IMG/VR virus record: IMGVR_UViG_3300020380_000001
Span: 186,001-250,000 of that record
Direction: 5' to 3' (one strand)
Length of the DNA stretch: 64,000 bases
Translations under genes and position numbers: made by a program
Shown here: piece by piece, positions 1 to 64,000 of the stretch
Position numbering within the stretch: the stretch's first letter is position 1
Layout of the letters: each line of letters starts with the position of its first letter
The notes under the pieces: generated by a model
Database searches by the model: none
The model's input: only the letters and a program-made list of their open reading frames with translations
Told to the model about the DNA's origin: nothing

Positions 1-33
1 TCCTTATGGTATACGAATATTTATGCATTTGAT

Positions 34-330
34 TTAATGCTCGAAAATATCGTCGCAGGTTATTTCACCATCAATTACGGCTCTAACTAGCGCACGTTTT
101 TCGTCAGCTTTTCCAATAACAGGACAACCAGCAGTTTCAAAGTAAAAATCACACTTATTGCAGCCTGCGTTGGTTGAGCCTGATACAAAATCTTCGAACG
201 TTGGTGTCATCATGGCCAGCGCTTGCTCGCGCTGCATATCATACGAAGCAACAACCTTATCAATAGCGGTTGCTAGATGATTGATGAACCATGCTCGTAG
301 ATCATCTGAAATCTTTATGCCTTTACGCAT
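34..330 (-). CDS. hypothetical protein
   Basis: 98-aa ORF with RBS (GAGGT). A sigma70-like TTTACA/TATACT promoter lies upstream at about 365-392. Confidence 0.65.
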   Translation of the reverse strand: MRKGIKISDDLRAWFINHLATAIDKVVASYDMQREQALAMMTPTFEDFVSGSTNAGCNKCDFYFETAGCPVIGKADEKRALVRAVIDGEITCDDIFEH

Positions 331-406
331 AAGTAAACCTCATATGCTATCTAAACATAGTCTTAGTATAAGGCCTTTTTTAGTATTGTAAAGACTTATC
401 TGACAT

Positions 407-440
407 AAAAAATGCGGCTAACTTTCGTTGCCGCATTTTT
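407..440. terminator. bidirectional intrinsic terminator
   Basis: AAAAAATGCGGC-loop-GCCGCATTTTT hairpin with A/T tracts, directly after the 460..870 stop. Confidence 0.8.
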
Positions 441-459
441 GTGAACTGCTTAAGTTAAA

Positions 460-870
460 TTAACGTGCAGTACGCATAATTGTGGCATAAATTTCTAACA
501 AGTCGTTGAGTTGGAAAACTTCTTCTTGTAGAAAGTCGATTGCTTCCATAGCAACGTCATTGCCGTAGCCTACGCGCTTAGCCCAATCAAAAAAGTACTG
601 CTCAACAGCACGGTATTGATCGTCGCTAGCTGAACCGAAGTTAGTAACACCGAATTGCTTAAGGAAGCGGCCAGGACGGCGGCGTTTCATTTCAGCTGTG
701 ATTTCCCACGCTACGTGAACGATTTGCTCAGGTGAACCATAGTCGCTTGCAGCGTCCATAACTTCGTCAGAATCAAGTGTTGCGCCAGGTAGGGCAGCAA
801 TGTCAGCAGCATATTGGCCAACTTCTGAGTCGTCTTCAGTCATAAGGTTCATAATTTTTCTCATATCCAT
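460..870 (-). CDS. acidic protein with shared N-terminal peptide (putative internal head protein)
   Basis: Starts MDMRKIMNLMTE; RBS GGAG; TAAATA late-type element upstream at about 934-939. Confidence 0.8.
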   Translation of the reverse strand: MDMRKIMNLMTEDDSEVGQYAADIAALPGATLDSDEVMDAASDYGSPEQIVHVAWEITAEMKRRRPGRFLKQFGVTNFGSASDDQYRAVEQYFFDWAKRVGYGNDVAMEAIDFLQEEVFQLNDLLEIYATIMRTAR

Positions 871-1049
871 AAAGCTGTCTCCTTTAAAATGCTAATTGGA
901 ATGTTTGTCGCTTGCATATTTCGCATAACTTACAAGAGTATTTAGTAAAGTTCTATCGTTGTCGATAATTAACGGTTCAATTTACTCTTTTTGTATTACT
1001 ATCTAAAGTAACGTATTTAGTGCCTTGTTACAAAGCAAGCTTCAATTAT

Positions 1050-1250
1050 TTATCGCCTTATCAGTTCTATGCTACATTTTCGCTTTATTTTGGCAGAAAG
1101 TTTTCTTGCTTTAGTCTGTAAGCGATGCCACTCAATGGCAATTTCGTTATCGTGGTCACTTTCTATATGCAACATTCTTTCTTCAAGTTCACCGATGCGA
1201 TCGAAAACTTTGGCTTCTTTCTTAAGCAGTTTCAGGAGTTTATGTGACAT
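1050..1250 (-). CDS. small hypothetical coiled-coil protein
   Basis: 66-aa ORF in the genome's dominant orientation, amphipathic helical composition. Confidence 0.55.
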   Translation of the reverse strand: MSHKLLKLLKKEAKVFDRIGELEERMLHIESDHDNEIAIEWHRLQTKARKLSAKIKRKCSIELIRR

Positions 1251-1265
1251 GATGTGCCTATAATA

Positions 1266-1342
1266 TGGCAGGTGCGGCAGGATTCGAACCTGCGACCCTT
1301 GGCTTAGAAGGCCAATGCTCTATCCAGCTGCGCTACGCACCC
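1266..1342 (-). tRNA. trnR: tRNA-Arg(TCT)
   Basis: Cloverleaf; TTGGC-CTTCTAA-GCCAA anticodon arm; TTCGAAT T-loop; encoded CCA. Confidence 0.95.
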
Positions 1343-1354
1343 ATTAAAGATGGT

Positions 1355-1648
1355 TTAATCAAACGGCCAGTTCGGGTCTCGTTCTGAGAATTCCATCATA
1401 GAGCCATGGAATTCAAGGTTAATTGAACCTACCTTAGCTTCATGGTAAAATATCCCTATCACCGAGTCGTCTTGGTTGTATATCACCTCAACACGGTGCC
1501 CGTCAATTTCTGACTGTTCGATGTCGTCGCTACTAACCTCCATAGTGAGGTCTTCCCAACGACTGTAATTAACTTTTTTGAAGTTTCCGGATTCAGTAAG
1601 TGGCTTACCTTCCATCACGTTCATAAATCCACGCATTGTATCTGACAT
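1355..1648 (-). CDS. protein with shared N-terminal peptide (putative internal head protein)
   Basis: Starts MSDTMRGFMNVMEG; CTAAATAC upstream at about 1674-1681. Confidence 0.8.
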   Translation of the reverse strand: MSDTMRGFMNVMEGKPLTESGNFKKVNYSRWEDLTMEVSSDDIEQSEIDGHRVEVIYNQDDSVIGIFYHEAKVGSINLEFHGSMMEFSERDPNWPFD

Positions 1649-1706
1649 ATTGAGTTATCCTATATAATGTACGTATTTAGTGACAGAGGCTTCTTCACTG
1701 TATAAT

Positions 1707-1868
1707 TCAAAGATTAAAGTAGCGGTTTCTATCTTCAATACTAGGGGTCAGTTTACGCGTGGTTTCGCGAAACTTTTCTTCTTGTTCACGCACACTGCGC
1801 CAAAACTCTAGACCCTCTTCTTTAGTGGGTTCATGTTCAGAAAGTGCTTTCAGTAACTCGTCATCCAT
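1707..1868 (-). CDS. small hypothetical protein (53 aa)
   Basis: Read by hand: MDDELLKALSEHEPTKEEG...; TAATG overlap with the upstream ORF. Confidence 0.55.
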   Translation of the reverse strand: MDDELLKALSEHEPTKEEGLEFWRSVREQEEKFRETTRKLTPSIEDRNRYFNL

Positions 1869-2041
1869 TATTTCGACTCACTCTCGTGTATCTTCTTCCA
1901 CTGTTCAACAGCATCAAAAAACAAGTCACTCACGGCATCAGCGCCGGCATCAGCAATAGATATCATTGTTTCCGAGTCGTTCCACTGCGAAAGCCACTTC
2001 ATGGTTTCATCAAACCATTTAATTTTATCTTCGTCTGTCAT
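1868..2041 (-). CDS. small hypothetical protein
   Basis: Track ORF 1868..2092; the longer start overlaps tRNA-Leu, so MTDEDKIKW at 2041 is preferred. Confidence 0.6.
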   Translation of the reverse strand: MTDEDKIKWFDETMKWLSQWNDSETMISIADAGADAVSDLFFDAVEQWKKIHESESK

Positions 2042-2084
2042 TATGTATACGCCTTTAAAACAGTACACACTTGCAAATTTAATT

Positions 2085-2172
2085 TGGTGCACGGAGTGGG
2101 ACTCGAACCCACACGCCCATTACGGACAGGAGATTTTAAGTCTCCCACGACTACCAATTCCATCACCCGTGC
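2085..2172 (-). tRNA. trnL: tRNA-Leu(TAA)
   Basis: GGAGA-CTTAAAA-TCTCC arm, long variable arm, CCA. Confidence 0.93.
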
Positions 2173-2183
2173 ATGAAAGACAG

Positions 2184-2615
2184 TTAGATAACTGTCTTTG
2201 CGATTGTTGAAGCCGATCTACCGTCGTATAAACCTTCGTGATTAGCTTTAAGGTGCTTCATCACTTGGCCCATATTACAACCTGGGTTGGCTTCTACGAA
2301 TGAAACGATTGTGCCTCTCAGCTCATCTTCATTCATCTGTTTAGGAATGTACCCGTTTACCACATCAAGCTCAAGCTCATAAGCGGCAAGCTCGGATACC
2401 TGATTGCGCTCTTTCATGTTAGTGATAGTTTCATCAATTGACTTGACGAACTTTTTACACATCTGCACTACCTCTGCATCAGTCGATAGACGCTTACCAT
2501 CGTCTAAGCCGATGCGCGAAGCTTCAGAATACAACGTGGTTAAAATACTAACTCTGGCGCTGTCTCGTGCTTTCATAGCTGCCATACGGTCAGCCTTTAT
2601 CTTTTCTATCAACAT
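2184..2615 (-). CDS. GatB/YqeY domain protein
   Basis: MLIEKIKADRMAAMKARD...LLTTLYSE-like N-terminus and MGQVMKHLK...G.YDGRSAS C-terminus are typical of the YqeY family. Confidence 0.85.
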   Translation of the reverse strand: MLIEKIKADRMAAMKARDSARVSILTTLYSEASRIGLDDGKRLSTDAEVVQMCKKFVKSIDETITNMKERNQVSELAAYELELDVVNGYIPKQMNEDELRGTIVSFVEANPGCNMGQVMKHLKANHEGLYDGRSASTIAKTVI

Positions 2616-2632
2616 TTCTATGTTTCCTTCGG

Positions 2633-2863
2633 TTATGTGCCAGCCACCGTGTCGTGGTAAGCGGTGTCGAGTTTCCCGACAACTTTTACTTTCATAATAC
2701 GGTGCGGCGGATAGTGTTCAAAATAATCTTCGCCTTCGGGGTTTTCTGGATTGTGGCGATAGCCAGTTGCAACAATAGCGGAAGAGTGTTCGCGGGCTTT
2801 GCTTTCGTTCGACACGTTGTATTTGAATACTCGGCCGTCGTCGATGTAAACTTGGATTTCCAT
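2633..2863 (-). CDS. hypothetical protein
   Basis: Start at MEIQVYIDDGR, behind a GGAG RBS, within track ORF 2633..2911. Confidence 0.7.
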   Translation of the reverse strand: MEIQVYIDDGRVFKYNVSNESKAREHSSAIVATGYRHNPENPEGEDYFEHYPPHRIMKVKVVGKLDTAYHDTVAGT

Positions 2864-2935
2864 TAGTGTTACTCCGTGTATGTAGAAATGCAGGATCATG
2901 TCGCCAAACACTCACCTGCATTGAGGACAAACTAA

Positions 2936-3268
2936 TTAATAATCGTCGGTAGGATCAAACACAAGATAAGTATAACGGCCGCCATATGCATTCACTGTGT
3001 GAATACGAGCGTATACACCACCCTCGGTGTCTACTCCACGATTACTACCGTATGCTACTTGTACCCGGGATCCGTGCTTGGCTTTCACTTTTTGCAAGTC
3101 ACTGATCAACTCGTCGATGTCATGTGCGCCAGATATTCTGTCGCCTGCATCGTCGTGCGGCACATCTTCGTCGTCATCCGGCATGTCGTAATCTTCGTTT
3201 ACGGCTTTAACTGGCATGCCAGTGTCCGGATCTAGACCTTCTAATATTCTGCGTATGCGCTCTGACAT
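2936..3268 (-). CDS. protein with shared N-terminal peptide variant
   Basis: Starts MSERIRRILEG; acidic; TAAATA upstream at about 3303-3308. Confidence 0.75.
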   Translation of the reverse strand: MSERIRRILEGLDPDTGMPVKAVNEDYDMPDDDEDVPHDDAGDRISGAHDIDELISDLQKVKAKHGSRVQVAYGSNRGVDTEGGVYARIHTVNAYGGRYTYLVFDPTDDY

Positions 3269-3322
3269 ATAAATCTCCTAAATGCTAATCTCAGATATCT
3301 TTATTTAAGCAAGTAGAGAAAA

Positions 3323-3397
3323 TGGTAGAGACACCGTGGGTCGAACACGGAGCACCAGCCTTATGAGGGCCGGGCGAATACCAGCCATTCTGTCTCT
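3323..3397 (-). tRNA. atypical tRNA with CAT anticodon (Met or Ile2)
   Basis: AGAGACA/TGTCTCT acceptor, CTCATAA loop, canonical T arm, CCA; no connector before the D stem; 6-bp anticodon stem. Confidence 0.8.
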
Positions 3398-3403
3398 AGT
3401 ATT

Positions 3404-3493
3404 TGGCGGAGAGTACAGGATTCGAACCTGTGCGCCCCTTTCGGGACTCTCGATTAGCAGTCGAGCGCGATAGACCTACTCTGCCAACTCTCC
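3404..3493 (-). tRNA. trnS: tRNA-Ser(GCT)
   Basis: CTCGA-CTGCTAA-TCGAG arm, long V arm, G73-CCA. Confidence 0.95.
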
Positions 3494-3500
3494 TTTAAAC

Positions 3501-3597
3501 TGGTACCAGGTACGGGATTCGAACCCGCAGGGTCATTATTACAGACCGCGACAAACACTTTAATGATGCCGCGCCTTCCCATTCGGCGCAACCTAGT
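3501..3597 (-). ncRNA. tRNA-like RNA with degenerate anticodon arm (apparent TTA anticodon)
   Basis: 7-bp acceptor, CGCC/GGCG D stem, canonical T arm, A-CCA; weak GGCAT/GTGTT stem around CATTAAA; extra GGTC/GACC arm. Confidence 0.65.
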
Positions 3598-3598
3598 A

Positions 3599-3692
3599 TG
3601 GCGGTGAGGGTGGGATTCGAACCCACGGCCGATGTTGCCACCGACGTTTGATTTCAAGTCAAGTGCAATAAACCAGACTCTGCCACCTCACC
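3599..3692 (-). tRNA. trnS: tRNA-Ser(TGA)
   Basis: TTGA-CTTGAAA-TCAA arm, long V arm, G73-CCA. Confidence 0.95.
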
Positions 3693-3700
3693 ATAAACCT

Positions 3701-3829
3701 TTACAAGCTGTTTATATCAGCTATTGCTTCTTTAAGAGATTCACGCGCACGCTTTTCGCGCTCGAGTTCTTCAACTCTTTTTTCTAGCTTTTTTACAAGC
3801 TTAACAAGATCACCGTGTGTCATTGTCAT
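3701..3829 (-). CDS. small coiled-coil protein (42 aa)
   Basis: Read by hand: MTMTHGDLVKLVKKLEKRVEELERE...; GAGGT RBS. Confidence 0.55.
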   Translation of the reverse strand: MTMTHGDLVKLVKKLEKRVEELEREKRARESLKEAIADINSL

Positions 3830-3848
3830 TGTGAACCTCTATTTAATA

Positions 3849-3886
3849 TGGAGCCGGCCCTGCGATACAACAGGGGATCACCCGGC
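3849..3886 (-). ncRNA. CCA-terminated minihelix (tRNA acceptor mimic or remnant)
   Basis: GCCGG/CCGGC plus CCCTG/CAGGG stems ending T-CCA, spaced like the neighbouring tRNA genes. Confidence 0.45.
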
Positions 3887-3895
3887 ATTGTAAAC

Positions 3896-3970
3896 TGGTA
3901 GGTTAGGTGAGTATCGAACTCACTACAACTGATTTGTAAGAACAGCGCCTCACCTGTCGGCCTCTAACCT
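3896..3970 (-). tRNA. trnV: tRNA-Val(TAC)
   Basis: AGGTTAG/CTAACCT acceptor, CTTACAA loop with one stem mismatch, CCA. Confidence 0.8.
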
Positions 3971-4392
3971 GATGATTTATATTCTCGTAAATACTTGTTT
4001 CTTTTCGAGATCTTTTTATACCTACTACCGGCACCTTTGGCACCCCATGTGTCGGTTTGCGTATGACAATTAGGGCAAAGTAATCTACAATTACTTGGTA
4101 AATTATTGTCACTATCGCCGTCTATGTGATCTAGCTGCAAAGTCAACGGCTTATTGTTCCACATAGTACCGAGGCCGCACTCACTGCATACCGAACCGTA
4201 TTTCTCGACCAAGTATCGTTTAATATTGCCGCCAAGGCCTGCTTCTATTTTGGGAACCTCTTTATTTTCCCAGTCCCATGACAACTTACACTCCAAATCA
4301 CAATACGTGTTGCCTTTTTTATGGGATATATCAGATCCGCAATACCTACAGTGCACTTCTTTCTTTTTTCTGGCACCGGGCCTGTACCTCAC
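3964..4392 (-). CDS. HNH (homing) endonuclease
   Basis: LQLDHIDGDSDNN...CRLLCPNCH motif plus CxxC Zn fingers. Confidence 0.9.
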   Translation of the reverse strand: MRYRPGARKKKEVHCRYCGSDISHKKGNTYCDLECKLSWDWENKEVPKIEAGLGGNIKRYLVEKYGSVCSECGLGTMWNNKPLTLQLDHIDGDSDNNLPSNCRLLCPNCHTQTDTWGAKGAGSRYKKISKRNKYLREYKSSG

Positions 4393-4517
4393 AGATTTGC
4401 CGCACGAGCTTTTATGCCCGATATACTTGTGCCTATTCGTGTAAAACTTCGCCGCAATCGCAAATATATTTTTTCATAAAAATATTTAGCAACTGCCTGA
4501 ATAATCACGTCAAATAA

Positions 4518-4543
4518 GCACTCTGCCTCTGAGCTACGGATCT
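4518..4543 (-). pseudogene. 5' fragment of a tRNA gene (acceptor 5' strand plus D arm)
   Basis: AGATCCG-TA-GCTC-AGAGGCA-GAGT with no anticodon arm, T arm or matching 3' strand nearby. Confidence 0.45.
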
Positions 4544-4550
4544 ATAATTC

Positions 4551-4847
4551 TTAAACTGCTTCGTGTGTAAACTTACACATAACTCGGTAGAATACCTGCG
4601 TTGCAGCATACTTGTCGATATTGTCAAGAAACATTTGGAAGAACTTCTTCTCTGTGTCACTATTGTCCATAGCAACTGCTCTATTCAAAGTAGCTACGTA
4701 TGTTTCCCTAGGAATCAACATAAAGTTTGCGTATTCTACACGACCCCATTCAATTAACTGCTTAAATGTTTCGGGGTCTAACTCTGCTTTAAGCTCGTTG
4801 ACGCGCTCTGTAAGCTCGTCTATGAAGTTATTCTTGTAATCTTCCAT
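4551..4847 (-). CDS. hypothetical protein
   Basis: 98-aa ORF; promoter-like TATAGA/TTGTAA upstream. Confidence 0.65.
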   Translation of the reverse strand: MEDYKNNFIDELTERVNELKAELDPETFKQLIEWGRVEYANFMLIPRETYVATLNRAVAMDNSDTEKKFFQMFLDNIDKYAATQVFYRVMCKFTHEAV

Positions 4848-4966
4848 AATGTTACTCGTTAAGTTTTAATCTATAATAGCACGTCTGTAGAAGCTTACAA
4901 GAATAATTTCTAATTTATTTAAAAATAAAAAAGTGCCAAAGTAATTACTACAATGACACCTTAAAA

Positions 4967-5039
4967 TGGTTGCGGGTACAGGTAACGATCCTGCCGGTCC
5001 TGGGTTATGAGCCCTGGCTGAACACCGTGTTCACCCGCG
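4967..5039 (-). tRNA. atypical initiator-like tRNA-Met(CAT)
   Basis: C1:A72 mismatch and three consecutive G-C pairs closing CTCATAA (fMet hallmarks); ATCGTTA T-loop; no connector. Confidence 0.8.
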
Positions 5040-5053
5040 ATAGATTTAAAAAT

Positions 5054-5132
5054 TGGTTGCAAGGGCGGGATTTGAACCCGCGTCCGCTAGGGTTATGAGC
5101 CCTGCCATCTGCCAGACTGATTGTACCTTACT
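5054..5132 (-). tRNA. initiator-like tRNA-Met(CAT)
   Basis: 1:72 mismatch, GGG-CTCATAA-CCC, canonical T arm, CCA. Confidence 0.85.
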
Positions 5133-5138
5133 ATTGTT

Positions 5139-5216
5139 TGGCACACCCTCCAGGATTCGAACCTGGGACCTTCGCGTTCGTAGCACGACATTCTAATCCA
5201 ACTGAACTAAGGGTGC
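5139..5216 (-). tRNA. trnR: tRNA-Arg(ACG)
   Basis: CGTG-CTACGAA-CGCG arm; CCA. Confidence 0.95.
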
Positions 5217-5225
5217 AATAAACTT

Positions 5226-5720
5226 TTAATCATTTTCGTCAAGAAGGATATCTGTTATAATCTCTTCAAATGCGTGGTAGTCTTCCATACCATCCCAATT
5301 GCCTTCGTTATAAAAAATATCCGTTGTTAGTGATACTATCTCGCGGCGACGGTTACGCGGTAATGCCTTCCATTCATCTATCGAAGTAACGCCTTCTCTG
5401 CGCAAGGTTGACAAAATAGCAACAGAAAAACTGTCGTCATTGTTGCCTGCCTTATTAGTATCACTTAGCACCGAATCTATCATATCAGCAAACATTGCTG
5501 AATCCGGCATCGCTTCATCGTCAATCCAACCATGATTGTAAAACAAGTCACTAGCTAGATCACCGTAGCGATATTTTTCGCGTCTTGATAACGCGTTCCA
5601 GTCAGCTAGCGTGTTGATATTATCACGAGCTAACATTTGTAACACACCCGACTTAACAGCGGCATCGCTGCCGCTAGTGTCTTCCATCAAGTTCATAAAT
5701 TTGCGCATCTGATCTGACAT
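5226..5720 (-). CDS. acidic protein with shared N-terminal peptide; internal duplication
   Basis: Starts MSDQMRKFMNLMED; two copies of an L.R..I.T...W.AL.R..R....L..D.FY..G.W unit. Confidence 0.8.
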   Translation of the reverse strand: MSDQMRKFMNLMEDTSGSDAAVKSGVLQMLARDNINTLADWNALSRREKYRYGDLASDLFYNHGWIDDEAMPDSAMFADMIDSVLSDTNKAGNNDDSFSVAILSTLRREGVTSIDEWKALPRNRRREIVSLTTDIFYNEGNWDGMEDYHAFEEIITDILLDEND

Positions 5721-5729
5721 AAATGTTCC

Positions 5730-6209
5730 TTATTTGATCTGCAATATGCTTGCCGCCTGTCGTAGCGCGACTTCGCGCATCGCTTGCGACTTGTATCTTT
5801 CTTGCATAAAACTCAAAAGTTGATTTATGCCATCTTCAAAATCATCATACGCAGAGTCAGGGTCACCAACACCATAAGCACCGATGATAACACCGTTAGC
5901 AAAGTATTCACCGTCTTCTGCTATTTCAAGAACCTCGGCTTCTTCTTTAGCTTGAGCAGCGTTAATAACCTTAGTAGCAAACTCGTACGGAGCCATAGCG
6001 CCATATGATAAGAGTTGCTTGCCTACTTTTTGCGTATAAGACTCTACTGAACCTTGTTCTATACCGTATATTAACGCTGACGCTTTATCGTAAAACTGAT
6101 CAACTGATATAGCATCAGAGTTTTCCGTAATAGCTGTGTCAATATTTTGATTCAATGGCCCGGACTGACCTTCCATTAAATTCATTATTTTGCGCATCTG
6201 ATCTGACAC
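5730..6209 (-). CDS. protein with shared N-terminal peptide
   Basis: Starts MSDQMRKIMNLMEG; GGAG RBS; GTAAATAAG upstream. Confidence 0.8.
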   Translation of the reverse strand: MSDQMRKIMNLMEGQSGPLNQNIDTAITENSDAISVDQFYDKASALIYGIEQGSVESYTQKVGKQLLSYGAMAPYEFATKVINAAQAKEEAEVLEIAEDGEYFANGVIIGAYGVGDPDSAYDDFEDGINQLLSFMQERYKSQAMREVALRQAASILQIK

Positions 6210-6256
6210 TTAATATCTCCCATAAACTATTGTATAGCTTATTTACGCATTTAAGT

Positions 6257-6333
6257 TGGAAGGGGTGGCAGGATTCGAACCTGCGAGTACCGGGATCAAA
6301 GCCCGGGGCCTTAGACCGCTTGGCGACACCCCT
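6257..6333 (-). tRNA. trnQ: tRNA-Gln(TTG)
   Basis: CCGGG-CTTTGAT-CCCGG arm; CCA. Confidence 0.93.
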
Positions 6334-6339
6334 ACAAAC

Positions 6340-6415
6340 TGGTCTCTCGAGCAGGATTTGAACCTGCGACACGTAGTCCCAAACCACGCATGTTACCAGA
6401 CTACACTATCGAGAG
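6340..6415 (-). tRNA. trnP: tRNA-Pro(TGG)
   Basis: CGTGG-TTTGGGA-CTACG arm; CCA. Confidence 0.93.
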
Positions 6416-6424
6416 AATCAAAAC

Positions 6425-6502
6425 TGGTTGTCCCTGCTGGATTTGAACCAGCGATCAGCGATTATCAGTCGCACGCTTTAGGCCAGGCTAAGCTAAGGGA
6501 CA
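6425..6502 (-). tRNA. trnI: tRNA-Ile(GAT)
   Basis: GCGA-CTGATAA-TCGC arm; CCA. Confidence 0.93.
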
Positions 6503-6510
6503 ATAAACTT

Positions 6511-7353
6511 TTATCGTTTACGTAGAGTAATCTCAACACCTTTAATTGCATTGAGTTCATCTACGATTTGCTGAGGATCTACCTCTATGTCAGTACGACG
6601 TCTAGGCACATACTCGATGTCTCTACCTATTAATTGAATACGTTTAGGCAAAACACGCAATATAAACGGACCACCAACCTGTAGATTTCTATTAGTTAGG
6701 TCATAGTAATAACCGAGCATTTTGAGCGCTTTCGCTACTTCGTCCGATACTACCTGTTTTTTCACCTGTTTTGATGGTTTGTCCGAAACAATATACTCTT
6801 CTGCGGGTGTTTCGTCGTCGTACTCAAGTGCTAGCTCAACCACATTTTTTACGTGTTTCTTTGCAATAAACAAAACACCGTCGTCCATGTCATGCTCTAC
6901 GTCATCTAATTCAAGATCCGAAACAAGCCCAGCGATTTCACTTGCTGTCCATCCAGGCATAGTCAGTTGTACCATTTTACGCTTGGACTCTCTGACTGTC
7001 TTTTTCGGTCCGTTGCCTTGACTAGCATAATACTTGCTGAACTCTTCGTCAGCATATTCGGCCATTTGCTCAATGAAATCCCAGCGAGGGCCATCTTCAG
7101 CATATGCCAAATCCGGAACTATTTTTGTCAGCACTTCGTTTTCAACTGCTGACTCATCATCATCTAGAATTGCACGGGTCAAGTCATGTAAGCGATCTCT
7201 GTCGTCACCAAACAACTCGTTACCAGCGTCATGTGCCATACCATCCAATTTAGACATCAAGCGGCCGAAAACATGTCTTTTTGCTTTCTTGTGTCGCTCG
7301 TCACCAGTTGGTGACTCCATCAAATTCATTAATTCGCGCATTTTTTCTGACAT
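6511..7353 (-). CDS. acidic protein with shared N-terminal peptide
   Basis: Starts MSEKMRELMNLMES; GTAAATAAG upstream; upstream 30 bp resembles that of 5730..6209. Confidence 0.8.
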   Translation of the reverse strand: MSEKMRELMNLMESPTGDERHKKAKRHVFGRLMSKLDGMAHDAGNELFGDDRDRLHDLTRAILDDDESAVENEVLTKIVPDLAYAEDGPRWDFIEQMAEYADEEFSKYYASQGNGPKKTVRESKRKMVQLTMPGWTASEIAGLVSDLELDDVEHDMDDGVLFIAKKHVKNVVELALEYDDETPAEEYIVSDKPSKQVKKQVVSDEVAKALKMLGYYYDLTNRNLQVGGPFILRVLPKRIQLIGRDIEYVPRRRTDIEVDPQQIVDELNAIKGVEITLRKR

Positions 7354-7400
7354 TACTGTCTCCTATAAACTATGTCATATAGCTTATTTACGCAGGTAAT

Positions 7401-7500
7401 TGGTGGACCCCCGCGGACTTGCACCACACGCCTCAATACTACCCTCACTTTATTTCTTTTAAGACACCGGATTTACAGTCCGGGGTGAGGAAAGGGATCC
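7401..7500 (-). ncRNA. rearranged tRNA-Tyr(GTA)-like RNA lacking a D arm
   Basis: GGATCCC/GGGGTCC acceptor plus A-CCA; perfect CCGGA-CTGTAAA-TCCGG arm; CCTCAC/GTGAGG helix replaces the D arm. Confidence 0.7.
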
Positions 7501-7523
7501 TTAATCTGTTACAAAAACTGTTT

Positions 7524-7547
7524 TGGAAGGGGTCGTTACCAACCCCT
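7524..7547 (-). ncRNA. CCA-terminated microhelix
   Basis: AGGGGTT-GGTAAC-GACCCCT-T-CCA; no U-tract on either strand. Confidence 0.35.
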
Positions 7548-7561
7548 CAATAAAACAATTC

Positions 7562-8053
7562 TTAAAAGTGCGGGTTTTTGTCATTGTGAACACCGCGTGC
7601 AAGCGTCCAAATGCCTGCTCGTTTATATGTAGCAGTGTTGCCTTTACGCCAAAATACTGTACCGTCGCTTGTTGTAACTTTCTTCATAGTTTTAGAAATC
7701 TTGACAATTGTACCGCACGGATACCAGTCACCGTTAAAACCGTAACTTACTACGTCACCAATCTTTGGCATGCGCTCTACTGCATGATCATCGTGACGCT
7801 CTACAGCAATATAAGTATCACCGGTTTCTTCACTCAACTGCTCAGCGATTCGTTGCGCAATAAAGCTAGAGCCACAATAATTAAGGGTAACAAACTGGGC
7901 CATTATTTCTTTGTAGAAGTTCGGCGCTTTTTCTTCATCGCCACCTGCCATCTTTAGCGCAGTTTCACGGACTTCTTCAGCCCATGCTTCAGTGTAGTCT
8001 TCGTTACGATCAATAATGTTACCAGTTTTTAAATCTACTCTATAATGTATCAT
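7562..8053 (-). CDS. hypothetical early protein
   Basis: 163-aa ORF behind a repeated promoter cassette. Confidence 0.75.
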   Translation of the reverse strand: MIHYRVDLKTGNIIDRNEDYTEAWAEEVRETALKMAGGDEEKAPNFYKEIMAQFVTLNYCGSSFIAQRIAEQLSEETGDTYIAVERHDDHAVERMPKIGDVVSYGFNGDWYPCGTIVKISKTMKKVTTSDGTVFWRKGNTATYKRAGIWTLARGVHNDKNPHF

Positions 8054-8141
8054 AATTTGCTACCTTGTGTTTGTTTAATCAACCTACACAGACATAATAG
8101 CAGAATGACATTCAAGTACAAGACTTGTTTGAAAATAATTT
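8051..8141 (-). repeat. promoter-leader cassette, copy 1
   Basis: About 90 bp, near-identical to 9506..9600 and similar to 24741..24843 (+). Confidence 0.85.
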
Positions 8142-8153
8142 AAAATATATTTT

Positions 8154-8239
8154 GCACAGCGGACGGGTTTCGAACCCGCAATGCGATATTCGCGCTGCCT
8201 TGAAAGGGCAGTGACTTTACCAGTTTGTCCACCGCTGTG
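8154..8239 (-). tRNA. trnE: tRNA-Glu(TTC) with long variable arm, no encoded CCA
   Basis: CTGCC-CTTTCAA-GGCAG arm; 15-nt V region CGCGAATATCGCATT. Confidence 0.85.
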
Positions 8240-8310
8240 GAAAATATACTTATTCTGGGCAAAAATAAAGCGACTTAATAGCCGCTTTATCATGGCATTA
8301 AGGTTTGTTA

Positions 8311-9021
8311 CTATGCGCGTCTACGAACAGCGATTCCTAGTACTGCTAAAAGCGCAAGTGCTAATGAACCTGGCTCCGGTACCGCTGTTACACCACCTAA
8401 CTGTAAATCATATGAACGCTGCATTAGCCCAGTATCAGGCGATGCAATATTACCGCGCACTTGGATGGCTCCGATGTTTGTGAAGTCAGTGTTACTAAAT
8501 TCACGCGAAAGGAAAAACGCATCACGTCCTGGGCGATTAACACCGGGTATCGGTAACTCAACAGTTTCAGCAGTTCCGTTAGGACCTGACCAAAACGTTA
8601 CGTCAAACCAAGCATTCAAATCTGATTCAATAATCGTTGTAATAAATTTTATCGGGTTGCCAATTGCAGTTAAGTCAAGTCCGCCTAAGCCGAATGGATT
8701 AATTGCATTTGATCCGTCAACGCCGTCCCATTGAATGGTAAACATTGATTCGTTACCTGCGCCTGAACTAAAGAAAAAGTTATCAGCCGCTACGTTTACA
8801 GAGGCGCCTTGGTTGAACTCGTCAACAACGCTTGTTATTTCTAAATCTCGTTCTCCGCCGATCATAGAACCCAATACAGAGCTAAACAAAGTTTGGCCTT
8901 GCATTACTACCATTGGTCCTTGGTCATCAGAAAAGTCATCAATCGTTATCATACCTGCGTTGGCTGAGGTAGTAATACCCATGGCCAATACAGCGCCTAA
9001 CAATAGAGATTTCATTTTCAT
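8311..9021 (-). CDS. PEP-CTERM sorting-domain surface protein
   Basis: Sec signal peptide ending SANA; C-terminal VPEPGS + hydrophobic TM + RRRA. Confidence 0.93.
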   Translation of the reverse strand: MKMKSLLLGAVLAMGITTSANAGMITIDDFSDDQGPMVVMQGQTLFSSVLGSMIGGERDLEITSVVDEFNQGASVNVAADNFFFSSGAGNESMFTIQWDGVDGSNAINPFGLGGLDLTAIGNPIKFITTIIESDLNAWFDVTFWSGPNGTAETVELPIPGVNRPGRDAFFLSREFSNTDFTNIGAIQVRGNIASPDTGLMQRSYDLQLGGVTAVPEPGSLALALLAVLGIAVRRRA

Positions 9022-9068
9022 ATAAATGATCCTTTTAAAGTTATCCAGTTGCTTTTAGCAACACATAC

Positions 9069-9096
9069 ACTATACATTACTTTTTTACAAGGTCAA
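9069..9096 (-). promoter_or_regulatory. sigma70-like promoter for the PEP-CTERM gene
   Basis: TTGACC-16-TATAGT. Confidence 0.65.
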
Positions 9097-9229
9097 GAAG
9101 TTTCTTTAATTCGTAAAACAGTATTTAATAGGCATGTATGAATAACACACGATTTTGACCTCTTATTCACAAAAAGCCAAAATCGTGTGTTATGCGATGA
9201 CCATAATGATCACCGCGCTACACTACTAA

Positions 9230-9508
9230 TTATTTTTGCAAATCGTAATATTCGTACTCATAACGACCACCTTCGATCTCGCCCCACTGCTCCCAGCCGT
9301 TCTTTGAAACATGCATTGTGTTCGCGGCGTGCTCAGGAGTAATGATAAAACGTACATCAAAACCAGCAGCGTGTGCCTCAGCTTTTACACTTTCAAAGTC
9401 TTCAGCGCTGTGTGCAGCACCGTGCCATACGTTTTCAGTTGCGCCTACCATTTCTTCAGCGCTGTTCCAGTTCGCTACTACAAAACTTGTTGCTTTACGA
9501 TTGTTCAT
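9230..9508 (-). CDS. hypothetical early protein
   Basis: 92-aa ORF behind the repeated cassette. Confidence 0.7.
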   Translation of the reverse strand: MNNRKATSFVVANWNSAEEMVGATENVWHGAAHSAEDFESVKAEAHAAGFDVRFIITPEHAANTMHVSKNGWEQWGEIEGGRYEYEYYDLQK

Positions 9509-9600
9509 AATTTGCTACCTTGTGTTTGTTTAATCAACCTACACAGATATAATAGCAAAATGACATCCAAACACAAGGCCTTTTTGAAAATAATTTCAAA
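9506..9600 (-). repeat. promoter-leader cassette, copy 2
   Basis: See 8051..8141. Confidence 0.85.
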
Positions 9601-9685
9601 AATATTTCGTTGCTCTGGGTACTTATATTAGTCGCTTTTAAACTCATGTGTTTATCATCTCGCAAAATGGCAAACATATAAGTTT

Positions 9686-9770
9686 TGGTGGGTTGGGTGG
9701 GATTCGAACCCACGAAGCATTACGCGCTAGATTAAAAGTCTAGTATCTTTAACCACTCGATCACCAACCC
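9686..9770 (-). tRNA. trnK: tRNA-Lys(TTT) on a class II (Tyr-like) body
   Basis: CTAGA-CTTTTAA-TCTAG arm; 13-nt V region CGCGTAATGCTTC; A73-CCA. Confidence 0.88.
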
Positions 9771-9803
9771 ATATCGTTTTCGTACTTTCGTCTTTCGTTT
9801 CAT
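9732..9803 (-). CDS. Lys/Arg-rich 23-aa leader ORF running into tRNA-Lys
   Basis: AGGAGA RBS + MKRKTKVRKRYGLVIEWLKILDF; the stop is the TAA in the anticodon loop. Confidence 0.4.
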   Translation of the reverse strand: MKRKTKVRKRYGLVIEWLKILDF

Positions 9804-9838
9804 TTTCTTTCTCCTGTTAATTATACGAGTGTAGTATG

Positions 9839-9912
9839 CAGGGACGACGGGACTTGAACCCGCGCTCTCCGCAGTGACAGTGCGATATTTTAACCAACTA
9901 AACTACGCCCCT
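9839..9912 (-). tRNA. trnD: tRNA-Asp(GTC), no encoded CCA, flanked by a 13-bp inverted repeat
   Basis: CGCA-CTGTCAC-TGCG arm; flanks 9827..9839 and 9913..9925 are perfectly complementary. Confidence 0.88.
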
Positions 9913-9936
9913 GCATACTACACTCATATCTTTATT

Positions 9937-10488
9937 TTAATATAACGAGTCTTCTACGATTTCAAACAAGTCATTATACATAGCTGAAGCCATTGCATTA
10001 AACTCGTCGTAAGCGCCATCAGCAAAAAAATCACTATACAACATATGTGCATCGCCTTTATTGTCACGTACTGACTTTGACACGTACTGTAACGAGCGAG
10101 GCTTAAAGTGCGACATCTTTTGCAATCTAGGTTCCGGCGGGAAAGCACGCATTTCAATATCAATTGAGTCATCGCCTTCCTGATAAAACACTAACATTTT
10201 AAGAACTGTATTCGCGTTCCAGTTAGTTTTTATCGGCTTAAACTTGATAGTGAAGCCTTCTTTACCAGCTTGAGGAACATCGTCGCCTTGTAGTACGTCG
10301 ACACCCATATCAGCAATCTCATCTAACCAAGTGTTCATACCACTAACGATTTGTTCACGGAACTTGCTGTATTGTTCTCTGAATCCGGCAGCGTCGCTTT
10401 CCATTAATCTGAAAACCTTTTCCATACCGGAATTTTGTCCTGTTTTTTTCCCTTCAAGGATTTTGTTAACTCGATTTCGGTCAGCCAT
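9937..10488 (-). CDS. protein with variant shared N-terminal peptide
   Basis: MADRNRVNKILEG...MEKVFRLMES; ATAAATAG upstream. Confidence 0.75.
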   Translation of the reverse strand: MADRNRVNKILEGKKTGQNSGMEKVFRLMESDAAGFREQYSKFREQIVSGMNTWLDEIADMGVDVLQGDDVPQAGKEGFTIKFKPIKTNWNANTVLKMLVFYQEGDDSIDIEMRAFPPEPRLQKMSHFKPRSLQYVSKSVRDNKGDAHMLYSDFFADGAYDEFNAMASAMYNDLFEIVEDSLY

Positions 10489-10566
10489 GTTTAGTATTCT
10501 CCTGTTATCCGTTATCGTTACTATTTATCCAATAACTTAAGAGCGTACAAAACCAATAACCAAAAT

Positions 10567-10658
10567 TGGCGGACGGTGCTGGATTTGAACCAGCGCGGGG
10601 GATATTCTCCACCTCCGGGTTAACAGCCCGGCGCAATCGGCCACTATGCGAACCGCCC
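10567..10658 (-). tRNA. trnN: tRNA-Asn(GTT) on a class II (Ser-like) body
   Basis: CCGGG-CTGTTAA-CCCGG arm; 20-nt V region; G73-CCA; G3:U70 pair. Confidence 0.88.
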
Positions 10659-10674
10659 ATAAACTTTTAAAGTT

Positions 10675-10750
10675 TGGTGGAGTATACCAGACTCGAACTG
10701 GTCAGGCTATCATCTTGCAAGGATGATCCGGGTGCCCATGCCCATACCCC
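10675..10750 (-). tRNA. trnA: tRNA-Ala(TGC), atypical D region
   Basis: G3:U70; ATCATC-CTTGCAA-GATGAT 6-bp arm; CCA. Confidence 0.88.
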
Positions 10751-10758
10751 ATTAAACT

Positions 10759-10833
10759 TGGTGCCGAGTGGTGGTACCGCCCCACCCTCTAAGGATTTTC
10801 AATCCATCGCTAATCTGTCTCAGCTAACTCGGC
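10759..10833 (-). tRNA. trnF: tRNA-Phe(GAA), non-canonical T and D loops
   Basis: GCCGAGT/ACTCGGC acceptor; TTGAAAA loop; T-loop GGCGGTA. Confidence 0.85.
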
Positions 10834-10838
10834 TAAAT

Positions 10839-10912
10839 TGGTGCCGGCGGAGAGAATCGAACTCCCGTAGACGCATTACAAGTGCGCTGCATGGCCACTG
10901 TGCTACGCCGGC
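10839..10912 (-). tRNA. trnT: tRNA-Thr(TGT)
   Basis: CGCA-CTTGTAA-TGCG arm; CCA. Confidence 0.93.
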
Positions 10913-10935
10913 TGAATATCTGTCTAAATACATTC

Positions 10936-11012
10936 TGGGGTAATAGACGGGCAACGATCCCGCATCTTCCAGGGTCACATCCTGGGGCTCTGCCATTTGA
11001 GCTACTATCACC
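10936..11012 (-). tRNA. trnH: tRNA-His(GTG)
   Basis: G-1:C73; CCAGG-ATGTGAC-CCTGG arm; T-loop ATCGTTG; CCA paired with the leader (CATTCTGG/CCAGAATG). Confidence 0.9.
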
Positions 11013-11131
11013 CCAGAATGCACTTTCGTACATACTGGGTTCTGTTTTAACGCTAGAACCAGCGTTTAGACCAGATATAAGTTTATATCCAAATTGTTAA
11101 AGAACGTTTCGACTCCTACGGAGTCCAGGCA

Positions 11132-11159
11132 TAAAAAAAGCAGCCTGTTGGCTGCCTTT
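11132..11159 (-). terminator. intrinsic terminator
   Basis: GCAGCC-loop-GGCTGC hairpin followed by a U-tract on the minus strand. Confidence 0.7.
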
Positions 11160-11182
11160 ATGCTTTTCAATTTCGTACGAGG

Positions 11183-11440
11183 TTAGATAATCTCTTTCTC
11201 GTCTAATTGCATAAAGGCAGTGTTAAAATCTTGATACTCTGGTTTATGATTCGTTTGATTATTATCATCCGACGCAATTCCAGATTCACGGATACTTCTT
11301 GTCGCGTTTACCGGAGCATACGATTTTTCGTTGCTTGGCATGATAAACGTTTCTTCACTACGTGGAATTTCAGCTACAACTACGCGTGGTGGCGTAATGT
11401 CGCTTAATTCTTTTGTTGATGTAGTAATAAATGTTGCCAT
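11183..11440 (-). CDS. hypothetical protein
   Basis: 85-aa ORF, GAGGA RBS, CTAAATAA upstream. Confidence 0.7.
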   Translation of the reverse strand: MATFITTSTKELSDITPPRVVVAEIPRSEETFIMPSNEKSYAPVNATRSIRESGIASDDNNQTNHKPEYQDFNTAFMQLDEKEII

Positions 11441-11618
11441 TGTATCCTCGATTAATATTCAATAGGAACCGTAGTTCCTTGCTATAGTTTTATTTAGCAC
11501 CGTAAAACCATTTTTTACGGCAGCTAGTAATAAAACAGGCTAGTTTTTTAAAACGCCAATGTTTTTTAAAAAATTGCTGTTCCTAGCCTAAGTCATTTGT
11601 TTTAAAAACTTGATGTCT

Positions 11619-11646
11619 ATTATACATGCTTTTAAAACGTTGTCAA
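11619..11646 (-). promoter_or_regulatory. consensus sigma70 promoter
   Basis: TTGACA-16-TATAAT with an upstream A-tract. Confidence 0.8.
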
Positions 11647-11669
11647 GAACTTTTTTCAACTTTCTTGAC

Positions 11670-12185
11670 TTTAATAAGTCGGGTTGCTTTTACTAGTATC
11701 GAATTATGAGTTCGAGTTTTCGTAAAGTTTTGCTGTTAGCAACCCATAATAGATATACACCGTGATGCACATGTATTATGAGTAAAAATAGCAGCGAACT
11801 ATCCAAAGGGTTGGGAGTTCTCCAGATAGTCGCTACCCAAGAGAGTGGATGAACACTCTAGACAAACAAAATAAGTCGGGCTACATTATCTAAAGTCAAA
11901 TTAAAAGTTTGATGATCGATAATATTGCTGTTAGTAGCCCATAATAGATATACACCGTGATGCACATGTATTATGAGTTCTAACATTACACCCGGTTTTG
12001 GGACCTAAACTGCCGTACTCCCGGGGTAACATTAAAAATTAACGCCGTATCCAAATATATGCGTTCAGGTCAAATCGGATAAAAATCACCTACTAACACA
12101 TAAAAAGAACTTTGTTAAACTGGATGCATTAAGTACTGGTTTGATTAGAAGTCAAAAGTAATTAAATGTTGCTGTTAGCATCCAA
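11670..12185 (-). ncRNA. candidate large structured ncRNA with three TAACAGCAA motif units
   Basis: No ORF; continuous hairpins; three motif copies with compensatory stem changes; own promoter at 12235..12262. Confidence 0.6.
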
Positions 12186-12234
12186 AACTTTTTAGCTTTA
12201 CGGAAACTTTTGTTTCCCTAACGCTGTCTTATCT

Positions 12235-12262
12235 ATTATACTTCATTTGATCGCTGTGTCTA
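12235..12262 (-). promoter_or_regulatory. sigma70-like promoter
   Basis: TAGACA-16-TATAAT with an upstream A-tract. Confidence 0.7.
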
Positions 12263-12312
12263 GAACTTTTTTAATTTTTTTCAAATTAATTTTCTAACCA
12301 ACAATCTTTTTA

Positions 12313-12597
12313 AGTGCTAGGGGCCGAAGCCCCTATCTCAGCACTGTGAGATCAGATGATATTATACTAGCGTAGTTCACAGGATTGTCTTCACCGGAAG
12401 GTCCCACGAAAAACATTTTCAATATCCGGGCAAGGTAAAAGCAGCAACCAAATTATGCAAAGGTATATAGCTAACTCCCGCGGATCCTCTCACTGCTGGT
12501 GTTACTTCGCCACCAAACGATAACTAGACTAATATAGTTACCGACCCAGCTAGGCGTCTATGATGCAGGCTGTACTCTCGACAGCCGTCACTAAAAT
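12313..12597 (-). ncRNA. candidate structured RNA or 3' UTR
   Basis: ORF-free; several hairpins including GGGGC-TTCG-GCCCC and a possible pseudoknot. Confidence 0.4.
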
Positions 12598-12930
12598 CTA
12601 GCTAGGTTCAACTACGTCTGGTCGCACGTAAATGTCAATCGGCGATGCGTCACCGTACATACACCACTCACCACCAAACAAATAAATTCCGGTTAAGTCG
12701 TTTCCGACTGGCTTGCCATCAATACTTAATGGCTTTACTTTTACAGTTAAATGCTTTGCTTCAAGACTGGTTATGTTTTCACAACCATGTGCCTTAGCAA
12801 CTTCCGATACAGACGAGTAACTCTCGCCTTTACACTCAATTGAGTCAACGAACCATAGTGCGTGATCTGTTTCGCCTTTAAATGCTACTAAGATCGTATC
12901 GTTCTTAACAATCTTTTGCTGTATAGTCAT
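12598..12930 (-). CDS. hypothetical early protein
   Basis: 110-aa ORF; TAGACA/TATAGA promoter at about 12963-12993. Confidence 0.7.
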   Translation of the reverse strand: MTIQQKIVKNDTILVAFKGETDHALWFVDSIECKGESYSSVSEVAKAHGCENITSLEAKHLTVKVKPLSIDGKPVGNDLTGIYLFGGEWCMYGDASPIDIYVRPDVVEPS

Positions 12931-13010
12931 TGTTGCGCCTTGTTTGTTTTGTGTTTACGTAATCTATACTAACACCAAATTAGTAGTTGTCTACAAGTTT
13001 TTTCAACTTT

Positions 13011-13496
13011 TCACCAAACACGCGTACCATACGAAAACCGGCTTCGTAGATACTGTACTATCAAGCGGGGCGCAGGTATAAAAGAGTTAACTGGGATGAT
13101 TTTCATCGTATCTGATTGCGGAATATCCCAAAAATCCTGATAGTTGTTTTGACCATCAAAATATATTGAACGTTCAGAGCCTACTATCCGTAAATGAAAG
13201 CTATGCACTCCCACAAACTCATAACTATCAACCGAAGTGCGATACTTTTTTGTGTCGCGTGCTAGTATTTTTATACGATGTAAGCCTTCCAGCACAGCAC
13301 GTACTGACTGGGACAGGCCTGCAGACGATATTTCCACGTTGCCCATTATTACTTGCTTAAGTAACTCTTCATCATCTGTGCAATAGTAGTACCCTGAATT
13401 TGGTATAAGGCATTCAGAATTTACGATATGTATATTATCGTATGTTACTTTGACCTTTTTGAACAATAGCGCGTCGGATGGTATCGAAAGATCCAT
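13011..13496 (-). CDS. hypothetical protein
   Basis: Track ORF 13011..13589; start uncertain because it overlaps the nucleotidyltransferase. Confidence 0.55.
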   Translation of the reverse strand: MDLSIPSDALLFKKVKVTYDNIHIVNSECLIPNSGYYYCTDDEELLKQVIMGNVEISSAGLSQSVRAVLEGLHRIKILARDTKKYRTSVDSYEFVGVHSFHLRIVGSERSIYFDGQNNYQDFWDIPQSDTMKIIPVNSFIPAPRLIVQYLRSRFSYGTRVW

Positions 13497-14058
13497 TTTG
13501 TTCTCCGTATAATTCTTCAAATACTTGGCGCGCTTGTGTTTCATCACTGTGTGATAGAAGCTCACGCAAGTCCGTAGAGTTGTATACATTGCCAGTCGAG
13601 TTAACTACGTTGTCAATAACGATAACCTGACCTCGGGTGTTTGCGGCTTCCGTGCTATTATTAAACCGACGGTAGTATCCAAGTTCACCGTCTTTCTTGT
13701 GTGTCGTTCCTGCTTCGTCAAATTTGAAACGATCAACGTCCTTTTCACCAACAGCGACAATATATCGTATCATCTCAGGCTTACGGCCTAGGCGTTCAAT
13801 AACCAAGTCACTGCGCATTGGACTGGCTACTTCTATCACGTACTCGGAAGGTACGCCGCTGGCTACTATTAATGATTTGCGAGTTTCAAAATCAAGCGGG
13901 CTGCGCTCATTAACGACATTACTCGTTGCAATATAACAGTGGCCGAATTGTTCGACTACTTTGTCGTATACTGCTTTATGCCCAGGATGGAATGGCTGGA
14001 AACGACCGGGATAAACCGCGATCGTCTCAAGCTGTACTATGTCAGCAACCCGCATCAC
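13435..14058 (-). CDS. cytidyltransferase-like (HIGH-superfamily) nucleotidyltransferase
   Basis: YPGRFQPFHPGH motif; VGEKD and late NSTDLRE (SxT-like) motifs. Confidence 0.8.
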   Translation of the reverse strand: MMRVADIVQLETIAVYPGRFQPFHPGHKAVYDKVVEQFGHCYIATSNVVNERSPLDFETRKSLIVASGVPSEYVIEVASPMRSDLVIERLGRKPEMIRYIVAVGEKDVDRFKFDEAGTTHKKDGELGYYRRFNNSTEAANTRGQVIVIDNVVNSTGNVYNSTDLRELLSHSDETQARQVFEELYGEQNGSFDTIRRAIVQKGQSNIR

Positions 14059-14363
14059 GCAACCTTTGAAAGAGGCGTAGTAGTTGCTACACGAAGAGTT
14101 CTATCGAACTGTTCAAGTGTAGGTAAGTTGGAATGGAATTTTATTGTCTTTTCGTCAGTGTCATAGTCGTATGTGTTGCCTTCGACATTAGTAAACGACA
14201 CAGCATAAACGGTGCCGTCACACCCAGTTACTTTAAAGGCTGGATCAGAAGACAGTAATTTAGGATCGCGTTTTTTCGCGGTTGAAAGATACGTTTCAAG
14301 TATTGCTTTAGTTGACTTCTGCGTCATATCCAAAATCATTACTTTTTTTGTGCTCGTACTCAT
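14055..14363 (-). CDS. hypothetical protein
   Basis: 4-nt overlaps on both sides (translational coupling). Confidence 0.7.
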   Translation of the reverse strand: MSTSTKKVMILDMTQKSTKAILETYLSTAKKRDPKLLSSDPAFKVTGCDGTVYAVSFTNVEGNTYDYDTDEKTIKFHSNLPTLEQFDRTLRVATTTPLSKVA

Positions 14364-14710
14364 AGTTGTTTTTCCTTGTTTCTTGTATAAGCTGACACAC
14401 CCAACACAGCACCGAATGCCAAGTGAAATGTGCCAGCGCCGCCCAGAGTAATAGGCTCCCAGCGCTCACGCTGAGTTGGTACAGACGTAAGCATCTTAGC
14501 CTGAACAGCATCTGATTCTAACGTGCGTACTAACTCTACGTAAGCAGGCATATCGAAGTTTTTAGCATTAACCTCAATATATGTTGGCATAATAATAAAG
14601 TCAAAAATACAAATAATCAAGTACACAAATGCCGCCATAGGTCGCCAAGTTCTTTGGTACCATTTCTCCTGCGGTGATTTGGTCTTTAATTCACATTTTT
14701 CACAAGTCAT
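14360..14710 (-). CDS. putative holin (3TM holin-like family)
   Basis: WRPMAAFVYLIICIFDFII ... FHLAFGAVLGVSAYTR..EK pattern; two hydrophobic segments. Confidence 0.6.
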   Translation of the reverse strand: MTCEKCELKTKSPQEKWYQRTWRPMAAFVYLIICIFDFIIMPTYIEVNAKNFDMPAYVELVRTLESDAVQAKMLTSVPTQRERWEPITLGGAGTFHLAFGAVLGVSAYTRNKEKQL

Positions 14711-14712
14711 AA

Positions 14713-17700
14713 TTAGCCTCTATAATATTTCGGGTGCGCAATCTCTACCTGGAACTGAGGGTCTTGGTCAAAGAACTTAGTAAAGTAGTTATCCGGAATT
14801 GGCTTTTCAAACGTTGGTATCAAGTCATTGCCATCCTGCGGGATAACATCAGACTCAATTACAGGCCAATCAAACACAAACGTATCTGCACGGAATAAAA
14901 CTGTACTTTCTACTACAGGCATCACCCCGTAGCGCTGTATACCAGACTCAACCTTATCAAGCACCTGCGGCGCGTATTCAATAAGACCGTTCTCTGAAAC
15001 AATTCGTATAGAGTCACCGTATCTTATATCGTCTAGTGCTTCAGTAGGCCAATCAACCACGTCTACTTTTGCGTTGCCTATATCAATCCTTACAAGTACA
15101 CCATCTACCGGATCATGTTCTTGTGTTTGTATAGGATGCATCTGCTTGAGTGTTTCAGGCAGCCCGGTGATAGTTGACGTCGACGTTATTTTAACAATGT
15201 CAGGCACATAATAATGTGAATCAACTGCCAAGACATCAGCAGCATCTTCGAACCTTGCAGGTATCATGTCAGCGACAAACACATACGGACGACGGCCATC
15301 ATCGTCTATCATTTTGCCAACTACCGGTACATACTTGTCGTGCTCAGCAAGTACTGATCCAACCAAGTGACGTGCCCAGGGTTCTGCCTTCAGGTAATCA
15401 TCCACAGAAGCCGGTGCGACATCGTCTACTACATACGACACAGCCGACGCCGTGTGTACTGATTGTTTGTCGGTAATATAAGCCTTAACAACCCTGTCGA
15501 AAGATACGCCACTAATATCAAATACCGGCTTAACATCTAAATGATCAGGAACATCGTCTCTGTAGCCTGTTTTTATTGGTCCGGTGTCTACATGTATCTT
15601 AAACGGGTTGTACAGTAGGGCAATATTGTCGTGGTGGTACAGTGACTCAACAGGATATTGCTTGTCAGTAAGCACCCATTTATCGTCGAATATAGCCTCT
15701 GTCAAGCCCGGCACAGTTGTAACTTCGTGATCTATCTCATACAACGTGTGTTGGTATTGTTGATCTACCACATAGAACGTACCCTGAACATTGTCTGGCA
15801 CAGGCAATGTAGGATGAGTAAATGCCGCTTTCCCGTTTACAAGATAGTTATACTCAAACATCTTAATATTAAGGTGTTCCGGCATATGCTCCCAACCGTT
15901 ATAGTCAGGGTCATAGCCAAATAGAGTATCTATATCGCGTCGTATGTACTGATCCCAGATCGGCACAGATTCTGTCCACGGTGTACCTGCATACGGGTTC
16001 CATGCTTCTAGCGGGGTGCCAGGCATAGACACATGGGGATCAGTTACGTGGCCTACTAATAAGGGCTCTGCTTCGTATGCGTCAGATGTCAGGAAGTCGA
16101 AACCCCACTCAAGGATAGCAGGATCCGAGGCTCTATTGTTGATATCACCGTCACCAAATTCTGTGCTTAAAGTGTAACGCGTATTACGTGAAAGTTCCGG
16201 ACTAAACACCGCGCGATGTGCTGTGTTAGGTGTAGTCGGACGAACTCTGTCAAGTACTACCCCGTCACTGTCTTTTAGGACTAGCCACTTAATGTCATTC
16301 GGGTTGGTGAACACAGTGTTGCCTTTAGCGAACAACACGGTCAATCTTACTTCACGATCCTCGGTTTCAAATTCAATGTCTTCCGGGTACACACTAAACC
16401 CGTCAGGATCATCTAGCGAGTTCAATATAATGCCTGCGCCTGTTGACGTAGAGTAAAGCCTATTTGCATTTAATTCAGGAAGTGCGTCGTTGCCGTCGCT
16501 GTACTTGGCATCTTTAGTCCAACCTTTGAATTGGTGATCTAGCGTGTTAACCGGCGATGCTGCGTTACCACTTGCTGCGGCTAGTAATTCAGGCACTGTT
16601 AACGCCCAGTTATAAGCTGTGATATCCTGTACAACTAGGTTCGGGTTTATATTTGCCAAGCTACTCACCACACCCAATGACAGATGCTGCGTGCGCATCA
16701 TGCCCTGGTCAAGCGGCAATGTTGTTTCTTGGATGCAACGTTCGTTTACATACACTCGTATTAGGCCTCTATCATATACGATACTTATAAGAACTCGCTC
16801 GTTATACTTGGTTGCACTCCCCATCGCTGTGTGAATTCTATCAGCTGTATTCAGCTTTAACGAACCCTTATAAACGTCTTTTACGAAAGCACCGTCTGAC
16901 GAAACACCGTCACGCCATATGCCAACCGTTCTCGGGAATATGTCGTGTTCAGACGACACTCCCCACATAATGTCATGCTGTGCAAAAACGCCTATACCAC
17001 CGTCTTGCGCTGGGTTATCGGTTTCTTGCCATGCATTAGTCCTGATACTCAAAGTCCATTGATCGAATGTCTGCGGCGCTAGAGCACACGTATCTATACT
17101 ATACCATCCCGTAGGGTACATACCGTACGTGCCGTCAGGGAATTGGTACTTCGCAGGATCACCGTTATTACGTGAATCCAAGTCAGTGCGCTTAAAGCGT
17201 AATACATCATAATACGTGTTGTCCGGTGTATCGAAAGACACCATCATTGAGCGGGCTTTTTCCCTAGTATCCTGTCCAACTAACGGATGATTAATTACGA
17301 ATCGTCTTATAGTAATTTCAGTACTTGGTATCTGGCGCGGGTTATAAAACTCTAGCTCATATAAACCACTGTAAGGCACCTCTATATCATACCATTTAGA
17401 CTCTGTTTCAATAGCAGGGTCATATGCTGTGTCCGAGATAATTTTATCAGTTGTCAAATTACGTAGACGCAACGACATGTAATCAGTATTACCGTGTGTT
17501 GACTCTATATAAATACGCACTTTAGCAGGGCCGCTTGCTTGGAACTCTACGGTTTCGCCATGCGCAAAAAGTAAATCAGTTCTATCTGATTCAAAGTCAT
17601 ACGTGGCGTTTGTTAGATCACTAGTTGCCGATACTGCCGCTGAACGCACTGCTACATTAGATATACTAAGCAACTCACCACTTGGTGTAGTGGCGTCTGG

Positions 17701-20700
17701 TGTTCCGATAAAACTATCAAGAATATCCACCGCGTCTGCGCTGCCCATTTGGACAAACATCATGTCAGTGCCGTCAATCATTCTATCAAAAACGATAAAA
17801 TTAGATATCTTACCAGCATAATCGTACGACGACACAGGGAATATAATCGAATCCGGTGTCAGATACAATGCTTCGGGATTTACGTAGTCGCTAATCACAA
17901 GCCTGTTACCTACGTAAATTTTAATGTTATCGCCGCGTACTGAATACGTTAGCCATAATTCACCGTTAGCGTCTAAGTCACCGTCTTTAACCACTAGTAA
18001 ATCGTTACTAGCAACGCGCAAGTCAGTTCCGCCGAACAGTCTATTAGACCGTGCGTTAGTGGCGTCATTTGAAAACTTAGCAACCCACTCTTCTAGTTCT
18101 GAACCAGTGCCTTCTATATCAAACTTAGTTTGATTAGACTTGCCGACTTGCATAAAGTCGCGCACGTTGACAGTCGCGCCGACTGCTGTGTCTAGCTTTA
18201 ATACCACCGTATATTCGTCTAGTACATCGGTTAAGCCAAATGCAGACATCGCCATACTAGATCTATTAGCTAGCTCGCCAGGCGTCCAAGGGTATACTGA
18301 TCCATCTAGTGTCTTGGTACCGGCGGGCACTCCCAACCCAGTAGTTAAGTCAGTAACATATAACGACGAAGCTTCATTGTTAGCTAGATGCATAACACGT
18401 CGAGTAACACCTTTACCGGCGCCTAGAGACTCAATAACCATATCGTTTGTTTCATATACCAATATACTTTCTAATCTAGAATCGACATCGTAATCAAAGT
18501 CTTTAGACATGGAGAACTCATATGTACCGGCAGGCAGTAACACTGGCATTAACCAAGTGTCTCCACCTACATGCTTGAATGTAGGGTCAGCTTTGTCTGC
18601 CGTTGTCCATACTTCTCCCGTTGCTATATTCTCTATGTTAACAGGCGCGTGATACTCGTCTTCTGCGTTCCACACAATTTGCATATACGACGGCTCGTCT
18701 AATTTATACCGCTGTGTGCCGAATTTAAGTCTTGCATCAGTCTCCAGAACAGCGCCGTGGAATTGGGTTGATCGCTCTATTCCGAACTCGCAGCGCCACA
18801 CGCGTTCCATATTGAACCATCTACGACCGACAAAGTTATAATCACCCCAAGAACCAGTCGCATTAGAACGTGTTAGATTTTTCATGTAGCCGTCGTAAAC
18901 AGGGTTCATGGCGTACCCGTTAAGACCGTCTTCTAAAACGTCTCCTGCAGGGATTCTATAAAACTGTACACCGCGCGGGACACCAGTACGAGGATGGCTG
19001 AAGTCATCATAAAAGCCAGCACGAGCTCGAATAGCGTGAACCTCAACAGGGTCATCTGTTTTAAATTCAATAACGAAGTACCCAGGATATAAGTACTGCT
19101 CTTGATAATATGCGCGTCTACTCAACATAGCAGCGTTAAGACTGTCAGTTGGCTCCATAAATCCGTCATGTATATTTGGTCCTACCCAAGGACCTGTTTT
19201 CAAGTAATTATTAGAATCGCGCGGTATGGAACTGCCGCCAGCCGCTAATGGGTTGCCTTTATATCCATATGCCAACGGACTTCCTAAAAAGTTAGGAAAC
19301 TTCCCAGGTAGTTTCTGTGTAAATCCTGTCGAATTAGGGTCATCTAAGGCCGATTCAATTAAACTAATGGTATACGGAATAGGGTCGCCGTTCTTATCAT
19401 AGAACGTAATCTCTCCCAAGACCGCGCCCGAGTTATAAAAGTTCCACCAATAGTGCCCTGCATCGTTGGTCTCTTCCCACGTAGGCTTAAGTTCAGGTAC
19501 GTCATTAACAGACGGGATAGTGGGCATCGGGCCAGGGTTAGGATTAGTAGACGGATTAGCATCGTAGGCGTCTTTTGCAATCTGCCATTCGGCTTGTAAC
19601 CGTGCTTCCTCTGCCTGTCTGCGATTCTCCCATTCAGCAGCATGCCATGCGTTGGCTAACGATCTCGCACGCTGCACCGCAGACGATGACCCGTTACGAG
19701 TAACGTCCTCTACGTAAAACGGTTTCTCTACGCCGATAACCATGTACTTTGCGGTGAACACATTTGATTCGTTATAAGACAGTCTATTCCTACGGATCTG
19801 ATTTCTGTACAGTTCGTTATCAGCGTCATACGGCCATCCGGAATCTAACTTGTTTACATCATCACCAAGTACGCTATCGCCCTGCGTGGCTTTCCTAGTA
19901 TTATACCAGTTGTTTACCATGCCGATATACTGGAAGTTGCCGCCTTGTGTATCCTGCCCGCCTGTTACTCGTTTAGCTGTGACGATCTTACCGTTCTCCG
20001 TAACAGAAACAAAGTTAAAGCCGCCGTCGTGGTGTAGTGCACCGAGGCGTTCTAGATAAAAAGCATCGCTCAATATAGTGGGATTAGCAAACGTAAAGCG
20101 CAACCCATCTGTTATGTCTATTTCACGAGTAACAGTGTAAAAGCCTTCACCGCCGCCGTTGTATAAGACATCTTCGGCAGAGTACCCAGCGTATTGATCT
20201 GAAACCCATCCGTCACTTAAACTCACAGTAAGGTTATCAAACACACTAACCTGCGAACCGGACGTAACTAACGTACCGTAATCAAATACGTTGCCCTGCG
20301 CGTCGAGGAATCCCCAAGATCCGATAAATGCATCCGACGGGCTACTTGATGTTGCGAAGCCAGTTACTGCGATATTCTTTATAGCGACAACGTTATCGGC
20401 AGGTTCAAAATACGACACAGATCTACCGGAGAAATATTCAAACGGTGCGTACAAAAGGTCTTCTTTAGCCATGCGCAGACGTGCGCCCCAACCCGGCGGA
20501 AGTGTAACCGCAGGAGCCAAAAGTCCGGTAGTCAAGGCCCCGTCTTCTAGTATAGTACTGTATCCAGAATCATAGCCGTTTTTGGCTATCAATACCTGGT
20601 TGGTAGAGGCGTCTACTAAAAACTGTATGACGTCGCCTTTATAAAAGCCAGGAACATCAAATGTCGTGTTAGCTACTGAGCCGTTACTATAGACAGAGTT

Positions 20701-21123
20701 AGTTCGTGAATCATAACCTACACTCACTAAGCCTTGATCAAACTGCTTGTCGCCTAATGCGTAAACGTTTATTCTACGATCATTAAGGATGCCTATATCA
20801 GCTAGGCCAACACGCGCTGACCATTCATCGACTGAGTTTTCCGGGTAGGCTTCTGCGTCAGTAATTTCTATTTCAAAATAGAACAGTTTATTGGTTTTAA
20901 AGTCAAGCACTGTATCAGCTAGAACCATGCCGAAGCTTTGTTCAATTAACTCTAACTGAGGTGCACTACCGTAACTCACATACGGATCAGAGTATGTGTT
21001 CATTACAGACTCTTGGTCTTCCGATATAACAAATCTAGACTGCTTGGCATGCCTTGGTACTGAATCAGGATTAAAGCCAGGCTTTAGTGTAGAAGTGCTA
21101 TGCGGTATTTTTAACTGTGCCAT
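14713..21123 (-). CDS. giant virion structural/tail protein with N-terminal SPRY-like and LamG-like domains
   Basis: 2136 aa; YFEIEI..VGL...SVGY...GDVIQFLVD...KNG SPRY pattern; IKIYVGNRLV and IRVYVNERCI LamG-like strands; CTAAATAT upstream. Confidence 0.75.
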   Translation of the reverse strand: MAQLKIPHSTSTLKPGFNPDSVPRHAKQSRFVISEDQESVMNTYSDPYVSYGSAPQLELIEQSFGMVLADTVLDFKTNKLFYFEIEITDAEAYPENSVDEWSARVGLADIGILNDRRINVYALGDKQFDQGLVSVGYDSRTNSVYSNGSVANTTFDVPGFYKGDVIQFLVDASTNQVLIAKNGYDSGYSTILEDGALTTGLLAPAVTLPPGWGARLRMAKEDLLYAPFEYFSGRSVSYFEPADNVVAIKNIAVTGFATSSSPSDAFIGSWGFLDAQGNVFDYGTLVTSGSQVSVFDNLTVSLSDGWVSDQYAGYSAEDVLYNGGGEGFYTVTREIDITDGLRFTFANPTILSDAFYLERLGALHHDGGFNFVSVTENGKIVTAKRVTGGQDTQGGNFQYIGMVNNWYNTRKATQGDSVLGDDVNKLDSGWPYDADNELYRNQIRRNRLSYNESNVFTAKYMVIGVEKPFYVEDVTRNGSSSAVQRARSLANAWHAAEWENRRQAEEARLQAEWQIAKDAYDANPSTNPNPGPMPTIPSVNDVPELKPTWEETNDAGHYWWNFYNSGAVLGEITFYDKNGDPIPYTISLIESALDDPNSTGFTQKLPGKFPNFLGSPLAYGYKGNPLAAGGSSIPRDSNNYLKTGPWVGPNIHDGFMEPTDSLNAAMLSRRAYYQEQYLYPGYFVIEFKTDDPVEVHAIRARAGFYDDFSHPRTGVPRGVQFYRIPAGDVLEDGLNGYAMNPVYDGYMKNLTRSNATGSWGDYNFVGRRWFNMERVWRCEFGIERSTQFHGAVLETDARLKFGTQRYKLDEPSYMQIVWNAEDEYHAPVNIENIATGEVWTTADKADPTFKHVGGDTWLMPVLLPAGTYEFSMSKDFDYDVDSRLESILVYETNDMVIESLGAGKGVTRRVMHLANNEASSLYVTDLTTGLGVPAGTKTLDGSVYPWTPGELANRSSMAMSAFGLTDVLDEYTVVLKLDTAVGATVNVRDFMQVGKSNQTKFDIEGTGSELEEWVAKFSNDATNARSNRLFGGTDLRVASNDLLVVKDGDLDANGELWLTYSVRGDNIKIYVGNRLVISDYVNPEALYLTPDSIIFPVSSYDYAGKISNFIVFDRMIDGTDMMFVQMGSADAVDILDSFIGTPDATTPSGELLSISNVAVRSAAVSATSDLTNATYDFESDRTDLLFAHGETVEFQASGPAKVRIYIESTHGNTDYMSLRLRNLTTDKIISDTAYDPAIETESKWYDIEVPYSGLYELEFYNPRQIPSTEITIRRFVINHPLVGQDTREKARSMMVSFDTPDNTYYDVLRFKRTDLDSRNNGDPAKYQFPDGTYGMYPTGWYSIDTCALAPQTFDQWTLSIRTNAWQETDNPAQDGGIGVFAQHDIMWGVSSEHDIFPRTVGIWRDGVSSDGAFVKDVYKGSLKLNTADRIHTAMGSATKYNERVLISIVYDRGLIRVYVNERCIQETTLPLDQGMMRTQHLSLGVVSSLANINPNLVVQDITAYNWALTVPELLAAASGNAASPVNTLDHQFKGWTKDAKYSDGNDALPELNANRLYSTSTGAGIILNSLDDPDGFSVYPEDIEFETEDREVRLTVLFAKGNTVFTNPNDIKWLVLKDSDGVVLDRVRPTTPNTAHRAVFSPELSRNTRYTLSTEFGDGDINNRASDPAILEWGFDFLTSDAYEAEPLLVGHVTDPHVSMPGTPLEAWNPYAGTPWTESVPIWDQYIRRDIDTLFGYDPDYNGWEHMPEHLNIKMFEYNYLVNGKAAFTHPTLPVPDNVQGTFYVVDQQYQHTLYEIDHEVTTVPGLTEAIFDDKWVLTDKQYPVESLYHHDNIALLYNPFKIHVDTGPIKTGYRDDVPDHLDVKPVFDISGVSFDRVVKAYITDKQSVHTASAVSYVVDDVAPASVDDYLKAEPWARHLVGSVLAEHDKYVPVVGKMIDDDGRRPYVFVADMIPARFEDAADVLAVDSHYYVPDIVKITSTSTITGLPETLKQMHPIQTQEHDPVDGVLVRIDIGNAKVDVVDWPTEALDDIRYGDSIRIVSENGLIEYAPQVLDKVESGIQRYGVMPVVESTVLFRADTFVFDWPVIESDVIPQDGNDLIPTFEKPIPDNYFTKFFDQDPQFQVEIAHPKYYRG

Positions 21124-21171
21124 TAATTTACCTATTTATATTTTAATAATATTTAGTTTGACAGCCAGACA

Positions 21172-21199
21172 TAAAAAAAGCGCCCGTAGGCGCTTTTTT
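21172..21199. terminator. bidirectional terminator
   Basis: AAAAAAAGCGCCCGTAGGCGCTTTTTT; its core is the exact reverse complement of 24703..24726. Confidence 0.85.
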
Positions 21200-21211
21200 A
21201 CGTTTTACACA

Positions 21212-22651
21212 TTAGCCGTCGATTATAGCTAAACGGTAACCAGGGTTACCGGCTGTATCAGTTTCATATGCCCAGATACGATAGTCTTGGTTGTTAACCG
21301 TCAACGCGTGGTGAGTTTGACCAACACCTGACGTAAGCAAGTAAACACCAGTGCCTGAACTAATATCGCCACCGAAGTGGCCTAGTCCAATGTTGTGTGC
21401 GCCGAACGGAATTAAGATTGGCTGATATGCCAAGCTCGCGTCTAAGTGCAAGTTAACATCTAGTCCTAGTGCGCCAACAATATCGTTAGGATCAGTAATA
21501 CGAGGACCAACGCCGCCAGATGCAGTACCGTATGACGGGGAGGCACCGCCCAGCGTAGACAATTGCATCATACAGTAGTCAACACTCGAGTCGATGTTAT
21601 ACTCGCTGAAGTCGTTGATACACTTGAAGTAATCATAGCGCTCGAACGATGTGCCGATATTTTTCAAGTTAGGCATAGAGTCAAACTTAAAGAAAGGCAT
21701 AACTGATGGGCCGCCTCCGCCGCCAAGGCTGTTAGTAAGCATTTCAGTCGAAATAGGAACAGTAGTAAACACATAAGGGTCATACGCGTTTTCAACGGTG
21801 TCCCATGGACTTAGGCGAGTATGTTCGAATAAGAACGGAGAACCAGAGCTTGTAGACAAGTTATTGTAAAACGACTGGAAGCCTACGTGACGATCAGACG
21901 CCGTGATAAGAAGCATTGTCTCACCTTGCGCTTGTTTAAAAGCGAAGCTGATTTGTTCTTTATGTAGACGCCAGTTAGCACTGTTATTCAAGTCTTCAGC
22001 ACGCGGCACACCTGCGCCGTTGTTATACGGGTTATAAAGACCGTTATTAATTGCTTTGTTTGCACCCGTAGAGAATACCATGTTGTGGTATGCCGGGTAA
22101 AGTTCGCCGTTAAGACCGTGCACTGCCGGATCAGGTGTAGCGCCTACGGCTGCCCACTGTGGTCCGTTTACTGCAAGAGTTGCGTCGTCTACATGAGCGT
22201 GGAAGCGTACTAATACACAACGGTCCATACGTACTGTACGAACACCAGTTCCGTTTTCGTCAAGCGTTGCCATGCCTTCTACTGTAGAAGAGCCCGGGTT
22301 AGCGTTAGCGAAGAAATCCCATGAAATACCTTCGCCAGACGGATCGCCAGGAAGGATCCCTAGTCCAGGAAGCTTTTGTGGGATGAACAGTTCCATATAA
22401 CGGAAGCGTGTTGGATCATCAGTCATTGGCTGTTTAAGGAACACGCTCTTGTCAGCGCCAGCACTGTTCTGTAACCTGCCTTGCTCTACCCAGTTAGACG
22501 TTGTAACAGTGGTACTGATATAACTATCATCTGGTTGGATACGAGCGCTTAAGGTCGCAATGTTAGTTTCACCAGTCAATACACTGGCAATGTCGTTCAT
22601 TACATCTACTGGATCGACATTTTCAATGTCATAGTGTAGAGCTGCGTACAT
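21212..22651 (-). CDS. putative virion structural protein
   Basis: 479 aa, Gly/Asn/Thr-rich, highly biased codons, TAAATA upstream. Confidence 0.7.
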   Translation of the reverse strand: MYAALHYDIENVDPVDVMNDIASVLTGETNIATLSARIQPDDSYISTTVTTSNWVEQGRLQNSAGADKSVFLKQPMTDDPTRFRYMELFIPQKLPGLGILPGDPSGEGISWDFFANANPGSSTVEGMATLDENGTGVRTVRMDRCVLVRFHAHVDDATLAVNGPQWAAVGATPDPAVHGLNGELYPAYHNMVFSTGANKAINNGLYNPYNNGAGVPRAEDLNNSANWRLHKEQISFAFKQAQGETMLLITASDRHVGFQSFYNNLSTSSGSPFLFEHTRLSPWDTVENAYDPYVFTTVPISTEMLTNSLGGGGGPSVMPFFKFDSMPNLKNIGTSFERYDYFKCINDFSEYNIDSSVDYCMMQLSTLGGASPSYGTASGGVGPRITDPNDIVGALGLDVNLHLDASLAYQPILIPFGAHNIGLGHFGGDISSGTGVYLLTSGVGQTHHALTVNNQDYRIWAYETDTAGNPGYRLAIIDG

Positions 22652-22707
22652 TTTATAAATTCTCCTTGATCAAGAAATCTTATTTCTTATTATTTAGTGG
22701 ACCGCTA

Positions 22708-23988
22708 TCACAGGACTAGTGTTTCTAAGTTCTTCTTAGTAGACACTTCAGGGTCATCGTATAGCTGCGAACTGCGGTTATCGCCAGCTACAACATATTC
22801 GATTTCCTGTCCTACTTGCCTGCGTATTATTGTATGGGTTGCGCTGGTGTCAAAATCAACAACATCACTTAATATTAATGTAGGCGACAGTATTGTCGTT
22901 TCGCCCCCAGCGTCATTAGTGTCACTAGCTACGCCCATCTGTTCGTATCCATTAAAGCCAAAACCCCATAGCTCACCACTATCATATAACACCAATGTAT
23001 GGCTTGAGCCGCATTTTACTTTTACTGGGATACCAGTAGCGCCAATGTTAACCAATACAGGCGTGTCAGTGGCATCATGTGTTAAGAAGGTAGGTGCTGT
23101 TATGTCACCTAGCTGTCCGTAGTAATTGTGGCCGAGCGCATAAAGATCACCGTCTTTGATATAGACAGTATGTGCACCGCCGCATGCTATCTCGTCAACA
23201 CCAGTATCTAGTAATACAGGGTCAGCGTTTTGTGATGCAGTGCCAGTCGGGTATACCGTGCCTACTTGTCCGTAGCGATTATAACCTAATACCATTAAAT
23301 CGCCGGCATTGGTGATATAAGCGCCGTGGTAATAGCCTAGGCTTACTTTGTCCGGGTTGACGTCTATAATGTTAGTCTGCATAGTAAAGACAGCACGGTA
23401 AGATGAACCATAAAAACCCACTTGGCCTGATTCGTTGGCGCCAGCTGTCCATACGTTACCGTCAAAATCCATTACCCATGAATAATAGCCGCCTGCCCAA
23501 GCACGCATAACATTTCGTTTTAGAGGGCCTCCTGTTTCTTTAGTAGTAACCGTATTGTAACGAGAGTCAGAGTAACCAAGTTGCCCTTGTCTGTTACTTC
23601 CCATTACATACAACGCGCCGTTACTAGTCAACAAAAGCGCATGTTTAACACCGGTGGATATGTCTAATACTTTTTGTGCTTTGCCGGCGAAGTAGTTGTT
23701 ATCCCTGTCTAAGAGACCCCAACTAGCGTAGTCTGGATTATCTTCAGTGCCGGTGTCCGTAATCCCTGCTTCTTCGTTTTCGTTGGCGTACTGTAATCCA
23801 AGTTGCCCGTACGTGTTGTCACCGCTTACATGTAGTACGCCTGTTTCGGGGTCTAGTATGATACTGAATGCGCGGCTTACACCGTAAAGGCTAATTATGT
23901 CAGTAAGCTTTGCGTTATTATTAGCAGGGGATCCTATTAACACGCCACCAGAAAATACTTGGGAGCCTGTTAGGGTGATTAAAGCCAT
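22708..23988 (-). CDS. RCC1-repeat beta-propeller protein
   Basis: Repeated G..H.......G.LY..G.N.YGQLG units. Confidence 0.9.
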   Translation of the reverse strand: MALITLTGSQVFSGGVLIGSPANNNAKLTDIISLYGVSRAFSIILDPETGVLHVSGDNTYGQLGLQYANENEEAGITDTGTEDNPDYASWGLLDRDNNYFAGKAQKVLDISTGVKHALLLTSNGALYVMGSNRQGQLGYSDSRYNTVTTKETGGPLKRNVMRAWAGGYYSWVMDFDGNVWTAGANESGQVGFYGSSYRAVFTMQTNIIDVNPDKVSLGYYHGAYITNAGDLMVLGYNRYGQVGTVYPTGTASQNADPVLLDTGVDEIACGGAHTVYIKDGDLYALGHNYYGQLGDITAPTFLTHDATDTPVLVNIGATGIPVKVKCGSSHTLVLYDSGELWGFGFNGYEQMGVASDTNDAGGETTILSPTLILSDVVDFDTSATHTIIRRQVGQEIEYVVAGDNRSSQLYDDPEVSTKKNLETLVL

Positions 23989-24410
23989 TAGTCCTCCTGT
24001 GACTCTTTGGCTTCGTCTTGCATAATAGCAGAAACGAACTTAGTGAATACTCGGTCAACGTAACGTTCAATCTCACTAGTCACAATCGGCTTAAGGATAT
24101 ACTTGTCAACAGGCCATTTAGCAAACTCTTCTACTATGTTCCTGTCATAATATGACGTGCATACTGCGACATGAGCGTCTGTTTTCTTTTCAGTGAACAT
24201 GTACTCTAATGTCTTTAACCCGCTGTCCTGCGAGTCTAAACAAATGTCCTGGAATATGAGGTGATAGCTCATTAAGTCTAATAAATTGATAGCGTTCTCC
24301 AAGTCATACGCCTGCATAACATTAGCATTACTACCTAAGGTTTTTTCGACAGCCAGCTTAATAATCTCGCTAGTGACACGACAATCTTCTATTATAAGCA
24401 CTTTAAACAT
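23988..24410 (-). CDS. stand-alone response regulator receiver (CheY-like)
   Basis: VLIIED acidic pocket, LIFQD phosphoacceptor, VCTS Thr, ILKP Lys. Confidence 0.85.
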   Translation of the reverse strand: MFKVLIIEDCRVTSEIIKLAVEKTLGSNANVMQAYDLENAINLLDLMSYHLIFQDICLDSQDSGLKTLEYMFTEKKTDAHVAVCTSYYDRNIVEEFAKWPVDKYILKPIVTSEIERYVDRVFTKFVSAIMQDEAKESQED

Positions 24411-24480
24411 GATTAATCCTCCAGGACAGTAATAGAGATTGGACCGTCCGTTGTTTAAGATTATTTAGTTGTAAAACTTC

Positions 24481-24508
24481 TTGACATGTTTGAATATGAA
24501 ACTAATAT
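24481..24508 (+). promoter_or_regulatory. sigma70 promoter
   Basis: TTGACA-16-TAATAT. Confidence 0.7.
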
Positions 24509-24542
24509 TAACAGCGACACAGACAAACAAGAGTAAATACTT

Positions 24543-24686
24543 ATGCAACGTGATTATATCAACATGTATCAACAAGAAGAGAAAGGCATGTCAAACGAAA
24601 CAAAGTCCACAATTAAGTGGGCACTTGCTGCGTTAGTATGTACGTTCATTGTTGTATGGATGGCAGCGCCATACTTGTTAGCGTAA
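24543..24686 (+). CDS. small membrane protein (47 aa)
   Basis: Read by hand: MQRDYINMYQQEEKG...WALAALVCTFIVVWMAAPYLLA; has its own promoter and terminator. Confidence 0.7.
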   Translation: MQRDYINMYQQEEKGMSNETKSTIKWALAALVCTFIVVWMAAPYLLA

Positions 24687-24702
24687 TAAAAGTTTTTGAA
24701 AC

Positions 24703-24726
24703 AAAAGCGCCTACGGGCGCTTTTTT
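24703..24726. terminator. intrinsic terminator
   Basis: AAAAGCGCCTACGGGCGCTTTTTT. Confidence 0.85.
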
Positions 24727-24740
24727 ATTGCCTGAAATAA

Positions 24741-24843
24741 TTGAAATTATTTTCAAATAGGTATTGTGTTTGAGTGTCATTTTGCTATTATAACGATGTA
24801 GGGCAATTACGCACTACACAGACAAACAAAGGTATAAATTATG
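24741..24843 (+). repeat. promoter-leader cassette, copy 3 (diverged)
   Basis: AAATTATTTTCAAA..TTGTGTTTGAGTGTCATTTGCTATTAT..AAACAAAGGTA..AAATTATG. Confidence 0.7.
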
Positions 24844-25254
24844 AATACAACTACTATTAAAGTTTTACAAATCCAACTTAGCGACGAAATGTACAACAAA
24901 GTAAACGCTGGTGAATTTGTTCCAGAGTTCATGCTTAAGCGTGATATGGGCTTTGACGGCTCTGAGCGTTGGAAGCCAGAAAACATCAATTCTTATACAC
25001 ATGTTGCTGACGTAGTTGTTGAAGAGCGCGACGAAGAGCTCATGTTGAATGACGCAATGGCGAAAACTCAAGACTTAGGCAACTATGGCAAAACAGTTCA
25101 TCCAATTTTGCCAAAGCGTGTTGTCGTTATTGATGGCAAAACACACGAGTTCAACAACATGGAAACACCGAGCTCAGGCACTGTGTTTATCGTAAACGGC
25201 AACTACTACTTAACAGAATTTATTGGCTTCAAAAAAGTTACTGTTAGTCAGTAG
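24841..25254 (+). CDS. hypothetical early protein
   Basis: 137-aa ORF behind the cassette. Confidence 0.75.
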   Translation: MNTTTIKVLQIQLSDEMYNKVNAGEFVPEFMLKRDMGFDGSERWKPENINSYTHVADVVVEERDEELMLNDAMAKTQDLGNYGKTVHPILPKRVVVIDGKTHEFNNMETPSSGTVFIVNGNYYLTEFIGFKKVTVSQ

Positions 25255-25621
25255 TTCCGCTATCCAATATACTACAGAGCTCCGACAGGGGCTCTACATA
25301 CTCCCGGATATAATTGCCGGGAGTTCTTTTATCAGCTGGCCCTTTGCGTTTGTACGTCACTTGCCGTGCAATGCTTTTTATTCGCTCTGATACGGGCGCG
25401 TCGTAGCTGCCGTTAGTGCGCATGTTTACTTTCAGCGCGTGTGCTGCCTGCGACAGTGTACGAACTTCCGTTATTAGTATTTCGTTGCCGTCTATCCCAA
25501 ACTCGCGTGCTACATACTCCATGTCGCTGCGCGGGTCGCTAGTGTCATCTATGCACAATCCGTATGCAACATCGTCAAATACTTGCCCTATGGTTGTTGG
25601 CAGGTGCCTTACAGTTTGCAT
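25244..25621 (-). CDS. hypothetical protein
   Basis: 125-aa convergent ORF; TATTAT -10 upstream. Confidence 0.6.
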   Translation of the reverse strand: MQTVRHLPTTIGQVFDDVAYGLCIDDTSDPRSDMEYVAREFGIDGNEILITEVRTLSQAAHALKVNMRTNGSYDAPVSERIKSIARQVTYKRKGPADKRTPGNYIREYVEPLSELCSILDSGTTD

Positions 25622-25862
25622 ATTTTACTACCTTGATGGGTTGCCTATAATAACACAATAGCACCGGTAAATTTTTTTGCAAACTTTTTTATTGGAAAAC
25701 CTTTTTCAAAACAAGAACCTGTTAGAAAATGAAAACTTTTTTTAATTTTTTTTCCAAAAACACTTGCACACCTGTCAAAAAGACCTATAATAGATAATGT
25801 AGGTTAAATAAGTAACCCACTAAACAAACTTTTGATTTTTTGATTTTATAAGGTAAGACATT

Positions 25863-26186
25863 ATGACAAACGCAAACACTAACGTAAAAACTACTTTTAA
25901 CGCTGTTCGTACTGCTACTGGTTATGACTACACACACGTTAACACTGACGGTGCGCAACATAAAATGACTTTTGTGTGGAAGAAAGGCACTCGCGGTAAC
26001 CCAATACACCTTAAAGTTGCTGACGACAACAAAGCAGTTCTTTCACTAATGATCGGCGGTGCTAAGACGCGTGCTGACGCTGACAAAAAAGCTCGTGACT
26101 ATATCCAAAAGCACAACCTACGTAAACAGCTTCGTGATTGGGCTAAAGGCAAAATCGATCGTCCGATGCTTGTTAAAGCGCAGTAA
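25863..26186 (+). CDS. basic hypothetical early protein
   Basis: TTGCAC/TATAAT promoter at about 25765-25792; terminator at 26199..26226. Confidence 0.75.
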   Translation: MTNANTNVKTTFNAVRTATGYDYTHVNTDGAQHKMTFVWKKGTRGNPIHLKVADDNKAVLSLMIGGAKTRADADKKARDYIQKHNLRKQLRDWAKGKIDRPMLVKAQ

Positions 26187-26246
26187 TTAATAATTTACAA
26201 AAGCCTACTTTTATAGTAGGCTTTTTCATACCCGATATACGAAGGA

Positions 26247-26456
26247 ATGAATATGAAAAAAACTAATCCAGCCATTTTAGCAGTGTACAAGAGATGCCAA
26301 CAGGGCGACAATTCTGCTCGTAAGGAGCTCGTAGAGCACCACAAAAAGAAGTTTCCGCGTCACAGCATTCACGCAAGCAAGGAAAACTTCGACACTATGT
26401 TGAGCTCCAATGGCGCGCCTAAGTTTTATCATATGCTTTACTTGCACCTAACTTAA
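26247..26456 (+). CDS. hypothetical protein
   Basis: AAGGA RBS, 69 aa. Confidence 0.6.
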   Translation: MNMKKTNPAILAVYKRCQQGDNSARKELVEHHKKKFPRHSIHASKENFDTMLSSNGAPKFYHMLYLHLT

Positions 26457-26549
26457 TCAAACAGAAATTCTTTTTGAAAAAGCCTTGCGGCTGTCATTAT
26501 TTCATCTATAATAGATTATGTAAGTTGATTTATTAAAAAGGTTGAAATT

Positions 26550-26750
26550 ATGACACAGTTACTAGCAGATATTAAAGCGTTTTGTTTAGCAAACTACGAA
26601 GAAGGTTATGATTCTTGTGTAGAGTGCTGGGACGACAGAGATTATGTTGAGTTCATTGAAGAGAACAACGTGAAATCTGTTGACGACTTTGTTAAAGAAT
26701 ACGCCCCGGTAATCGGGCACGCTAACGAAATCCGCAGCACTGCCTTTTAG
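26550..26750 (+). CDS. small acidic hypothetical protein
   Basis: TTGCGG/TATAAT promoter upstream. Confidence 0.7.
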   Translation: MTQLLADIKAFCLANYEEGYDSCVECWDDRDYVEFIEENNVKSVDDFVKEYAPVIGHANEIRSTAF

Positions 26751-26769
26751 TGCTGCAAGGAGACTTGAT

Positions 26770-27060
26770 ATGCCATCGCCAAATATACCGCAAGAACTTC
26801 GTCAAGCTTGGGCCAAAATACACGGGTTCAAGCTACGTGAAATGATCAAAGCCGAATGCCCTGATGTTGAAGTACGTTCGTGTGACTCAAAACGACGTCA
26901 CTATAAACTGAAAGGCAAAGTGCGAACTGTCAACTTGTACGCGTCAACGGGTACAATATCAGTCGAGCCACACGGTGATATGAAAGGTTTTAACCAACGT
27001 TTAATGATGCCAGAACGCGCAATTAAACGAGCTGTTACTATAGCGAACATCGGTTACTAA
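26770..27060 (+). CDS. hypothetical protein
   Basis: AGGAG RBS; terminator at 27085..27111. Confidence 0.7.
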   Translation: MPSPNIPQELRQAWAKIHGFKLREMIKAECPDVEVRSCDSKRRHYKLKGKVRTVNLYASTGTISVEPHGDMKGFNQRLMMPERAIKRAVTIANIGY

Positions 27061-27133
27061 AAACTGTCAATTATTTCAGCCAACAAAAAAGCCGCTCGAA
27101 AGCGGCTTTTTCATCTTAGCTATTCAACTAGGA

Positions 27134-29983
27134 TTATGAGTTGCGGTATTCAACTACAACAACACCAGCACCCACTGTCGCGCCATTTGGAGTAACAGTG
27201 AACTGAGCAGTAACGTCAGAGCCACCCACAGTAACAAGTGGAGCAGTTTCGAACACGCCTTGTACTTCAGGATCGTTTTCGTCAGCTGACATGTACTCAA
27301 CAGCAGAGCTGTCGTCGAACAATACTTCAGCAGCAGCATCAGCGATAGTGTTAACTTTGAAGCTAACGCGCATAACAGTAGAGCCTGCAGGGATAGTACC
27401 AAGTGATACAGTGCCCGCCGCAGTTAGATCAACAGCCGCACTTAGTGAAGCAACAGATCCAGGTACTACGTTACCAGCAAGTTCTTCGTCAACGTATGCT
27501 TTGGTTACAAGCGTAGTATCAGTACCAGAAGTACGGATGTCAGCAGCAACGTCAGCAGAGTCGTTAGCGATGTCAATTAGGCCAGCACCCTTAGTAGCAA
27601 GAGTAAGACCAACATCAGTGTCAGTACCAGTTGCGCGTAATACAGGAGCAACGCCAGCAGCACCAGCAACAAACTCAAGGTTGTTTACCGCGCCTGCAGG
27701 AGAGTTAACAACTTCAGCAACAAGGTTGCCGTTAGCGTCAATTAGTTTAACAGTACCGTTAGTGCCTGTGCCTGAAGCAGAACCACCACGTAGTTCAACA
27801 TCACCAGCTTGGCCGTCTTCAGCAGCACCACCAGAGATTACAACATCACCAGCGTTTTGGTTGCCAGTGTTTTCACCAGCTTCAATTACAAGCGACTCAC
27901 CGGTATCAGCAGTAATAGCACCCGCGCCGCCAGAACCAATGATTACTTCACCAGAGCCGTTAGGAAGAAGAACTAAGTCTTGGTCCACACCTAGTGTAGA
28001 AATAGTGTTTCCAGAGATGTTGATGTCTGCAACGTCTAGGCCGCCAGCAGCGTCGATGTCAACTTTGTCATTTACTGAGTCGTAAATTACGCCAGCATTT
28101 TGGTTGAAATCACCAGTTGCGTCAGTGAATACTAGGCCACCGTCTACTGTAAGAGTAGAGTCAGCAAGGCCAGCCGCAGTAAATGTACCACCTACTGTTA
28201 AGTTACCAACAACATCAGCGTCACCGCCCACGTCAAGGTTACCAGAGAAATCACCAGCGCCAGTTACTGTTAGTACGCCTGCAGAGAACGCAAGTGCCGC
28301 GTCATCAACAAGTTGGCCTGCAGCGCCAGCAAGTACTAGGCGGCCAGAGGTTAAGTTAGCAGCTTCAACAGTACCACCTTTAACTACTGTAGAAGAAAGC
28401 GCGCCAGTGCCAGAGTCGAACGTAAATGCTGCGTCGTCAGTTAGTAGACCGTCAACACCCGCAAATACTACACGACCTTCAGCAAGGTTAGATGCAATAA
28501 TTTGGTTAGCTTGTAGGCCGGCAGAGTCCCAAACACCAGCTTGTACGCCATCAACTGTCATAGTGATTGCGCCAGTACCCGCGTCAGTTACTGCTACACT
28601 TGTGTCGCCTTCTTCAATAGAGTTAGCAGACGTGTAGTTATTACCGATATAAGTACCAAGCGTGTCAAGAGTTACTTTCTCGTTTGCGCCAGTTGAAGCG
28701 TTAAAGAACACAACTTCGTCTAGTACATCAAGAGCTTCTACCGCAGCAGTTAAGCCGTTAATGTCAAGACCAACAGTCATGTTACCAGATACGCCGTCAC
28801 CGTTAGCGATTACGATACCAGCTTCATCAGCAGCACTAGATGCTTCTAGTGTACGAGATGCGTAAGTACCAGCCGCTGTGCGAACTAGGATGCCGTCAGC
28901 TGTAGCGCTTACTAGGTCTTTGTCAGCCAATAGTTGGTTGAAAGAGATCTTTTCAATTGTGCCGCCGTTGTTAACGATAACTTCTTGTGAACCGTCAGCC
29001 GGTGCAGTTACCGCAGCAAGTGAAGCAAAGTCAAAAGAAAGAGTTGGGTCGCCAGCGATGCCGTCTGCGTTGGTCCATAATAGGCCGTCGCCTGATTGGA
29101 AAGTACGAGATGCATAAGTGTCGTCAGCAGTACGTGCAACGAAACCATCTGCGCTGATGCCTTTAACTACGTCAAGCGAGTTGATCATGCTTGCGATAGT
29201 AGTCTTAGCCATTGTGCCAGTCGACGCGTCGTAAATTGCGATTTCGTCAGCTTCAGCAGCCACAGCAGACGCAAGACCAACAGTGTAGTCTAGCTCAACA
29301 GTGTTACCAGTTAGGCTAATACCAGTGTCGGTATTGATTTGGCCAGCTTCAGAGAATTGAACCCAAACAATTGGATCAGTGTTAAGGTCGATAAGGCCAG
29401 CACCTTGAACCACCCAACCAGTAGTTGCGCCGGCGGCACCTTGTTCTACGAATACGAAGTTACCAGCTGAAACTTCAGCAGCAGGTGAACCGTCTTGGTC
29501 CAATGCACGGCGCCACACACCGTCAGCACCAGTACCCGCAGTAATTACTTCGTAGATACCGTTTTGTAGAGTGTCAGTTTGGTTCTTAACAAGAACACGA
29601 TCGCCGTCTACAAGAGTTTCGCCGTCTACTACATTAGGAGCAGCAGTAAAGCCACCAGTAGAGTTAGCGCCAGCTGATGCGTCATAAGTCGCACCAAGGT
29701 CAGCAGTAGTCGCGACACGTACTGAGCCCTTAGGGTCAAGACCAGCAGAAAGGCTGTCTACATACTCTTTAGTCGTTGCGTCAGATGCGTTTACCGGTGT
29801 TGCAACTTGTACGCGAGACAGTGTAGAGCCATCTTTCGCTGTAGCTTTAAAGGTTCCATTGGCTGTGTCAAAACCTAGTTTACCGCCGCCTTTGCCAAGC
29901 TGTAAACTAGAGCCAACGCCCTTAATGCTATAATTAATAATATCAGACATTTTTACTCCTTGTTTAAGTAATTGATCAATCAC
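27134..29983 (-). CDS. abundant virion structural/tail-fibre-like protein
   Basis: 949 aa, Ala/Gly/Thr/Asp-rich; LDPKGSVRVATT and FVFVEQG..GW motifs seen in phage fibre proteins; strong codon bias. Confidence 0.75.
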   Translation of the reverse strand: MIDQLLKQGVKMSDIINYSIKGVGSSLQLGKGGGKLGFDTANGTFKATAKDGSTLSRVQVATPVNASDATTKEYVDSLSAGLDPKGSVRVATTADLGATYDASAGANSTGGFTAAPNVVDGETLVDGDRVLVKNQTDTLQNGIYEVITAGTGADGVWRRALDQDGSPAAEVSAGNFVFVEQGAAGATTGWVVQGAGLIDLNTDPIVWVQFSEAGQINTDTGISLTGNTVELDYTVGLASAVAAEADEIAIYDASTGTMAKTTIASMINSLDVVKGISADGFVARTADDTYASRTFQSGDGLLWTNADGIAGDPTLSFDFASLAAVTAPADGSQEVIVNNGGTIEKISFNQLLADKDLVSATADGILVRTAAGTYASRTLEASSAADEAGIVIANGDGVSGNMTVGLDINGLTAAVEALDVLDEVVFFNASTGANEKVTLDTLGTYIGNNYTSANSIEEGDTSVAVTDAGTGAITMTVDGVQAGVWDSAGLQANQIIASNLAEGRVVFAGVDGLLTDDAAFTFDSGTGALSSTVVKGGTVEAANLTSGRLVLAGAAGQLVDDAALAFSAGVLTVTGAGDFSGNLDVGGDADVVGNLTVGGTFTAAGLADSTLTVDGGLVFTDATGDFNQNAGVIYDSVNDKVDIDAAGGLDVADINISGNTISTLGVDQDLVLLPNGSGEVIIGSGGAGAITADTGESLVIEAGENTGNQNAGDVVISGGAAEDGQAGDVELRGGSASGTGTNGTVKLIDANGNLVAEVVNSPAGAVNNLEFVAGAAGVAPVLRATGTDTDVGLTLATKGAGLIDIANDSADVAADIRTSGTDTTLVTKAYVDEELAGNVVPGSVASLSAAVDLTAAGTVSLGTIPAGSTVMRVSFKVNTIADAAAEVLFDDSSAVEYMSADENDPEVQGVFETAPLVTVGGSDVTAQFTVTPNGATVGAGVVVVEYRNS

Positions 29984-30091
29984 TCGCTAGCTTGTCTTGC
30001 TAGCATACTTTATTTCCTAAAGTCACCATTATTTAGCAACTCATGTATTTTATCGAATTAAAACAGTACCATTTGACTGTTTTAATTTTGG

Positions 30092-31213
30092 TTATTCTTG
30101 TACTAAGAATACGCCGTCTTGATCACGCGCAGTAGATGTGTCTGTGCCCACGCCGTACCCGTGATACATATAGTTGCTTGAGTTACGTGGGCCGGAGAAT
30201 CTAATCTCACCAGTATCGTCTATCCATGTGCCGTACGAGTTACCGGCGCTCGTAGTACCAGTAATGCCAAACGTGTCTTGCCATGCCTCTCTTTCAGCAG
30301 CGGATATCGATTCAGACGGTGCACGATCTTTTAATTCAAATGATCTACCGAAGTAGTTAAATAACAACTCGTCAACTTCTGCCGGCGTAGCCAAGCGCAA
30401 GCCCGCGTATTTTGGATCGCTTGTTGCTTCATCAATAGGTACAGAGTCTGTATAAATTAAACGTAGCCATTTAAGTCCAGTAACCGAATCGGTGTAGAAG
30501 TTACTAGGATTAAAATTGCCGCGAGGGAACGGCGGTGTTTGGTCTGTATAAGTAGGTTTCGTTCCGTTTCTTACTAAGAATACACCAGAGTTTGAACGCT
30601 GTTCAGATGTAGAGTAGCGCCAGTCATATATTTCGCCGTTTACTGGCCAAAAACCGCCGCCACCAACGCCTTCTGTAACAGAAGGTTGATCAGATGCGTA
30701 TTCATACCACCATCCGTAAGCTGCGCCTTCCACTGTGCCTATCCATTCTTTGAACGCGTTATCTACTACGTCTTGGTATCCTCGACTCACTTTCGTTGCG
30801 CCAGGGGTTGGATCGAACTGTACGCCACCAGGCACAGTATGTTCAATAATATTATTGAAGAATGATATAACTTCGTAGTTGTTCGCTACGCGCCATCCAG
30901 GGTAAACAGATCCCGCCGCTGTTTGGTTATTCACTGTCTCGAGCGTCTTGTTAGCAGTAGCTGGCATCTTAAGCCAATCTAGTCCAGTGTAGTAATCGTG
31001 TGTGACGAGGCCGTCGCCTGCTTTCCAGTCGCCGTGTCCGAATCCTGATGTCTGATCTCCACCCGGGTCAGTTGGTAGCGACCCGTTTTCTTTGTAATAC
31101 AGTACTTCTGATTTAATTCTCGGCACTTTATCATTCCTTACTATGGGCATATTAATTGGGTCTGGTGATTTTAATTTGCGCGGCTTCACCGGGCCAGTAA
31201 ATTTAATTGGCAT
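30092..31213 (-). CDS. putative receptor-binding protein with duplicated D..TGL.WL domain
   Basis: About 30-aa N-terminus shared with the next gene; two D..TGL[DK]WL...G[WL]R[VL]A...EV units. Confidence 0.7.
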   Translation of the reverse strand: MPIKFTGPVKPRKLKSPDPINMPIVRNDKVPRIKSEVLYYKENGSLPTDPGGDQTSGFGHGDWKAGDGLVTHDYYTGLDWLKMPATANKTLETVNNQTAAGSVYPGWRVANNYEVISFFNNIIEHTVPGGVQFDPTPGATKVSRGYQDVVDNAFKEWIGTVEGAAYGWWYEYASDQPSVTEGVGGGGFWPVNGEIYDWRYSTSEQRSNSGVFLVRNGTKPTYTDQTPPFPRGNFNPSNFYTDSVTGLKWLRLIYTDSVPIDEATSDPKYAGLRLATPAEVDELLFNYFGRSFELKDRAPSESISAAEREAWQDTFGITGTTSAGNSYGTWIDDTGEIRFSGPRNSSNYMYHGYGVGTDTSTARDQDGVFLVQE

Positions 31214-32385
31214 TATTTTGTTACCTTCATTATTCTTCCAGTGCTATCCTGGAACGGGATCAAGATCTCAGTTTCGCTAAGCATTGTGATGTTGTACATC
31301 ATACCGCCGCGTGCCTGGGTTCCTGTATATATTTCGGCCGGTAAAGTATACCAACTGTCTTGGACATATTCTGTGCCATTCCAGGTATACTCAATAATAC
31401 TGAAAGCGTTTGCGTTATCTTGTTCTTTACTACCGGTACACACCACTAGCATAGTGCCGCCATGGCCACGCACAGCGATAGGTCTATACGAGTTGCCCGG
31501 TACTGGGTACGGGTTAGTTATGCGTTGAACTTCCGTCATCGTTGCAGCTACGTCGTCATACTCAAACACAGATATAAGGGCATGGGCGCCAGAGTTTTCT
31601 GAGGGGCTTGCGATAGCCGCCACTAGCAGCCTATCTTGATCAACATCCATAGAGCCGCCGAATAGCAGATCATCGTTTGGAAACTCGTACCCTATTAATG
31701 CCGTAGACGTGTATGTAGACGAATCGACAAGTGTATGGGTAATTGTCTTGCGCGAGTTGACTGGATCAGTTCTAAGCCTGTATCCGATCATGCCGCCGTA
31801 GTCAGTACCTTGACGCCAATGAGGCGACGACGTTATTTGCAAGTCTTTATAAACTACGTTCTGGCGTCCTTCTAATCCAGCAGTCGATGTAAGGTCCGCA
31901 CACACCTCGCCAGCACCGGTGATAGTCGCAGTACTGAAGTCAAAGTCATATCTTAAGGTTTGTCCCGAGTTGCTAGAAACAGTCGGCCTACCAACGAAGA
32001 TACAACCGTTCTCTCGGTCAAATATCGTTTGTCCGGTTATAAGGTTGTTTAGTTGCTTTGTTTCTGTGAGGTTCCATGTCATACCGTCATGCTTATAAAA
32101 ATATAAGTTTCCGGAAGCCATATCACCCACGTGTATTACCATTACATCGCCGTCTACTGTTACACTGTCAGCACCTCTTGCTGATGCGGCACTAGCAGGC
32201 ATCGTGATGTACTCACTTATAGATGTCCACGGGTCTGATACTCTCGGCATCTCACCGTGCTCTTTATAATATTGTACATCGGCCTTAACTCTTGTAGACC
32301 TATTGTCGCGCACTAACGGCATATTGATCGGATCAGGTGATTTTAGTTTGCGTGGTTTCACCGGACCAGTAAATTTAATTGGCAT
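31213..32385 (-). CDS. putative receptor-binding beta-propeller protein
   Basis: Same N-terminus MPIKFTGPVKPRKLKSPDPINMP; FG-GAP-like blades (FGGSMDVDQDRLLVAA). Confidence 0.7.
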   Translation of the reverse strand: MPIKFTGPVKPRKLKSPDPINMPLVRDNRSTRVKADVQYYKEHGEMPRVSDPWTSISEYITMPASAASARGADSVTVDGDVMVIHVGDMASGNLYFYKHDGMTWNLTETKQLNNLITGQTIFDRENGCIFVGRPTVSSNSGQTLRYDFDFSTATITGAGEVCADLTSTAGLEGRQNVVYKDLQITSSPHWRQGTDYGGMIGYRLRTDPVNSRKTITHTLVDSSTYTSTALIGYEFPNDDLLFGGSMDVDQDRLLVAAIASPSENSGAHALISVFEYDDVAATMTEVQRITNPYPVPGNSYRPIAVRGHGGTMLVVCTGSKEQDNANAFSIIEYTWNGTEYVQDSWYTLPAEIYTGTQARGGMMYNITMLSETEILIPFQDSTGRIMKVTK

Positions 32386-32402
32386 TCTTATCCCTTATAA
32401 GA

Positions 32403-34397
32403 TTACATGTACGAAACGCTAATTATTGCTGAACCCACAGTCGAGCCGTTAGGCGTGTAAGAAGCAATAATAACCGAGTCTGTACCGTCTCCGTTGTCTA
32501 GCACCATATCGGATTGTATCGAGTACGTTCCTAAAGTAGCTAAGTCAAGTAAGTCGTTATCCATAAGTCTGTCAGGGTCAGTGCTAGGCCCTAGTGTAAG
32601 TTCAGCACTGCCGTCGAATTCCGTCATTACAGTAACAGTAATTAACGTTATTCTTGAACCAGGTGATACACTACCAATTATTACAGTAGGTTGAGAGTCA
32701 AAGTTTAACTCAACAGTCATTGTATCGGCATCAGTTCGGGCGCTGTCTTCGTCTGCGGTTCTTACCCAGTCTTGGCCAGTCCATAAGTAGATAGCCCACT
32801 CGTTATTGCCATCGTCTATGACATAGGCTTGGTCGCCTACAAGCGGATTAAGTATGTCACGGCCATTTACATCGGCTACCACAGTCATGCTTGAGCCGCC
32901 TGATCCAGAAGAGATAACACGTAAGCCTTGTTCAACGTACATCGCCTCGGCTTTTGCTCCGTTCTCTACTGTATATAAGCCAGTGTCCTCTACCGGTGTA
33001 CCAGAAATGTTTCGCGTATTTATAGGACCAGCATCGCTGCCCTCTACTTTGATTTGAACGTCACTAGTACCAGCGGTGTTTAATGGCAAGCCTGTACACG
33101 AGGCGGAGCCTGCGAAGTTATTACCGGATCCATCAGCCGTAACGTTAGTGATGTTAATTGCGCCGCCTGTGCGGTCATAAAGACGTAAAAGACCATTACT
33201 GTCTTCACCGTATATATCAACGTTGCCGGCCGCGTTCATATCCCTATCAATAGCAGCAATCATATCATCTACGTTGGCTGCGGTAGTACCAAACTGCACA
33301 GTGCCGTTCGTAGTCAGATCGAATGTGACCAACACACCGTTTATTTCTGCTTGTGTTGTGTTACCTAGTGCACCCGTAACACCGTAAGCCAAGTCACCTA
33401 CATTACCAGTTACGCTAGTCGGAGGTGCCACAGCACTAGCAAGAACGCCTGTCGTGCCCGTTACTGCGTTAATAGAACTGATGATATCGCTTGTATCACC
33501 TACACTAAAGGTAACTTCTACGCCGTTCACAGACATTTTATTGCCCGCAGTAGTTGTCGGGTTTATTACGTCTGAAATGTGTTCTGTTACGGTTGCTTCT
33601 TTAGTCTTTATGTACATAATGTGGTCAGTAACGGCGGTTGTTATCTTACCAGCATTGTTTTCATCGAGATAAAGGATAGATGCAACGTCCCCGGGAAGGG
33701 AATCTAAATCGTCAATTATACGCTGAACAGGTGTTACGTAGAAGCCGTCAGGACCAGGACCTAATGCACTAATACGGCCGATGATATACGGATACTCAGG
33801 CGCGGATAAAACCCAACTATTAGTAGAAGGGTCAGCTGCGACTATATCACCTACTTGGAAAGAGTGCCCTTCTTGTATCATTGGATAATCGTACTCGATG
33901 TTTATATTCTGGAAGCGGCTCATCAAGTTAGCAAAGAATATAGAACTAATAGTCCCGGGCGTTAGGCCATCTAGTAGCGGTTCGCCTTCTTCGTTTAATG
34001 TGAATATAAGAGAGGTGCCTGCTTGCGGCGCGCCAGATCCCTGGGCACTCGGATCACGATACGTGTTATATCGGTCAACGTCTTCCACTATAAGCGACAA
34101 TGACGTTTCCGACTTGCTAACAACGCCTATAATTTTATGGGCTGTGCCCGTAGACGTGTTTGCTATCCAATCGCCGATAGACACGTCATAACCGTTATAC
34201 TCGAACGGATCGCGTGTTAAGTGGCTAGAGTGATTTGATTTAGTGACAGTGACATCTACTGTCCAGCGATAAAAGCGAGGGCTGGAGCCCCCACTCCAGT
34301 AAGGATCACCCGTGCCGTCGTCATATATCCAACGTTCGTGTCCTGAGATATTAGATATCTCGGCACGGATGAGCTTTGAAGGTAAAGAAATGGCCAT
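32403..34397 (-). CDS. virion structural protein
   Basis: 664 aa, T/G/S-rich, inside the late module. Confidence 0.75.
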   Translation of the reverse strand: MAISLPSKLIRAEISNISGHERWIYDDGTGDPYWSGGSSPRFYRWTVDVTVTKSNHSSHLTRDPFEYNGYDVSIGDWIANTSTGTAHKIIGVVSKSETSLSLIVEDVDRYNTYRDPSAQGSGAPQAGTSLIFTLNEEGEPLLDGLTPGTISSIFFANLMSRFQNINIEYDYPMIQEGHSFQVGDIVAADPSTNSWVLSAPEYPYIIGRISALGPGPDGFYVTPVQRIIDDLDSLPGDVASILYLDENNAGKITTAVTDHIMYIKTKEATVTEHISDVINPTTTAGNKMSVNGVEVTFSVGDTSDIISSINAVTGTTGVLASAVAPPTSVTGNVGDLAYGVTGALGNTTQAEINGVLVTFDLTTNGTVQFGTTAANVDDMIAAIDRDMNAAGNVDIYGEDSNGLLRLYDRTGGAINITNVTADGSGNNFAGSASCTGLPLNTAGTSDVQIKVEGSDAGPINTRNISGTPVEDTGLYTVENGAKAEAMYVEQGLRVISSGSGGSSMTVVADVNGRDILNPLVGDQAYVIDDGNNEWAIYLWTGQDWVRTADEDSARTDADTMTVELNFDSQPTVIIGSVSPGSRITLITVTVMTEFDGSAELTLGPSTDPDRLMDNDLLDLATLGTYSIQSDMVLDNGDGTDSVIIASYTPNGSTVGSAIISVSYM

Positions 34398-34433
34398 TTC
34401 CGATAAATCCTTTTTCTATTATTTAATAGAATT

Positions 34434-36848
34434 TTATCCTGGGATTTGGAAAAGGACAAACACCCTCGCATAGTATGTCGGCAAACCATTAAGGTTATTT
34501 GCGCCCGTGTTAGCACGTGACATTGCCATCTGCCATTGACCCACATTCTCTTGTGTAGTCTTAGGCAAGTCTGGGTCAGTATAGCTTGTGCCGTTTGGAT
34601 CAGTCATAAACAATTGTTGGTCGACAATCTCTGTCGTGTCTATGATGTTCCATTTACCGGTTACCAAGTTCTGAGCATAAATCATACAAGCAACGGGTGG
34701 CAAGTTATAACCGGAGAACGTAAAGCCAGTTAAGTTCTGCTCGTCTGCGGTGATGTACTCTATTGTCACGCCTGCAGAGTGTTGTGTCGCTGCCTGATCA
34801 AACGTGTCGCCTGCTTGGTACTGGAATACAGCCCATTCATATCCGCCTGTGCCACTGCCGCCAGAACCAGCTGGTGCTGTTAGTGCGAACGTGCCAGCGC
34901 CTAAGTCGATTGAACCAGTAACGTTACCGCCTGATTGCGACAATGTAGGCAATGCTGTAATCTCAGACCACGCATGGGTGTGGGCACTTGGCGGGAACTC
35001 AGTCGGTACATCAGATAAGTCGTTATAACTATATGTTGCAGATCCGCCGGTTGGGGTAGCCGCTACCCATTGTCCACTCTGATACGTCAGTACATCGCCT
35101 TCAGTACCCGTAGGGAAGTCAGTAATGTCACTAAATGAGTGAGTATGCGCACTAGGTGCAAACGTGCTAGGTACATTTGTTAGGTTGCTGTAATTACCAT
35201 CAAACGGCGTGTACACTTCCCACGTCAACGTGCCGTAACGTATGCTCTGCCCTTGTGTCGGTGACAAGTCAAACAAGTTATAAAACTGTTCGAAACCCAG
35301 CTGCCCGTTACCGTCTGTTACCATCACTTCGCCAGCATTGCCATCAGCAGTTGGTAAGTTGAATCCGTCTATAGTAAACGACCCTGTAGTTAAGTCGCCA
35401 CCTAGTACAGGATTAGTGTCGTCCGACACTGCCGTTAACCCGTTAGCCGAAATCGTAGCCGCTACCCACTCAGTACCATTATAACGAAGTACTTGGCCTG
35501 ACGTTGCGCCTGACACGTCTGTATCAGTTAGTGCTGCGAGTGACGTTGCTGCGCTTTGTGGCGCTTGTGCTAGCCACTGCGTACCGTTCCACGTTAGTAG
35601 ATCACCGCTTGTGCTGCCTTGCGGGAAGCCAGTAATCTGACCAAATGTATGGGTGTGAGCACTTGGCGTAAACGACGTAGGTTTATTCTGTATAGCTGAC
35701 CATTCCGGGTTAGCAGATGAATCACTAACATTTACTACAAGAGTTCCGTCTGCAAGGTTTAATGTGCCCGAATCAATGTTCTGACCAGTTACAGGGATAT
35801 CAGTCGGTTTGTTCTGTACAAGATTCCAGTACGTCTGCCCTGTCGTATTGGCTTGTGCTACCCAACCGCCAGTATTAGAGTTCCATACTAGAATTTGGCC
35901 GTTAGCTGTACCTTGCGGGATTGTACCCTGCGGTGCATCTGATATAACCCAAGTAGATCCATCCCAAGTAAAGATCTGTCCAGGGGACGTACCAATTGGC
36001 AAATTGCCATTACGGATCTTGTCAAACTTTAATGAACCGTCTGAGTCTACAACTAATATATCACCTGCGCTACCAACAGCGTCAGGGAATAAGTATCCAC
36101 TAATACCAACACGGCCTTGGTCGCCGCCTTCGAGCATTAAGTCATCGCTGCCATCTGCGCGTATAGTAGACGGTCCGTCACCGGTGTCGAATATAATGCC
36201 GCCTTCGCCAGTAATAGCCTGCCCATTAGTCTTTAATGGCGCGCTAAGTGTCGGGTCAGGATCACCGAATAAGCTAAACGATCCGCCTGTTCCTCCGTCG
36301 CCGCCGCTTCCGCCGGTGCCGCCAACTTGTCCTACATACACATAGCCCTCTACTGTAAGGCCAGTACCAACATTAGGCACATTGTTTACAAATTGTAGTA
36401 CGCCAGACACGTAATCAAATACCCACTCAAAACCATTGTTAAGTGGGTTTAACGAGTTAGCCGGATCCACTGTATTGTCGCTATAAACTTTTAATAGGTA
36501 ATCAGATCCAAACGACGGTGGGATCCAATTCCTTACACGGTTAGCAGGGTCAGTAGTAGAGCCATTCGGATCTACTAGAGCAAGCCATGCTTTGTTACCA
36601 GGTACTGTGGGGTCGGGCACTAACGTCACCGCGTCTGTACCCGTACGAAGTTCTATTTGTGACGTAGTGATAAGAGGGGCAGTAGTCGGTATTACTGAAG
36701 CTTCACTCCAAACGAAACGCGCATCTACCACTATCGGACTGGCTATCGTTTCGTTAGCTGCCGCCTTACCGCCTATGTTGGTGTTCGAGACACCAAATAT
36801 AAGCTTCTTCCACAAATAATCAACTTTTTGACTATCACTAATTGCCAT
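34434..36848 (-). CDS. tail fibre protein
   Basis: Repeated GQ/GD-[IVL]-L-x-[WY]-[DN]-G..W units and three AHTH (HxH) motifs typical of trimeric fibres. Confidence 0.75.
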   Translation of the reverse strand: MAISDSQKVDYLWKKLIFGVSNTNIGGKAAANETIASPIVVDARFVWSEASVIPTTAPLITTSQIELRTGTDAVTLVPDPTVPGNKAWLALVDPNGSTTDPANRVRNWIPPSFGSDYLLKVYSDNTVDPANSLNPLNNGFEWVFDYVSGVLQFVNNVPNVGTGLTVEGYVYVGQVGGTGGSGGDGGTGGSFSLFGDPDPTLSAPLKTNGQAITGEGGIIFDTGDGPSTIRADGSDDLMLEGGDQGRVGISGYLFPDAVGSAGDILVVDSDGSLKFDKIRNGNLPIGTSPGQIFTWDGSTWVISDAPQGTIPQGTANGQILVWNSNTGGWVAQANTTGQTYWNLVQNKPTDIPVTGQNIDSGTLNLADGTLVVNVSDSSANPEWSAIQNKPTSFTPSAHTHTFGQITGFPQGSTSGDLLTWNGTQWLAQAPQSAATSLAALTDTDVSGATSGQVLRYNGTEWVAATISANGLTAVSDDTNPVLGGDLTTGSFTIDGFNLPTADGNAGEVMVTDGNGQLGFEQFYNLFDLSPTQGQSIRYGTLTWEVYTPFDGNYSNLTNVPSTFAPSAHTHSFSDITDFPTGTEGDVLTYQSGQWVAATPTGGSATYSYNDLSDVPTEFPPSAHTHAWSEITALPTLSQSGGNVTGSIDLGAGTFALTAPAGSGGSGTGGYEWAVFQYQAGDTFDQAATQHSAGVTIEYITADEQNLTGFTFSGYNLPPVACMIYAQNLVTGKWNIIDTTEIVDQQLFMTDPNGTSYTDPDLPKTTQENVGQWQMAMSRANTGANNLNGLPTYYARVFVLFQIPG

Positions 36849-36858
36849 GTCTTATCCT

Positions 36859-38946
36859 TTACTTGATCTCTATGCCCGTAATAGAATCATTTGCTTCCAT
36901 ACGGAAACGAACATAAATCTTGTTATCCGTTGCGTTCGTAGATGTCTCAGTACCGAATGTGGCTGTGAATGTACCGGATGATCCAGTTGCTACTGAACCT
37001 AGTGCGCACCCTACTGTGGGAACACCAGCACCGCCGTATAGTTGGAACATATCCCACCAACCAGCAACGCCAGGTATCTGTACTTCAAGGCCACTGTATG
37101 TGCCTGTGACTTGAATATCAAATAACGATACTGCCGAGCGTCTAAACTCAACTGTAAAATATTGCACGGCTGCCTTACCGGAGTAGTCAGGTCCAGCTGG
37201 TAGGTATCCACTTGTATAATCAGTGTTGTCGTGACGCATAACGCCACCTACTACCGTTGCCTCGTCTGGTGCTACTAACGTGGTAGAATCCCATGCAGAA
37301 AAATCACTAGTATTTACACGATATCCATTTGTACTTGCGCCAGAAGGAATGCTGCCTAAACTAGACCTAACCGGTATAGTGAGCTCTTTAACCGGTGATG
37401 TCGGGTTACCACTCATCACTAATAATGTCGCAGGAATATTAGTCTTAGATGAGCTATTATCCGGGTTATGCGATACTAGGCCGAGGCTACTTGTTGTGTG
37501 CACGTTGCCACCGATAGTGAATACCGCACCAGTAAAGGATGCGCTTGCCAAGTCTTTATCAAATACCGCAGGAAGACCGTTGGAGCCTGGACTAATTGAC
37601 ACACTAGATCCAGTACCGTTAGTTGAGCTTATAACGAATACGCCAGATGACTTATATGCATTAGTTGCTAGGTTAGTACCCGTGCCGTCTATAGTAATAG
37701 TCGTGCCACTTGCGTAGTGCGGTATGCCAGAAGAATGATCTAAGACAGAGTTAGATACACTATAAGAGTCAATTGTTGCTGTAGTAGCAGGCGCAGCGGT
37801 GTCGTATAACACAGAAGCAGTGTTAGTTTCACCCGACTCATTGTGTGACATCTTAGCCTGGTTCAAGCCCACTGGCATATTAACACCGCGTATACGCGCA
37901 CTTAAGTCTTGGAAGAATCCAGGGGTCTCAACCGGAAAGTCGTTGTTGGCTGTGATGACAAGCGAAGCATCAGTACCACTATTGTCTGTACCGTCTAACG
38001 CAATAGATCCATCTACTACACCGTTTATTACAGCATCAAGAACGCCGCTATTGCCAGAGCCAAAGCCACTAACAACGTTAGTCTGCGGAATAGACGTGGT
38101 GCGTGATGATATATCATCACCAGCAGCAGGACCCGCACCAGTATTGTCGATATAATTGTTCGCATATTTTAAGCCGCTTGTATTACCAAACGACAGTGTC
38201 TTAGTACTGAGTAGCGCAGGCGCATCAGGAAGTAACAAACCTACAATTTCATTTAAGCTGTCAAATGCGTCTACTATCTTACTAGTACTTAGTAAGCCTT
38301 GTACCGCCGGAGTCTTGCCGCCAGCTACTCGCGGATCATCAAAATCACCGTCTTGCGGTAATGCACCAAATTCAGGCACAGTTAAGCCGCCACCGGAGCC
38401 ACTCGGCAAGTCTATAGCGATCCATGCATCAGTAGCCGCGTCATACGCTAACACCTGGCCATCAGTTGCTGCGGGGAATTCTGCGGTAGACTGATCTACT
38501 GCGATCCATGTTGAATTAGTTGCATCCCAAGCAAGCACTTGGCCGTCAGTAACGTTGGTCGGCATTTGTACAGAGCTGTCAGGTACTGCTACCCATTGTG
38601 TACCGTCCCACTTGATGATGTCATTTACGTTTACATTAGTAGACGAAAGTTGTACAGAGCTGTCAGGTACTGCTACCCATTGTGTACCGTCCCACTTGAT
38701 GATGTCATTTACGTTTACGCCGTCAGGTACATTACTACTGCCGCCGCCTGATCCAGACACTGTCAGTAATACAAGGTTGTTACTCGCATCAACACCAACG
38801 ACTTGGTTTGGTGTAGCCGTGTCTTTACCTAGTATGTTTAACTCACGTATGCCTACCGCGCTTTCTTGGATGTCTTCGGAGGCAACACCACTGTCCTTAA
38901 TTACTTCGGAGGTTACTCTTGTTAATCCTCGTCTAGCCATAGTCAT
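36859..38946 (-). CDS. tail fibre/virion protein
   Basis: GQVLAWD/KWDGTQW repeats; internal tandem duplication. Confidence 0.75.
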   Translation of the reverse strand: MTMARRGLTRVTSEVIKDSGVASEDIQESAVGIRELNILGKDTATPNQVVGVDASNNLVLLTVSGSGGGSSNVPDGVNVNDIIKWDGTQWVAVPDSSVQLSSTNVNVNDIIKWDGTQWVAVPDSSVQMPTNVTDGQVLAWDATNSTWIAVDQSTAEFPAATDGQVLAYDAATDAWIAIDLPSGSGGGLTVPEFGALPQDGDFDDPRVAGGKTPAVQGLLSTSKIVDAFDSLNEIVGLLLPDAPALLSTKTLSFGNTSGLKYANNYIDNTGAGPAAGDDISSRTTSIPQTNVVSGFGSGNSGVLDAVINGVVDGSIALDGTDNSGTDASLVITANNDFPVETPGFFQDLSARIRGVNMPVGLNQAKMSHNESGETNTASVLYDTAAPATTATIDSYSVSNSVLDHSSGIPHYASGTTITIDGTGTNLATNAYKSSGVFVISSTNGTGSSVSISPGSNGLPAVFDKDLASASFTGAVFTIGGNVHTTSSLGLVSHNPDNSSSKTNIPATLLVMSGNPTSPVKELTIPVRSSLGSIPSGASTNGYRVNTSDFSAWDSTTLVAPDEATVVGGVMRHDNTDYTSGYLPAGPDYSGKAAVQYFTVEFRRSAVSLFDIQVTGTYSGLEVQIPGVAGWWDMFQLYGGAGVPTVGCALGSVATGSSGTFTATFGTETSTNATDNKIYVRFRMEANDSITGIEIK
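38566..38718. repeat. perfect 69-bp direct repeat, 84-bp period
   Basis: 38566..38634 = 38650..38718; encodes VNVNDIIKWDGTQWVAVPDSSVQ twice. Confidence 0.95.
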
Positions 38947-40502
38947 TAATCCTTATACATATTGATAATTGACCAATCAGTGCCGTTGTGATACAGCGTT
39001 ACTGATGCGTATGGCTGCGTAAGTGTTAGTGACACCTGTCCATCAATTGGCTGATTAGCGTTAATCGTTATATTACCTGTGCCCGCAACGTCTTTAATAG
39101 TCAATTGCTTGCCTGCATCAGCGATCATCATATTCGGTAATGTGATTACTGTGTTAGGCTGCGTAACACTTATTACACCGTCAAGAGGGTCTGCGGTGTA
39201 GGTAGAGGTAGACACTCTAACGTGGCCACCAGTAAGTCTGTTGCTGATTTCGATTACATCATTGACCACGCGCATGCACAAGCCCGGGCCAGTACGTAGT
39301 GTTCTGATATCACCGTCTTGGTTGACTAGTTGATAACCGTTGCCCGCGTTGTTTACTGCTGATTGTGTAGGCGCAGTAATATCACGACCAATTATCAAGT
39401 CGCCATTTACGTCTACATCTATGCGAATATCATCAGCTGCCGTTATTGACGGCACGTCTGGTATTGCGTTAATTTGGTCTTTTAGTGCCTGCGATAAAGC
39501 AAAGTCAACAGTATCGGCATTCTCGGTCACGATTATATCATCATCGCCCCGCATTCTACGCATATGAAGTTCATAGCCAGTCTTAGTTCTACGCAACTCC
39601 TTGAGGTTTCGAGCCCCGTCTTCGGTTATATAGAACGCCGCCATTGCACATGCGCAACCGTCAGTTTCATCATCGTTGGACTCAAACGTAATGCCCAGTA
39701 TTTCGACCTCTGTCTGGTTGTCTGGAATCTCGTTTAGTCTGAATATAGTAGAACCGTCAGTCTGCGGTATTACTTCAAATGTTTGTCTACCCTGCTTAAT
39801 ACCATCTAGTGTCAATATAATCTTAGATCCAATTGCCGACCAAGGCACAGGAAAGTCAGCAGTCGTACCATCAGCGACATAGTTAGCAACAGAAAATGTA
39901 TTGTCAGGATAACCACGTAGACCGAATACCTCTATCTCGACGCCCGCGGGGATGTCTTCAACGAATCGTATCGCTGATTCACCGTCTGCTGGGTAGAATA
40001 GGTCGTATGCGCCGGTGTGCTGTATAACACCATCTAGTGTCACTATAAGCGAGGCTGTATTAGTCGCGTACCACGGCAAGCCAAAGTCGCGCTGAGCGCC
40101 AGGCGCTACACGAGTAAAGAGACCAAGACGCGATGCTGTTAAAGTTTGGAACCCGTAAACTTCTAATCGCTGACCTTCTACTAAATTATCACTAAACTCC
40201 AATACAGTAACAGAGTCGCCGATGTTTATAGAGAATGTGTCAACGTGTTGCTTAACACCGTCTATAGTAACAAGCAAACTTGTCGTAGAGATGGCACGCC
40301 AAGGCAATGTGAATCTCGTTTCGTTACTCATCACATCTAGTTGGAAACATTCAATAGTTTCGCTTATTGTTGGTTCTTTGGTGCCGCCCGGGACTTTAGG
40401 TAAGGTACCGCCATGCTCGCCTGATAAAACAAGACAGCCTTCTGCCATAATCTTTAAAGCGAGTGATTGACTGTAAAGAGTGTTGCATGCATTAATAGCC
40501 AT
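38946..40502 (-). CDS. virion structural protein with triple internal repeat
   Basis: Three [VL]T[IL]DG[VI].Q...F...G..[LIV]E[VI].G units. Confidence 0.75.
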   Translation of the reverse strand: MAINACNTLYSQSLALKIMAEGCLVLSGEHGGTLPKVPGGTKEPTISETIECFQLDVMSNETRFTLPWRAISTTSLLVTIDGVKQHVDTFSINIGDSVTVLEFSDNLVEGQRLEVYGFQTLTASRLGLFTRVAPGAQRDFGLPWYATNTASLIVTLDGVIQHTGAYDLFYPADGESAIRFVEDIPAGVEIEVFGLRGYPDNTFSVANYVADGTTADFPVPWSAIGSKIILTLDGIKQGRQTFEVIPQTDGSTIFRLNEIPDNQTEVEILGITFESNDDETDGCACAMAAFYITEDGARNLKELRRTKTGYELHMRRMRGDDDIIVTENADTVDFALSQALKDQINAIPDVPSITAADDIRIDVDVNGDLIIGRDITAPTQSAVNNAGNGYQLVNQDGDIRTLRTGPGLCMRVVNDVIEISNRLTGGHVRVSTSTYTADPLDGVISVTQPNTVITLPNMMIADAGKQLTIKDVAGTGNITINANQPIDGQVSLTLTQPYASVTLYHNGTDWSIINMYKD

Positions 40503-40513
40503 ATGTCACCTCC

Positions 40514-40927
40514 TTATAGACTTAACAGAACTTTGTCTATCGCACCGTGTGTAAGCTTAAGATCAGGGATCTGTAAACTATCAGTGCTTATGTAACTTCT
40601 GTCTTGCACAAAGCGTAAGAACGTGAAGTTACCGCAGAAGGTAAATGCCGCAACGCCAGACTCAGGATCATCGTTTAATGGGAATTCGATGAAGGCGCCG
40701 TCACAAGAACACGTATAGCCTCGTAACGTTATATCAAACCAATCGTTGTCGTCTGGGTTTAGTGAAAGGGTGCCTTGTATCTTTATACGGCCTATGAAAT
40801 CCTGATAGTGGATAGACACGGTGTGCAGGCCATCTACACTACCGTACCATCCGTCAGCGCGTACACGCTCGCCTACATAATTCCATTCTTGACCTGTATT
40901 AGATGTAAGAAGAACGGGTTGTCTCAT
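40514..40927 (-). CDS. conserved-looking structural-module protein
   Basis: 137 aa; CTAAATAC upstream; GGAGG RBS for the next gene. Confidence 0.75.
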   Translation of the reverse strand: MRQPVLLTSNTGQEWNYVGERVRADGWYGSVDGLHTVSIHYQDFIGRIKIQGTLSLNPDDNDWFDITLRGYTCSCDGAFIEFPLNDDPESGVAAFTFCGNFTFLRFVQDRSYISTDSLQIPDLKLTHGAIDKVLLSL

Positions 40928-40980
40928 TGGGTATCCTACTAGAAAGTTTTATCTTTCCAGTATTTAGTGATACCATTTTA

Positions 40981-41826
40981 TTAGCCGGCTACTAGACCGT
41001 ATTGTAATACCGCCAGTGATAGTGATTCTTTCGGGATTCCTAGTACAGAGATATCGTCTAGATGAAGCTCGATGGCGTCCCGTAGTTCTGCGGGTAGTTG
41101 ACCTTTGTTCATGCTGTGGTCCATGATATAACACCCGTAGCGATAGAAGTCCATCAAATCAGTTTTGGACGGCATAAACACAGGCTTGCCCATAGTGATA
41201 GTCCAGCCTGTACTTTCTGTTTTAGATTCAGTCATGCCGTTACAGCGACTAATCACAGTGTTAGGTATACCGATAGTCGTCTCGTCACGGACTAGTTTCA
41301 CCACCGTCTCATAGTCTTCTTTAAAGTTAAGCACAACAATAGCGTTGACCATTCGCATACATATCTCGTCATTGCGCTTATCGTTATGAAGTCCAAATGT
41401 GCGGTGGTGTGCTATGATATAGAAGCTGCCTGTTTCAGGATCCAGCTTTAAGATGTCGAGTGTACCGTTCATCATACGCAGATAATACTTGTCGTCACCA
41501 AACTGGTAAGCTACACAGCAATCAAGGCCTGTATTCACATACATCAAGTCAGATGCAATTTTTAATTGGCCGTCGAAGTCGTCTTCCCGGACTGCCGCTA
41601 AAAATGTTTTAGAACTGCGGTACATCTTTACGCGTGGTGACTTGAATTGTTTCTCAATCACATATGTTACGTCACGTACCCACTTTTCTACGCGAGCAGA
41701 GTGATGTTTCAGATCTAGTACCTCTGCAGGTGATAGATAAGAAGTCTTCTTTTTGTGCACGTCGAGTAAGGTAGTCAAGCAAGCAATAAACGACGGTATC
41801 GATTTTGTATACTGTTTTTGATGCAT
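40981..41826 (-). CDS. C-terminal-tag array member 16
   Basis: Ends IPKESLSLAVLQYGLVAG. Confidence 0.8.
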   Translation of the reverse strand: MHQKQYTKSIPSFIACLTTLLDVHKKKTSYLSPAEVLDLKHHSARVEKWVRDVTYVIEKQFKSPRVKMYRSSKTFLAAVREDDFDGQLKIASDLMYVNTGLDCCVAYQFGDDKYYLRMMNGTLDILKLDPETGSFYIIAHHRTFGLHNDKRNDEICMRMVNAIVVLNFKEDYETVVKLVRDETTIGIPNTVISRCNGMTESKTESTGWTITMGKPVFMPSKTDLMDFYRYGCYIMDHSMNKGQLPAELRDAIELHLDDISVLGIPKESLSLAVLQYGLVAG

Positions 41827-41828
41827 AA

Positions 41829-42695
41829 TTAATCCACTACTTGGTACTGGTCCTCAATACCGTTTAATTTGATTTGTGCTATTATACGGTTCTTAACCTC
41901 GTCGTCAAGGTTTTTTACGCGGCCAAGCTCATTTATGTTGATAGTTTGGTTATAAGAATAGCCGTGATCGTTTAATAGCTCGCCTGTCTTTGGTTTTCCT
42001 ACATCACTTATGTACTCTACTGTGCTATCAAGCAACGGACCGTAACGTCTGAGTACCAACCATCCTTTCTTATACTCGATACCATGAGTCCCAAAGCTAT
42101 GGTCTATCAAAGCCAGCTTCGAGTTGCCGTCTGTGATATTACTATCCGGGATTTCTTCACAGTATTGAATTGTATCAATACGACCTGTCTGCGCGACAGT
42201 ATGGTAACGCACGAACTTTCTGTCGCTGCGCACTACTAGCGAACAATTACCGACGGTTCCTTTGACTGCGTGTATCTCATAGCTCGGACTGTCATCAACA
42301 CCTGCCGGTGTAAGATTCATTTTGGTAGACACATCTGGGCTGCCTACTCGGTCGGCCGTGCGCGTTATTGTTATGAAGTATTTCCCGGACTCAGGAAGCC
42401 CGGTGCTGATCCTCATGACACGCCGCAGGGCACTAAATGCGACAACGTTTATCTTTGCGCCAGAACTCGTAGTAAATTTAGACTTAGTACCATGTAAAAT
42501 AGGCTCGTTTAATTCGTTCCATTCAAACTCGCTTTCTACATAGTCAAAAAATAGGTTAGCAGCCGTGTTCACTTGTACTATCAAGTGGCGCAGTTTGGCA
42601 GCATCTGTAGCCGGGTGTTCTAGTGAAAATACCGTTTCAAGTCTCCTAACAATAATCTTTAGGTTAGCTTCGGCGATATCAAGAATACTTTCCAT
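41829..42695 (-). CDS. C-terminal-tag array member 15
   Basis: Ends LDDEVKNRIIAQIKLNGIED... Confidence 0.8.
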   Translation of the reverse strand: MESILDIAEANLKIIVRRLETVFSLEHPATDAAKLRHLIVQVNTAANLFFDYVESEFEWNELNEPILHGTKSKFTTSSGAKINVVAFSALRRVMRISTGLPESGKYFITITRTADRVGSPDVSTKMNLTPAGVDDSPSYEIHAVKGTVGNCSLVVRSDRKFVRYHTVAQTGRIDTIQYCEEIPDSNITDGNSKLALIDHSFGTHGIEYKKGWLVLRRYGPLLDSTVEYISDVGKPKTGELLNDHGYSYNQTININELGRVKNLDDEVKNRIIAQIKLNGIEDQYQVVD

Positions 42696-43531
42696 TATTT
42701 TAAGTCTCCCCTAAGGCGCAATTTCGCTATAGTTTCGGCTTTTTCTTCATCGGATAAATTGTCAATCTCCATGAAACGGTTTGCGCCTACTATGACACGG
42801 TACTGATTGTTAAATTCACCAACCAAATCGCCTGCGACAGATGTCAATAACGGTACTACATCCGATGTTATCTCGTCCACTATTCTTAACTTGTTACTGT
42901 CCGCATGCTTCGTCACCAACCAACCGTTAATATGTCTGACATTGTTAGATGGATCCTGCGGGTAGACTGCACATTGCGCTACCGGCATGCCTCGTTCATC
43001 CTTGTCCGGGTCTTCTATCCTGTATACCATGAGCGATGTGTCGCCTAGATACATAATGTGAGTTTCGCCCGGGCTACGTAATACAACTGACGCGCCACGA
43101 TGCGGTTCGCGTGCTACGAAACATGATATATCGTTTCCTGCAGATTCAAACCCGTAAAAGGCAATGTCTGAATCCGTTACGAAGCTTACTATCCGATCGG
43201 GCCTGTGATTGTAATCAGGCGGTACTGTTTTATTATGCGATGCGGCGACTATATTAGCAGTCGTAAAACGGTAATAGTCAACCATTTTGCTGATCGCAGT
43301 GTGTGTCTTGCCGGAAAAATATATGGCACCTTGTATATCACCGCGTGTCACGTCCCAGTACATGGTACCCATCGAATGTAAGGCAGTAACACACCCTATT
43401 AAATCAAGAATAGTGCCTGATAAGGTATCTTTGATAGTTGTGCTTTTTATTGTAGCTAGCGAATCTTTGAGCTTAGCAGGGGCTTCAAGAACTGCCTCTG
43501 CTATTACTCTATCCATAGATGTAGTAGTCAT
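42695..43531 (-). CDS. C-terminal-tag array member 14
   Basis: Ends LSDEEKAETIAKLRLRGDLK. Confidence 0.8.
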   Translation of the reverse strand: MTTTSMDRVIAEAVLEAPAKLKDSLATIKSTTIKDTLSGTILDLIGCVTALHSMGTMYWDVTRGDIQGAIYFSGKTHTAISKMVDYYRFTTANIVAASHNKTVPPDYNHRPDRIVSFVTDSDIAFYGFESAGNDISCFVAREPHRGASVVLRSPGETHIMYLGDTSLMVYRIEDPDKDERGMPVAQCAVYPQDPSNNVRHINGWLVTKHADSNKLRIVDEITSDVVPLLTSVAGDLVGEFNNQYRVIVGANRFMEIDNLSDEEKAETIAKLRLRGDLK

Positions 43532-44274
43532 ACCATCCCCTGTATACGTAACATAGGCAGTGCTATATTATTGGCCAGTAAAGGTTCATATGTCGCTACT
43601 ACTGATTTCAAAGTATAGTACTCCACTCGCTCAACCAACCACCTGTGAACGGTCTTTATTTCAACCGAGTCACTGATTTTTTTCTTTTCCTGCGTTACTG
43701 CGTTGCTGTCTAGTGTGTTGAAATCAAATTCAGTAAACCACGACACACGATCATAATCACGGTTTTGTTCAGACGTAATTTTAATAAAACCTTGTTCCGA
43801 TGTTCCGATTGTGTCTGTCACCGTATACGAACCGTGGTAGCCGTGTGCTGGCACTACAAGATTATAACTAAGGTAACGATCACGTTCCATATCTTTAATG
43901 ATGAACTTGCTATTGTTTAATAAAGCAGTGTACTTGAGCGTTCCTCTACTATAAAGGCTAACTACATGGCTAGTAACTGTTCCGCGCTTGTAATCCACAT
44001 CGTATTGGGTAACAGGAGGCTTTGTTTGCTTAGCAGAGTTTCTCAGGCACCTATGATGCATGTGCATCATCATCGCAACCATTGGGCGTTTCTGCTTGTT
44101 GTGAAAGTTAAGGAACGCCCAGCGTACAAATAACATTAGACGCGCTTCGTCTGAATTTGGTAGAGACTTTAATGGCTTCCTAAAGCTGCGCGTTTTGTTG
44201 TGCGCTGATGCCAGATAAGCCCTAGTCGGCAGATATACGTCGTCCCATATATGATTAATCATCCCATATCCCAA
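43528..44274 (-). CDS. C-terminal-tag array member 13
   Basis: Ends NNIALPMLRIQGMV. Confidence 0.8.
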   Translation of the reverse strand: MGYGMINHIWDDVYLPTRAYLASAHNKTRSFRKPLKSLPNSDEARLMLFVRWAFLNFHNKQKRPMVAMMMHMHHRCLRNSAKQTKPPVTQYDVDYKRGTVTSHVVSLYSRGTLKYTALLNNSKFIIKDMERDRYLSYNLVVPAHGYHGSYTVTDTIGTSEQGFIKITSEQNRDYDRVSWFTEFDFNTLDSNAVTQEKKKISDSVEIKTVHRWLVERVEYYTLKSVVATYEPLLANNIALPMLRIQGMV

Positions 44275-45086
44275 TTTAATAATGCGTTACTCACAACTTC
44301 TTTTGAACAGAAGCCCCGTACCAATACCAATAAGTCACGTATGTTACCGAACGTTCTTGTTTCATCTTTACTGTCACGGTAAACCCACATAGAGCTAGTG
44401 AGTGTGAATTCTTCAGTATCAGAGTCATACGCGTAAGAGTGGTAATTCTTATCTAGTGTGTTCCAGTCAATTACCGTAGTCCATATTGAGTACGACATCA
44501 ACTTAGACGGGAACCCGTCTCTAGTTGTGCCTTTATAGTTCATACGGTATACTGACGTTTCTTTATAGCTGCGCCTAGAAGTAACGGTAAATTCTATTAG
44601 TCCTGTGCTAAACAGTCCACCTCGTAAGAATTCTACCAAGACCACAGCAAAACCATCACCAGTAGCCACTTCCGTTAACGTTACGCCCTTATGCGTCGAA
44701 TAATACACATTGTATACAAGTCGATCCTTAAAGTAAACATCAATATCAATGCCATATTCTCTGGCAGTTTGGTAGTGTACTTGTACCGTAATGTGGTAGT
44801 CAGTGTTGAAAGAAGTTTCTTCTTTTCCTATAGTCGTATTCATAACCTTTTCGATTGAACCACCGCCACATACTCCATAAAAGGACTTGAGCATGCGTTC
44901 TTTTAAGAGCCATGTACCGAGTGCGATGTCAGATTTATTCCCGTGCTTATTCTTCCTTAGTAGTGCACGACACACAGCATACCATGTCTTGCCATCTAAT
45001 ACTTGGCTATACACATTATGCGAGTTAGTGGCGTGATCGTGCATTGTAGAGAACAAATTACCAAACAGTTTCAAATTAACATCCAT
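44259..45086 (-). CDS. C-terminal-tag array member 12
   Basis: Ends SKEVVSNALLNWDMG (weak match). Confidence 0.75.
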   Translation of the reverse strand: MDVNLKLFGNLFSTMHDHATNSHNVYSQVLDGKTWYAVCRALLRKNKHGNKSDIALGTWLLKERMLKSFYGVCGGGSIEKVMNTTIGKEETSFNTDYHITVQVHYQTAREYGIDIDVYFKDRLVYNVYYSTHKGVTLTEVATGDGFAVVLVEFLRGGLFSTGLIEFTVTSRRSYKETSVYRMNYKGTTRDGFPSKLMSYSIWTTVIDWNTLDKNYHSYAYDSDTEEFTLTSSMWVYRDSKDETRTFGNIRDLLVLVRGFCSKEVVSNALLNWDMG

Positions 45087-46023
45087 ACTGTAACCTCATC
45101 ATGGTCATATCTTCTTCCGGCATTAATACTACTCCGTATTTTTCCTGCTCAACTATTATGCGCTTAATATGATTGCGTACCGATTCATAGTCGTGCGGGT
45201 TGTTGGTAGTCAGTAAACCAGACATAGAGAAACACTCTATTTCAAGACCATTCTCAGTCCGGTAATATTTTATCGCACCTGCGCGATATACCCCTTTCGC
45301 CACAATTGTACCAGTCCCATTAACACAGTACGCAGAAAATGCCGGCCTATTGACAATGACTTCTCGCATACGTAAGGACGCGTCCAAAGGATGGTGTATC
45401 GGCGTACTACTAAGCGGCACGGTGAACTTCGCATTAACTCGTAGCGCCTGCATCTGTGCTTCTTTTAAGAAGGGTGTGTCTGAAGGTATGCTGTTCTCTA
45501 CTTGGCCACAATCATAAGAATTATGACGCAAGTAAATAGCCAAGTGTTTGATTCTTTCACATAGCGGTATAACCGGATGCCCAGTCATTACATACTCAAC
45601 ACTAGACGACCTCGTTATACCAATTGGGCTTTCTCTGTGCAGAGATACAGTGACTGAGTAACTTGCACCCTCTGTGCTAGTGGCAGAATTTGCAACGTAC
45701 CTCACCCCAACTAGGTGATTCTTGCTTGCTTGCCAGGTAACAGTCATATCGACATCAGTCCATTTGGCCTCCCTAGTCTTTATTCTAAACATACCCAAGT
45801 CGTTTAGCATGCAAGCTTCGTTCAAATTCTTGTTAACTGGTAACTTCTCTGTTATTGCGAGTATTCCGTTACCTTCGTTAGAAAAAAGATCCAAGAACGT
45901 CCAAAAGTCAAACGGTTCATCTGCCCCCTTGCCGATAGACGCGAAGCGATATAAGTGTCGATAATCATTCATTGCGATTTCAGCAATAGCAGCACTATGC
46001 CTGCAAAGTGTTTCAATAACCAT
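45076..46023 (-). CDS. C-terminal-tag array member 11
   Basis: Ends MPEEDMTMMRLQYGC. Confidence 0.8.
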   Translation of the reverse strand: MVIETLCRHSAAIAEIAMNDYRHLYRFASIGKGADEPFDFWTFLDLFSNEGNGILAITEKLPVNKNLNEACMLNDLGMFRIKTREAKWTDVDMTVTWQASKNHLVGVRYVANSATSTEGASYSVTVSLHRESPIGITRSSSVEYVMTGHPVIPLCERIKHLAIYLRHNSYDCGQVENSIPSDTPFLKEAQMQALRVNAKFTVPLSSTPIHHPLDASLRMREVIVNRPAFSAYCVNGTGTIVAKGVYRAGAIKYYRTENGLEIECFSMSGLLTTNNPHDYESVRNHIKRIIVEQEKYGVVLMPEEDMTMMRLQYGC

Positions 46024-46873
46024 AATTAAGGGCCATAATTGTTGCGTCAGTATCGTTTAAAATTCTCAGGCCTGTTTCGGCTTCTGCCTCTCGCACTTCG
46101 CTTAAGCGATGCGCAGATGTAAACCATTCACCGCTTAATTCGTCATAGCCAAACCCAACTCTTTGATTCGCGACACGCCCATCGGAGCCATACTCTACTA
46201 CTGTACGAATTGGCTTACATGGATTAATGACATAAAATTTAGTGTCTTTGGAAAATGGGAAGTTATCACCATATACAGCAAACGGACGGCGTAGTATTTC
46301 CTTTCGTAACAGTGCGCCACTGCCAGAGTGTCCTTGGGTTTTTGTTAAGTAGCGCCTTGTGTATATGCTTCCTGGAACATACGCCGGTATAGCAACATAC
46401 CGCGACGTACGGAATTCAACAGCGCCGGTTTTATACACTAGCATCGTTAATTGTCGTGTGGCGTTTGATCCACGTTCCGGTGCGCGGTGCCCTTCGGGTA
46501 TTGACTGATGAAGTGACATAAACAGTCGCGTAAATGATGTACGCGGGCTGAGGCGTATAATTGCGTCATAACGCTTACCGGTACCAAAATCAATACCATC
46601 TATGTATATGCCGACCGAGCGTATTCTCTCAGAGTTGCGTACTGAGATTGCCAAGCCGCACATGTTGTATTCGTACTCAAACCCCTCACTTTCACCATCC
46701 GATGCATACGGCAGCACTTCCAATAACTTATTAGTAAAGTCCTGGACAGTATTCATACGCCATTCCGTATGTGTTTCTTTCATGTTGCGCAGGTAAAGCT
46801 TGCCAAAGTGTCGCAAGCCAGTCATAATAATACCTAACGTGCGGTGATCGAATGCTTTATTTCTAGTAACCAT
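46013..46873 (-). CDS. C-terminal-tag array member 10
   Basis: Ends LNDTDATIMALNYGY. Confidence 0.8.
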   Translation of the reverse strand: MVTRNKAFDHRTLGIIMTGLRHFGKLYLRNMKETHTEWRMNTVQDFTNKLLEVLPYASDGESEGFEYEYNMCGLAISVRNSERIRSVGIYIDGIDFGTGKRYDAIIRLSPRTSFTRLFMSLHQSIPEGHRAPERGSNATRQLTMLVYKTGAVEFRTSRYVAIPAYVPGSIYTRRYLTKTQGHSGSGALLRKEILRRPFAVYGDNFPFSKDTKFYVINPCKPIRTVVEYGSDGRVANQRVGFGYDELSGEWFTSAHRLSEVREAEAETGLRILNDTDATIMALNYGY

Positions 46874-47618
46874 TTAACATTCCTGCCCATACTTCTTTAG
46901 TTTCAATTGGTGCTAGATTTCCTTTACCTTTGCGATACGTGTTAACGAACCCCATCCGGCGTGTAAGAGAGCTTTTTTCACCAAAGTCATCTAAAACACC
47001 GACCACTTCCGGCGAGTCAGTTATTTCGAGCGGCAGACTCCACTCCCTAGTAACCCTTGCATCACCTGTTTCGTAGTCCTTAGAACTCACTTGTATCGCT
47101 GGAATATGTGCTTTTACCGGTACAGCTTCAGTAAAGGTAACGTTGCGATATAAGTAACGTATAGTGATCTCGTTGTTTTCGTAATCAATTATAAGCTTTG
47201 AGCCGCTAAGTGAGTTAAACCGAATTTCAATTTTCCTAACTTTTGCACCTTTAGACACTATAATAAGGCTAAGCGCGGGTCGGTGACATTGATCAAGTCC
47301 GATTCTGGTTTTAAGGAATTCATGCGGTACTCGTTCTTCAACACCGCGTTTTTGATACACCGATAGTGTAACCGCATTATAGTAATTACTGGTTTTGGAC
47401 TCGATATAGAAATGTGTTTGACGATCACCTATTTCGTGCGTTTCGCTGAACACGTTACCCTTCTTGACTTGGCTAAGGATACGTGTGTTGTGCTCGCCTA
47501 TTGCTTCGAGCTTTTCTCGAAGCGCATCGAAATCAAGTATACGCGCACGCGATACCATGGGTAGTATTTCCATCGCGTAGCCATAGAACTCTTTAGTTAG
47601 GCCGTACATGTCAAACAT
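46863..47618 (-). CDS. C-terminal-tag array member 9
   Basis: Ends ETKEVWAGMLNGY; AGGAG RBS. Confidence 0.8.
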   Translation of the reverse strand: MFDMYGLTKEFYGYAMEILPMVSRARILDFDALREKLEAIGEHNTRILSQVKKGNVFSETHEIGDRQTHFYIESKTSNYYNAVTLSVYQKRGVEERVPHEFLKTRIGLDQCHRPALSLIIVSKGAKVRKIEIRFNSLSGSKLIIDYENNEITIRYLYRNVTFTEAVPVKAHIPAIQVSSKDYETGDARVTREWSLPLEITDSPEVVGVLDDFGEKSSLTRRMGFVNTYRKGKGNLAPIETKEVWAGMLNGY

Positions 47619-47643
47619 TGTTGCTCTCCTTTATCATAAGCAC

Positions 47644-47672
47644 AATATACGACACAAACAACCGTTAGTCAA
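47644..47672 (-). promoter_or_regulatory. sigma70-like promoter inside the array
   Basis: TTGACT-17-TATATT in a 71-bp gap. Confidence 0.7.
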
Positions 47673-47689
47673 GAAAGTTTTCTAATTGA

Positions 47690-48466
47690 TTACATATACT
47701 GTATTCTGTTTGCGAAAATCTCAGGATAAGTTAAAGGTGGTTGGTTGTATTGTTTGCGCTTTTTGTCGACATAGTCCATAGCATTATTGAAACTACGTTC
47801 ACCAACAATTGCCCATTCTTGCTGTAACACTCGCTCGCTAGACCGCGTGTCATTTACGAAGTCAGTGTTTAATACAAACTGGCGCGGTATGTGTACTCGT
47901 AAAGGCACTCGCTCCTCCCAAAGTCGGCGCTGGGACAGGGTTTCGTAATTGGCCAGAGTTAGCCCTTCGTCAGTTAATGTCACTGAGCGAGATCCAAAAA
48001 AATCAGACTCGGTGCGTATACACAAACCAGCAGAACTAAGTTCTGATTGCTTTGTTAAGTTAACATTCATAGAAACGTCAAGAACGCGTCTATACGGGTG
48101 TGTTTTACGCTTGCGCTTGCCAGGATACGTGCGCAGTGCGTAAACGTTGAAAGACCAGTACATGCTCGCAAGGACAGAGCGACTCACACGTATTTTAAAT
48201 TCACGGCCATTAACTACCAAATTTGGTGATGAATGCTCCCAAGTACCAGCACTTTCACCGAACTGGTTCTTGAGTTCAGAACAAGCCGTTGCGATTTCAA
48301 TAATAGTAGTGTGCCATTTTGTACGAAGCGCACGCATAGTGTCATAAGTAGCTTGCGGATCGGGGCGCCTGACTTGACTAACACCAGTAATAATACTGAA
48401 GCCAGTTTTTATAAAATCAAGTGCGCAGCTTTCAGCTGCCCGTACCGTTGCTTCACTAGGCTTCAC
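47690..48466 (-). CDS. C-terminal-tag array member 8
   Basis: Ends LTYPEIFANRIQYM. Confidence 0.8.
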   Translation of the reverse strand: MKPSEATVRAAESCALDFIKTGFSIITGVSQVRRPDPQATYDTMRALRTKWHTTIIEIATACSELKNQFGESAGTWEHSSPNLVVNGREFKIRVSRSVLASMYWSFNVYALRTYPGKRKRKTHPYRRVLDVSMNVNLTKQSELSSAGLCIRTESDFFGSRSVTLTDEGLTLANYETLSQRRLWEERVPLRVHIPRQFVLNTDFVNDTRSSERVLQQEWAIVGERSFNNAMDYVDKKRKQYNQPPLTYPEIFANRIQYM

Positions 48467-49178
48467 AGATTACACCGTGCTGTAAACAAAGCATTGAGCG
48501 CTCGTTAGAGTCGCTTACGTGCTGTAATTTGTCGTGTACTTGCAGTGCAAGCGATCCGCCCATATAGTTTCTACCGCGCTCAACGATAGTGCTATCAGGG
48601 TGTAAGCGCCATACAGCAAGTGTCGGTGAGTCCATAAATAGTGCGTTTTTGTTAGTAACGCCAACTTCGCGTGCAATATTGATTATTTTTTCTTTCGGCG
48701 ATGTTGCGTCAAACATTTTTTTATGACTTTTTTTCAACGATGCGTCAATGTTAAATGGAAATTTGGTTGTCGCCGCTTCAAGGCTAACGTGTTTAACACG
48801 ATAGCTGTCGTCGCTATATGAACTAAACACTGTATTCAGCACAACATATGCACGGTCATGCAAGTTTACTTTGCCGTTTGAACGTTCTAACACACTAATT
48901 GTAGCAGTTACGCTCACTGTGCCTGGACGATATTCTTCAAACGTATAGTTTTCAGCTACATCTAAAGTTAAGCAATATTTGGCATTTTTTGTATCAAGCA
49001 ATGTCATTGGGACACCTTGGTACACGCCAGATTTGATCATCGAATCACATAAACCAGGAATCAAATTAAGGATTTCTTCAGCGCCTTCGTACGATGCACT
49101 ATCACGAAGTCTAAAGTTGTGACGCGCTTTGATTAACTTTTTTACAAACGTATTGATTTCAGCAGCTAATTCTTTCAT
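48456..49178 (-). CDS. C-terminal-tag array member 7
   Basis: Ends SDSNERSMLCLQHGVICEA. Confidence 0.8.
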   Translation of the reverse strand: MKELAAEINTFVKKLIKARHNFRLRDSASYEGAEEILNLIPGLCDSMIKSGVYQGVPMTLLDTKNAKYCLTLDVAENYTFEEYRPGTVSVTATISVLERSNGKVNLHDRAYVVLNTVFSSYSDDSYRVKHVSLEAATTKFPFNIDASLKKSHKKMFDATSPKEKIINIAREVGVTNKNALFMDSPTLAVWRLHPDSTIVERGRNYMGGSLALQVHDKLQHVSDSNERSMLCLQHGVICEA

Positions 49179-49831
49179 AAACCTTGCAACCTTGTAAGTG
49201 TAATAAGTCTAGTCTTTTCTTCGTCAGCAATGTTTAATCTCTTTATCTGTTCAACAACACTGCCACCGCTATAATTGACATTATATACGATTGCCTGTTT
49301 GGTTGTCAAGCAGAATTCTGAATATTGTTTCATTGGTATTAACGGAAACGTAAGGCCAAGTTCAGATCGTAAGTATTCGTCCTCTCTAGTCCATGATATA
49401 TAAGACTTTCCTGATGATTCATACAAAACAAGAGTAAGAGCCCTTTTTCCAAATCTTGTGTCACTTAGAACTACACTAGTAGGACTGCCTGGTTTCGTGA
49501 TCACTGTGAGTCTACGTGTTACATGGCGTTCTTCGTCATCTGACAGTATTTGTTTTTGTATAGATAATATCTCAAAATGCATTGCCTCAATTCTGGTTGC
49601 CGGCTTGCGTGCGCTTACGCCTACTTTATGCGTATCACCGTCGTATATAATCCCATCGCGCATTACAGTCGCGCCCGGGCATGCTTGGTTTACTGCTAGA
49701 CGACTTAAGCTTGCTATCTGTAAAACGAACGATTCCATGGCATCAGTATCATATGCTCTTCTTAGTGAGCGCACATTGCTGGTTACCAGCTTGCCTATGT
49801 GGTTTACGGTTTCTAATATTTCATCACGCAT
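49175..49831 (-). CDS. C-terminal-tag array member 6
   Basis: Ends IADEEKTRLITLTRLQGL. Confidence 0.8.
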   Translation of the reverse strand: MRDEILETVNHIGKLVTSNVRSLRRAYDTDAMESFVLQIASLSRLAVNQACPGATVMRDGIIYDGDTHKVGVSARKPATRIEAMHFEILSIQKQILSDDEERHVTRRLTVITKPGSPTSVVLSDTRFGKRALTLVLYESSGKSYISWTREDEYLRSELGLTFPLIPMKQYSEFCLTTKQAIVYNVNYSGGSVVEQIKRLNIADEEKTRLITLTRLQGL

Positions 49832-50624
49832 ATTGAAGCCTTAGCATTGCGATACGGTTTGGGTCAACCTTCTTTTCATTATTACCTATACGATTGCGTA
49901 TGTGTAAGTCAATATCATTTCGAGTGAAATACGCGTTATTGCCGAACTCATTATCGTCAGCGTCAAACACTGATGTTTCGATTGACGGGGATTCCAAAAA
50001 CAACGGATAGCTTTCTACATTACCTACGTTACGTTTTAAATGCATATACGCGATACCTGTTTGCGACAATATTTTAATAGGAAACCTGGACATACTATAC
50101 GACACACGAATTACCGATTTTGAATCAGAACTAGTATGGCCAGGCACAGCGGCTGATCGAATAGATAACTTAAATGGCTTCTTTGCTAGGTACGAGTTGG
50201 ATACTGTTACCGTAAAGCCGTTGTCGCTCTCTGAATTATAAAAAGTGCTTATTGTCAATGTAAGCTCGTGTATGAACACTGATATCGACAGACTTTCTGC
50301 CGTGAATGGATCCCGTATGAGTCGTATATGACTAGAGTTCAAACCAGTCGAGTGCGCTAATTCAGCATAAGACATCGCTTCTACGACTTTGCGGGCTTTG
50401 TTGGCTATCGATACATGTGCGCGTCTAGTTCGCTTAAACTTGCCTTTAGTTGTAGTCAGATACAACCTGTTCTTTAACACACACTCAAGCAGATCTTTAG
50501 TACTTTTCATATACCGCTTATAGCCAGGCGTATTATCGTATACTCTACGATTCCTAATAGGCTCATATACTCGTTGCGTGAACCCATCTATATCCAATAT
50601 GTCCATGTTAATATTGCTCCCCAA
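49824..50624 (-). CDS. C-terminal-tag array member 5
   Basis: Ends VDPNRIAMLRLQYA. Confidence 0.8.
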   Translation of the reverse strand: MGSNINMDILDIDGFTQRVYEPIRNRRVYDNTPGYKRYMKSTKDLLECVLKNRLYLTTTKGKFKRTRRAHVSIANKARKVVEAMSYAELAHSTGLNSSHIRLIRDPFTAESLSISVFIHELTLTISTFYNSESDNGFTVTVSNSYLAKKPFKLSIRSAAVPGHTSSDSKSVIRVSYSMSRFPIKILSQTGIAYMHLKRNVGNVESYPLFLESPSIETSVFDADDNEFGNNAYFTRNDIDLHIRNRIGNNEKKVDPNRIAMLRLQYA

Positions 50625-51510
50625 GTACGAACAATGCTGCGGTAGACCGTTTTAGTATCGGCCCATGCATCTCTTCAACCAGTTTGGCTTCTTCTAAATA
50701 CTGACGTAACGTCATTGTTATATCAAACCCGTAGCGCCAGCGTCTTAGGTTTAGTTCTAATTTGTTAGTGCCCGATACTTGCACATATGTAGAAACTACA
50801 GGCACAAACGGTCTGAATAACTCAAGTGATTCGTACATCCAATAATCCGCGGTACACATTGCCTTATCAGTAACAGTACATGACATAAGACGGGTGTCTG
50901 TGTTTTTATTTGCCACAAATACTATCTCACCGATATTAGACGATAGACGAACCTTTCTTTCAGCTGAAGATACACCGTCCCAGTTAGACCATAATCCAGT
51001 GCGTGCGGTTGCTGTGACGTACCGGTGCTCCATATAAAACTCGTATGAAGCTCTAGACCAGCGCCTATAGAATACCGCACTTGGGCCGTATAACTTTGTC
51101 TTAGTGAGTTTGCTATGCTTACTAAAGGTTATTTGCACCGTGTACACAACGTCGTTATATTCAATAGTAACACCGTAACACTCACTGGTATAATCACCGT
51201 CCACGATACATACGTTAGACGGATCGACAGTATGCATCCGCTTACGCGTCAACGTTACTTTTACGTTAGTGCCAGGCAAACGACACAAGTAAACCGGATT
51301 AAAATCACCTGACTTTAAAATAGCAGGGCCAATTTCTTCATCAACGAACGACATAAAATCGCCCATCAACTTATGCATTGTTTTACCTACACCGACAACG
51401 CCTATATCCTCCCGTGGACCAAATCTAAACGACACCTTCCGTCTAGTTTCAACACGTTCTTTGCGCAGGCGCATTAAGTGCGTCAGTAGTTTGTTTCCTG
51501 GGTTACGCAT
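50608..51510 (-). CDS. C-terminal-tag array member 4
   Basis: Ends LKRSTAALFVLGEQY (weak match). Confidence 0.75.
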   Translation of the reverse strand: MRNPGNKLLTHLMRLRKERVETRRKVSFRFGPREDIGVVGVGKTMHKLMGDFMSFVDEEIGPAILKSGDFNPVYLCRLPGTNVKVTLTRKRMHTVDPSNVCIVDGDYTSECYGVTIEYNDVVYTVQITFSKHSKLTKTKLYGPSAVFYRRWSRASYEFYMEHRYVTATARTGLWSNWDGVSSAERKVRLSSNIGEIVFVANKNTDTRLMSCTVTDKAMCTADYWMYESLELFRPFVPVVSTYVQVSGTNKLELNLRRWRYGFDITMTLRQYLEEAKLVEEMHGPILKRSTAALFVLGEQY

Positions 51511-52375
51511 AATTCAACCTCATTAAGGCAAACTGTTCTTCTGTTAACCGATCACCAATACACCACTCGGCCACTGTTTCGCAAGAACCGCTTAGTGTCG
51601 GCAGGGACTCGTAATCAGCGAGAAACACGTTTTCTGCTATTACGGTGCTACTGGTATCGTAATACTTGTCGAAACTAGCAAACATCATGGTAGACTCTTC
51701 GTTGTTGAGAACTTTAGTCCCAGGATGGTAACGACACGAAATTGCATTAGGACCCGGGTTAGCGTAGTCAAACCGTCTCATATACACTATCCGTGTCCCA
51801 TGTCTATATGCAAGTGAATGTCCGCGCACCCAGATCGCACAAAGCCCTCTTCTCGAGGAGGCATACGCTATATGAATAGGACGCTCGATAGTCATGTCTT
51901 TGTTTGGGCTGCTCATGTTTATAGTCAACATGTAGTCGCTTCTAGGCTGGTGCTTATAAAACCGTAACGTGAAGTCAACGTGAACATTACCAGCGACCAC
52001 GATAGTTACTCGACGAGAAAACCTGTCCTGCCAAGTTACTTTGGGATCATATTCTGCTACTTCTTCAAGTTCGACTTTGGGTATGAAATCCACATTGTAT
52101 AGCTTAGACGCAATATAAGTAGATAACAATGAGCTGCCGACTAGACGAAACACTGCGCGTTCAACCGGGCGACCATCATCATCCATTATACGGTTAATAC
52201 GTTTGGCTATTGCTAGATGAGTCATTTTGCAATCGTTGGAAAGTGCATCGTTTATAGCTTTTATGTTGGCGACAACATCATACCCAAACACGTAGGAATC
52301 CTTATAATTTTCCATCACCGTACTCCATTTTAAGTCGTAGACGTTCTTCGGCGGATACGCGGGATAGTACGTCAT
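51503..52375 (-). CDS. C-terminal-tag array member 3
   Basis: Ends LTEEQFALMRLNYA; true start may be MENYKDS at 52318. Confidence 0.8.
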   Translation of the reverse strand: MTYYPAYPPKNVYDLKWSTVMENYKDSYVFGYDVVANIKAINDALSNDCKMTHLAIAKRINRIMDDDGRPVERAVFRLVGSSLLSTYIASKLYNVDFIPKVELEEVAEYDPKVTWQDRFSRRVTIVVAGNVHVDFTLRFYKHQPRSDYMLTINMSSPNKDMTIERPIHIAYASSRRGLCAIWVRGHSLAYRHGTRIVYMRRFDYANPGPNAISCRYHPGTKVLNNEESTMMFASFDKYYDTSSTVIAENVFLADYESLPTLSGSCETVAEWCIGDRLTEEQFALMRLNYA

Positions 52376-53033
52376 TAAACTCTACAGGGATATCATTTAA
52401 CATCCACTGAGCCCTTAGCACTTGTTTCACAGCACTAAAGTCATCCACATCGTATTGGAAAGTAACAGCGGCAGGGCGCTCCGTTGAATGAATGACAAAA
52501 TCATTAATTATTTGATCTGCATTCATATTAACCGGATCTAACCCTGTATTACTGTAATACCCGTGAGTCATAACACACGGAGTGTGTCCGGATACAATTT
52601 TTTTCGTTCCGTCTATATGTTCCATAGCAACACTCATTGACGTTGACGAGTTATAAACATACTTGACCGCGTCCGTCGTACCAACGCCTTCAACAATAAT
52701 CAAAGTAGGCGGCCAGTTTCCTTGACGAGACTCTTCAAGAGTGCGAGTGGCGATCGCTGCCATTGTTTCACGAGTGTATTGCGTGTGAAATGTCATACCA
52801 ATACTAGTACGCGAGGTTGGACTCGTAAACATTACGCTAGTCACTAACTTGCGATTGGCGGTTAGCACAATACCATATTGTCGTTTGATTTCGGCCGCAC
52901 GGCCGTTTATATAAGTGGCTGCGCATTCGTGCCTAGACGGTATGCCGATTATGGTTGTCATTGTAGTCATCTTAAAGAAAAGGTCTTCAAGATTTCTTGG
53001 CAATGTGGATAAGCTGGAGATTGTATCTAGCAT
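52302..53033 (-). CDS. C-terminal-tag array member 2
   Basis: Ends VSAEERLRLKMEYGDGKL. Confidence 0.8.
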   Translation of the reverse strand: MLDTISSLSTLPRNLEDLFFKMTTMTTIIGIPSRHECAATYINGRAAEIKRQYGIVLTANRKLVTSVMFTSPTSRTSIGMTFHTQYTRETMAAIATRTLEESRQGNWPPTLIIVEGVGTTDAVKYVYNSSTSMSVAMEHIDGTKKIVSGHTPCVMTHGYYSNTGLDPVNMNADQIINDFVIHSTERPAAVTFQYDVDDFSAVKQVLRAQWMLNDIPVEFNDVLSRVSAEERLRLKMEYGDGKL

Positions 53034-53096
53034 CGTTGCCTTCTTTGTTAAACGTGTATAATGTTAGATTAACAAAGTCGGCAACAAGAAACAAGA

Positions 53097-53891
53097 TTAT
53101 CCGTAATTTAATCTATATAAGAGGTATTCTGAAGGGCTAAGGTGTCGTTTAAGATAATAGTCACCCATGCCACTGAGTGCGGATTTCAAATCACATAAAT
53201 CAATCAGTGTGTATGAGCTATGAACTGGCCCATCGCTGTTTGGTGGTCTGTGGTGTGATTCATACATAGCAAAGCATTCGTCAACAGTAATGTCTTTTAC
53301 TCTACTACCAGCGCCCGGAACAAAGTCTTCATGAAGAGATAGCCAGAATTTAATTGACCGACCAAACGGCATGGGCGCGTCAGTCATTTTGCGGCCTAAT
53401 ACTTTAGCTGGATTTGGAAGATACGATATCCGTTGGCTATAGTCGCTGATAGAAATAGATAATACTGACCTCCCACTTGCTACACGCACATCAAGAGCAG
53501 GTATACCGTGTGCATAGTTATTCACAGTGAGCTTTGTCGTGAAACGAGCGGTGTCATTTGGGTTTATTAAACTAAGATACTCTGACTTGTTAATCTCCCA
53601 AACCCTATCTTTGCCAGTAACAGATTTTCCGTTTATCACTAAATCAGTCATAGGCCATCTAGGTGACACAGTATCACCGATATATCTTACGCGTGTCTTT
53701 ATGATTATCCTTGATAGCTCACATACACACGAGTGGATGCATTTCAAATCTTCTACTACTTGATCAGCAAAAATACTGAAGTCCTTCTTATTACGTGTCA
53801 GTTTGCGCACTCGGCGAAAACTATTCAACACATCATCGAAGTTAGACGAAAGCTCTACTTTCTTGTCACCAAATTCTGCATAACTATTCAT
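53097..53891 (-). CDS. C-terminal-tag array member 1
   Basis: Ends LSPSEYLLYRLNYG. Confidence 0.8.
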   Translation of the reverse strand: MNSYAEFGDKKVELSSNFDDVLNSFRRVRKLTRNKKDFSIFADQVVEDLKCIHSCVCELSRIIIKTRVRYIGDTVSPRWPMTDLVINGKSVTGKDRVWEINKSEYLSLINPNDTARFTTKLTVNNYAHGIPALDVRVASGRSVLSISISDYSQRISYLPNPAKVLGRKMTDAPMPFGRSIKFWLSLHEDFVPGAGSRVKDITVDECFAMYESHHRPPNSDGPVHSSYTLIDLCDLKSALSGMGDYYLKRHLSPSEYLLYRLNYG

Positions 53892-54481
53892 TGCATCTCC
53901 AAGAGTGAACAGAACCTACTTGTGCATTCAGGTTTCTTGCTGGCTATATTAAAACGATTCTTAATGCGCGTGATACATAGCTTGATAAGACCTGCTTTTT
54001 GCGTAACGTCCTCTGAATACTCAAGTCCGCGCTTGTACACGAACCCTGCATTATAAGACGCAAGAGCCATTGGATGATTGCCGCCACGTATACGCAACCA
54101 GTATTTTATCTCGTTTATGGCAAGATGTGCGCCGAGACCTTGATCCATTACTAAGTCTTGGGCGAGCACGTTCGCCATAAACGAATCCCTGTCTATCCCA
54201 AGACGGCTTGTAGCCGTGTCAATATGGATTGCATACGGACCAAAGCTAGGATCGTTTATATTCAACAAGTACTTGCCGAGTTTACTTTCCCGCCACGCAA
54301 TAGCAGGAAGCACAGACTCAAGCCCGTACTCCTTGCCAATCTCATAGCTAGTTACCAACACGTTCGCTTGATCGTGGTTTATTCTGATGTTTGCATCGCA
54401 GAACTCGTCTATAGCTTGGTGCTGTGTACTACTCACAGTCAAGCCCAACGTAACGCCTACGACAGCGAATATGTTAATCAT
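53888..54481 (-). CDS. soluble lytic transglycosylase (SLT)-domain protein
   Basis: AIAWRES catalytic Glu motif, FGPYAI, ALASYNAG; hydrophobic N-terminal signal/SAR. Confidence 0.85.
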   Translation of the reverse strand: MINIFAVVGVTLGLTVSSTQHQAIDEFCDANIRINHDQANVLVTSYEIGKEYGLESVLPAIAWRESKLGKYLLNINDPSFGPYAIHIDTATSRLGIDRDSFMANVLAQDLVMDQGLGAHLAINEIKYWLRIRGGNHPMALASYNAGFVYKRGLEYSEDVTQKAGLIKLCITRIKNRFNIASKKPECTSRFCSLLEMQ

Positions 54482-55785
54482 AGCGTAGTAGTGTCGTTTA
54501 TCAAATGTGCTTCGAACTTGTTGCCGCCATTCGCATCTTCATCAATAAGGCGCTTGGCAAACATAGTTATCTCACGCACGGTTTCGTAGGTGCTGCAATT
54601 GTTTTCTTTTGACAGCAAGATAATCGCGTTAATCATCGCCGCCTGGGCTTGGAGCGTATGTAACTCAGGATCGTAGTTGTCTGCCACTTCCAAGTAACCG
54701 TAGTATTGCATCATACTGAACACAGTATTGTCAACACGGAAACTAGAGTCGTGTCTCACCCCATTATTGTTGCGAAGAAATTGTATTCCCTCATTGGCAG
54801 CCTGCCGACCAACGTTCGCAACAATTAGATCGTATGCGGCCTGTATTACGTATCCAGCAAAGGACATAAACGGATCAGTAGGCACGCCTGGCAGTTCACT
54901 TAGAGCAAGCGCGAGCATGGCGCCGCTTTGGCCGCAATTCGAATGCAAAGGATTAGTGAACCAATGTATGGTGTTGTAGAAGACTTCTTGTGCACTTGAA
55001 CGATAGTACTCGTTGTTCTTAAATACCTCAGCTTTTAAACCTTCATTATAGCCGATGAAGTTTCTCTTATAACTCATGAACGCGTTAACCATAGATTGTG
55101 TTCTACGGGTTGCCTCTTTGGAATCATAACGGTGCCCGTCTTTGGCACATGACTGCGTCATTTCGACTGGTGAAAAGCCAGTTTGCAAAGCTGCTACTAT
55201 TTGGTTGGCATACGGCCATTTGTTCATGTTACAAAAGCCTTTAAATGTAGCCGCGTGGTTGTATATCAGTGACTCTTCACACGCATCGGCATAAGCGAAA
55301 GTATTGGAGTTTACTTTATTCAAAAAGGCACTACATTCCTCCCTATCAGCTAGAAGGCGCTCAGCAGTCGTCAACCCAGTTTTGTCGGTGCGGATCATGC
55401 CGTATACGAGCATCTCTATAAGCTTATTCGGAAATATTGTCGTACCACGCTCTGAATCGGTAGCGTTACTCACGTCCGGATAAGCAGGACGAAATGGATC
55501 AGAGGTCGGCGGATGTTTGGCCAAAAAGCTGCCGTCGTGTTCAGGTTGACCGACTGACGCTAGCTTGTCAGCAAGTGCATTAGCCAGTTCAAGCTGTTTG
55601 AGTACTTCTTTCTTCTCGTTTGCCTCTCTAATAGACTGCACAGTGATCCTTGGCTGTACAACTGAATCAGAACTGTGTAAATCTTTAGCCATGCGGTACG
55701 GTGTCAAAACACCGTGTGAGTTCATCTCTTCCATGCTGAAGTCCTTTGACTTGACTGGCATTGCGATTTTGTTGCCGCTACTCAT
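54478..55785 (-). CDS. hypothetical protein
   Basis: 435-aa helical ORF with 4-nt overlaps. Confidence 0.8.
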   Translation of the reverse strand: MSSGNKIAMPVKSKDFSMEEMNSHGVLTPYRMAKDLHSSDSVVQPRITVQSIREANEKKEVLKQLELANALADKLASVGQPEHDGSFLAKHPPTSDPFRPAYPDVSNATDSERGTTIFPNKLIEMLVYGMIRTDKTGLTTAERLLADREECSAFLNKVNSNTFAYADACEESLIYNHAATFKGFCNMNKWPYANQIVAALQTGFSPVEMTQSCAKDGHRYDSKEATRRTQSMVNAFMSYKRNFIGYNEGLKAEVFKNNEYYRSSAQEVFYNTIHWFTNPLHSNCGQSGAMLALALSELPGVPTDPFMSFAGYVIQAAYDLIVANVGRQAANEGIQFLRNNNGVRHDSSFRVDNTVFSMMQYYGYLEVADNYDPELHTLQAQAAMINAIILLSKENNCSTYETVREITMFAKRLIDEDANGGNKFEAHLINDTTTL

Positions 55786-56429
55786 CGTCTATCCTTACTT
55801 TTTCTAACCAATGTGAGTATGGTATCAGATATATCCCTAAATGGCTGGATTATATCATGCTGAGCAATATCCGGGTTATTGTATCGCGCAACTAACGCGT
55901 AATACTTACGGTACAATTCATACATTTCGTTCCAGTCATCACACAAACGAAGATATTCTTCGCGAAATTCGGAATCAGTTTTGCTGCGGATGAATCCAGT
56001 TATGTTGGATTCATTAGTGACGTTCATATCCAACATCGGCCAGTTATCTGATCCAGTACGTATACCGGCAGCGTCTAGGAAGTCTAGATACTCATGTAAC
56101 AAGCGAATACTGGCTGAAGTGTCTAACACCTTAATGCCATGTACTTTGCGATACAGGGTTTCACTGAACGCGATAATTTGATCATCACTGTTAATCGGCG
56201 CGTCTTCTGTTTCAGATTCTGAGTAGCGCTGTATAACTTTTTGATCAACAAGGTTCGCGGCAAGCATGGCTGGATCACCAACAGTCGGTGCGCCCATTGG
56301 CGACAGTATAGACATTAGTCTACAAAAATAAGGACACTCGCTGTGGTCATTTGTGTTGAACATAACAACACGTTCACTAGCCAACGCTTTGAGGTTAGCT
56401 TCGATATATTCATCCGGATCTAAAATCAT
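55782..56429 (-). CDS. hypothetical protein
   Basis: 215-aa acidic ORF, coupled. Confidence 0.75.
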   Translation of the reverse strand: MILDPDEYIEANLKALASERVVMFNTNDHSECPYFCRLMSILSPMGAPTVGDPAMLAANLVDQKVIQRYSESETEDAPINSDDQIIAFSETLYRKVHGIKVLDTSASIRLLHEYLDFLDAAGIRTGSDNWPMLDMNVTNESNITGFIRSKTDSEFREEYLRLCDDWNEMYELYRKYYALVARYNNPDIAQHDIIQPFRDISDTILTLVRKSKDRR

Positions 56430-56932
56430 TTGCTATACTCCACACATGTATGGTCTAATCCGACCAAGTATGTATCAATAATAAATTCGACTATTCGCCA
56501 ATCACCGCCAGCCAAGCCGCACCCGATTTGCGGGTATGCGACTCGTATTGGTGGTAGACCGTTTGCTTCGCGTTCAGCGGCAGAGTCGCGTAAATCATTA
56601 CCCAACTCTCTAAAGAAATCAACCAAAGCAGTGTAGTCGACAGGGCAGTCTTCAGGCGAAGTTCGCGGGGCGTACTGGGTGTAAGCATTAAGGACAACAA
56701 ACTCGTGATCGTTTATCGTTAACACCGCAGACGAAAAGCTGCCTAGCTTAGAACGATCACCTTTTTTAGTCTGTTCTTTATCAGCTTGCGGCACTGCTTG
56801 CCAGCCAGGTCGTCGTGCTATTTGCCCTGCTATACCGGAGCCCATCGCATGCAGACAATTACAGCCGTGAACCATAATGTCGAACTGCGCGTTCTCCATC
56901 ATCTCGAGTAAATCACCTTTAACTTTTTTCAT
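56426..56932 (-). CDS. macrodomain ADP-ribosylhydrolase (DarG/TARG1-like)
   Basis: KGDLL, HGCNCLHAMGSGIA, YPQIGCGLAGGDW motifs. Confidence 0.88.
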   Translation of the reverse strand: MKKVKGDLLEMMENAQFDIMVHGCNCLHAMGSGIAGQIARRPGWQAVPQADKEQTKKGDRSKLGSFSSAVLTINDHEFVVLNAYTQYAPRTSPEDCPVDYTALVDFFRELGNDLRDSAAEREANGLPPIRVAYPQIGCGLAGGDWRIVEFIIDTYLVGLDHTCVEYSK

Positions 56933-57191
56933 ACTTCACCTTTTCTAAGTACGCTTCGTACTCAATTTCATCTATATAGACAAATACACTGCCGTCTTGT
57001 ACAGCAAGACCAAAGTCAGCCAAGTTGTCGGCTACACTATGTTGTAATTCGTCTCCGCCCCATATCAACGCAACTAAGTAGGCTTTAAACCACAAGAAGC
57101 GTTCTTCGGAGTCGTTAATCCACAGCCATACAAAGGCTTCAGTAATACTGAGCTCGTCGTATTTCTTGACTGTCTGCGTCTTCTTACTCAT
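56919..57191 (-). CDS. hypothetical protein
   Basis: Coupled 90-aa ORF. Confidence 0.65.
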   Translation of the reverse strand: MSKKTQTVKKYDELSITEAFVWLWINDSEERFLWFKAYLVALIWGGDELQHSVADNLADFGLAVQDGSVFVYIDEIEYEAYLEKVKYEKS

Positions 57192-57583
57192 GGCACGTAC
57201 ATTGTATCAACTGTAAACCCGCACTCGTTACTCAACGTGGCAAGAAACTCAACAAGCATAGGATCCAACAATTCATCAGCTGTGGCTGGCACAACCATTG
57301 TTTCACCGCTAATTGTTTCTTCTTTGCCAAGGTAAACACCAACGATAAACGGCGGCTCACCGAAATGTCTCCCTTCAACTTTTAAGTCAGTAACGAACAA
57401 ACGTTCGCCAGCGCACAAGTTGTGAGACAGGTATAAACTGATGGTGTTGCGGAGCTCAGACATGTTTGGTTTTATCTCAGTCACTTCACGCAAATACTCA
57501 GTTGAGTACTTATTCTTTTTAACAATTTTAGCTGACATTGCTTTCCCCTTTGTAACGCCATACAACACGCGTATCGCGGTCAT
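57188..57583 (-). CDS. hypothetical protein
   Basis: Coupled ORF; likely start MSAKIVKK. Confidence 0.6.
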   Translation of the reverse strand: MTAIRVLYGVTKGKAMSAKIVKKNKYSTEYLREVTEIKPNMSELRNTISLYLSHNLCAGERLFVTDLKVEGRHFGEPPFIVGVYLGKEETISGETMVVPATADELLDPMLVEFLATLSNECGFTVDTMYVP

Positions 57584-57842
57584 ACACTGCGTCTTTTGTT
57601 TTTAAAACTACGTTATTACCATCACGCACAGCAACACCATCGGCAACTTCTCCAGAGCTAGAGATCACTTCAATCTCACTATCGTCTAAGGGAATTGCAA
57701 ATGGGAAGGTATCGTAGGCTGCGGTAAAAGAACTGATTGCTTGCATGGATCGCGCTCCGGTATAAAAATCACTGAATACGCGCCGACTTACGACGGCGTC
57801 GTAAACAAGTCGGTTAATTTGAGTTGATAAGTTGGTCTGCAT
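57528..57842 (-). CDS. hypothetical protein
   Basis: 104-aa ORF in the operon. Confidence 0.6.
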   Translation of the reverse strand: MQTNLSTQINRLVYDAVVSRRVFSDFYTGARSMQAISSFTAAYDTFPFAIPLDDSEIEVISSSGEVADGVAVRDGNNVVLKTKDAVYDRDTRVVWRYKGESNVS

Positions 57843-58191
57843 AGTTGCGGTAGTGCTCGTATGAAGCCTGCATGTTTTCAGCGCCGATGGGGTTCCTGGT
57901 ATGGATCATGATCGGCGGCAGTGTAAGATCAGCGGCAATATACTCTTCACACATGAATTTAAGACAGTCATGCCCAGTGCGCTCCACTGTACGGCCGTGC
58001 CCCTCTTTAAAATCCTGTATATCGTGGTCAAAGCTATAAACGCACTCTTCCTCTGACTGCACTACATCAAGAACAGCGTCTACGAATTCATCATACGTGC
58101 GCACTACTGTCCAATCAACGTCTTGCCATAATGAAACCCACACTACGTCAGCAACATTGCGTTCGTCGTCTAAGAATATGCCTTTACGCAT
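57814..58191 (-). CDS. cyclic-phosphate-processing receiver-domain protein (RNA-repair associated)
   Basis: IFLDDER...WTVVRTYDEF...SFDHD...TG.D....IHT.NPIGA.NM pattern. Confidence 0.75.
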   Translation of the reverse strand: MRKGIFLDDERNVADVVWVSLWQDVDWTVVRTYDEFVDAVLDVVQSEEECVYSFDHDIQDFKEGHGRTVERTGHDCLKFMCEEYIAADLTLPPIMIHTRNPIGAENMQASYEHYRNYADQLINSN

Positions 58192-58298
58192 ATAATTTCA
58201 TCCTTTTTATACTTTTGTATATTGTAGCATCTAGGAAAAGTTTTACAAGTAGAAAACACAAATGAAAAACTTTTATTTTTACCTGAAGACGAAAGATG

Positions 58299-58322
58299 AA
58301 AAAAGGGGCAGTGTGCCCCTTT
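58299..58322 (-). terminator. intrinsic terminator after clpA
   Basis: AAAAAAGGGGCA-GTG-TGCCCCTTT hairpin. Confidence 0.75.
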
Positions 58323-58325
58323 CAA

Positions 58326-60581
58326 TTATTCTGCGCTGGCTTCTTCTTGCTTGGCGCGCTGTGCTTTGCGATCTAGCGTTACGTTAACCACTAGTTCGTT
58401 ATTAGCAACTTCTAAACGTACAATGCCACCTTCAGTCAACTTACCATACAAGACTTCCTTAGCAATTGGCTTGCGGACCGCAGTCTTAAACAAGCGCTTA
58501 AGAGGACGGGCTCCGTACTTGTCGTCAATCCCGTTGTCACGCAACCAACGCGTAGCGTCAGGTGTTACGGATACTTGGATATTCTTAGTACTCAAGTCTT
58601 GATTTAACTCAGTAATGTACGTCTTGAGGATTCGGTTAATACTAACCTCGTCAAGCGGTGCAAACACATGAACATCATCAACACGGTTAATCAGTTCCGG
58701 CTTAAAGAAGCGTTTCACTTCCGCGTCAATTTCCGATGCCATGTTTGCGCTGCCAGCTGCAAAGCCTATACGACTGCCGCTCGCTTTTGCTGCGCCAGGG
58801 TTACCAGTATAAAAGATAACGGTATTGGAGAAGTCTGCGGCTACGCCTGACGACGACGTAAGTTTGCCGTGATCGTGTATCTGTAAGAATAAATCATATA
58901 CGCTTCGGTGCGCTTTTTCAGATTCATCCATCAGTATTACACAAACTGGGTTTTCAGATACTTCCGTAACCAACTTACCATTCTTATAACGACCTTCACC
59001 GTGACCCTTGTAGCCAGGAGGTGCGCCAATCAGTAACGCGTCTGAGTGCTCAGCTGAATACTCACTCATATCATAGCGCAGTAACGGCACGCCCCATTCT
59101 TCCGCAAGTACTTTCACCAAGTGTGTTTTACCAGTACCTGTGATACCAGCAATAATACCACCGTAAATAGGACCTTCGGAATTGTCAAGCCCAGCTTTGC
59201 GCGTTTCAATAGCTTCAACTACCGTGTCAATAACATCGTCGTGTCCAAACACACGATCCTTAATACGGGCAGCAAGCGTCGACATACTGTCGCTGTCGTT
59301 CGCTGTTAAGTCTTTTTCAGGAATGCCGGTAGTCAAACTTAGTGCGCGTGTGATGTTTTCATCGTTTACTTCGTCTTGTCCTTTAATCTTAGCGTTAATC
59401 ATCGCTAAATCAAGTAGGTCAAAACTTCTGTCCGGGTTGTGCTTTTGCTGCACATATTTGGTAGCCAAATCAACCAGTTTCGGTAAGTCTGCCATATTAA
59501 ACGACACGTTATGGAAGTCTTCGTACGAGAACAGGCTCTGTGCAAGTATACGCACAGTTTCATCACGCGATGGTTCAGGCACATCAACTAACGCAAAGCG
59601 GCGCACAAGTGCTCTATCACTTTCAATTTGTTCGTAATACTCAGCGTTAGTAGTAGCGCCGATTACTTTAATTTCACCGTTTGCTAGTTTAGGCTTAAGC
59701 ATGTTGCCCAAGTCAAGCGCTGAATCTTTAGTTTGTCCAGCTGACATTGCGGAGTGCATCTCGTCAATAAACAAGATAACTTTGTCCTTAGAACACAGCT
59801 CGTCAATAATTGACTTAATACGTTCTTCAGCATCACCGCGGAACTTAGTACCTGCCATCAGGGCAGCAACATCAAGTGAATAAATTTCGTAGTCTTTTAG
59901 TGAATCCGGGATTTCGCCGTCTACAATTCGTTTAGCTAGGCCTTCAACAATTGCTGTTTTACCAACACCGGCTTCACCTGTCAAAATTGCGTTTGACTTT
60001 TTGCGGCGTCCCAGTACATGTACTAGTTGATCAATAACATCGTCGCGCCCAACAAGCGGATCAATTTTCTCAGCTTGTTCGGTTAAGTTTACACAGTATG
60101 TGCCTAAAGGATCAGTTACGTTTGAACCAGTACCAGCGCCAGATTGAAGAGCAGGCTCTAGGATTTCTAAAATCTTTTCACGTGTAATGCCGTGCTTTTT
60201 AAGATATGCTGCCGAGTGCGAGCGCTCTTCGGTAACCATCATTAATACTAGCGACACAAGTGTCAAATCAGAATTGCCTGAAATTGCGTCTTGTGCTGAT
60301 GCACGACGGATAAGTTCAATTAAGCGCTTGGATTCTTTGGGTTCAATGTCAGTGCCAGTCCATGGTGAACGTAGCGACTCACTTGACAAATAAGTTTCAA
60401 CATCAGTGATAAGGCCGTTAAGCGTGCCTTTACAGCGCGTAACTAAATCAGTGAATGTTTTTTCTTGTGTAAGGGATAAGAGCAAATGCTCGGTAAGTAG
60501 GTATTCGTGATAGCGGCTAACCGCCTCGTTTGTAGCGCGTTCCATAACACGCTTGATGAACTGTAAGTCTTTATCAGCCAT
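58326..60581 (-). CDS. clpA: ClpA-like AAA+ unfoldase
   Basis: N-domain ([11 protein letters not shown]); D1 GEAGVGKT and LFIDE; D2 GITGTGKT and LMDESEK; IGF ClpP-docking loop; no ClpB M-domain. Confidence 0.92.
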
Positions 60582-60606
60582 ATTTTGCTCCTTGTGTTTA
60601 AACTAT

Positions 60607-60996
60607 TTATTCACCCGATTGCGAATTATTCTGTATTTGTTGCTCATATGCTTTTATCACAGCTTGCTGGTCCTTAATATAACGTAATAAGTCAGCGGTG
60701 TTATACGACAGATTTTCATAGTCCTTTGCGCTTAACACAAAGTACGCTTGATCGTCAGTCATATTGTCAGTTAAGTCAACCATAATAGCCCGGTTGGCAA
60801 CTCTGAATTCGACTGCGGCCATATTAACTGGCTCAGGTCTGCCGAACGTGCCATATATAGGGCATATAGCGTCACTGACGTCCACAGTCTGCGTCTGTTC
60901 CTCATCCGTTAAAGTACAAGCCGGCGTCGTAAGAATAATTCCTACGGTTATACCGAGCACGATAATAGACTTCACACCGTTATTCAGTTTCTTCAT
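60607..60996 (-). CDS. putative outer-membrane spanin (Rz1-like lipoprotein)
   Basis: Signal with lipobox-like TPAC; YENLSYNTADLLRYIKDQQAVIKAYE tail; overlaps the upstream i-spanin. Confidence 0.7.
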   Translation of the reverse strand: MKKLNNGVKSIIVLGITVGIILTTPACTLTDEEQTQTVDVSDAICPIYGTFGRPEPVNMAAVEFRVANRAIMVDLTDNMTDDQAYFVLSAKDYENLSYNTADLLRYIKDQQAVIKAYEQQIQNNSQSGE

Positions 60997-61429
60997 CGAT
61001 TTTAGTCACTTCTTCAATGTCAGTACCCAGCTTAGCTATGGCTCGATTTACTCGAGTTTCTATTAAGCCCGGCTTTTTGCTGGCTAGATATTCAAGGTCA
61101 TGTTTGCGCAACACGTCTTTGATCTTATTCTGTTCAGCTACGTTTTCGTTATACATCTCACGTAGCTCAGAATGTTGTTTCAACAGTTGCTCAACTTTGG
61201 ATGCCTGAATCTCAAGCCGTTTGACTAAGTTTTCGTTCTTATTTGTAACATTAGTGACTTCGGTTGTCAAGGTATTAACTTCTTTTTGTAACTCAGTGTT
61301 ATCTTCAATTACAGAAGTTAAGTACGAATAGCCAAGGTACACGGCAAACAGAACACCCGCAAAGGCGGCAAGTACGGCTATTGTACCCCAAGTCTTTTTA
61401 GATCCTAATGCGGCGAGTCCTGCTAACAT
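60980..61429 (-). CDS. putative inner-membrane spanin (Rz-like)
   Basis: N-terminal TM + coiled coil + KKPGLIETRVN, as in T4-type i-spanins. Confidence 0.75.
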   Translation of the reverse strand: MLAGLAALGSKKTWGTIAVLAAFAGVLFAVYLGYSYLTSVIEDNTELQKEVNTLTTEVTNVTNKNENLVKRLEIQASKVEQLLKQHSELREMYNENVAEQNKIKDVLRKHDLEYLASKKPGLIETRVNRAIAKLGTDIEEVTKIDEETE

Positions 61430-61430
61430 G

Positions 61431-62165
61431 TTATCCGTTCCTTGTTACTTTAAGACAGTGGTTGTCATCATTAACCACTAATATATGTGAATCACTAGTA
61501 CCGAATACAGAGTAACTGGCACCTAGCGAGCGCTCTAAGAATACTATATCAGTGCCGCTTGAAAACGGCGATACTTGACTATGAAAGCCTTTAAAGTCGC
61601 CTTCGTCAACAACACGATAAGAACTACCTTCCAACGAGAATGTAGACTTCTGCGTATCTGTGCGACTTGCGGCTTTAGCAAGAAACTTGGCTATTGCATC
61701 TTGTCCTTTATTGGCCAAGTACTTTTTGTGAGTCATGTACTTCTTAGGATCAAGAGGCAAGTCAGCATGCGGGCAGCCTGCGCGGTAACGCTTAACTTCA
61801 CCTGTCATATAAAACCTAAGACTCCATTTCATCTTATCAGTCATATTTTCAATGTCAGCGATCATCTCGTCAAAGTTTTTCCAAAAGTCACGATCACGTC
61901 TATATTCAACGTGCACTTTCCACATGTTGTTGGTATCGCTAAGCTCAGTGAACTCTGTATCAATCGTATCATACGGTGACATTTCAATAAACATAGCAAA
62001 GTCACGAGCGGCAGCTTCGTCTATTACATTAAACGTCACTACTACCACTTCTTCAGGTGTCCCCGACTTAGGCTTAAAGAAATCAACTAGAATGATCGGA
62101 TCAACCATGTGCTCTAGTTGATGGCGTCTAAACCTTTCGTTTAACTGTCTTTTATTACGCTTCAT
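61431..62165 (-). CDS. hypothetical protein
   Basis: Track ORF 61431..62261; start MKRNKRQLNE preferred to avoid a large overlap. Confidence 0.75.
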   Translation of the reverse strand: MKRNKRQLNERFRRHQLEHMVDPIILVDFFKPKSGTPEEVVVVTFNVIDEAAARDFAMFIEMSPYDTIDTEFTELSDTNNMWKVHVEYRRDRDFWKNFDEMIADIENMTDKMKWSLRFYMTGEVKRYRAGCPHADLPLDPKKYMTHKKYLANKGQDAIAKFLAKAASRTDTQKSTFSLEGSSYRVVDEGDFKGFHSQVSPFSSGTDIVFLERSLGASYSVFGTSDSHILVVNDDNHCLKVTRNG

Positions 62166-62700
62166 CGTCGCCTTCATCCTGGTTTGTTTCTGGGGCATCA
62201 TCTGTGTCGTCTCCACCAAATATGTCGTCACTATCGTCGATTTTCTCATCTCGATAATCAACCCCGCTTAGCGCGGTAGACAGATTCAAGTAATCAGTAA
62301 TGTTGCTTGCAATTAGACGTTTGGGGAATTTCAAATCAACTACTGAAACACGGTAAAGCTCGCTTTTAATTGGCGCGGTTGGATTATCGTCGAACTCTTC
62401 AGCAGTCGGTACGCCTGTCATATTGAAAGCTTCGTTACGCAGGGTATACTTAATACCGAACTTCTCTAAGCGCGGCAAGCCTTTTACATCAGGTGGTCTG
62501 GACTTGGGGTACATGATAGACACGTCAACCCAGTACTCTGTGATATCAGGCCCTGCTATAATTTCGCCTTCTTCCCAGTTCTCATATGCATAGACGCCGG
62601 TCTCGCCAAGGATACTCTCGCACTCTAGCAAGTAATCCATAGCAGTAATGTCGCCCATAATATACTGGTAGTTTTGTTGTAATGAATCAAATTCTATCAT
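62155..62700 (-). CDS. acidic hypothetical protein
   Basis: 181 aa; CTAAATAT upstream. Confidence 0.8.
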   Translation of the reverse strand: MIEFDSLQQNYQYIMGDITAMDYLLECESILGETGVYAYENWEEGEIIAGPDITEYWVDVSIMYPKSRPPDVKGLPRLEKFGIKYTLRNEAFNMTGVPTAEEFDDNPTAPIKSELYRVSVVDLKFPKRLIASNITDYLNLSTALSGVDYRDEKIDDSDDIFGGDDTDDAPETNQDEGDDEA

Positions 62701-62925
62701 TATATCGCCTGTTTAGTCTTTACCATATTTAGTACTTGGGCAATTGTAATGAAAGATTAATCTACAAATTGAATTCTGGCCGTAAATACTTTTGAACACT
62801 ACGGTGTTCACGGAACCCCGGATGATAGTAAATTCATATACTTACAATCCATGCAACACGCCAAAGACTCTTGTTACTAGAACGAAGGGTCACCACTTCT
62901 TTAACCCTAATAAAGGAACTATTTT

Positions 62926-63681
62926 ATGGCAAAACAGGCTAAGTACGACCAGAATTCAACCAAGCACGGTAAACATAACCAAAAAGCAACTGTTTACGAT
63001 ATAAACTCACTTACTAAGAAGAGCCCGCCGTCTACTAAAGACGTGCGCCCGATTCCTAGAAACGTTGCTCAGGAAGAATACGTACAATACCTCAATAACG
63101 AAAGCGTTCGTTTAGTTTTCGGCACAGGGCCTGCAGGTACCGGTAAAACACTACTGGCTACACTGAAGGCAATTCAACTATTTTTAGAAGGCCATGTTAG
63201 TAAAATTATCATTACTCGTCCCGCAGTAGCAGTAGACGGAGAATCGCACGGATTTCTACCCGGTGACATATTCGCTAAGCTAGAGCCATGGACAAAACCT
63301 ATCCTGGATGTATTTTTAAAGTTCTTTTCACATTCCCAGATAGCAGATATGATCGACACCGATATGTTAGAAATTTGCCCGCTTGGTTTCATGCGCGGCA
63401 GAACATTCGATAATGCGGTGCTTTTACTTGACGAAGCACAAAACTCAACTGACGTACAGATGAAAATGTTCTTAACCCGTATAGGCACCGGCACGCGTGC
63501 ATTTATTACTGGTGACTTAGAACAAAGTGACCGAGAAAAAGGCATCAACGGCTTAGAGGACTTTGCCCGTCGAGCTAATGACCGTGCGCCGGACAGTATC
63601 AAGTTCGTTAATTTCCAACGCAAAGATGTGGAGCGTGATGCGATTGTAGAGACTGTATTGGCACTTTACGAAGACGAATAA
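62926..63681 (+). CDS. phoH: PhoH-family ATPase
   Basis: GPAGTGKT, IIITRPAV, PLGFMRGRTF, DEAQN, GDLEQSD. Confidence 0.95.
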   Translation: MAKQAKYDQNSTKHGKHNQKATVYDINSLTKKSPPSTKDVRPIPRNVAQEEYVQYLNNESVRLVFGTGPAGTGKTLLATLKAIQLFLEGHVSKIIITRPAVAVDGESHGFLPGDIFAKLEPWTKPILDVFLKFFSHSQIADMIDTDMLEICPLGFMRGRTFDNAVLLLDEAQNSTDVQMKMFLTRIGTGTRAFITGDLEQSDREKGINGLEDFARRANDRAPDSIKFVNFQRKDVERDAIVETVLALYEDE

Positions 63682-63690
63682 GGTGATATG

Positions 63691-63717
63691 AAAAAGCCGC
63701 TTAAACGCGGCTTTTTT
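63691..63717. terminator. bidirectional terminator
   Basis: AAAAAGCCGC-loop-GCGGCTTTTTT between convergent genes. Confidence 0.85.
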
Positions 63718-63731
63718 GTCTTTGGATTTTA

Positions 63732-64000
63732 TTATGCTGCGTCTACTGTCTCAATCACATCAGACCAGCTATTAACAACCGGAAACTTGTCTACTTCTAC
63801 GCCGCTGTTATACTCTTGGTAAAAGTTTAAAACTTTTAAACCATACTCGTGCGCTGCTAGTGCATGTTTTAGGTGATCTTCTACGTAAAACAACCCGGTG
63901 TCTTTATAATGATCAAACGCTTCTTCTTTGTGGTGGTGAATGTCCACAGCCCAAAGCTTGTCAAAATCAAAAGCGGCTGCACCAAATACCGCAGTAAGGT
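63732..64000 (-). CDS. C-terminus of a HAD-family 5'(3')-deoxyribonucleotidase-like protein (runs off the window)
   Basis: Frame stays open to the window end; K...YVEDH..HA and V.SW motifs. Confidence 0.6.
   Translation of the reverse strand, partial: LTAVFGAAAFDFDKLWAVDIHHHKEEAFDHYKDTGLFYVEDHLKHALAAHEYGLKVLNFYQEYNSGVEVDKFPVVNSWSDVIETVDAA

What the first reader, a model, noticed from the sequence alone, without database searches (positions are those of the whole stretch)
460..10488. Seven late-promoter proteins with a shared N-terminal leader ending in L-x-E (putative capsid-targeting sequence)
Seen: MDMRKIMNLMTE, MSDTMRGFMNVMEG, MSERIRRILEG, MSDQMRKFMNLMED, MSDQMRKIMNLMEG, MSEKMRELMNLMES and MADRNRVNKILEG. 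The bodies are unrelated and acidic, and most have a TAAATA element upstream. Established: T4 internal proteins carry a 10-aa capsid-targeting sequence cleaved after [LI]-x-E by the prohead protease, and T4 IPI inhibits the GmrSD restriction enzyme. Inference: a family of packaged, injected proteins, candidate anti-defence factors, interleaved with the tRNA genes.
Basis: partly seen in the sequence, partly recalled or inferred. Interest (0 to 1): 0.6.

Follow-up and report, generated by a model that had tools for sequence, protein, structure and literature searches.

The report
Capsid-targeting-like leaders in jumbo phage
An uncultivated 306-kb marine phage with a T4-type head carries seven small acidic orphan genes among its tRNA genes. 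They share a short N-terminal tag that looks like the T4 signal for loading proteins into the capsid, which makes this a plausible but untested new example of a known trick.

Summary
Seven minus-strand ORFs between 460 and 10488 start with a related leader. Five carry a near-identical 13-residue leader (MS[DE]xMRx[FIL]MN[LV]ME), which occurs nowhere else in the 306.5-kb genome. g3 and g7 carry shorter variants ending I-L-E|G. The bodies are unrelated, acidic and have no relatives outside this lineage. Six genes have an oriented TAAATA about 31-39 nt upstream (74 nt for g1). The seventh, g4, abuts g5.

The capsid-targeting reading is the best explanation, but it is only inferred. The genome encodes a T4 gp21-type prohead protease and a gp23-type capsid protein. 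The scaffold-position protein has the highest [LIM]-x-E density of all ORFs (23 sites against 6.9 expected). The capsid protein has L-x-E sites where T4 gp23 is cut. Leader codons vary synonymously while the residues stay fixed. Sister genomes swap or insert modules directly behind the leader. In T4 itself, ipI, ipII and ipIII flank the tRNA cluster on one strand.

Differences from T4: the leader has no sequence similarity to the T4 CTS, and the cargo is acidic rather than basic.

Packaging, cleavage and injection are untested. Nothing supports an anti-defence role.

Verdict: a new member of a known kind, of moderate interest.

The parts
460..870 (-). g1, 136 aa, leader MDMRKIMNLMTE|DD; body after the leader has pI 4.3
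   Evidence: ORF; leader profile hit, 15.0 bits; charge; an ortholog is present in sister phage L007
939..944 (-). CTAAATA late-promoter-like motif, 74 nt upstream of g1 (atypically far)
1355..1648 (-). g2, 97 aa, leader MSDTMRGFMNVME|G (V at P3); a second site PLTE|S lies at residue 19
   Evidence: (29.0 bits)
1674..1679 (-). CTAAATA motif 31 nt upstream of g2
2936..3268 (-). g3, 110 aa, short leader variant MSERIRRILE|G. The sister ortholog has the same body but a different N-terminus, MSDYMRSLMDAIGDE
3302..3307 (-). TTAAATA motif 39 nt upstream of g3
5226..5720 (-). g4, 164 aa, leader MSDQMRKFMNLME|D. It has no promoter motif of its own and starts 9 nt after the g5 stop. In the AF2 model the leader is a helix (residues 3-13), followed by a low-confidence linker and an all-helical body
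   Evidence: (28.7 bits)
5730..6209 (-). g5, 159 aa, GTG start, leader MSDQMRKIMNLME|G
   Evidence: (27.3 bits)
6240..6245 (-). GTAAATAAGCTATA motif 36 nt upstream of g5. It is part of a promoter+RBS+leader cassette of about 92 bp that is shared with g6
6511..7353 (-). g6, 280 aa, leader MSEKMRELMNLME|S. Relatives keep the leader and the C-terminal domain but exchange the modules behind the leader
   Evidence: (22.6 bits)
7385..7390 (-). GTAAATAAGCTATA motif 37 nt upstream of g6
9937..10488 (-). g7, 183 aa, leader variant MADRNRVNKILE|G with a second site RLME|S at residue 30. The whole cassette (9931-10565) is absent from the sister phage and lies exactly between tRNA-Asp and tRNA-Asn
10522..10527 (-). 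ATAAATA motif 39 nt upstream of g7
1266..11011 (-). tRNA gene array interleaved with the leader genes: 17 tRNA genes by ARAGORN in the window, part of a 23-gene array at genome 172956-197011

Best explanation
The seven genes encode cargo proteins of the phage head. Their short amphipathic N-terminal leader acts like the T4 capsid targeting sequence.

Proposed mechanism:
1. Late in infection the genes are transcribed from TAAATA-type late promoters.
2. The leader docks the proteins onto the scaffolding core (gp22-like, gp67-like and gp68-like proteins) while the prohead assembles.
3. The gp21-type prohead protease then cuts after the glutamate of the hydrophobic-x-E motif. This falls at residue 13 in the core members and residue 10 or 12 in g3 and g7.
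4. The acidic mature proteins stay in the head with the DNA and enter the host at the next infection.

The conserved promoter+leader cassette also serves as a recombination handle, so new bodies can be placed behind the tag.

Shown here: the leader family itself, the protease and capsid homologs, the motif statistics, the module exchange, and the T4 synteny. Inferred: docking, cleavage, packaging and injection. What the cargo does in the host is unknown. Anti-defence is one possibility with no specific support.
For: - Leader family: it is found only at these ORF starts in the whole genome. The bodies are unrelated.
- Selection on the peptide: R6 is encoded CGT/CGC/AGA, N10 AAC/AAT and L11 TTG/TTA/CTT, while the residues stay fixed.
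- Head machinery: Peptidase_S77 (T4 gp21) at genome 9439-10074, 87.9 bits. Gp23-type capsid protein, 257.7 bits. Gene order is portal, small core proteins, protease, 371-aa protein, capsid protein.
- Cleavage-motif signature: the 371-aa scaffold-position protein has 23 [LIM]-x-E sites against 6.9 expected from its own composition. This is the highest density among 374 ORFs, p about 1e-9. The protease ranks fifth.
- Capsid protein: its N-terminus has ALLE|G, VVLE|N and ALRE|S. The mature T4 gp23* N-terminus aligns to about residue 31.
- Late genes in general: with the seven excluded, an N-proximal [LIM]-x-E occurs in 33% of TAAATA-preceded genes against 15% of the others (Fisher p=0.002). The D, K and Q controls are flat.
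- Promoter motif: 71 TAAATA in the sense orientation against 18 antisense in the 15-90 nt upstream windows, with a peak at 30-39 nt. The motif stands in front of head-module genes. Aeh1 late promoters are CTAAATA and T4's are TATAAATA (PMC1524935).
- Modularity: g6 relatives keep the leader but swap the modules behind it. g3 has a different leader in the sister phage. g7 is a clean cassette insertion.
- T4 precedent: propeptides of 10-19 residues target otherwise diverse internal proteins to the core and are removed by gp21 (PMC9026906; PMC3012670).
- T4 synteny: ipI, the tRNA cluster with the segB endonuclease, then ipIII and ipII, all on one strand.
- Structure hints: in the g4 AF2 model (mean pLDDT 69) the leader is a helix at residues 3-13, followed by a low-confidence linker. 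Its helical hydrophobic moment is at or above that of the T4 CTS.
Against: - There is no experimental evidence of cleavage or virion presence. The phage is uncultivated.
- The leader has no sequence similarity to the T4 CTS MKTYQEFIAE.
- The cargo is acidic (pI 4.2-5.0), whereas T4 IPs are basic (pI 8.9-9.5). Acidic proteins are less obviously suited to sharing a capsid with DNA.
- g1 (L-M-T-E), g2 (V-M-E) and the sister g3 ortholog (L-M-D, I-G-D-E) depart from strict L/I-x-E.
- [LIM]-x-E is a low-information motif that occurs by chance in about 15% of N-termini.
- The closest cultured relative, PA5oct (67% capsid protein identity), has no such shared leader family.
- The complex prediction of protease plus leader gave no verdict.
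- T4 gp55 was not found by a single-sequence search, which is uninformative.
- The g1 promoter motif lies atypically far upstream, at 74 nt.
Confidence: 0.6

Rival explanations
1. The genes are a fast-diverging paralog family made by local duplication. The N-terminal peptide is kept for some other common function, such as binding one host or phage hub protein or acting as an N-degron for the phage's Lon-like protease. The proteins are not packaged.
For: g4 and g5 are adjacent, with leaders 82% identical over 17 residues. The g5 and g6 promoter+leader cassettes match at 80-84% over about 92 bp. The genome encodes a Lon-like ATP-dependent protease at window 58326-60581. The acidic cargo is unlike T4 internal proteins.
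Against: The bodies show no detectable relationship to each other, and modules are swapped behind a constant leader in relatives. That pattern fits a portable tag better than divergence of one ancestral protein. The leader ends in the motif that saturates the scaffold-position protein. The genes carry the late-promoter motif shared with head genes. The T4 ip genes occupy the equivalent genomic position.
Confidence: 0.2
2. The conserved element works at the nucleic-acid level. It is a promoter, ribosome-binding and initiation-region cassette that gives strong late expression and mediates modular shuffling, and the peptide it encodes is incidental.
For: The g5 and g6 upstream regions are nearly identical (GCGTAAATAAGCTATA...TAGTTTATRGGAGA) and continuous with the leader. 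Indels between the sister genomes lie at cassette boundaries. Mobile regulatory cassettes that mediate shuffling are known in T4-type hyperplastic regions (PMC2839356).
Against: At the degenerate leader positions the codons differ while the residues are fixed (R6, N10, L11). g1 and g2 share the peptide but not the upstream DNA. Selection therefore acts on the peptide. A recombination role is compatible with the best explanation and is included in it.
Confidence: 0.1
3. Only the five core genes form a real family. g3 and g7 resemble it by chance, and the whole set has no common function.
For: g3 and g7 are not found by the leader profile, and their pairwise matches are insignificant. Looser versions of the motif occur at the N-termini of unrelated phage proteins, including a RegA and a RecT-like protein.
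Against: The sister-phage ortholog of g3 begins with the canonical MSDYMRSLM. g3 and g7 share with the core genes the I-L-E|G ending, the TAAATA at 39 nt, acidic bodies and the position between tRNA genes.
Confidence: 0.1

Closest known systems
Phage T4 internal proteins IPI, IPII, IPIII (and Alt) with the capsid targeting sequence (CTS)
   Same: - A short N-terminal propeptide is shared by otherwise unrelated small proteins.
- It ends in hydrophobic-x-Glu.
- The genome encodes a gp21-type (Peptidase_S77) protease and a gp22/gp67-type core.
- The leader is duplicated almost verbatim between adjacent genes (T4 ipII and ipIII are identical at the DNA level; g4 and g5 here).
- The genes sit on the same strand as, and next to, the tRNA cluster, which also holds a homing endonuclease.
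   Different: - The leader is 13 residues (MSDQMRKFMNLME) with no sequence similarity to MKTYQEFIAE.
- There are seven or more members rather than three or four.
- The cargo is acidic (pI 4.2-5.0), whereas T4's is basic (pI 8.9-9.5).
- The genes are interleaved with the tRNAs rather than flanking them.
- The phage is a 306-kb marine jumbo phage nearest to PA5oct, not a member of the Straboviridae.
- Nothing has been shown experimentally.
Propeptide-bearing ejection and inner-body proteins of phiKZ-like giant phages (phiKZ, 201phi2-1, SPN3US)
   Same: Head-internal proteins are processed after Glu by a T4-related prohead protease. Diverged paralogs can keep identical N-termini (SPN3US gp53 and gp54), which has been read as CTS-like (PMC5694885).
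   Different: The cleavage motif there is A/S/G-x-E and most propeptides exceed 100 residues. Here the motif is L/I/M/V-x-E and the leader is 10-13 residues, as in T4. The head genes here are much closer to T4 and PA5oct.
Pseudomonas phage PA5oct (Arenbergviridae), the closest cultured relative by capsid protein (67% identity)
   Same: The head module has the same order (portal, small core proteins, protease, scaffold-position protein, capsid protein). The PA5oct virion protein EST35_0150, detected by mass spectrometry, starts MKINDIITE|G. Two further genes of this genome start the same way: MKINQIITE|T and MRIDEIINE|S.
   Different: PA5oct has no shared MSDxMRxxMNLME-type leader family and no homologs of the seven bodies.
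Hyperplastic regions and mobile regulatory cassettes of T4-type genomes
   Same: The region holds ORFan genes, and indels between near-identical genomes are bounded by repeated regulatory cassettes (PMC2839356).
   Different: The cassettes here carry a late-type TAAATA motif plus a coding leader. The published ones carry an early promoter with a stem-loop.

Membership tests
T4-type CTS-bearing internal head proteins | A short (10-19 residue) N-terminal propeptide shared by proteins whose mature parts are unrelated | tested here: met
   The leader is 13 residues in g1, g2, g4, g5 and g6, and 10-12 residues in g3 and g7. Similarity is confined to the first 13-24 residues.
T4-type CTS-bearing internal head proteins | The propeptide ends at the gp21 cleavage motif L/I-x-E | tested here: inconclusive
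   The motif is exact in g3-g7 (L-M-E or I-L-E). g2 has V-M-E and g1 has L-M-T-E. The sister g3 ortholog has L-M-D / I-G-D-E. The true specificity of this phage's protease is only inferred.
T4-type CTS-bearing internal head proteins | The genome encodes a gp21-type prohead protease and a scaffolding core | tested here: met
   Peptidase_S77 scores 87.9 bits. A 371-aa protein lies between the protease and the capsid protein and has 23 [LIM]-x-E sites. An acidic gp67-like protein starts MNKLEQVFDLLINE|D.
T4-type CTS-bearing internal head proteins | Sequence similarity of the leader to the T4 CTS (MKTYQEFIAE / MKTFKEF...) | tested here: not met
   The T4 leaders were read from NC_000866. The format is alike but the sequences are not.
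T4-type CTS-bearing internal head proteins | Proteolytic removal of the leader and presence of the mature protein in virions | not testable with these tools
   The phage is uncultivated and no proteome is available. The complex prediction gave no verdict.
T4-type CTS-bearing internal head proteins | The leader alone is sufficient to package a foreign protein | not testable with these tools
   This needs an experiment (a leader-reporter fusion).
T4-type CTS-bearing internal head proteins | Small basic mature proteins thought to associate with the packaged DNA (a property of T4 IPI-III, not strictly defining) | tested here: not met
   The mature bodies have pI 4.2-5.0 and net charge -8 to -17. 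T4 IPs have pI 8.9-9.5.
T4-type CTS-bearing internal head proteins | Late-gene expression together with the head genes | tested here: inconclusive
   An oriented, positioned TAAATA stands upstream of six of the seven genes and of head-module genes. RNA-library contigs cover g4-g6 but cannot show transcript starts or exclude DNA. gp55 was not found by a single-sequence search.
IPI*-like anti-restriction (GmrSD inhibitor) or other known anti-defence proteins | Homology or fold similarity to a known anti-defence protein | tested here: not met
   No hit in Pfam, PHROGs or NCBIfam reaches a curated cut-off or matches a family of known function. There are no tblastn hits in GenBank phages for g4 and g6. 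Foldseek against the PDB found no match for the g4 model. g6 has no relatives outside its lineage among 1.84 billion representatives.

The most novel reading that the evidence does not exclude
The 13-residue leader MS[DE]xMRx[FIL]MN[LV]ME is a previously unrecognised, portable capsid-loading tag of a widespread marine jumbo phage lineage. Through it the phage packages and injects a changeable set of seven to ten acidic orphan proteins, some of which could be DNA-mimic-like inhibitors of host defences. New cargo would be acquired by recombination at the promoter+leader cassette within the tRNA array.
Probability: 0.3. Interest if true: 0.65.

Novelty: new member of a known kind. Interest (0 to 1): 0.45.

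Why it matters
If the leader is a working capsid-targeting tag, the T4 internal-protein principle extends to the PA5oct-like jumbo phages, an uncultivated marine lineage seen in metagenomes of at least ten studies.

It would define a short peptide that could be tested as a packaging tag. It would also mark seven or more orphan proteins as the first phage products to enter the host, which makes them natural candidates for takeover or counter-defence functions.

The shared position of tagged genes and tRNA genes in T4 and in this phage suggests that this region is an old, conserved site for acquiring injected cargo.

Tried and rejected
- **Cultured relatives.** A near-identity DNA search of the region against GenBank phages found nothing. 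tblastn of g6 and g4 against the same collection found nothing.
- **Family scans.** Pfam, PHROGs and NCBIfam scans of the seven proteins gave no hit that reaches a curated cut-off or matches a family of known function.
- **Word searches.** Searches with g6, g4 and g7 found only same-lineage proteins. The exhaustive search with g6 found the same. The protein atlas gave no usable hit.
- **Complex prediction.** The prohead protease with g5 residues 1-36 scored 0.00, with no verdict. This is not evidence either way.
- **Folds.** The AF2 model of g4 (pLDDT 69) found no Foldseek match in the PDB. The AF2 model of g5 (pLDDT 42) was unusable.
- **Is the leader widespread?** A relaxed DNA pattern found about 97 IMG/VR loci, many at N-termini. 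Two were giant phages that also encode Peptidase_S77. One hit family is RegA and another is RecT-like, and none is annotated as a virion protein. I therefore treat these as mostly coincidental.
- **Exact leader in metagenomes.** The exact-leader pattern found only near-identical genomes of the same lineage.
- **PA5oct.** A scan for shared N-termini found none of this type.
- **gp55.** T4 gp55 used as a query on this genome found nothing, which is uninformative.
- **Generic signals.** The sigma-70 promoter and intrinsic terminator scans were at chance level overall.
- **Secretion signal.** A Sec or Tat signal reading is rejected from the sequence itself: the leader is charged and amphipathic, not hydrophobic.


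Full report
**1. What is there**

The window is bases 186001-250000 of a 306.5-kb IMG/VR virus record with direct terminal repeats and 43% G+C.

- g1, 460-870
- g2, 1355-1648
- g3, 2936-3268
- g4, 5226-5720
- g5, 5730-6209 (GTG start)
- g6, 6511-7353
- g7, 9937-10488

I built a profile from the five near-identical leaders (M-S-[DE]-x-M-R-x-[FIL]-M-N-[LV]-M-E; g1 lacks the Ser and reads ...NLMTE). Searched against every stop-to-stop frame of the whole genome, it found only those five ORF starts (15-29 bits). The next hit scored 3.5 bits.

g3 (MSERIRRILE|G) and g7 (MADRNRVNKILE|G) are shorter variants and are not significant by sequence alone. g3 is tied to the family because its ortholog in a sister genome starts MSDYMRSLM.

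All-against-all BLAST shows similarity only in the first 13-24 residues. The bodies after the putative cleavage site have pI 4.2-5.0 and net charge -8 to -17. Five of the seven fall below pI 4.5, against 15% of all ORFs in the genome.

No hit in Pfam, PHROGs or NCBIfam reaches a curated cut-off or matches a family of known function.

**2. The surroundings**

The genes lie inside a 24-kb array of tRNA genes, all on the minus strand. ARAGORN finds 23 at genome 172956-197011, and Rfam adds three more. Non-leader genes in the array include a YqeY-like protein, an HNH endonuclease and a PEP-CTERM protein.

Six of the seven genes have TAAATA upstream, at 31-39 nt (74 nt for g1). g4 starts 9 nt after g5 ends and has none.

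Genome-wide, TAAATA occurs 71 times in the sense orientation within 15-90 nt upstream of ORF starts. Its reverse complement occurs 18 times there, and other hexamers of the same composition 27-41 times. There is a sharp peak of 32 at 30-39 nt.

The motif stands in front of head-module genes and is most often CTAAATA. T4 late promoters are TATAAATA with a weakly conserved first T. Those of Aeromonas phage Aeh1 are CTAAATA (PMC1524935). 'Late promoter' is therefore a reasonable inference, but it has not been shown.

**3. Which phage, and does it have the required machinery?**

The genome encodes a Peptidase_S77 (T4 gp21) prohead protease (87.9 bits) and a Gp23-family capsid protein (257.7 bits).

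The head module has T4-like order: portal, a 90-aa protein, an acidic 167-aa gp67-like protein, the protease, a 371-aa protein in the scaffold position, and the capsid protein.

The capsid protein is closest to Pseudomonas phage PA5oct (67% identity), followed by further jumbo phages of about 310-470 kb infecting Escherichia, Salmonella, Vibrio and Sinorhizobium. PA5oct has the same module order.

**4. Is hydrophobic-x-Glu the cleavage motif in this phage?**

Three independent lines say it probably is.
- The scaffold-position protein has 23 [LIM]-x-E sites in 371 residues. Its own composition predicts 6.9, and the genome-wide frequency is 1.29% (p about 1e-9). This is the highest density among 374 ORFs, and the protease itself ranks fifth. 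T4 gp22 is likewise cut to small fragments by gp21 (PMC9026906).
- The capsid protein N-terminus carries ALLE|G, VVLE|N and ALRE|S. Alignment to the mature T4 gp23* chains places the T4 maturation site near residue 31.
- With the seven genes left out, an N-proximal [LIM]-x-E (residues 7-20) occurs in 33% of TAAATA-preceded genes against 15% of the rest (Fisher p=0.002). The same test with D, K or Q in place of E is flat.

**5. Is the leader a peptide signal or a DNA element?**

At the degenerate positions the codons differ between paralogs (Arg CGT/CGC/AGA, Asn AAC/AAT, Leu TTG/TTA/CTT) while the residues are fixed. Amino-acid changes are limited to positions 7, 8 and 11. Selection therefore acts on the peptide.

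The leader has a helical hydrophobic moment at or above that of the T4 CTS. In the g4 AF2 model (mean pLDDT 69) it is a helix at residues 3-13, followed by a low-confidence linker. The g5 model was too poor to use. This is weak evidence.

**6. Comparative evidence for a portable tag**

Near-complete sister genomes of 307-311 kb occur in IMG/VR and in marine metagenome assemblies. The phage's DNA is held by marine runs from ten studies.

Over the first 12 kb the window and the sister are 92-98% identical and differ by four indels:
- a 53-aa ORF (1705-1868);
- the HNH endonuclease (3971-4541);
- 34 bp replaced by 289 bp directly behind the g6 leader (7288-7321);
- the complete g7 cassette (9931-10565), which sits exactly between tRNA-Asp and tRNA-Asn.

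A more distant g6 relative (58% identity) keeps the leader (MSEQMRNMMNLVE|D) and the C-terminal domain but has another middle module. g3 has the same body but a different leader in the sister. The promoter+leader cassettes of g5 and g6 cross-match at 80-84% over about 92 bp.

g6 has no relatives outside this lineage among 1.84 billion cluster representatives. g4 and g7 have none in the word search.

**7. Comparison with T4, read from its record**

In NC_000866 the order is ipI, trna.4-2, eight tRNA genes with the segB homing endonuclease, rnaD and rnaC, e.8-e.2, nudE, e, ipIII and ipII. All lie on one strand.

ipII and ipIII share MKTYQEFIAE, identical even at the DNA level. ipI starts MKTFKEF...ITE|A.

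The association of tagged head-cargo genes with the tRNA cluster, and with an endonuclease among the tRNAs, is therefore shared with T4.

The published account states that 10-19-residue propeptides target IPs to the core. Residues 4 and 7 matter for targeting and residues 8 and 10 for processing. [quoted passage not shown]

The differences here are these:
- there is no sequence similarity between the leaders;
- there are seven or more members;
- the cargo is acidic, whereas T4's is basic (pI 8.9-9.5).

**8. Mechanism proposed**

1. Late transcription from the TAAATA sites (inferred).
2. Docking of the amphipathic leader on the assembling core (inferred by analogy).
3. Cleavage after the leader Glu by the S77 protease (inferred from the motif statistics).
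4. Retention in the head and injection into the host (inferred by analogy).

The cargo's function is unknown. Anti-defence is possible, and acidity allows a DNA-mimic idea, but no result supports it. I put the packaging and cleavage model at about 0.6.

**9. Rivals**

- A diverging paralog family whose N-terminus serves another purpose, such as a hub-binding motif or a degron for the phage Lon-like protease at 58326-60581.
- A purely nucleic-acid cassette. The synonymous variation argues against this.
- g3 and g7 are not true family members.

Details are in the Rival explanations section.

**10. Things that led nowhere**

- The protease-leader complex prediction gave no verdict.
- Foldseek found nothing for g4.
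- A relaxed leader pattern found many N-terminal singletons in other viral contigs, including two giant phages that also encode the S77 protease. Some of these are RegA and RecT-like proteins, so I treat the wider recurrence as mostly coincidence.
- PA5oct has no comparable leader family.
- RNA-library contigs from three studies cover g4-g6 in the sister form. Contigs cannot show transcript starts or exclude DNA carry-over.

**11. Further candidates outside the reported coordinates (not proven)**

Within the tRNA array, upstream of the window:
- genome 175385-175855, MFDKITKSAKLME|S;
- genome 179004-179270, MKNQDFKQIALLLE|SPGD;
- genome 184536-184742.

All three are preceded by TAAATA.

A second leader type, M[KR]I[ND][QE]II.E, occurs at genome 31909 and 70323.

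**12. Verdict**

It is a new member of a known kind, namely CTS-tagged internal proteins of a T4-type head, in a PA5oct-like marine jumbo phage. Interest is moderate.

Noticed in passing
window 8311-9021 (-): A 236-aa phage-encoded protein with an N-terminal signal-like segment and a C-terminal PEP-CTERM sorting motif (Pfam PF07589, 25.1 bits). It is conserved in the sister phage and is covered by contigs from RNA libraries. PEP-CTERM proteins normally depend on a host exosortase, so this is an unusual phage gene and a possible clue to the host.
   Followed up: partly
window 3501-3597 (-): ARAGORN calls a 97-nt tRNA with anticodon TTA (an ochre-suppressor type) between two tRNA-Ser genes. Rfam did not report it at the gathering score. 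The standard code gives long ORFs throughout the genome, so it is not evidence of recoding.
   Followed up: no
window 3964-4392 (-), indel 3971-4541: An HNH endonuclease gene lies inside the tRNA array. It is absent from the otherwise 92%-identical sister genome, which suggests a recent homing-type insertion. T4 has segB in the equivalent place among its tRNA genes.
   Followed up: partly
window 2184-2615 (-): A YqeY-like (GatB/YqeY domain) protein is encoded among the tRNA genes (Pfam PF09424, E=5.6e-20).
   Followed up: no
window 11646-11619 (-): A perfect sigma-70 consensus promoter (TTGACA, 16 nt, TATAAT; 12 of 12) sits at the upstream end of the tRNA and leader-gene array. It could drive early, host-polymerase transcription of the tRNAs, while the leader genes have their own TAAATA motifs.
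   Followed up: no
window 30092-31213 and 31213-32385 (-); also G000 116174-116914 and 116917-117645: Four genes share an identical 14-residue N-terminus (MPIKFTGPVKP[RK]KL) and a second conserved block about 20 residues further in. They lie near tail-fibre-like genes and are probably paralogous fibre or receptor-binding proteins with a common attachment domain.
   Followed up: no
G000 31909-32469, 70323-70643 and 8529-8801 (outside the window); L014 3063-3284: A second N-terminal type is present: MKINQIITE|T, MRIDEIINE|S and MRIDEIYD.... It matches the start of PA5oct EST35_0150 (MKINDIITE|G), a 73-aa protein of the head module that was detected in virions by mass spectrometry. This may be another targeting leader class.
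   Followed up: partly
G000 10089-11204 (outside the window): The scaffold-position protein has the highest [LIM]-x-E density of all ORFs (23 sites against 6.9 expected). This is a genomic signature that could be used to infer prohead protease specificity in uncultivated T4-type phages.
   Followed up: yes
window 58326-60581 (-): A 751-aa Lon-like ATP-dependent protease (phrog_4871, E=2e-203).
   Followed up: no
window 22708-23988 (-) and 14713-21123 (-): An RCC1-repeat-like protein (PHROG 'regulator of chromosome condensation' families, E about 1e-36) lies close to a 2136-aa ORF.
   Followed up: no
L012 4072-5220 (also L008, L011, L013): An unrelated AT-rich phage lineage has a protein of more than 380 aa that starts MEKVLLKEINKMRRLMNLME|VEDIE, with the same MRxLMNLME core 11 residues in. 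It has no PHROG match, and no S77 protease was found on the incomplete contig.
   Followed up: partly
P0002: A fragment 95% identical to the g6 C-terminus is deposited under a MAG labelled Glaciecola sp. This is either a host hint (Alteromonadaceae) or a binning artefact.
   Followed up: no

Follow-up and report, generated by a model that had tools for sequence, protein, structure and literature searches.

Predicted compact-core tRNAs without an acceptor–D-stem connector in phage tRNA clusters

The tRNA cluster of a 306-kb phage (IMG/VR record IMGVR_UViG_3300020380_000001, of which we analysed a 64,000-nucleotide window, positions 186,001 to 250,000) holds about 27 tRNAs within about 24 kb of the genome, together with an HNH endonuclease ORF. 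Three of these genes, a tRNA-Ala(UGC), a CAU tRNA (elongator Met or Ile2-type) and an initiator-like CAU tRNA, depart from the standard cloverleaf in the D/anticodon half (Table 1). In each, a 7-bp acceptor stem runs directly into a 3–5-bp D stem, followed by a 2-nt linker, a six-position anticodon stem, a variable loop of 4–6 nt and a T arm with 5-bp stem and 7-nt loop. The 7-nt anticodon loop with U33, the discriminator and the encoded CCA are standard, as is the T loop of the Ala and CAU tRNAs. A paired G occupies the eighth position in all three, such that U8, and with it the s4U8 site, is lost.

Table 1 Features of the three compact-core tRNA genes and their neighbours (window coordinates).
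Feature	Positions	Strand	Description
tRNA-Ala(UGC)	10675–10750	minus	G3.U70, A73, CCA encoded; 6-nt variable loop
Ala D arm	10730–10743	minus	Stem GGG (10743–10741) / CCC (10732–10730), directly after acceptor base 7 (10744); 8-nt loop with GGG
Ala linker and anticodon arm	10709–10729	minus	Linker GG (10729–10728); 6-bp stem ATCATC/GATGAT (10727–10722 / 10714–10709); loop 10721–10715; anticodon 10719–10717
CAU tRNA (elongator Met or Ile2-type)	3323–3397	minus	CCA encoded; 4-nt variable loop
CAU D arm	3376–3390	minus	Stem GAAT (3390–3387) / ATTC (3379–3376), possible fifth G.U pair, directly after acceptor base 7 (3391); 7-nt loop
CAU linker and anticodon arm	3355–3375	minus	Linker GC (3375–3374); 6-bp stem CCGGCC/GGCTGG, one G.U (3373–3368 / 3360–3355); loop 3367–3361; anticodon 3365–3363
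Initiator-like CAU tRNA	4967–5039	minus	C1.A72 mismatch; three G-C pairs next to the anticodon loop; T loop ATCGTTA; CCA encoded; 4-nt variable loop
Initiator-like D arm	5020–5032	minus	Stem GAAC (5032–5029) / GTTC (5023–5020), directly after acceptor base 7 (5033); 5-nt loop, or 5-bp stem (fifth pair A-U) with 3-nt loop
Initiator-like linker and anticodon arm	4999–5019	minus	Linker AG (5019–5018); six-position stem CCAGGG/CCCAGG with an A.A mismatch (5017–5012 / 5004–4999); loop 5011–5005; anticodon 5009–5007
Second, more canonical initiator-like tRNA	5057–5132		Adjacent to the initiator-like tRNA
HNH endonuclease ORF	3964–4392		Inside the tRNA cluster

The original prediction, that three sequence-distinct tRNAs share a connector-less fold with a 6-bp anticodon stem is confirmed, and its suggestion of a real structural class supported, with one correction: the initiator-like stem is five pairs plus an A.A mismatch at the third position from the top, rather than six perfect pairs. 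Minimum-energy folds from RNAfold place the D stem against the acceptor stem in all three. A descriptor scan (7-bp acceptor, 0–1 nt, D stem of 3–5 bp, 1–3 nt, 6-bp anticodon stem, 3–6-nt variable loop and a T arm) finds exactly these three in the 306.5-kb genome, against 0.2 hits per mononucleotide-shuffled genome. The Rfam tRNA model RF00005 (gathering threshold 29 bits) misses all three, even at E ≤ 10 in a 7.8-kb search. ARAGORN places the anticodons of the CAU tRNA and tRNA-Ala at positions 33 and 32 (34–37 for most of its other calls in this genome) and does not call the initiator-like gene.

To address whether the fold is conserved, we aligned 43 tRNA-Ala homologues by MAFFT without structural guidance. 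RNAalifold predicts the same arrangement: a 7-bp acceptor, no gap, a D stem, 2 nt and a 6-bp anticodon stem. Of all cells, 96.6% are paired, with a covariation score of 0.704 (at most 0.126 for slid partners, and 0/500 shuffles); sliding partners by 1–3 columns drops pairing to 36–50%. All-against-all mutual information ranks exactly these helices on top, with strong compensatory changes in the D stem and in the outermost anticodon-stem pair. The latter (columns 25:43; GC 21, AU 10, CG 7, UA 4, UG 1) has the highest corrected mutual information in the alignment. The D stem becomes GCT/AGC, GCGC/GCGC, GTAA/TTAC and others in the same register. A seventh anticodon-stem pair, between linker and variable loop, holds in 29 of 43 sequences and not in the window's copy; an eighth does not hold. 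In 50 of 67 unique pattern-retrieved tRNA-Ala genes, only 19–22 nt separate acceptor stem and anticodon loop, too few for a canonical D arm. None of 16 homologous non-canonical tRNA-Ala genes is hit by RF00005, while 124 other tRNAs in the same loci are.

For the CAU tRNA at 3323–3397, the D stem is GGTC/GACC, CCTC/GAGG and GGGG/CCTC in the same register in three further sequences (L122, L111 and L119, respectively); in the 95% relative, two changes fall in the D loop and the innermost anticodon-stem C-G pair becomes U.G. A model built from Ala sequences only (R1) scores tRNA-Ala at 73.4 bits and ranks this CAU tRNA second at 38.5 bits, above every canonical tRNA of the region. R1 scores the initiator-like tRNA at 22.9 bits (E 1.7e-4). 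The latter has no independent covariation, its only homologue (in L009/L012) being 96% identical, and has an unusual T loop. Two IMG/VR pattern scans for its homologues returned only the 95% relative, the other hits being canonical eukaryote-type initiators of giant viruses. Near and distant BLAST of both CAU tRNAs against cultured phages found nothing.

The architecture extends beyond this phage. We find 70 strict members in 1.12 Mb of phage loci and 30 in 0.6 Mb of bacterial arrays, but none in 0.73 Mb holding 318 mostly giant-virus tRNAs and none in shuffles. It carries Arg, Met, Gln and Trp anticodons in other phage tRNA clusters and bacterial arrays, and the Arg group gives the same RNAalifold fold. 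It occurs in the cultured phages phiCbK, CcrColossus, Brevundimonas vB_BpoS, Atu_ph07 and Mwe-JY26; the phiCbK-type tRNA-Ala has an A.A or A.C mismatch at the same stem position as the initiator-like tRNA. The non-canonical tRNA-Ala gene is kept across many Lentzea species. The bacterial copies lie in arrays of 5–35 tRNA genes per 8 kb, and HNH endonuclease genes such as that in the window's cluster are reported for L-arrays and phages (PMC8421152), although that work does not describe this fold. The plasmid collection has no match to the tRNA-Ala, the experimentally studied Anabaena pCC7120delta array has a canonical tRNA-Ala and gives no direct evidence of function, and R1 found no strong hit in 150 evenly drawn Alphaproteobacteria, albeit with few candidates scored per genome.

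Identity elements are retained. G3.U70 is present in 42 of 43 Ala homologues, and the initiator-like tRNA has the 1:72 mismatch, three consecutive G-C pairs and CAU anticodon of bacterial initiators. Among 100 strict members, GG is kept in the D loop in 99, a UUCRA T loop in 88 and an encoded CCA in 76; the Arg members keep GG followed by A in the D loop. In Brevundimonas phage Papperlapapp, the non-canonical tRNA-Ala sits in a Leu-Leu-Leu-His-Ala-Ser-Ser-Ser block, where Caulobacter phage C1 has a canonical tRNA-Ala. The window's tRNA-Ala is the only one in its phage, for which we found no AlaRS, MetRS, CCA-adding enzyme or RtcB; no tRNA repair genes were found, although the T4 RNA-ligase search was uninformative, its control giving no signal.

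The closest known architecture is tRNAPyl of Methanomethylophilus alvus (PylRS class lacking the N-terminal domain), which has no connector, a 4-nt D loop and a 6-bp anticodon stem interrupted by an unpaired A, and is active in cell-free translation (PMC7609411). The tRNAs described here carry UGC and CAU anticodons (elsewhere Arg, Gln and Trp) rather than CUA, with Ala and initiator identity marks, and neighbour other tRNAs and small ORFs without pyl-type Pfam domains. A 3-nt variable loop, as in tRNAPyl, is found in 11 of 100 class members (52 of 100 have 4 nt). The comparison with mammalian mt-tRNASer(UCN) made in the original prediction is correct but not the nearest: this tRNA, which also keeps G18, G19 and T-Psi-C, and tRNAPyl of Methanosarcina barkeri and Desulfitobacterium hafniense share a shortened connector, small D loop and 6-bp anticodon stem, but keep one connector nucleotide and a 3-nt variable loop (PMC7609411). 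Our class has no connector (by definition of the strict set) and two nucleotides between D and anticodon stems in 94 of 100 strict members. Canonical tRNA-Ala, tRNA-Met and tRNA-fMet share the 7/5 acceptor/T helix but have U8-N9, a single nucleotide 26 and a 5-bp anticodon stem. The allo-tRNAs and (8/4) tRNASer/tRNAHis of alphaproteobacterial phages (Mukai et al. 2017, PMC5389517) are likewise non-canonical cloverleaves in phage tRNA clusters; there, the acceptor/T split changes (8/4 or 9/3) and variable arms are long. Nor do our tRNAs have the 8/5 or 9/4 configuration, 6-bp D stem or long variable arm of the tRNASec/allo-tRNA group. We found no paper describing this class, although most subscription journals lay outside our search and prior description cannot be excluded.

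We conclude that the three loci are genuine tRNA genes built on a compact-core cloverleaf, belonging to a horizontally mobile class carried by phage clusters and bacterial long tRNA arrays for several amino acids. They are most likely working tRNAs, although their expression, charging and use in translation are inferred. The parts read by RNase P, EF-Tu and AlaRS are inferred to be unchanged, and the D-loop/T-loop elbow and a D/anticodon arm of similar length to be kept; the molecules can thus be expected to fold into an L shape, be charged by host AlaRS or MetRS (the initiator-like one then formylated) and decode GCA/GCN and AUG on host ribosomes, although no 3D model shows how a zero-nucleotide junction is accommodated alongside a 2-nt D/anticodon linker. 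That the altered core lets these tRNAs escape host tRNA-directed nucleases or modification enzymes is a weaker inference; only 3 of about 27 tRNAs in this phage have the fold, so a general escape function is not evident. A broader scenario, in which a mobile pool of compact-core tRNAs supplies replacements unrecognized by such enzymes, with the M. alvus type of tRNAPyl an offshoot of or convergent with this pool, is not excluded but remains doubtful.

Of the alternatives, a non-translational role (for example, as decoys for host tRNA-cleaving defence nucleases or toxins, or as regulatory RNAs) survives best but is unlikely. tRNAs are frequent targets of bacterial immune nucleases, phages carry tRNAs that neutralize them (PMC11464382, PMC12409363) and non-canonical roles have been suggested for array tRNAs (PMC8421152). 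However, the full sets of identity elements, encoded CCA and syntenic replacement of a canonical tRNA-Ala fit decoding better, and a decoy would be expected to mimic the host tRNA core rather than depart from it. Decay into pseudogenes is less likely still: despite the failure of RF00005 and, for the initiator-like gene, its mismatch, T loop, lack of distant homologues and more canonical neighbour, compensatory changes keep every helix across phages of Alphaproteobacteria, Cyanobacteria and Actinomycetota arrays, anticodon loops, G3.U70, A73 and CCA are kept, and the few differences from the 95% relative are in loops or keep pairs. That these are canonical tRNAs with a weak, shifted D stem and a Watson–Crick 26:44 pair, as ARAGORN draws them (connector GAA and a 3-pair G.U-rich D stem for the CAU tRNA, whose 23 nt before the anticodon loop are just enough for a minimal canonical arm; a 1-nt connector and 2-bp stem for Ala), is very improbable, given that homologues fix the D stem at position 8 and most family members are too short for 2+4+7+4+1+5.

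If these genes work, the standard arrangement has a widespread natural exception in phages and bacterial arrays. The practical cost is already visible: the phiCbK genome paper used tRNAscan-SE and Rfam, yet phiCbK, Karma, Rogue and many others match the Brevundimonas phage gene with identical BLAST scores and leave it unannotated. Phage tRNA censuses and codon-usage arguments are therefore biased. The class also offers natural tRNA bodies that bacterial ribosomes probably accept but that differ in the core, of interest for orthogonal translation, and gives a concrete handle on how phage tRNAs might avoid tRNA-targeting defences.

The phage genome is complete (306.5 kb, with direct terminal repeats), and a tail-region protein is 32-37% identical to proteins of giant siphophages of Alphaproteobacteria: the Caulobacter phiCbK/Bertelyvirus group, Brevundimonas vB_BpoS phages, Sinorhizobium Phosso and Agrobacterium Atu_ph07. 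About 27 tRNA genes lie on the minus strand between genome positions of about 173 and 197 kb; all those with a clear 3' end encode CCA. The tRNA-Glu(UUC), tRNA-Lys(UUU) and tRNA-Asn(GUU) genes of the window have long variable regions, unusual for these amino acids; all score well with Rfam RF00005. Three further tRNAs are found by Rfam but not by ARAGORN.

Coordinates of features in the window (bases 186001-250000 of the genome) and in the loci compared with it.
Locus	Position	Strand	Feature	Remarks
Window	36859-38946		Tail-region protein
Window	3323-3397	-	CAU tRNA	Compact fold
Window	4967-5039	-	Initiator-like CAU tRNA	Compact fold
Window	4983-4989		T loop ATCGTTA	In the initiator-like tRNA
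Window	3501-3597	-	'tRNA-Stop(tta)' (ARAGORN)	97 nt, long variable arm, A33 in the loop
L009 (95%-identical relative)	13123-13217		Same gene as window 3501-3597
Window	8154-8238	-	tRNA-Glu(UUC)	The three genes Glu, Lys and Asn are 85-92 nt
Window	9686-9770	-	tRNA-Lys(UUU)
Window	10567-10658	-	tRNA-Asn(GUU)
Window	10762-10833	-	tRNA-Phe(GAA)	Rfam only; T loop GGCGGTA, lacks TTC
Window	3899-3970	-	tRNA-Val(UAC)	Rfam only
Window	5057-5132	-	Second initiator-like tRNA	Rfam only; A1.A72 mismatch
Window	3964-4392	-	HNH endonuclease ORF	Inside the tRNA cluster, abutting tRNA-Val
Window	2184-2615	-	YqeY-like protein	Between tRNAs
Window	8311-9021	-	Protein with C-terminal PEP-CTERM motif	Between tRNAs
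L384 (phiCbK JX100813.1, about 50607-50675)	1418-1486		tRNA-like gene, unannotated	Next to the compact tRNA-Ala
L255 (Nostoc PCC 7120 pCC7120delta)	50001-55414		Anabaena L-array
L028 (phage tRNA cluster)	2222-2306	-	tRNA-Sec	Rfam hit reaching the gathering score (47 bits)
L027 (phage tRNA cluster)	2726-2843	+	Skipping-rope RNA	Rfam hit reaching the gathering score (43.7 bits)

Read on the minus strand, the CAU tRNA, the initiator-like tRNA and tRNA-Ala each have a 7-bp acceptor stem whose 5' strand runs straight into a D stem (GAAT/ATTC, GAAC/GTTC and GGG/CCC, respectively). Two unpaired nucleotides follow (GC, AG, GG), then a six-position anticodon stem, a 7-nt loop with U33, a variable loop (4, 4 and 6 nt) and a 5-bp T stem. 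The original prediction, that all three lack a connector and possess a 6-bp anticodon stem, is accurate with one correction: the initiator-like stem CCAGGG/CCCAGG has an A.A mismatch. tRNA-Ala has G3.U70 and A73, whereas the initiator-like tRNA is so named for its C1.A72 and three G-C pairs next to the loop. ARAGORN calls two of the three, with anticodons at positions 33 and 32, and forces weak, shifted D stems; RNAfold gives the abutting D stem as the minimum-energy fold for all three, and Rfam's tRNA model reports none of them even at E<=10. A descriptor for this architecture finds exactly these three genes in the whole genome, against 0.2 hits per shuffled genome.

To test the fold comparatively, we first used BLAST with tRNA-Ala, finding homologues in Agrobacterium phage Atu_ph07 and Microcystis phage Mwe-JY26, where the D stem reads GCT/AGC or GGG/CCC in the same register and the three outer anticodon-stem pairs covary. 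An IMG/VR pattern scan constraining only the inner anticodon arm and the T loop returned 67 unique parsable tRNA-Ala genes, of which 50 have just 19-22 nt between acceptor stem and anticodon loop (a canonical arm needs at least 23). Forty-three sequences were aligned by MAFFT without structural guidance, from which RNAalifold predicts a 7-bp acceptor, a directly abutting 3-bp D stem, a 2-nt linker, a 6-bp anticodon stem and the T arm. In this alignment 96.6% of cells pair, with a covariation score of 0.704; slid partners score at most 0.126, and 0 of 500 shuffles reach the observed value. The 43 sequences were picked by the descriptor, which inflates the percentage paired, but the variety of pair types, the mutual-information ranking and the length argument do not depend on that choice. 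D-stem pairs read CG 21 / UA 13 / GC 8 and AU 14 / GC 14 / UA 11, and the sixth, outermost anticodon-stem pair (GC 21 / AU 10 / CG 7 / UA 4) has the highest corrected mutual information of all column pairs. Unpaired columns also covary: the first D-loop base with the last variable-loop base (columns 12:49; C:G 21, A:A 11), akin to a Levitt pair, and a D-loop base with a T-loop base (columns 13:60; T:T 23, A:G 13); these may be tertiary contact or subfamily history.

For the CAU tRNA, homologues from three jumbo-phage contigs (L122, L111 and L119) have GGTC/GACC, CCTC/GAGG and GGGG/CCTC directly after the acceptor stem, all with a 2-nt linker and a 6-bp stem. A model built from Ala sequences only (R1, whose E-values are rough) scores this tRNA at 38.5 bits, above all canonical tRNAs of the region, which need an insertion at the junction. 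The initiator-like tRNA rests on weaker evidence. Only the 95% relative has a copy, with three differences (in the D loop, in the linker, and a U.G to C-G change in the T stem), and support for the initiator-like fold is therefore thermodynamic and by analogy; an A.A or A.C mismatch at the same stem position is conserved in the phiCbK-type tRNA-Ala. The T loop of the initiator-like tRNA (A54 with U58, the reverse of the usual T54/A58) recurs in an unannotated His-like compact tRNA beside the tRNA-Ala of phiCbK and in a canonical-length initiator of another phage contig (L024); other compact CAU tRNAs have ATCGA[TC]A, as eukaryotic initiators do. In the 95%-identical relative, the gene called as tRNA-Stop(tta) differs in exactly the three anticodon bases (TTA to CGG) plus two other substitutions, and it lacks the CCA; an IMG/VR scan for the scaffold gave only chance hits.

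We next asked whether the fold forms a class, defining strict members as having no connector and at most 22 nt before the anticodon loop. There are 70 unique strict members in 1.12 Mb of phage loci and 30 in 0.6 Mb of bacterial array loci, but none in 0.73 Mb holding 318 mostly giant-virus tRNAs and none in shuffles. The anticodons include Ala, CAU, five Arg anticodons, Gln and Trp. Of the 100, 94 have a 2-nt linker, 99 have GG in the D loop, 88 have a UUCRA T loop and 76 encode CCA. The Arg group gives the same RNAalifold fold and keeps GG followed by A in the D loop. None (0 of 16) of the non-canonical tRNA-Ala genes reaches Rfam's threshold, while 124 neighbouring tRNAs do.

In GTDB genomes the same tRNA-Ala lies in arrays of 5-35 tRNA genes, with hosts including many Lentzea species and other Pseudonocardiales, Bradyrhizobium, Agrobacterium, Xanthobacteraceae and others. 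It was not found in 150 evenly drawn Alphaproteobacteria (with few candidates scored per genome), so it looks accessory and mobile. Planctomycetota arrays of up to 35 genes per 8 kb (loci L134-L213, for example L135, L138 and L141) carry a tRNA-Ala(UGC) with C8-A9, a 6-nt D loop and an apparent 6-bp anticodon stem, alongside compact CAU and Trp tRNAs with anticodon positions 30-32. The Anabaena L-array has 75-78-nt tRNA-Leu genes without the long variable arm expected of tRNA-Leu. Among cultured phages, five Brevundimonas vB_BpoS phages and about 30 Caulobacter phage records carry the compact tRNA-Ala. In phiCbK it lies unannotated between tRNA-Leu and tRNA-Ser, with an acceptor stem identical to the window's; the neighbouring tRNA-like gene has a 1-nt connector, a GCGC/GCGC D stem and a loop readable as a GUG (His) anticodon. 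The phiCbK paper reports His only in Colossus. CcrColossus has a canonical and a compact tRNA-Ala side by side, and in Brevundimonas phage Papperlapapp the compact gene occupies the slot of the canonical tRNA-Ala of Caulobacter phage C1, within a conserved Leu-Leu-Leu-His-Ala-Ser-Ser-Ser block.

The architecture is closest to Methanomethylophilus alvus tRNAPyl, then to mt-tRNASer(UCN) and other tRNAPyl. It departs from tRNAPyl in anticodon, gene context and variable loop, from tRNASec and allo-tRNA in being 7/5, and it does not fit the canonical model. Non-canonical 8/4 tRNAs are already known in alphaproteobacterial phage clusters (PMC5389517), but we found no description of the present class in the incomplete literature accessible to us.

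The acceptor/T helix, discriminator and CCA are unchanged, and these are the parts established as being read by RNase P, EF-Tu and AlaRS (through G3.U70). The D-loop GG can still form the elbow, the T loop having the usual UUCGA in the Ala and CAU tRNAs but not in the initiator-like one. The sixth anticodon-stem pair and the 2-nt linker plausibly make up for the missing 8, 9 and 26. Loss of U8, and hence of the s4U8 site, follows from the sequence; escape from tRNA-directed nucleases or modification enzymes is only an inference, motivated by reports that tRNAs are common immune targets and that phage tRNAs counter them. The compact tRNA-Ala is the phage's only tRNA-Ala, and no AlaRS, MetRS or CCA-adding enzyme was found in the phage, so host enzymes must charge these tRNAs, their function being inferred here without expression or charging evidence. 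M. alvus tRNAPyl, with no connector, a 4-nt D loop and a 6-bp anticodon stem, works in cell-free translation (PMC7609411), and such a core is therefore compatible with ribosomes.

What the first reader, a model, noticed from the sequence alone, without database searches (positions are those of the whole stretch)
7401..7500. D-armless, re-wired tRNA-Tyr-like RNA
Seen: a 7-bp acceptor with A73-CCA and a perfect Tyr anticodon arm (CCGGA-CTGTAAA-TCCGG), but no D arm. The linker CCTCAC pairs with GTGAGG downstream, enclosing the anticodon arm and an AT-rich insert. About 14 nt of spacer follows, then a T arm with loop TGCAAGT. It is the only Tyr-anticodon element in the array. Intact terminal helices argue for selection rather than decay. 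Inference: a novel tRNA fold, a TyrRS or nuclease decoy, or a precursor that is processed further.
Basis: partly seen in the sequence, partly recalled or inferred. Interest (0 to 1): 0.62.

Follow-up and report, generated by a model that had tools for sequence, protein, structure and literature searches.

The report
Rewired phage tyrosine tRNA, hidden family
The 100-base element is a real, conserved tyrosine-type tRNA gene of a marine jumbo phage, in which the usual D hairpin is replaced by a helix between a 5' strand and the loop of the variable arm. It belongs to a large family in phage and planctomycete tRNA arrays that standard tRNA finders miss and that I could not find described.

Summary
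The element has an acceptor stem with A73-CCA, a GUA anticodon arm, no D hairpin, CCUCAC pairing with GUGAGG, and a T arm. ARAGORN and Rfam's tRNA model both miss it.

It is not decay. A 98%-identical sister phage differs inside the element only by a compensatory U-A to C-G change in the CCUCAC/GUGAGG helix. I collected 207 distinct relatives:
- more than 100 uncultivated phage contigs;
- long tRNA arrays of Planctomycetota chromosomes;
- three cultured phages, where the gene is unannotated.

All relatives share one design:
- an 8-bp acceptor stem and a 4-bp T stem;
- a 2-nt connector;
- a 6-bp "D helix" formed with the variable-arm loop, which is a pseudoknot and covaries strongly;
- a short, covarying variable stem;
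- invariant A73 and a GUA anticodon.

In phage arrays the element usually fills the otherwise empty Tyr slot. In this phage it is the only Tyr candidate.

Best reading: a working tRNA-Tyr charged by the host TyrRS. Its remodelled D/variable region may escape nucleases that cut the tRNA-Tyr variable arm. That last part is inference.

The window copy is an outlier, with an odd T loop and no YGG motif.

The parts
7401..7500 (-). Whole gene. It is a 100-nt non-canonical tRNA-Tyr(GUA) with an encoded CCA. RNA nt 1 is window 7500 and nt 100 is window 7401.
   Evidence: Sequence. Model R1 scores it 70.5 bits. The independent model R2 scores it 60.3 bits, E about 1.9e-15. The SCYZ1 homologue has E = 8e-13.
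7493..7500 (-). Acceptor stem 5' strand, nt 1-8 (GGAUCCCU). Nt 8 is the eighth pair in the 8/4 reading.
   Evidence: It pairs with nt 89-96. In the family the 8th pair (nt 8 with 'nt 65') is paired in 83/84 rows of A3 and 127/127 rows of A2, with GC, UG, UA, AU and CG all seen.
7491..7492 (-). Two-nucleotide connector UU, nt 9-10.
   Evidence: The connector is UU in 135 of 207 members and YU or AU in most of the others.
7485..7490 (-). D-region strand CCUCAC, nt 11-16. This is the 5' strand of the long-range 'D helix'.
   Evidence: It pairs 6/6 with nt 53-58. The sister phage has U13 to C together with A56 to G. Family covariation at 4 of the 6 pairs.
7466..7484 (-). Anticodon arm, nt 17-35. 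It has a C17.U35 mismatch, the 5-bp stem CCGGA/UCCGG and the loop CUGUAAA. The anticodon GUA lies at window 7474-7476.
   Evidence: Sequence. All five stem pairs covary in the family. The extra 26-44-like pair is G.U in 168 members, with UA, AU, GC and CG also seen. The window is one of 3 members with C.U.
7460..7465 (-). Variable-arm stem, 5' strand GUCUUA, nt 36-41.
   Evidence: It pairs with nt 66-71. The variable stem covaries in the family; for example the second pair shows CG, UA, GC and AU.
7449..7459 (-). A-rich spacer of the variable loop, nt 42-52.
   Evidence: The spacer is 11 nt here and 4-11 nt in the family, usually 7-8 nt.
7443..7448 (-). Variable-loop strand GUGAGG, nt 53-58. 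This is the 3' strand of the long-range 'D helix' and forms the pseudoknot with nt 11-16.
   Evidence: Same evidence as for 7485-7490.
7436..7442 (-). 3' part of the variable loop, nt 59-65 (GUAGUAU). It sits where 191 of 207 relatives carry YGG.
   Evidence: The window and its sister phage are the outliers.
7430..7435 (-). Variable-arm stem, 3' strand UGAGGC, nt 66-71.
7413..7429 (-). Connector GU (nt 72-73) and the T arm. The stem is GUGG/CCGC (nt 74-77 with nt 85-88) and the loop is UGCAAGU (nt 78-84).
   Evidence: Sequence. The T loop is UUCRAYU in 205 of 207 members. The G at loop position 2 is unique to this lineage.
7401..7412 (-). Acceptor 3' strand (nt 89-96), discriminator A73 (window 7404) and the encoded CCA (window 7401-7403).
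   Evidence: A73 is present in 207/207 members and G1-C72 in 202/207.

Best explanation
The element is a functional tRNA-Tyr(GUA) gene of a marine jumbo phage. It belongs to a previously unrecognised structural class of tRNA.

Shown by sequence and covariation:
- The RNA has an 8-bp acceptor stem, a 4-bp T stem and a 2-nt connector.
- A normal anticodon arm follows directly on a 6-nt strand. That strand pairs not with a D-hairpin partner but with six nucleotides in the enlarged loop of a short variable arm.
- The 'D stem' is therefore assembled in trans, as a pseudoknot.

Inferred:
- This helix stacks on the anticodon stem as a normal D stem does.
- The YGG that follows it in most members stands in for G18-G19 at the elbow, so the molecule keeps an L shape.
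- The host RNase P and 3' processing enzymes mature it.
- The host TyrRS charges it. The phage encodes no TyrRS, and the bacterial Tyr identity set is intact: A73, G1-C72, G34-U35-A36 and a long variable arm.
- It then decodes UAY codons as the Tyr member of the phage's complete tRNA set.

Further inference, probability about 0.35-0.4: the class exists because its remodelled D/variable region is not recognised or cut by nucleases that disable host tRNA-Tyr through the variable arm, such as Septu or retron-Eco7 PtuAB. That would keep phage translation running under attack.
For: Structure:
- Every helix covaries in 84 CM-aligned phage members. The long-range helix is 96.4% paired, and 4 of its 6 pairs change on both sides. 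The model that made the alignment contains no pairs for this helix.
- 39 different strand pairs are seen among 207 members.
- The 8th acceptor pair covaries, whereas the alternative 49-65 pair is mostly unpaired.
- In this lineage the only two differences from the 98%-identical sister phage are U13 to C and A56 to G.
- The independent model R2 gives the window element 60.3 bits.

Function as tRNA-Tyr:
- A73 is invariant, G1-C72 occurs in 202/207 members, and all members carry the CUGUAAA loop (the search patterns required that loop).
- The phage genome has detectable tRNAs for 18 amino acids and an odd tRNA-Trp candidate, so this element is the only Tyr candidate.
- In 99 viral loci with a family member, 56 carry at least 10 other tRNAs. 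ARAGORN finds a Tyr in only 11 of the 99, against 38-57 loci for every other amino acid.
- The phage has no TyrRS/TrpRS gene.
- SCYZ1 has a 12/12 sigma-70 promoter with an extended -10, 20 nt upstream of its copy, and a normal tRNA-Pro right behind it.

Counter-defence idea:
- Three roughly 45-kb cultured phages carry this gene as their only tRNA, or as one of two.
- Published work shows that PtuAB of Septu and retron-Eco7 cut the tRNA-Tyr variable arm. It also shows that T5/SP15 tRNA-Tyr escapes through its own altered variable loop (PMC13096335, PMC12673091, PMC11555353).
- Planctomycete genomes keep a canonical tRNA-Tyr and carry the rewired one only in accessory long arrays.
Against: - There is no direct evidence of transcription, processing, charging or decoding. 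Metatranscriptome assemblies only show that contigs of roughly 95%-identical relatives cover the locus.
- The window copy is the family outlier. It lacks the YGG motif, has G instead of U at T-loop position 2, is 97 nt long against 84-91 nt, and has a C.U mismatch at the 26-44-like pair. Its elbow may differ, or it may work less well.
- Eleven phage loci and all planctomycete genomes examined also hold another tRNA-Tyr, so the rewired form is not always the sole Tyr decoder.
- No D-hairpin-less tRNA is known to work with bacterial EF-Tu and ribosomes.
- The L-shape model is reasoning, not a computed structure.
- The nuclease-escape idea rests on analogy only.
Confidence: 0.65

Rival explanations
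1. Decoy or sponge. The RNA mimics tRNA-Tyr (acceptor end, anticodon loop, variable stem) to bind and occupy a tRNA-Tyr-directed nuclease or another tRNA-binding defence protein. It may or may not be charged, but it is not used for decoding.
For: - Solitary carriage by roughly 45-kb phages and a strong promoter in SCYZ1 fit a dose-dependent inhibitor.
- Overexpressed tRNA-Tyr partly protects host tRNA-Tyr from Septu (PMC13096335).
- The unusual core might be incompatible with the ribosome.
- Some irregular tRNAs are charged but not used in translation (PMC5389517).
Against: - The element occupies the Tyr gap of near-complete tRNA sets.
- The strict conservation of U33, GUA, A37, A73, G1-C72, a 12-bp acceptor/T branch and a canonical T loop is what a decoding tRNA needs. 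It is more than a nuclease decoy would need.
Confidence: 0.2
2. A tRNA-like RNA with a non-translational role, like the stable tRNA-like RNAs of unknown function in the T4 and T5 tRNA regions. It could act as a regulator, a primer or an amino-acid donor.
For: The T5 record annotates several 'tRNA-like stable RNAs with unknown functions' inside its tRNA cluster. This shows that phage tRNA arrays can hold such RNAs.
Against: - The models do not match any T5 stable RNA better than ordinary tRNAs do (at most 16 bits).
- The invariant Tyr anticodon loop and TyrRS identity set point to tyrosine decoding.
Confidence: 0.08
3. A precursor that is processed further. The variable-loop insert would be removed, like an intron, to give a shorter RNA.
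For: The insert is AT-rich and longer in the window than elsewhere.
Against: - The insert carries the covarying strand of the D helix and the conserved YGG.
- No intron family matched.
- Removing it would leave a tRNA without any D helix.
- The design is constant in 207 members.
Confidence: 0.04
4. A decaying tRNA-Tyr pseudogene, or a chance resemblance.
For: Standard finders reject it. The fold z-score is unremarkable. The window copy has an aberrant T loop.
Against: - A compensatory double change against the sister phage.
- Covariation in all helices.
- The independent model gives E about 2e-15.
- Homologues occur in unrelated phages and in bacterial arrays.
Confidence: 0.02

Closest known systems
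Bacterial class II tRNA-Tyr (canonical, long variable arm)
   Same: - GUA anticodon in a 7-nt loop with U33 and A37.
- A73 and G1-C72.
- A variable arm that starts right after the anticodon stem.
- A T arm, and an encoded or added CCA.
- A position among other tRNA genes.
   Different: - There is no D hairpin. The 5' half of the D arm (stem strand plus a GG-bearing segment) sits in the variable loop instead.
- The acceptor/T branch is 8/4, not 7/5.
- The connector has 2 nt but leads to the far end of the D helix.
- The anticodon stem has 6 bp.
- It is not found by RF00005 or ARAGORN.
allo-tRNAs and (8/4) tRNA-Ser/His of bacteria and phages; bacterial tRNA-Sec (Mukai et al., PMC5389517)
   Same: - A 12-bp acceptor/T branch split 8/4.
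- A long variable arm.
- A long (6-bp) D helix and an extended anticodon stem.
- Occurrence in phage tRNA clusters, overlooked by standard annotation.
   Different: - Those RNAs keep a D stem-loop hairpin (long stem plus tetraloop). Here the D helix is formed in trans with the variable loop.
- The discriminator is A73, not G73 or U73.
- The identity is Tyr, not Ser, Sec or His.
- That paper does not mention a tyrosine form.
D-arm-lacking mitochondrial tRNAs (e.g. mt tRNA-Ser(AGY), nematode mt tRNAs; reviewed in PMC7609411)
   Same: There is no D hairpin between the acceptor and anticodon stems, yet the mitochondrial ones are working tRNAs.
   Different: - Those are shrunken RNAs (about 55-65 nt) with a flexible replacement loop, and they use organelle-specific partners.
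- This family is large (84-97 nt).
- It rebuilds a D helix by long-range pairing.
- It lives in phages and bacteria.
Phage T5/SP15 tRNA-Tyr that escapes retron-Eco7/Septu PtuAB (PMC11555353, PMC12673091, PMC13096335)
   Same: Both are phage-encoded tRNA-Tyr with an altered, longer variable loop. Both are driven by strong promoters. Both may share the same role as a nuclease-resistant replacement.
   Different: T5 tRNA-Tyr is a canonical cloverleaf found by normal annotation. It scores only 25-29 bits with the family models, against 48-98 bits for members. Resistance of the rewired family has not been tested.
Stable tRNA-like RNAs of unknown function in T4/T5 tRNA clusters
   Same: Both lie in a phage tRNA array, have tRNA-like ends, and are not called as tRNA.
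   Different: They have no sequence or structure match to the family models. They have no conserved amino-acid identity set, whereas this family has a complete Tyr set.

Membership tests
Canonical tRNA (Rfam RF00005 / ARAGORN cloverleaf) | Acceptor stem closed by a discriminator and a CCA end | tested here: met
   Seven or eight pairs, A73 and an encoded CCA.
Canonical tRNA (Rfam RF00005 / ARAGORN cloverleaf) | Anticodon arm: a 5-bp stem and a 7-nt loop with U33 and a purine at 37 | tested here: met
   CCGGA / CUGUAAA / UCCGG.
Canonical tRNA (Rfam RF00005 / ARAGORN cloverleaf) | D stem-loop hairpin between positions 10 and 25 | tested here: not met
   Only 10 nt lie between the acceptor and the anticodon stem. 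The partner strand lies 37 nt downstream in the variable loop.
Canonical tRNA (Rfam RF00005 / ARAGORN cloverleaf) | Score above the model's threshold | tested here: not met
   RF00005 gives no hit at E <= 1. ARAGORN finds nothing even when relaxed. ARAGORN and 0/100 relatives. The Rembedalsseter member scores 26.3 bits, below the cut-off of 29.
Bacterial tRNA-Tyr identity (TyrRS recognition set, from established knowledge) | A73, G1-C72, anticodon G34-U35-A36 and a long variable arm | tested here: met
   All are present in the window. A73 occurs in 207/207 members and G1-C72 in 202/207.
Bacterial tRNA-Tyr identity (TyrRS recognition set, from established knowledge) | Tyrosylation by TyrRS and decoding of UAY codons | not testable with these tools
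   This needs charging and suppression assays. The phage has no TyrRS of its own.
Rewired 8/4 tRNA-Tyr family defined here (models R1, R2) | Match to a covariance model built without the query | tested here: met
   R2 gives 60.3 bits, E about 1.9e-15. Ordinary tRNAs score at most 29 bits.
Rewired 8/4 tRNA-Tyr family defined here (models R1, R2) | A 6-bp helix between the D-region strand and the variable loop, crossing a variable stem | tested here: met
   6/6 pairs, a 6-bp variable stem, and a compensatory change against the sister phage.
Rewired 8/4 tRNA-Tyr family defined here (models R1, R2) | Eighth acceptor pair (nt 8 with 'nt 65') and a 4-bp T stem | tested here: inconclusive
   The window has U8.G89, but U73.G89 (the 7/5 reading) is equally possible in this copy. 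The family covariation favours 8/4.
Rewired 8/4 tRNA-Tyr family defined here (models R1, R2) | YGG directly after the loop strand, and T loop UUCRAYU | tested here: not met
   The window has GUA and UGCAAGU. It is 1 of 16 members without YGG and 1 of 2 with a deviant T loop.
allo-tRNA / (8/4) tRNAs (PMC5389517) | An 8/4 or 9/3 branch, a long variable arm and a long-stem D hairpin with a tetraloop; mostly G73 or U73 | tested here: not met
   The 8/4 branch and the long variable arm are shared. The D hairpin is absent and the discriminator is A73.
D-armless mitochondrial tRNAs | A reduced size with a D-replacement loop, in an organellar genome | tested here: not met
   The element is 97 nt plus CCA, it rebuilds a D helix by long-range pairing, and it lies in a phage genome.

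The most novel reading that the evidence does not exclude
A whole class of tRNA has gone unseen: 8/4 tRNA-Tyr molecules whose D arm is assembled in trans from a 5' strand and the variable loop. This amounts to a topological permutation of the tRNA core.

On this reading they are charged and decode on bacterial ribosomes. They are the standard Tyr member of phage and mobile 'backup' tRNA sets. They evolved as a counter-measure to defence nucleases that recognise or cut the D/variable region of host tRNA-Tyr.
Probability: 0.35. Interest if true: 0.92.

Novelty: new variant of a known kind. Interest (0 to 1): 0.85.

Why it matters
1. It would be the first tRNA outside organelles that lacks the D hairpin. 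It would also be the first in which the D helix is built by pairing with the variable loop. That shows the tRNA core tolerates a change of strand connectivity.

2. It explains a systematic hole in annotation. Tyr is reported as one of the rarest isotypes in tRNA arrays (PMC4758250), and ARAGORN misses almost every member found here. Phage tRNA repertoires and codon-usage analyses are therefore biased.

3. It links to the current question of why phages carry tRNAs. tRNA-Tyr is a known target of Septu and retron-Eco7, whose cut lies in the very arm that is remodelled here. Three cultured phage-host pairs (two Pseudomonas, one Rhizobium) carry the gene almost alone, so the idea can be tested directly.

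4. A TyrRS substrate with an orthogonal-looking core could be of use for genetic-code engineering.

Tried and rejected
- ARAGORN with intron, low-threshold and mitochondrial modes gave only implausible partial folds.
- Rfam found no family for the element.
- megablast of the neighbourhood against GenBank phages found nothing. The exact-pattern scan with the window's own anticodon stem also found nothing.
- blastn with other family members against cultured phages was mostly blank.
- The first idea, that this is the housekeeping tRNA-Tyr of planctomycetes, was rejected. Each of five genomes also has a canonical tRNA-Tyr, the rewired copy sits in long accessory arrays, and only 7 of 151 sampled Planctomycetota genomes have a strong hit.
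- The 7/5 reading of the acceptor/T branch was rejected for the family, because the 49-65 pair is paired in only 26/84 and 24/127 rows (versus 98, 99).
- The alternative partner UGAGG (nt 66-70) for CCUCA was rejected, because the sister phage's compensating change is at nt 56.
- No sigma-70 promoter or intrinsic terminator was found next to the window copy.
- T5 tRNA-Tyr and the T5 stable RNAs are not members.
- The phage encodes no TyrRS.
- Nine literature searches and seven papers read gave no description of this fold. The library holds only open-access papers, so a prior report elsewhere cannot be ruled out.
- Metatranscriptome contigs gave presence only.

Full report
**Context**

The window is bases 186001-250000 of a complete 306.5-kb virus record with direct terminal repeats. 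Tail, head-decoration and protease families confirm that it is a phage. Public runs that hold it are marine metagenomes. Window 1266-11011 carries a minus-strand tRNA array: 17 genes by ARAGORN and three more by Rfam. The finding lies in a 208-nt gap between two minus-strand ORFs, 7562-8053 and 6511-7353.

**The observation**

Read on the minus strand from 7500 to 7401, the RNA has these parts:
- GGAUCCC pairs with nt 90-96, followed by A73 and CCA.
- Ten nucleotides later comes a perfect anticodon arm with loop CUGUAAA (anticodon GUA).
- CCUCAC (nt 11-16) is complementary to GUGAGG (nt 53-58).
- A T arm has the loop UGCAAGU.

ARAGORN, also in relaxed, intron and mitochondrial modes, and RF00005 at E <= 1 do not call it. 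Its energy is ordinary for the composition, with z = -0.82. Thermodynamics alone therefore decides nothing.

**Relatives**

The search for relatives widened in steps:
1. A sensitive blastn found one cultured phage, Pseudomonas phage SCYZ1, with a 77%-identical unannotated copy (E = 8e-13). It lies directly before a normal tRNA-Pro and upstream of the small terminase gene.
2. Pattern scans that kept the anticodon loop and the two hexamers found more copies in IMG/VR contigs.
3. The same kind of scan found 72 loci in species-representative genomes, nearly all Planctomycetota, and 95 metagenome loci.
4. In planctomycetes the element sits inside long tRNA arrays. Examples are 39 tRNA genes in 8 kb and 28 in about 4 kb. 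ARAGORN finds no Tyr in these arrays.
5. Each of five planctomycete genomes also has a canonical class II tRNA-Tyr elsewhere. Only 7 of 151 sampled Planctomycetota genomes have a strong hit. In bacteria this is therefore an accessory, array-borne gene. It matches the mobile 'L-arrays' of the literature (PMC8421152, PMC4758250).
6. A looser viral scan left the 5' strand entirely free.
7. Two more cultured phages carry unannotated copies: Pseudomonas phage Rembedalsseter (81 bits) and Rhizobium phage RHph_N3_2 (60 bits, beside an HNH endonuclease gene). These copies are the only tRNA-like genes of those genomes. SCYZ1 has this gene plus tRNA-Pro.

**Structure from covariation**

I used two alignments. 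A2 has 127 members with the window's hexamers. A3 has 84 distinct phage members aligned by a covariance model that contains no pairs for the long-range helix.

- All classical helices covary.
- In A3 the long-range helix is 96.4% paired, and four of its six pairs change on both sides. The fourth pair, for example, is UA 34, CG 15, AU 12, GU 10 and GC 7.
- Thirty-nine different strand combinations occur among 207 distinct members.
- A second stem of 3-6 bp joins the nucleotides just after the anticodon arm to those just before the T arm, and it also covaries. This is the variable-arm stem. It crosses the long-range helix, so the fold is a pseudoknot.
- The nucleotide after the seventh acceptor pair covaries with the last nucleotide of the supposed 5-bp T stem: 83/84 and 127/127 paired, with GC, UG, UA, AU and CG all seen. 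The conventional 49-65 pair is mostly unpaired (versus 57, 67). The family therefore has an 8/4 acceptor/T branch.
- A 26-44-like pair is mostly G.U with some Watson-Crick replacements. It lengthens the anticodon stem to 6 bp.
- Other constant features: A73 (207/207), G1-C72 (202), connector UU, the first two C-G pairs of the long-range helix, a YGG right after the loop strand (191/207, and not imposed by the pattern that gave A2), and a canonical T loop (205/207).

**The window copy**

A model built only from independent phage members scores the window copy at 60.3 bits, against at most 23 bits for the window's ordinary tRNAs and 29 bits for T5 tRNA-Tyr.

A 310-kb sister phage carries the element at 98% identity. 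The only two differences in 100 nt are U13 to C and A56 to G. This converts a U-A pair of the long-range helix into C-G. It also shows that GUGAGG at nt 53-58, and not the nearby UGAGG, is the partner.

The window copy is nevertheless the outlier of the family:
- It is the longest, at 97 nt before the CCA.
- It has a 6-bp variable stem.
- It has no YGG.
- It has G at T-loop position 2.
- It has a C.U mismatch at the 26-44-like position.

**What it most likely is**

Read against a normal tRNA, the strand before the anticodon stem takes the place of positions 20-25. The loop strand takes the place of positions 10-15, and the following YGG takes the place of G18-G19. The 5' half of the D arm has in effect moved into the variable loop. 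A 6-bp D helix, a 6-bp anticodon stem and an 8/4 branch recall tRNA-Sec and allo-tRNAs (PMC5389517). Those RNAs keep a D hairpin. The three-dimensional reading is inference.

The evidence that it serves as tRNA-Tyr:
- The full bacterial TyrRS identity set is present.
- The phage has no TyrRS gene.
- The phage has tRNAs for 18 other amino acids, and I found an odd tRNA-Trp candidate just outside the window. This element is then the only Tyr candidate in the genome.
- Among 99 viral loci with a member, 56 hold at least 10 other tRNAs. ARAGORN sees a Tyr in only 11 of the 99, against 38-57 loci for every other amino acid.
- SCYZ1 drives its copy from a perfect sigma-70 promoter.

**Why such a tRNA?**

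Published work shows that Septu and retron-Eco7 PtuAB stop phages by cutting host tRNA-Tyr in the variable arm. It also shows that T5-like phages escape with a tRNA-Tyr whose variable loop differs. Here a family has its variable arm locked into a pseudoknot with the D region. Small phages carry it as their sole tRNA, and it sits in accessory 'backup' arrays. This fits the same logic, but it is untested. I put it at about 0.35-0.4.

**Rivals**

- A decoy that is not used for decoding is possible (0.2).
- Another non-translational role is less likely (0.08).
- Further processing of the insert is unlikely (0.04).
- Decay or chance is effectively excluded (0.02).

**Expression**

Four marine metatranscriptome assemblies hold contigs of roughly 95%-identical relatives. 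One contig spans the element. In another run the contigs stop at 7412 and restart at 7495, near the element's ends. Contigs cannot show transcription, ends or abundance, so this is presence only.

**Novelty**

I found no description of this fold in nine full-text searches. The papers most likely to mention it are also silent: the review of non-canonical tRNAs, the allo-tRNA paper, the tRNAscan-SE 2.0 paper, the tRNA-array surveys and a catalogue of phage structured RNAs. The library is limited to open-access papers. I rate the finding as a new structural variant of a known kind (tRNA), with high interest.

Noticed in passing
window 8154-8238, 9686-9770, 10567-10658 (minus strand): tRNA-Glu(UUC), tRNA-Lys(UUU) and tRNA-Asn(GUU) are 85, 85 and 92 nt long with long variable regions. 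These isotypes normally have short variable loops. Planctomycete arrays likewise hold 87-93-nt Arg and Gly tRNAs (L089:7007-7395).
   Followed up: no
window 3501-3597 (minus strand): ARAGORN calls a 97-nt tRNA with anticodon UUA, which would read the UAA stop codon, between two tRNA-Ser genes. Its anticodon stem has several G.U pairs. It could be an ochre suppressor or a mis-call. I did not examine stop-codon use in the phage.
   Followed up: no
window 3899-3970, 5057-5132, 10762-10833 (minus strand): Three tRNAs are seen by Rfam but not by ARAGORN. By eye their anticodons are UAC (Val), CAU (Met or Ile2) and GAA (Phe).
   Followed up: partly
outside the window: G000:C1:185357-185436, minus strand (about 570-640 bases before window position 1): An 80-nt candidate tRNA-Trp(CCA) with a 7-bp acceptor stem, a normal T arm, an encoded CCA, an odd D region and a long variable region. 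ARAGORN misses it. It would complete the phage's set of 20 amino acids.
   Followed up: partly
window 8311-9021 (minus strand): A 236-aa ORF inside the tRNA array has an N-terminal signal peptide. Its C-terminus resembles a PEP-CTERM sorting signal: a VPEP motif, a hydrophobic stretch and then RRRA.
   Followed up: no
L013:8209-8303: The 180-kb phage contig that carries a rewired tRNA-Tyr also has a second, 95-nt tRNA-Tyr(GUA) with what looks like a 5-bp D stem. ARAGORN calls it, but Rfam at gathering threshold does not.
   Followed up: no
L012:8476-8707 and L012:6743-6810: A group I intron (73 bits) and an int-alpA RNA match lie near the rewired tRNA-Tyr of this 17-kb viral contig. The T arm of that copy is degenerate (loop AGCGUUA).
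   Followed up: no
window 7287-7322: In metatranscriptome contigs of related phages (runs X17 and X18), 289 other letters replace 34 bases here, near the 5' end of the ORF 6511-7353. This is an insertion/replacement variant between relatives.
   Followed up: no
L289:1430-1513 and L304:3166-3249: Two family members have C1-G72, the archaeal/eukaryotic type of first pair for tRNA-Tyr, instead of G1-C72. They also have no encoded CCA.
   Followed up: no
L395:798-1388 (Rhizobium phage RHph_N3_2): An HNH endonuclease gene lies about 100 bases upstream of the solitary rewired tRNA-Tyr. This recalls the homing endonucleases that move tRNA regions in T4- and T5-like phages.
   Followed up: no
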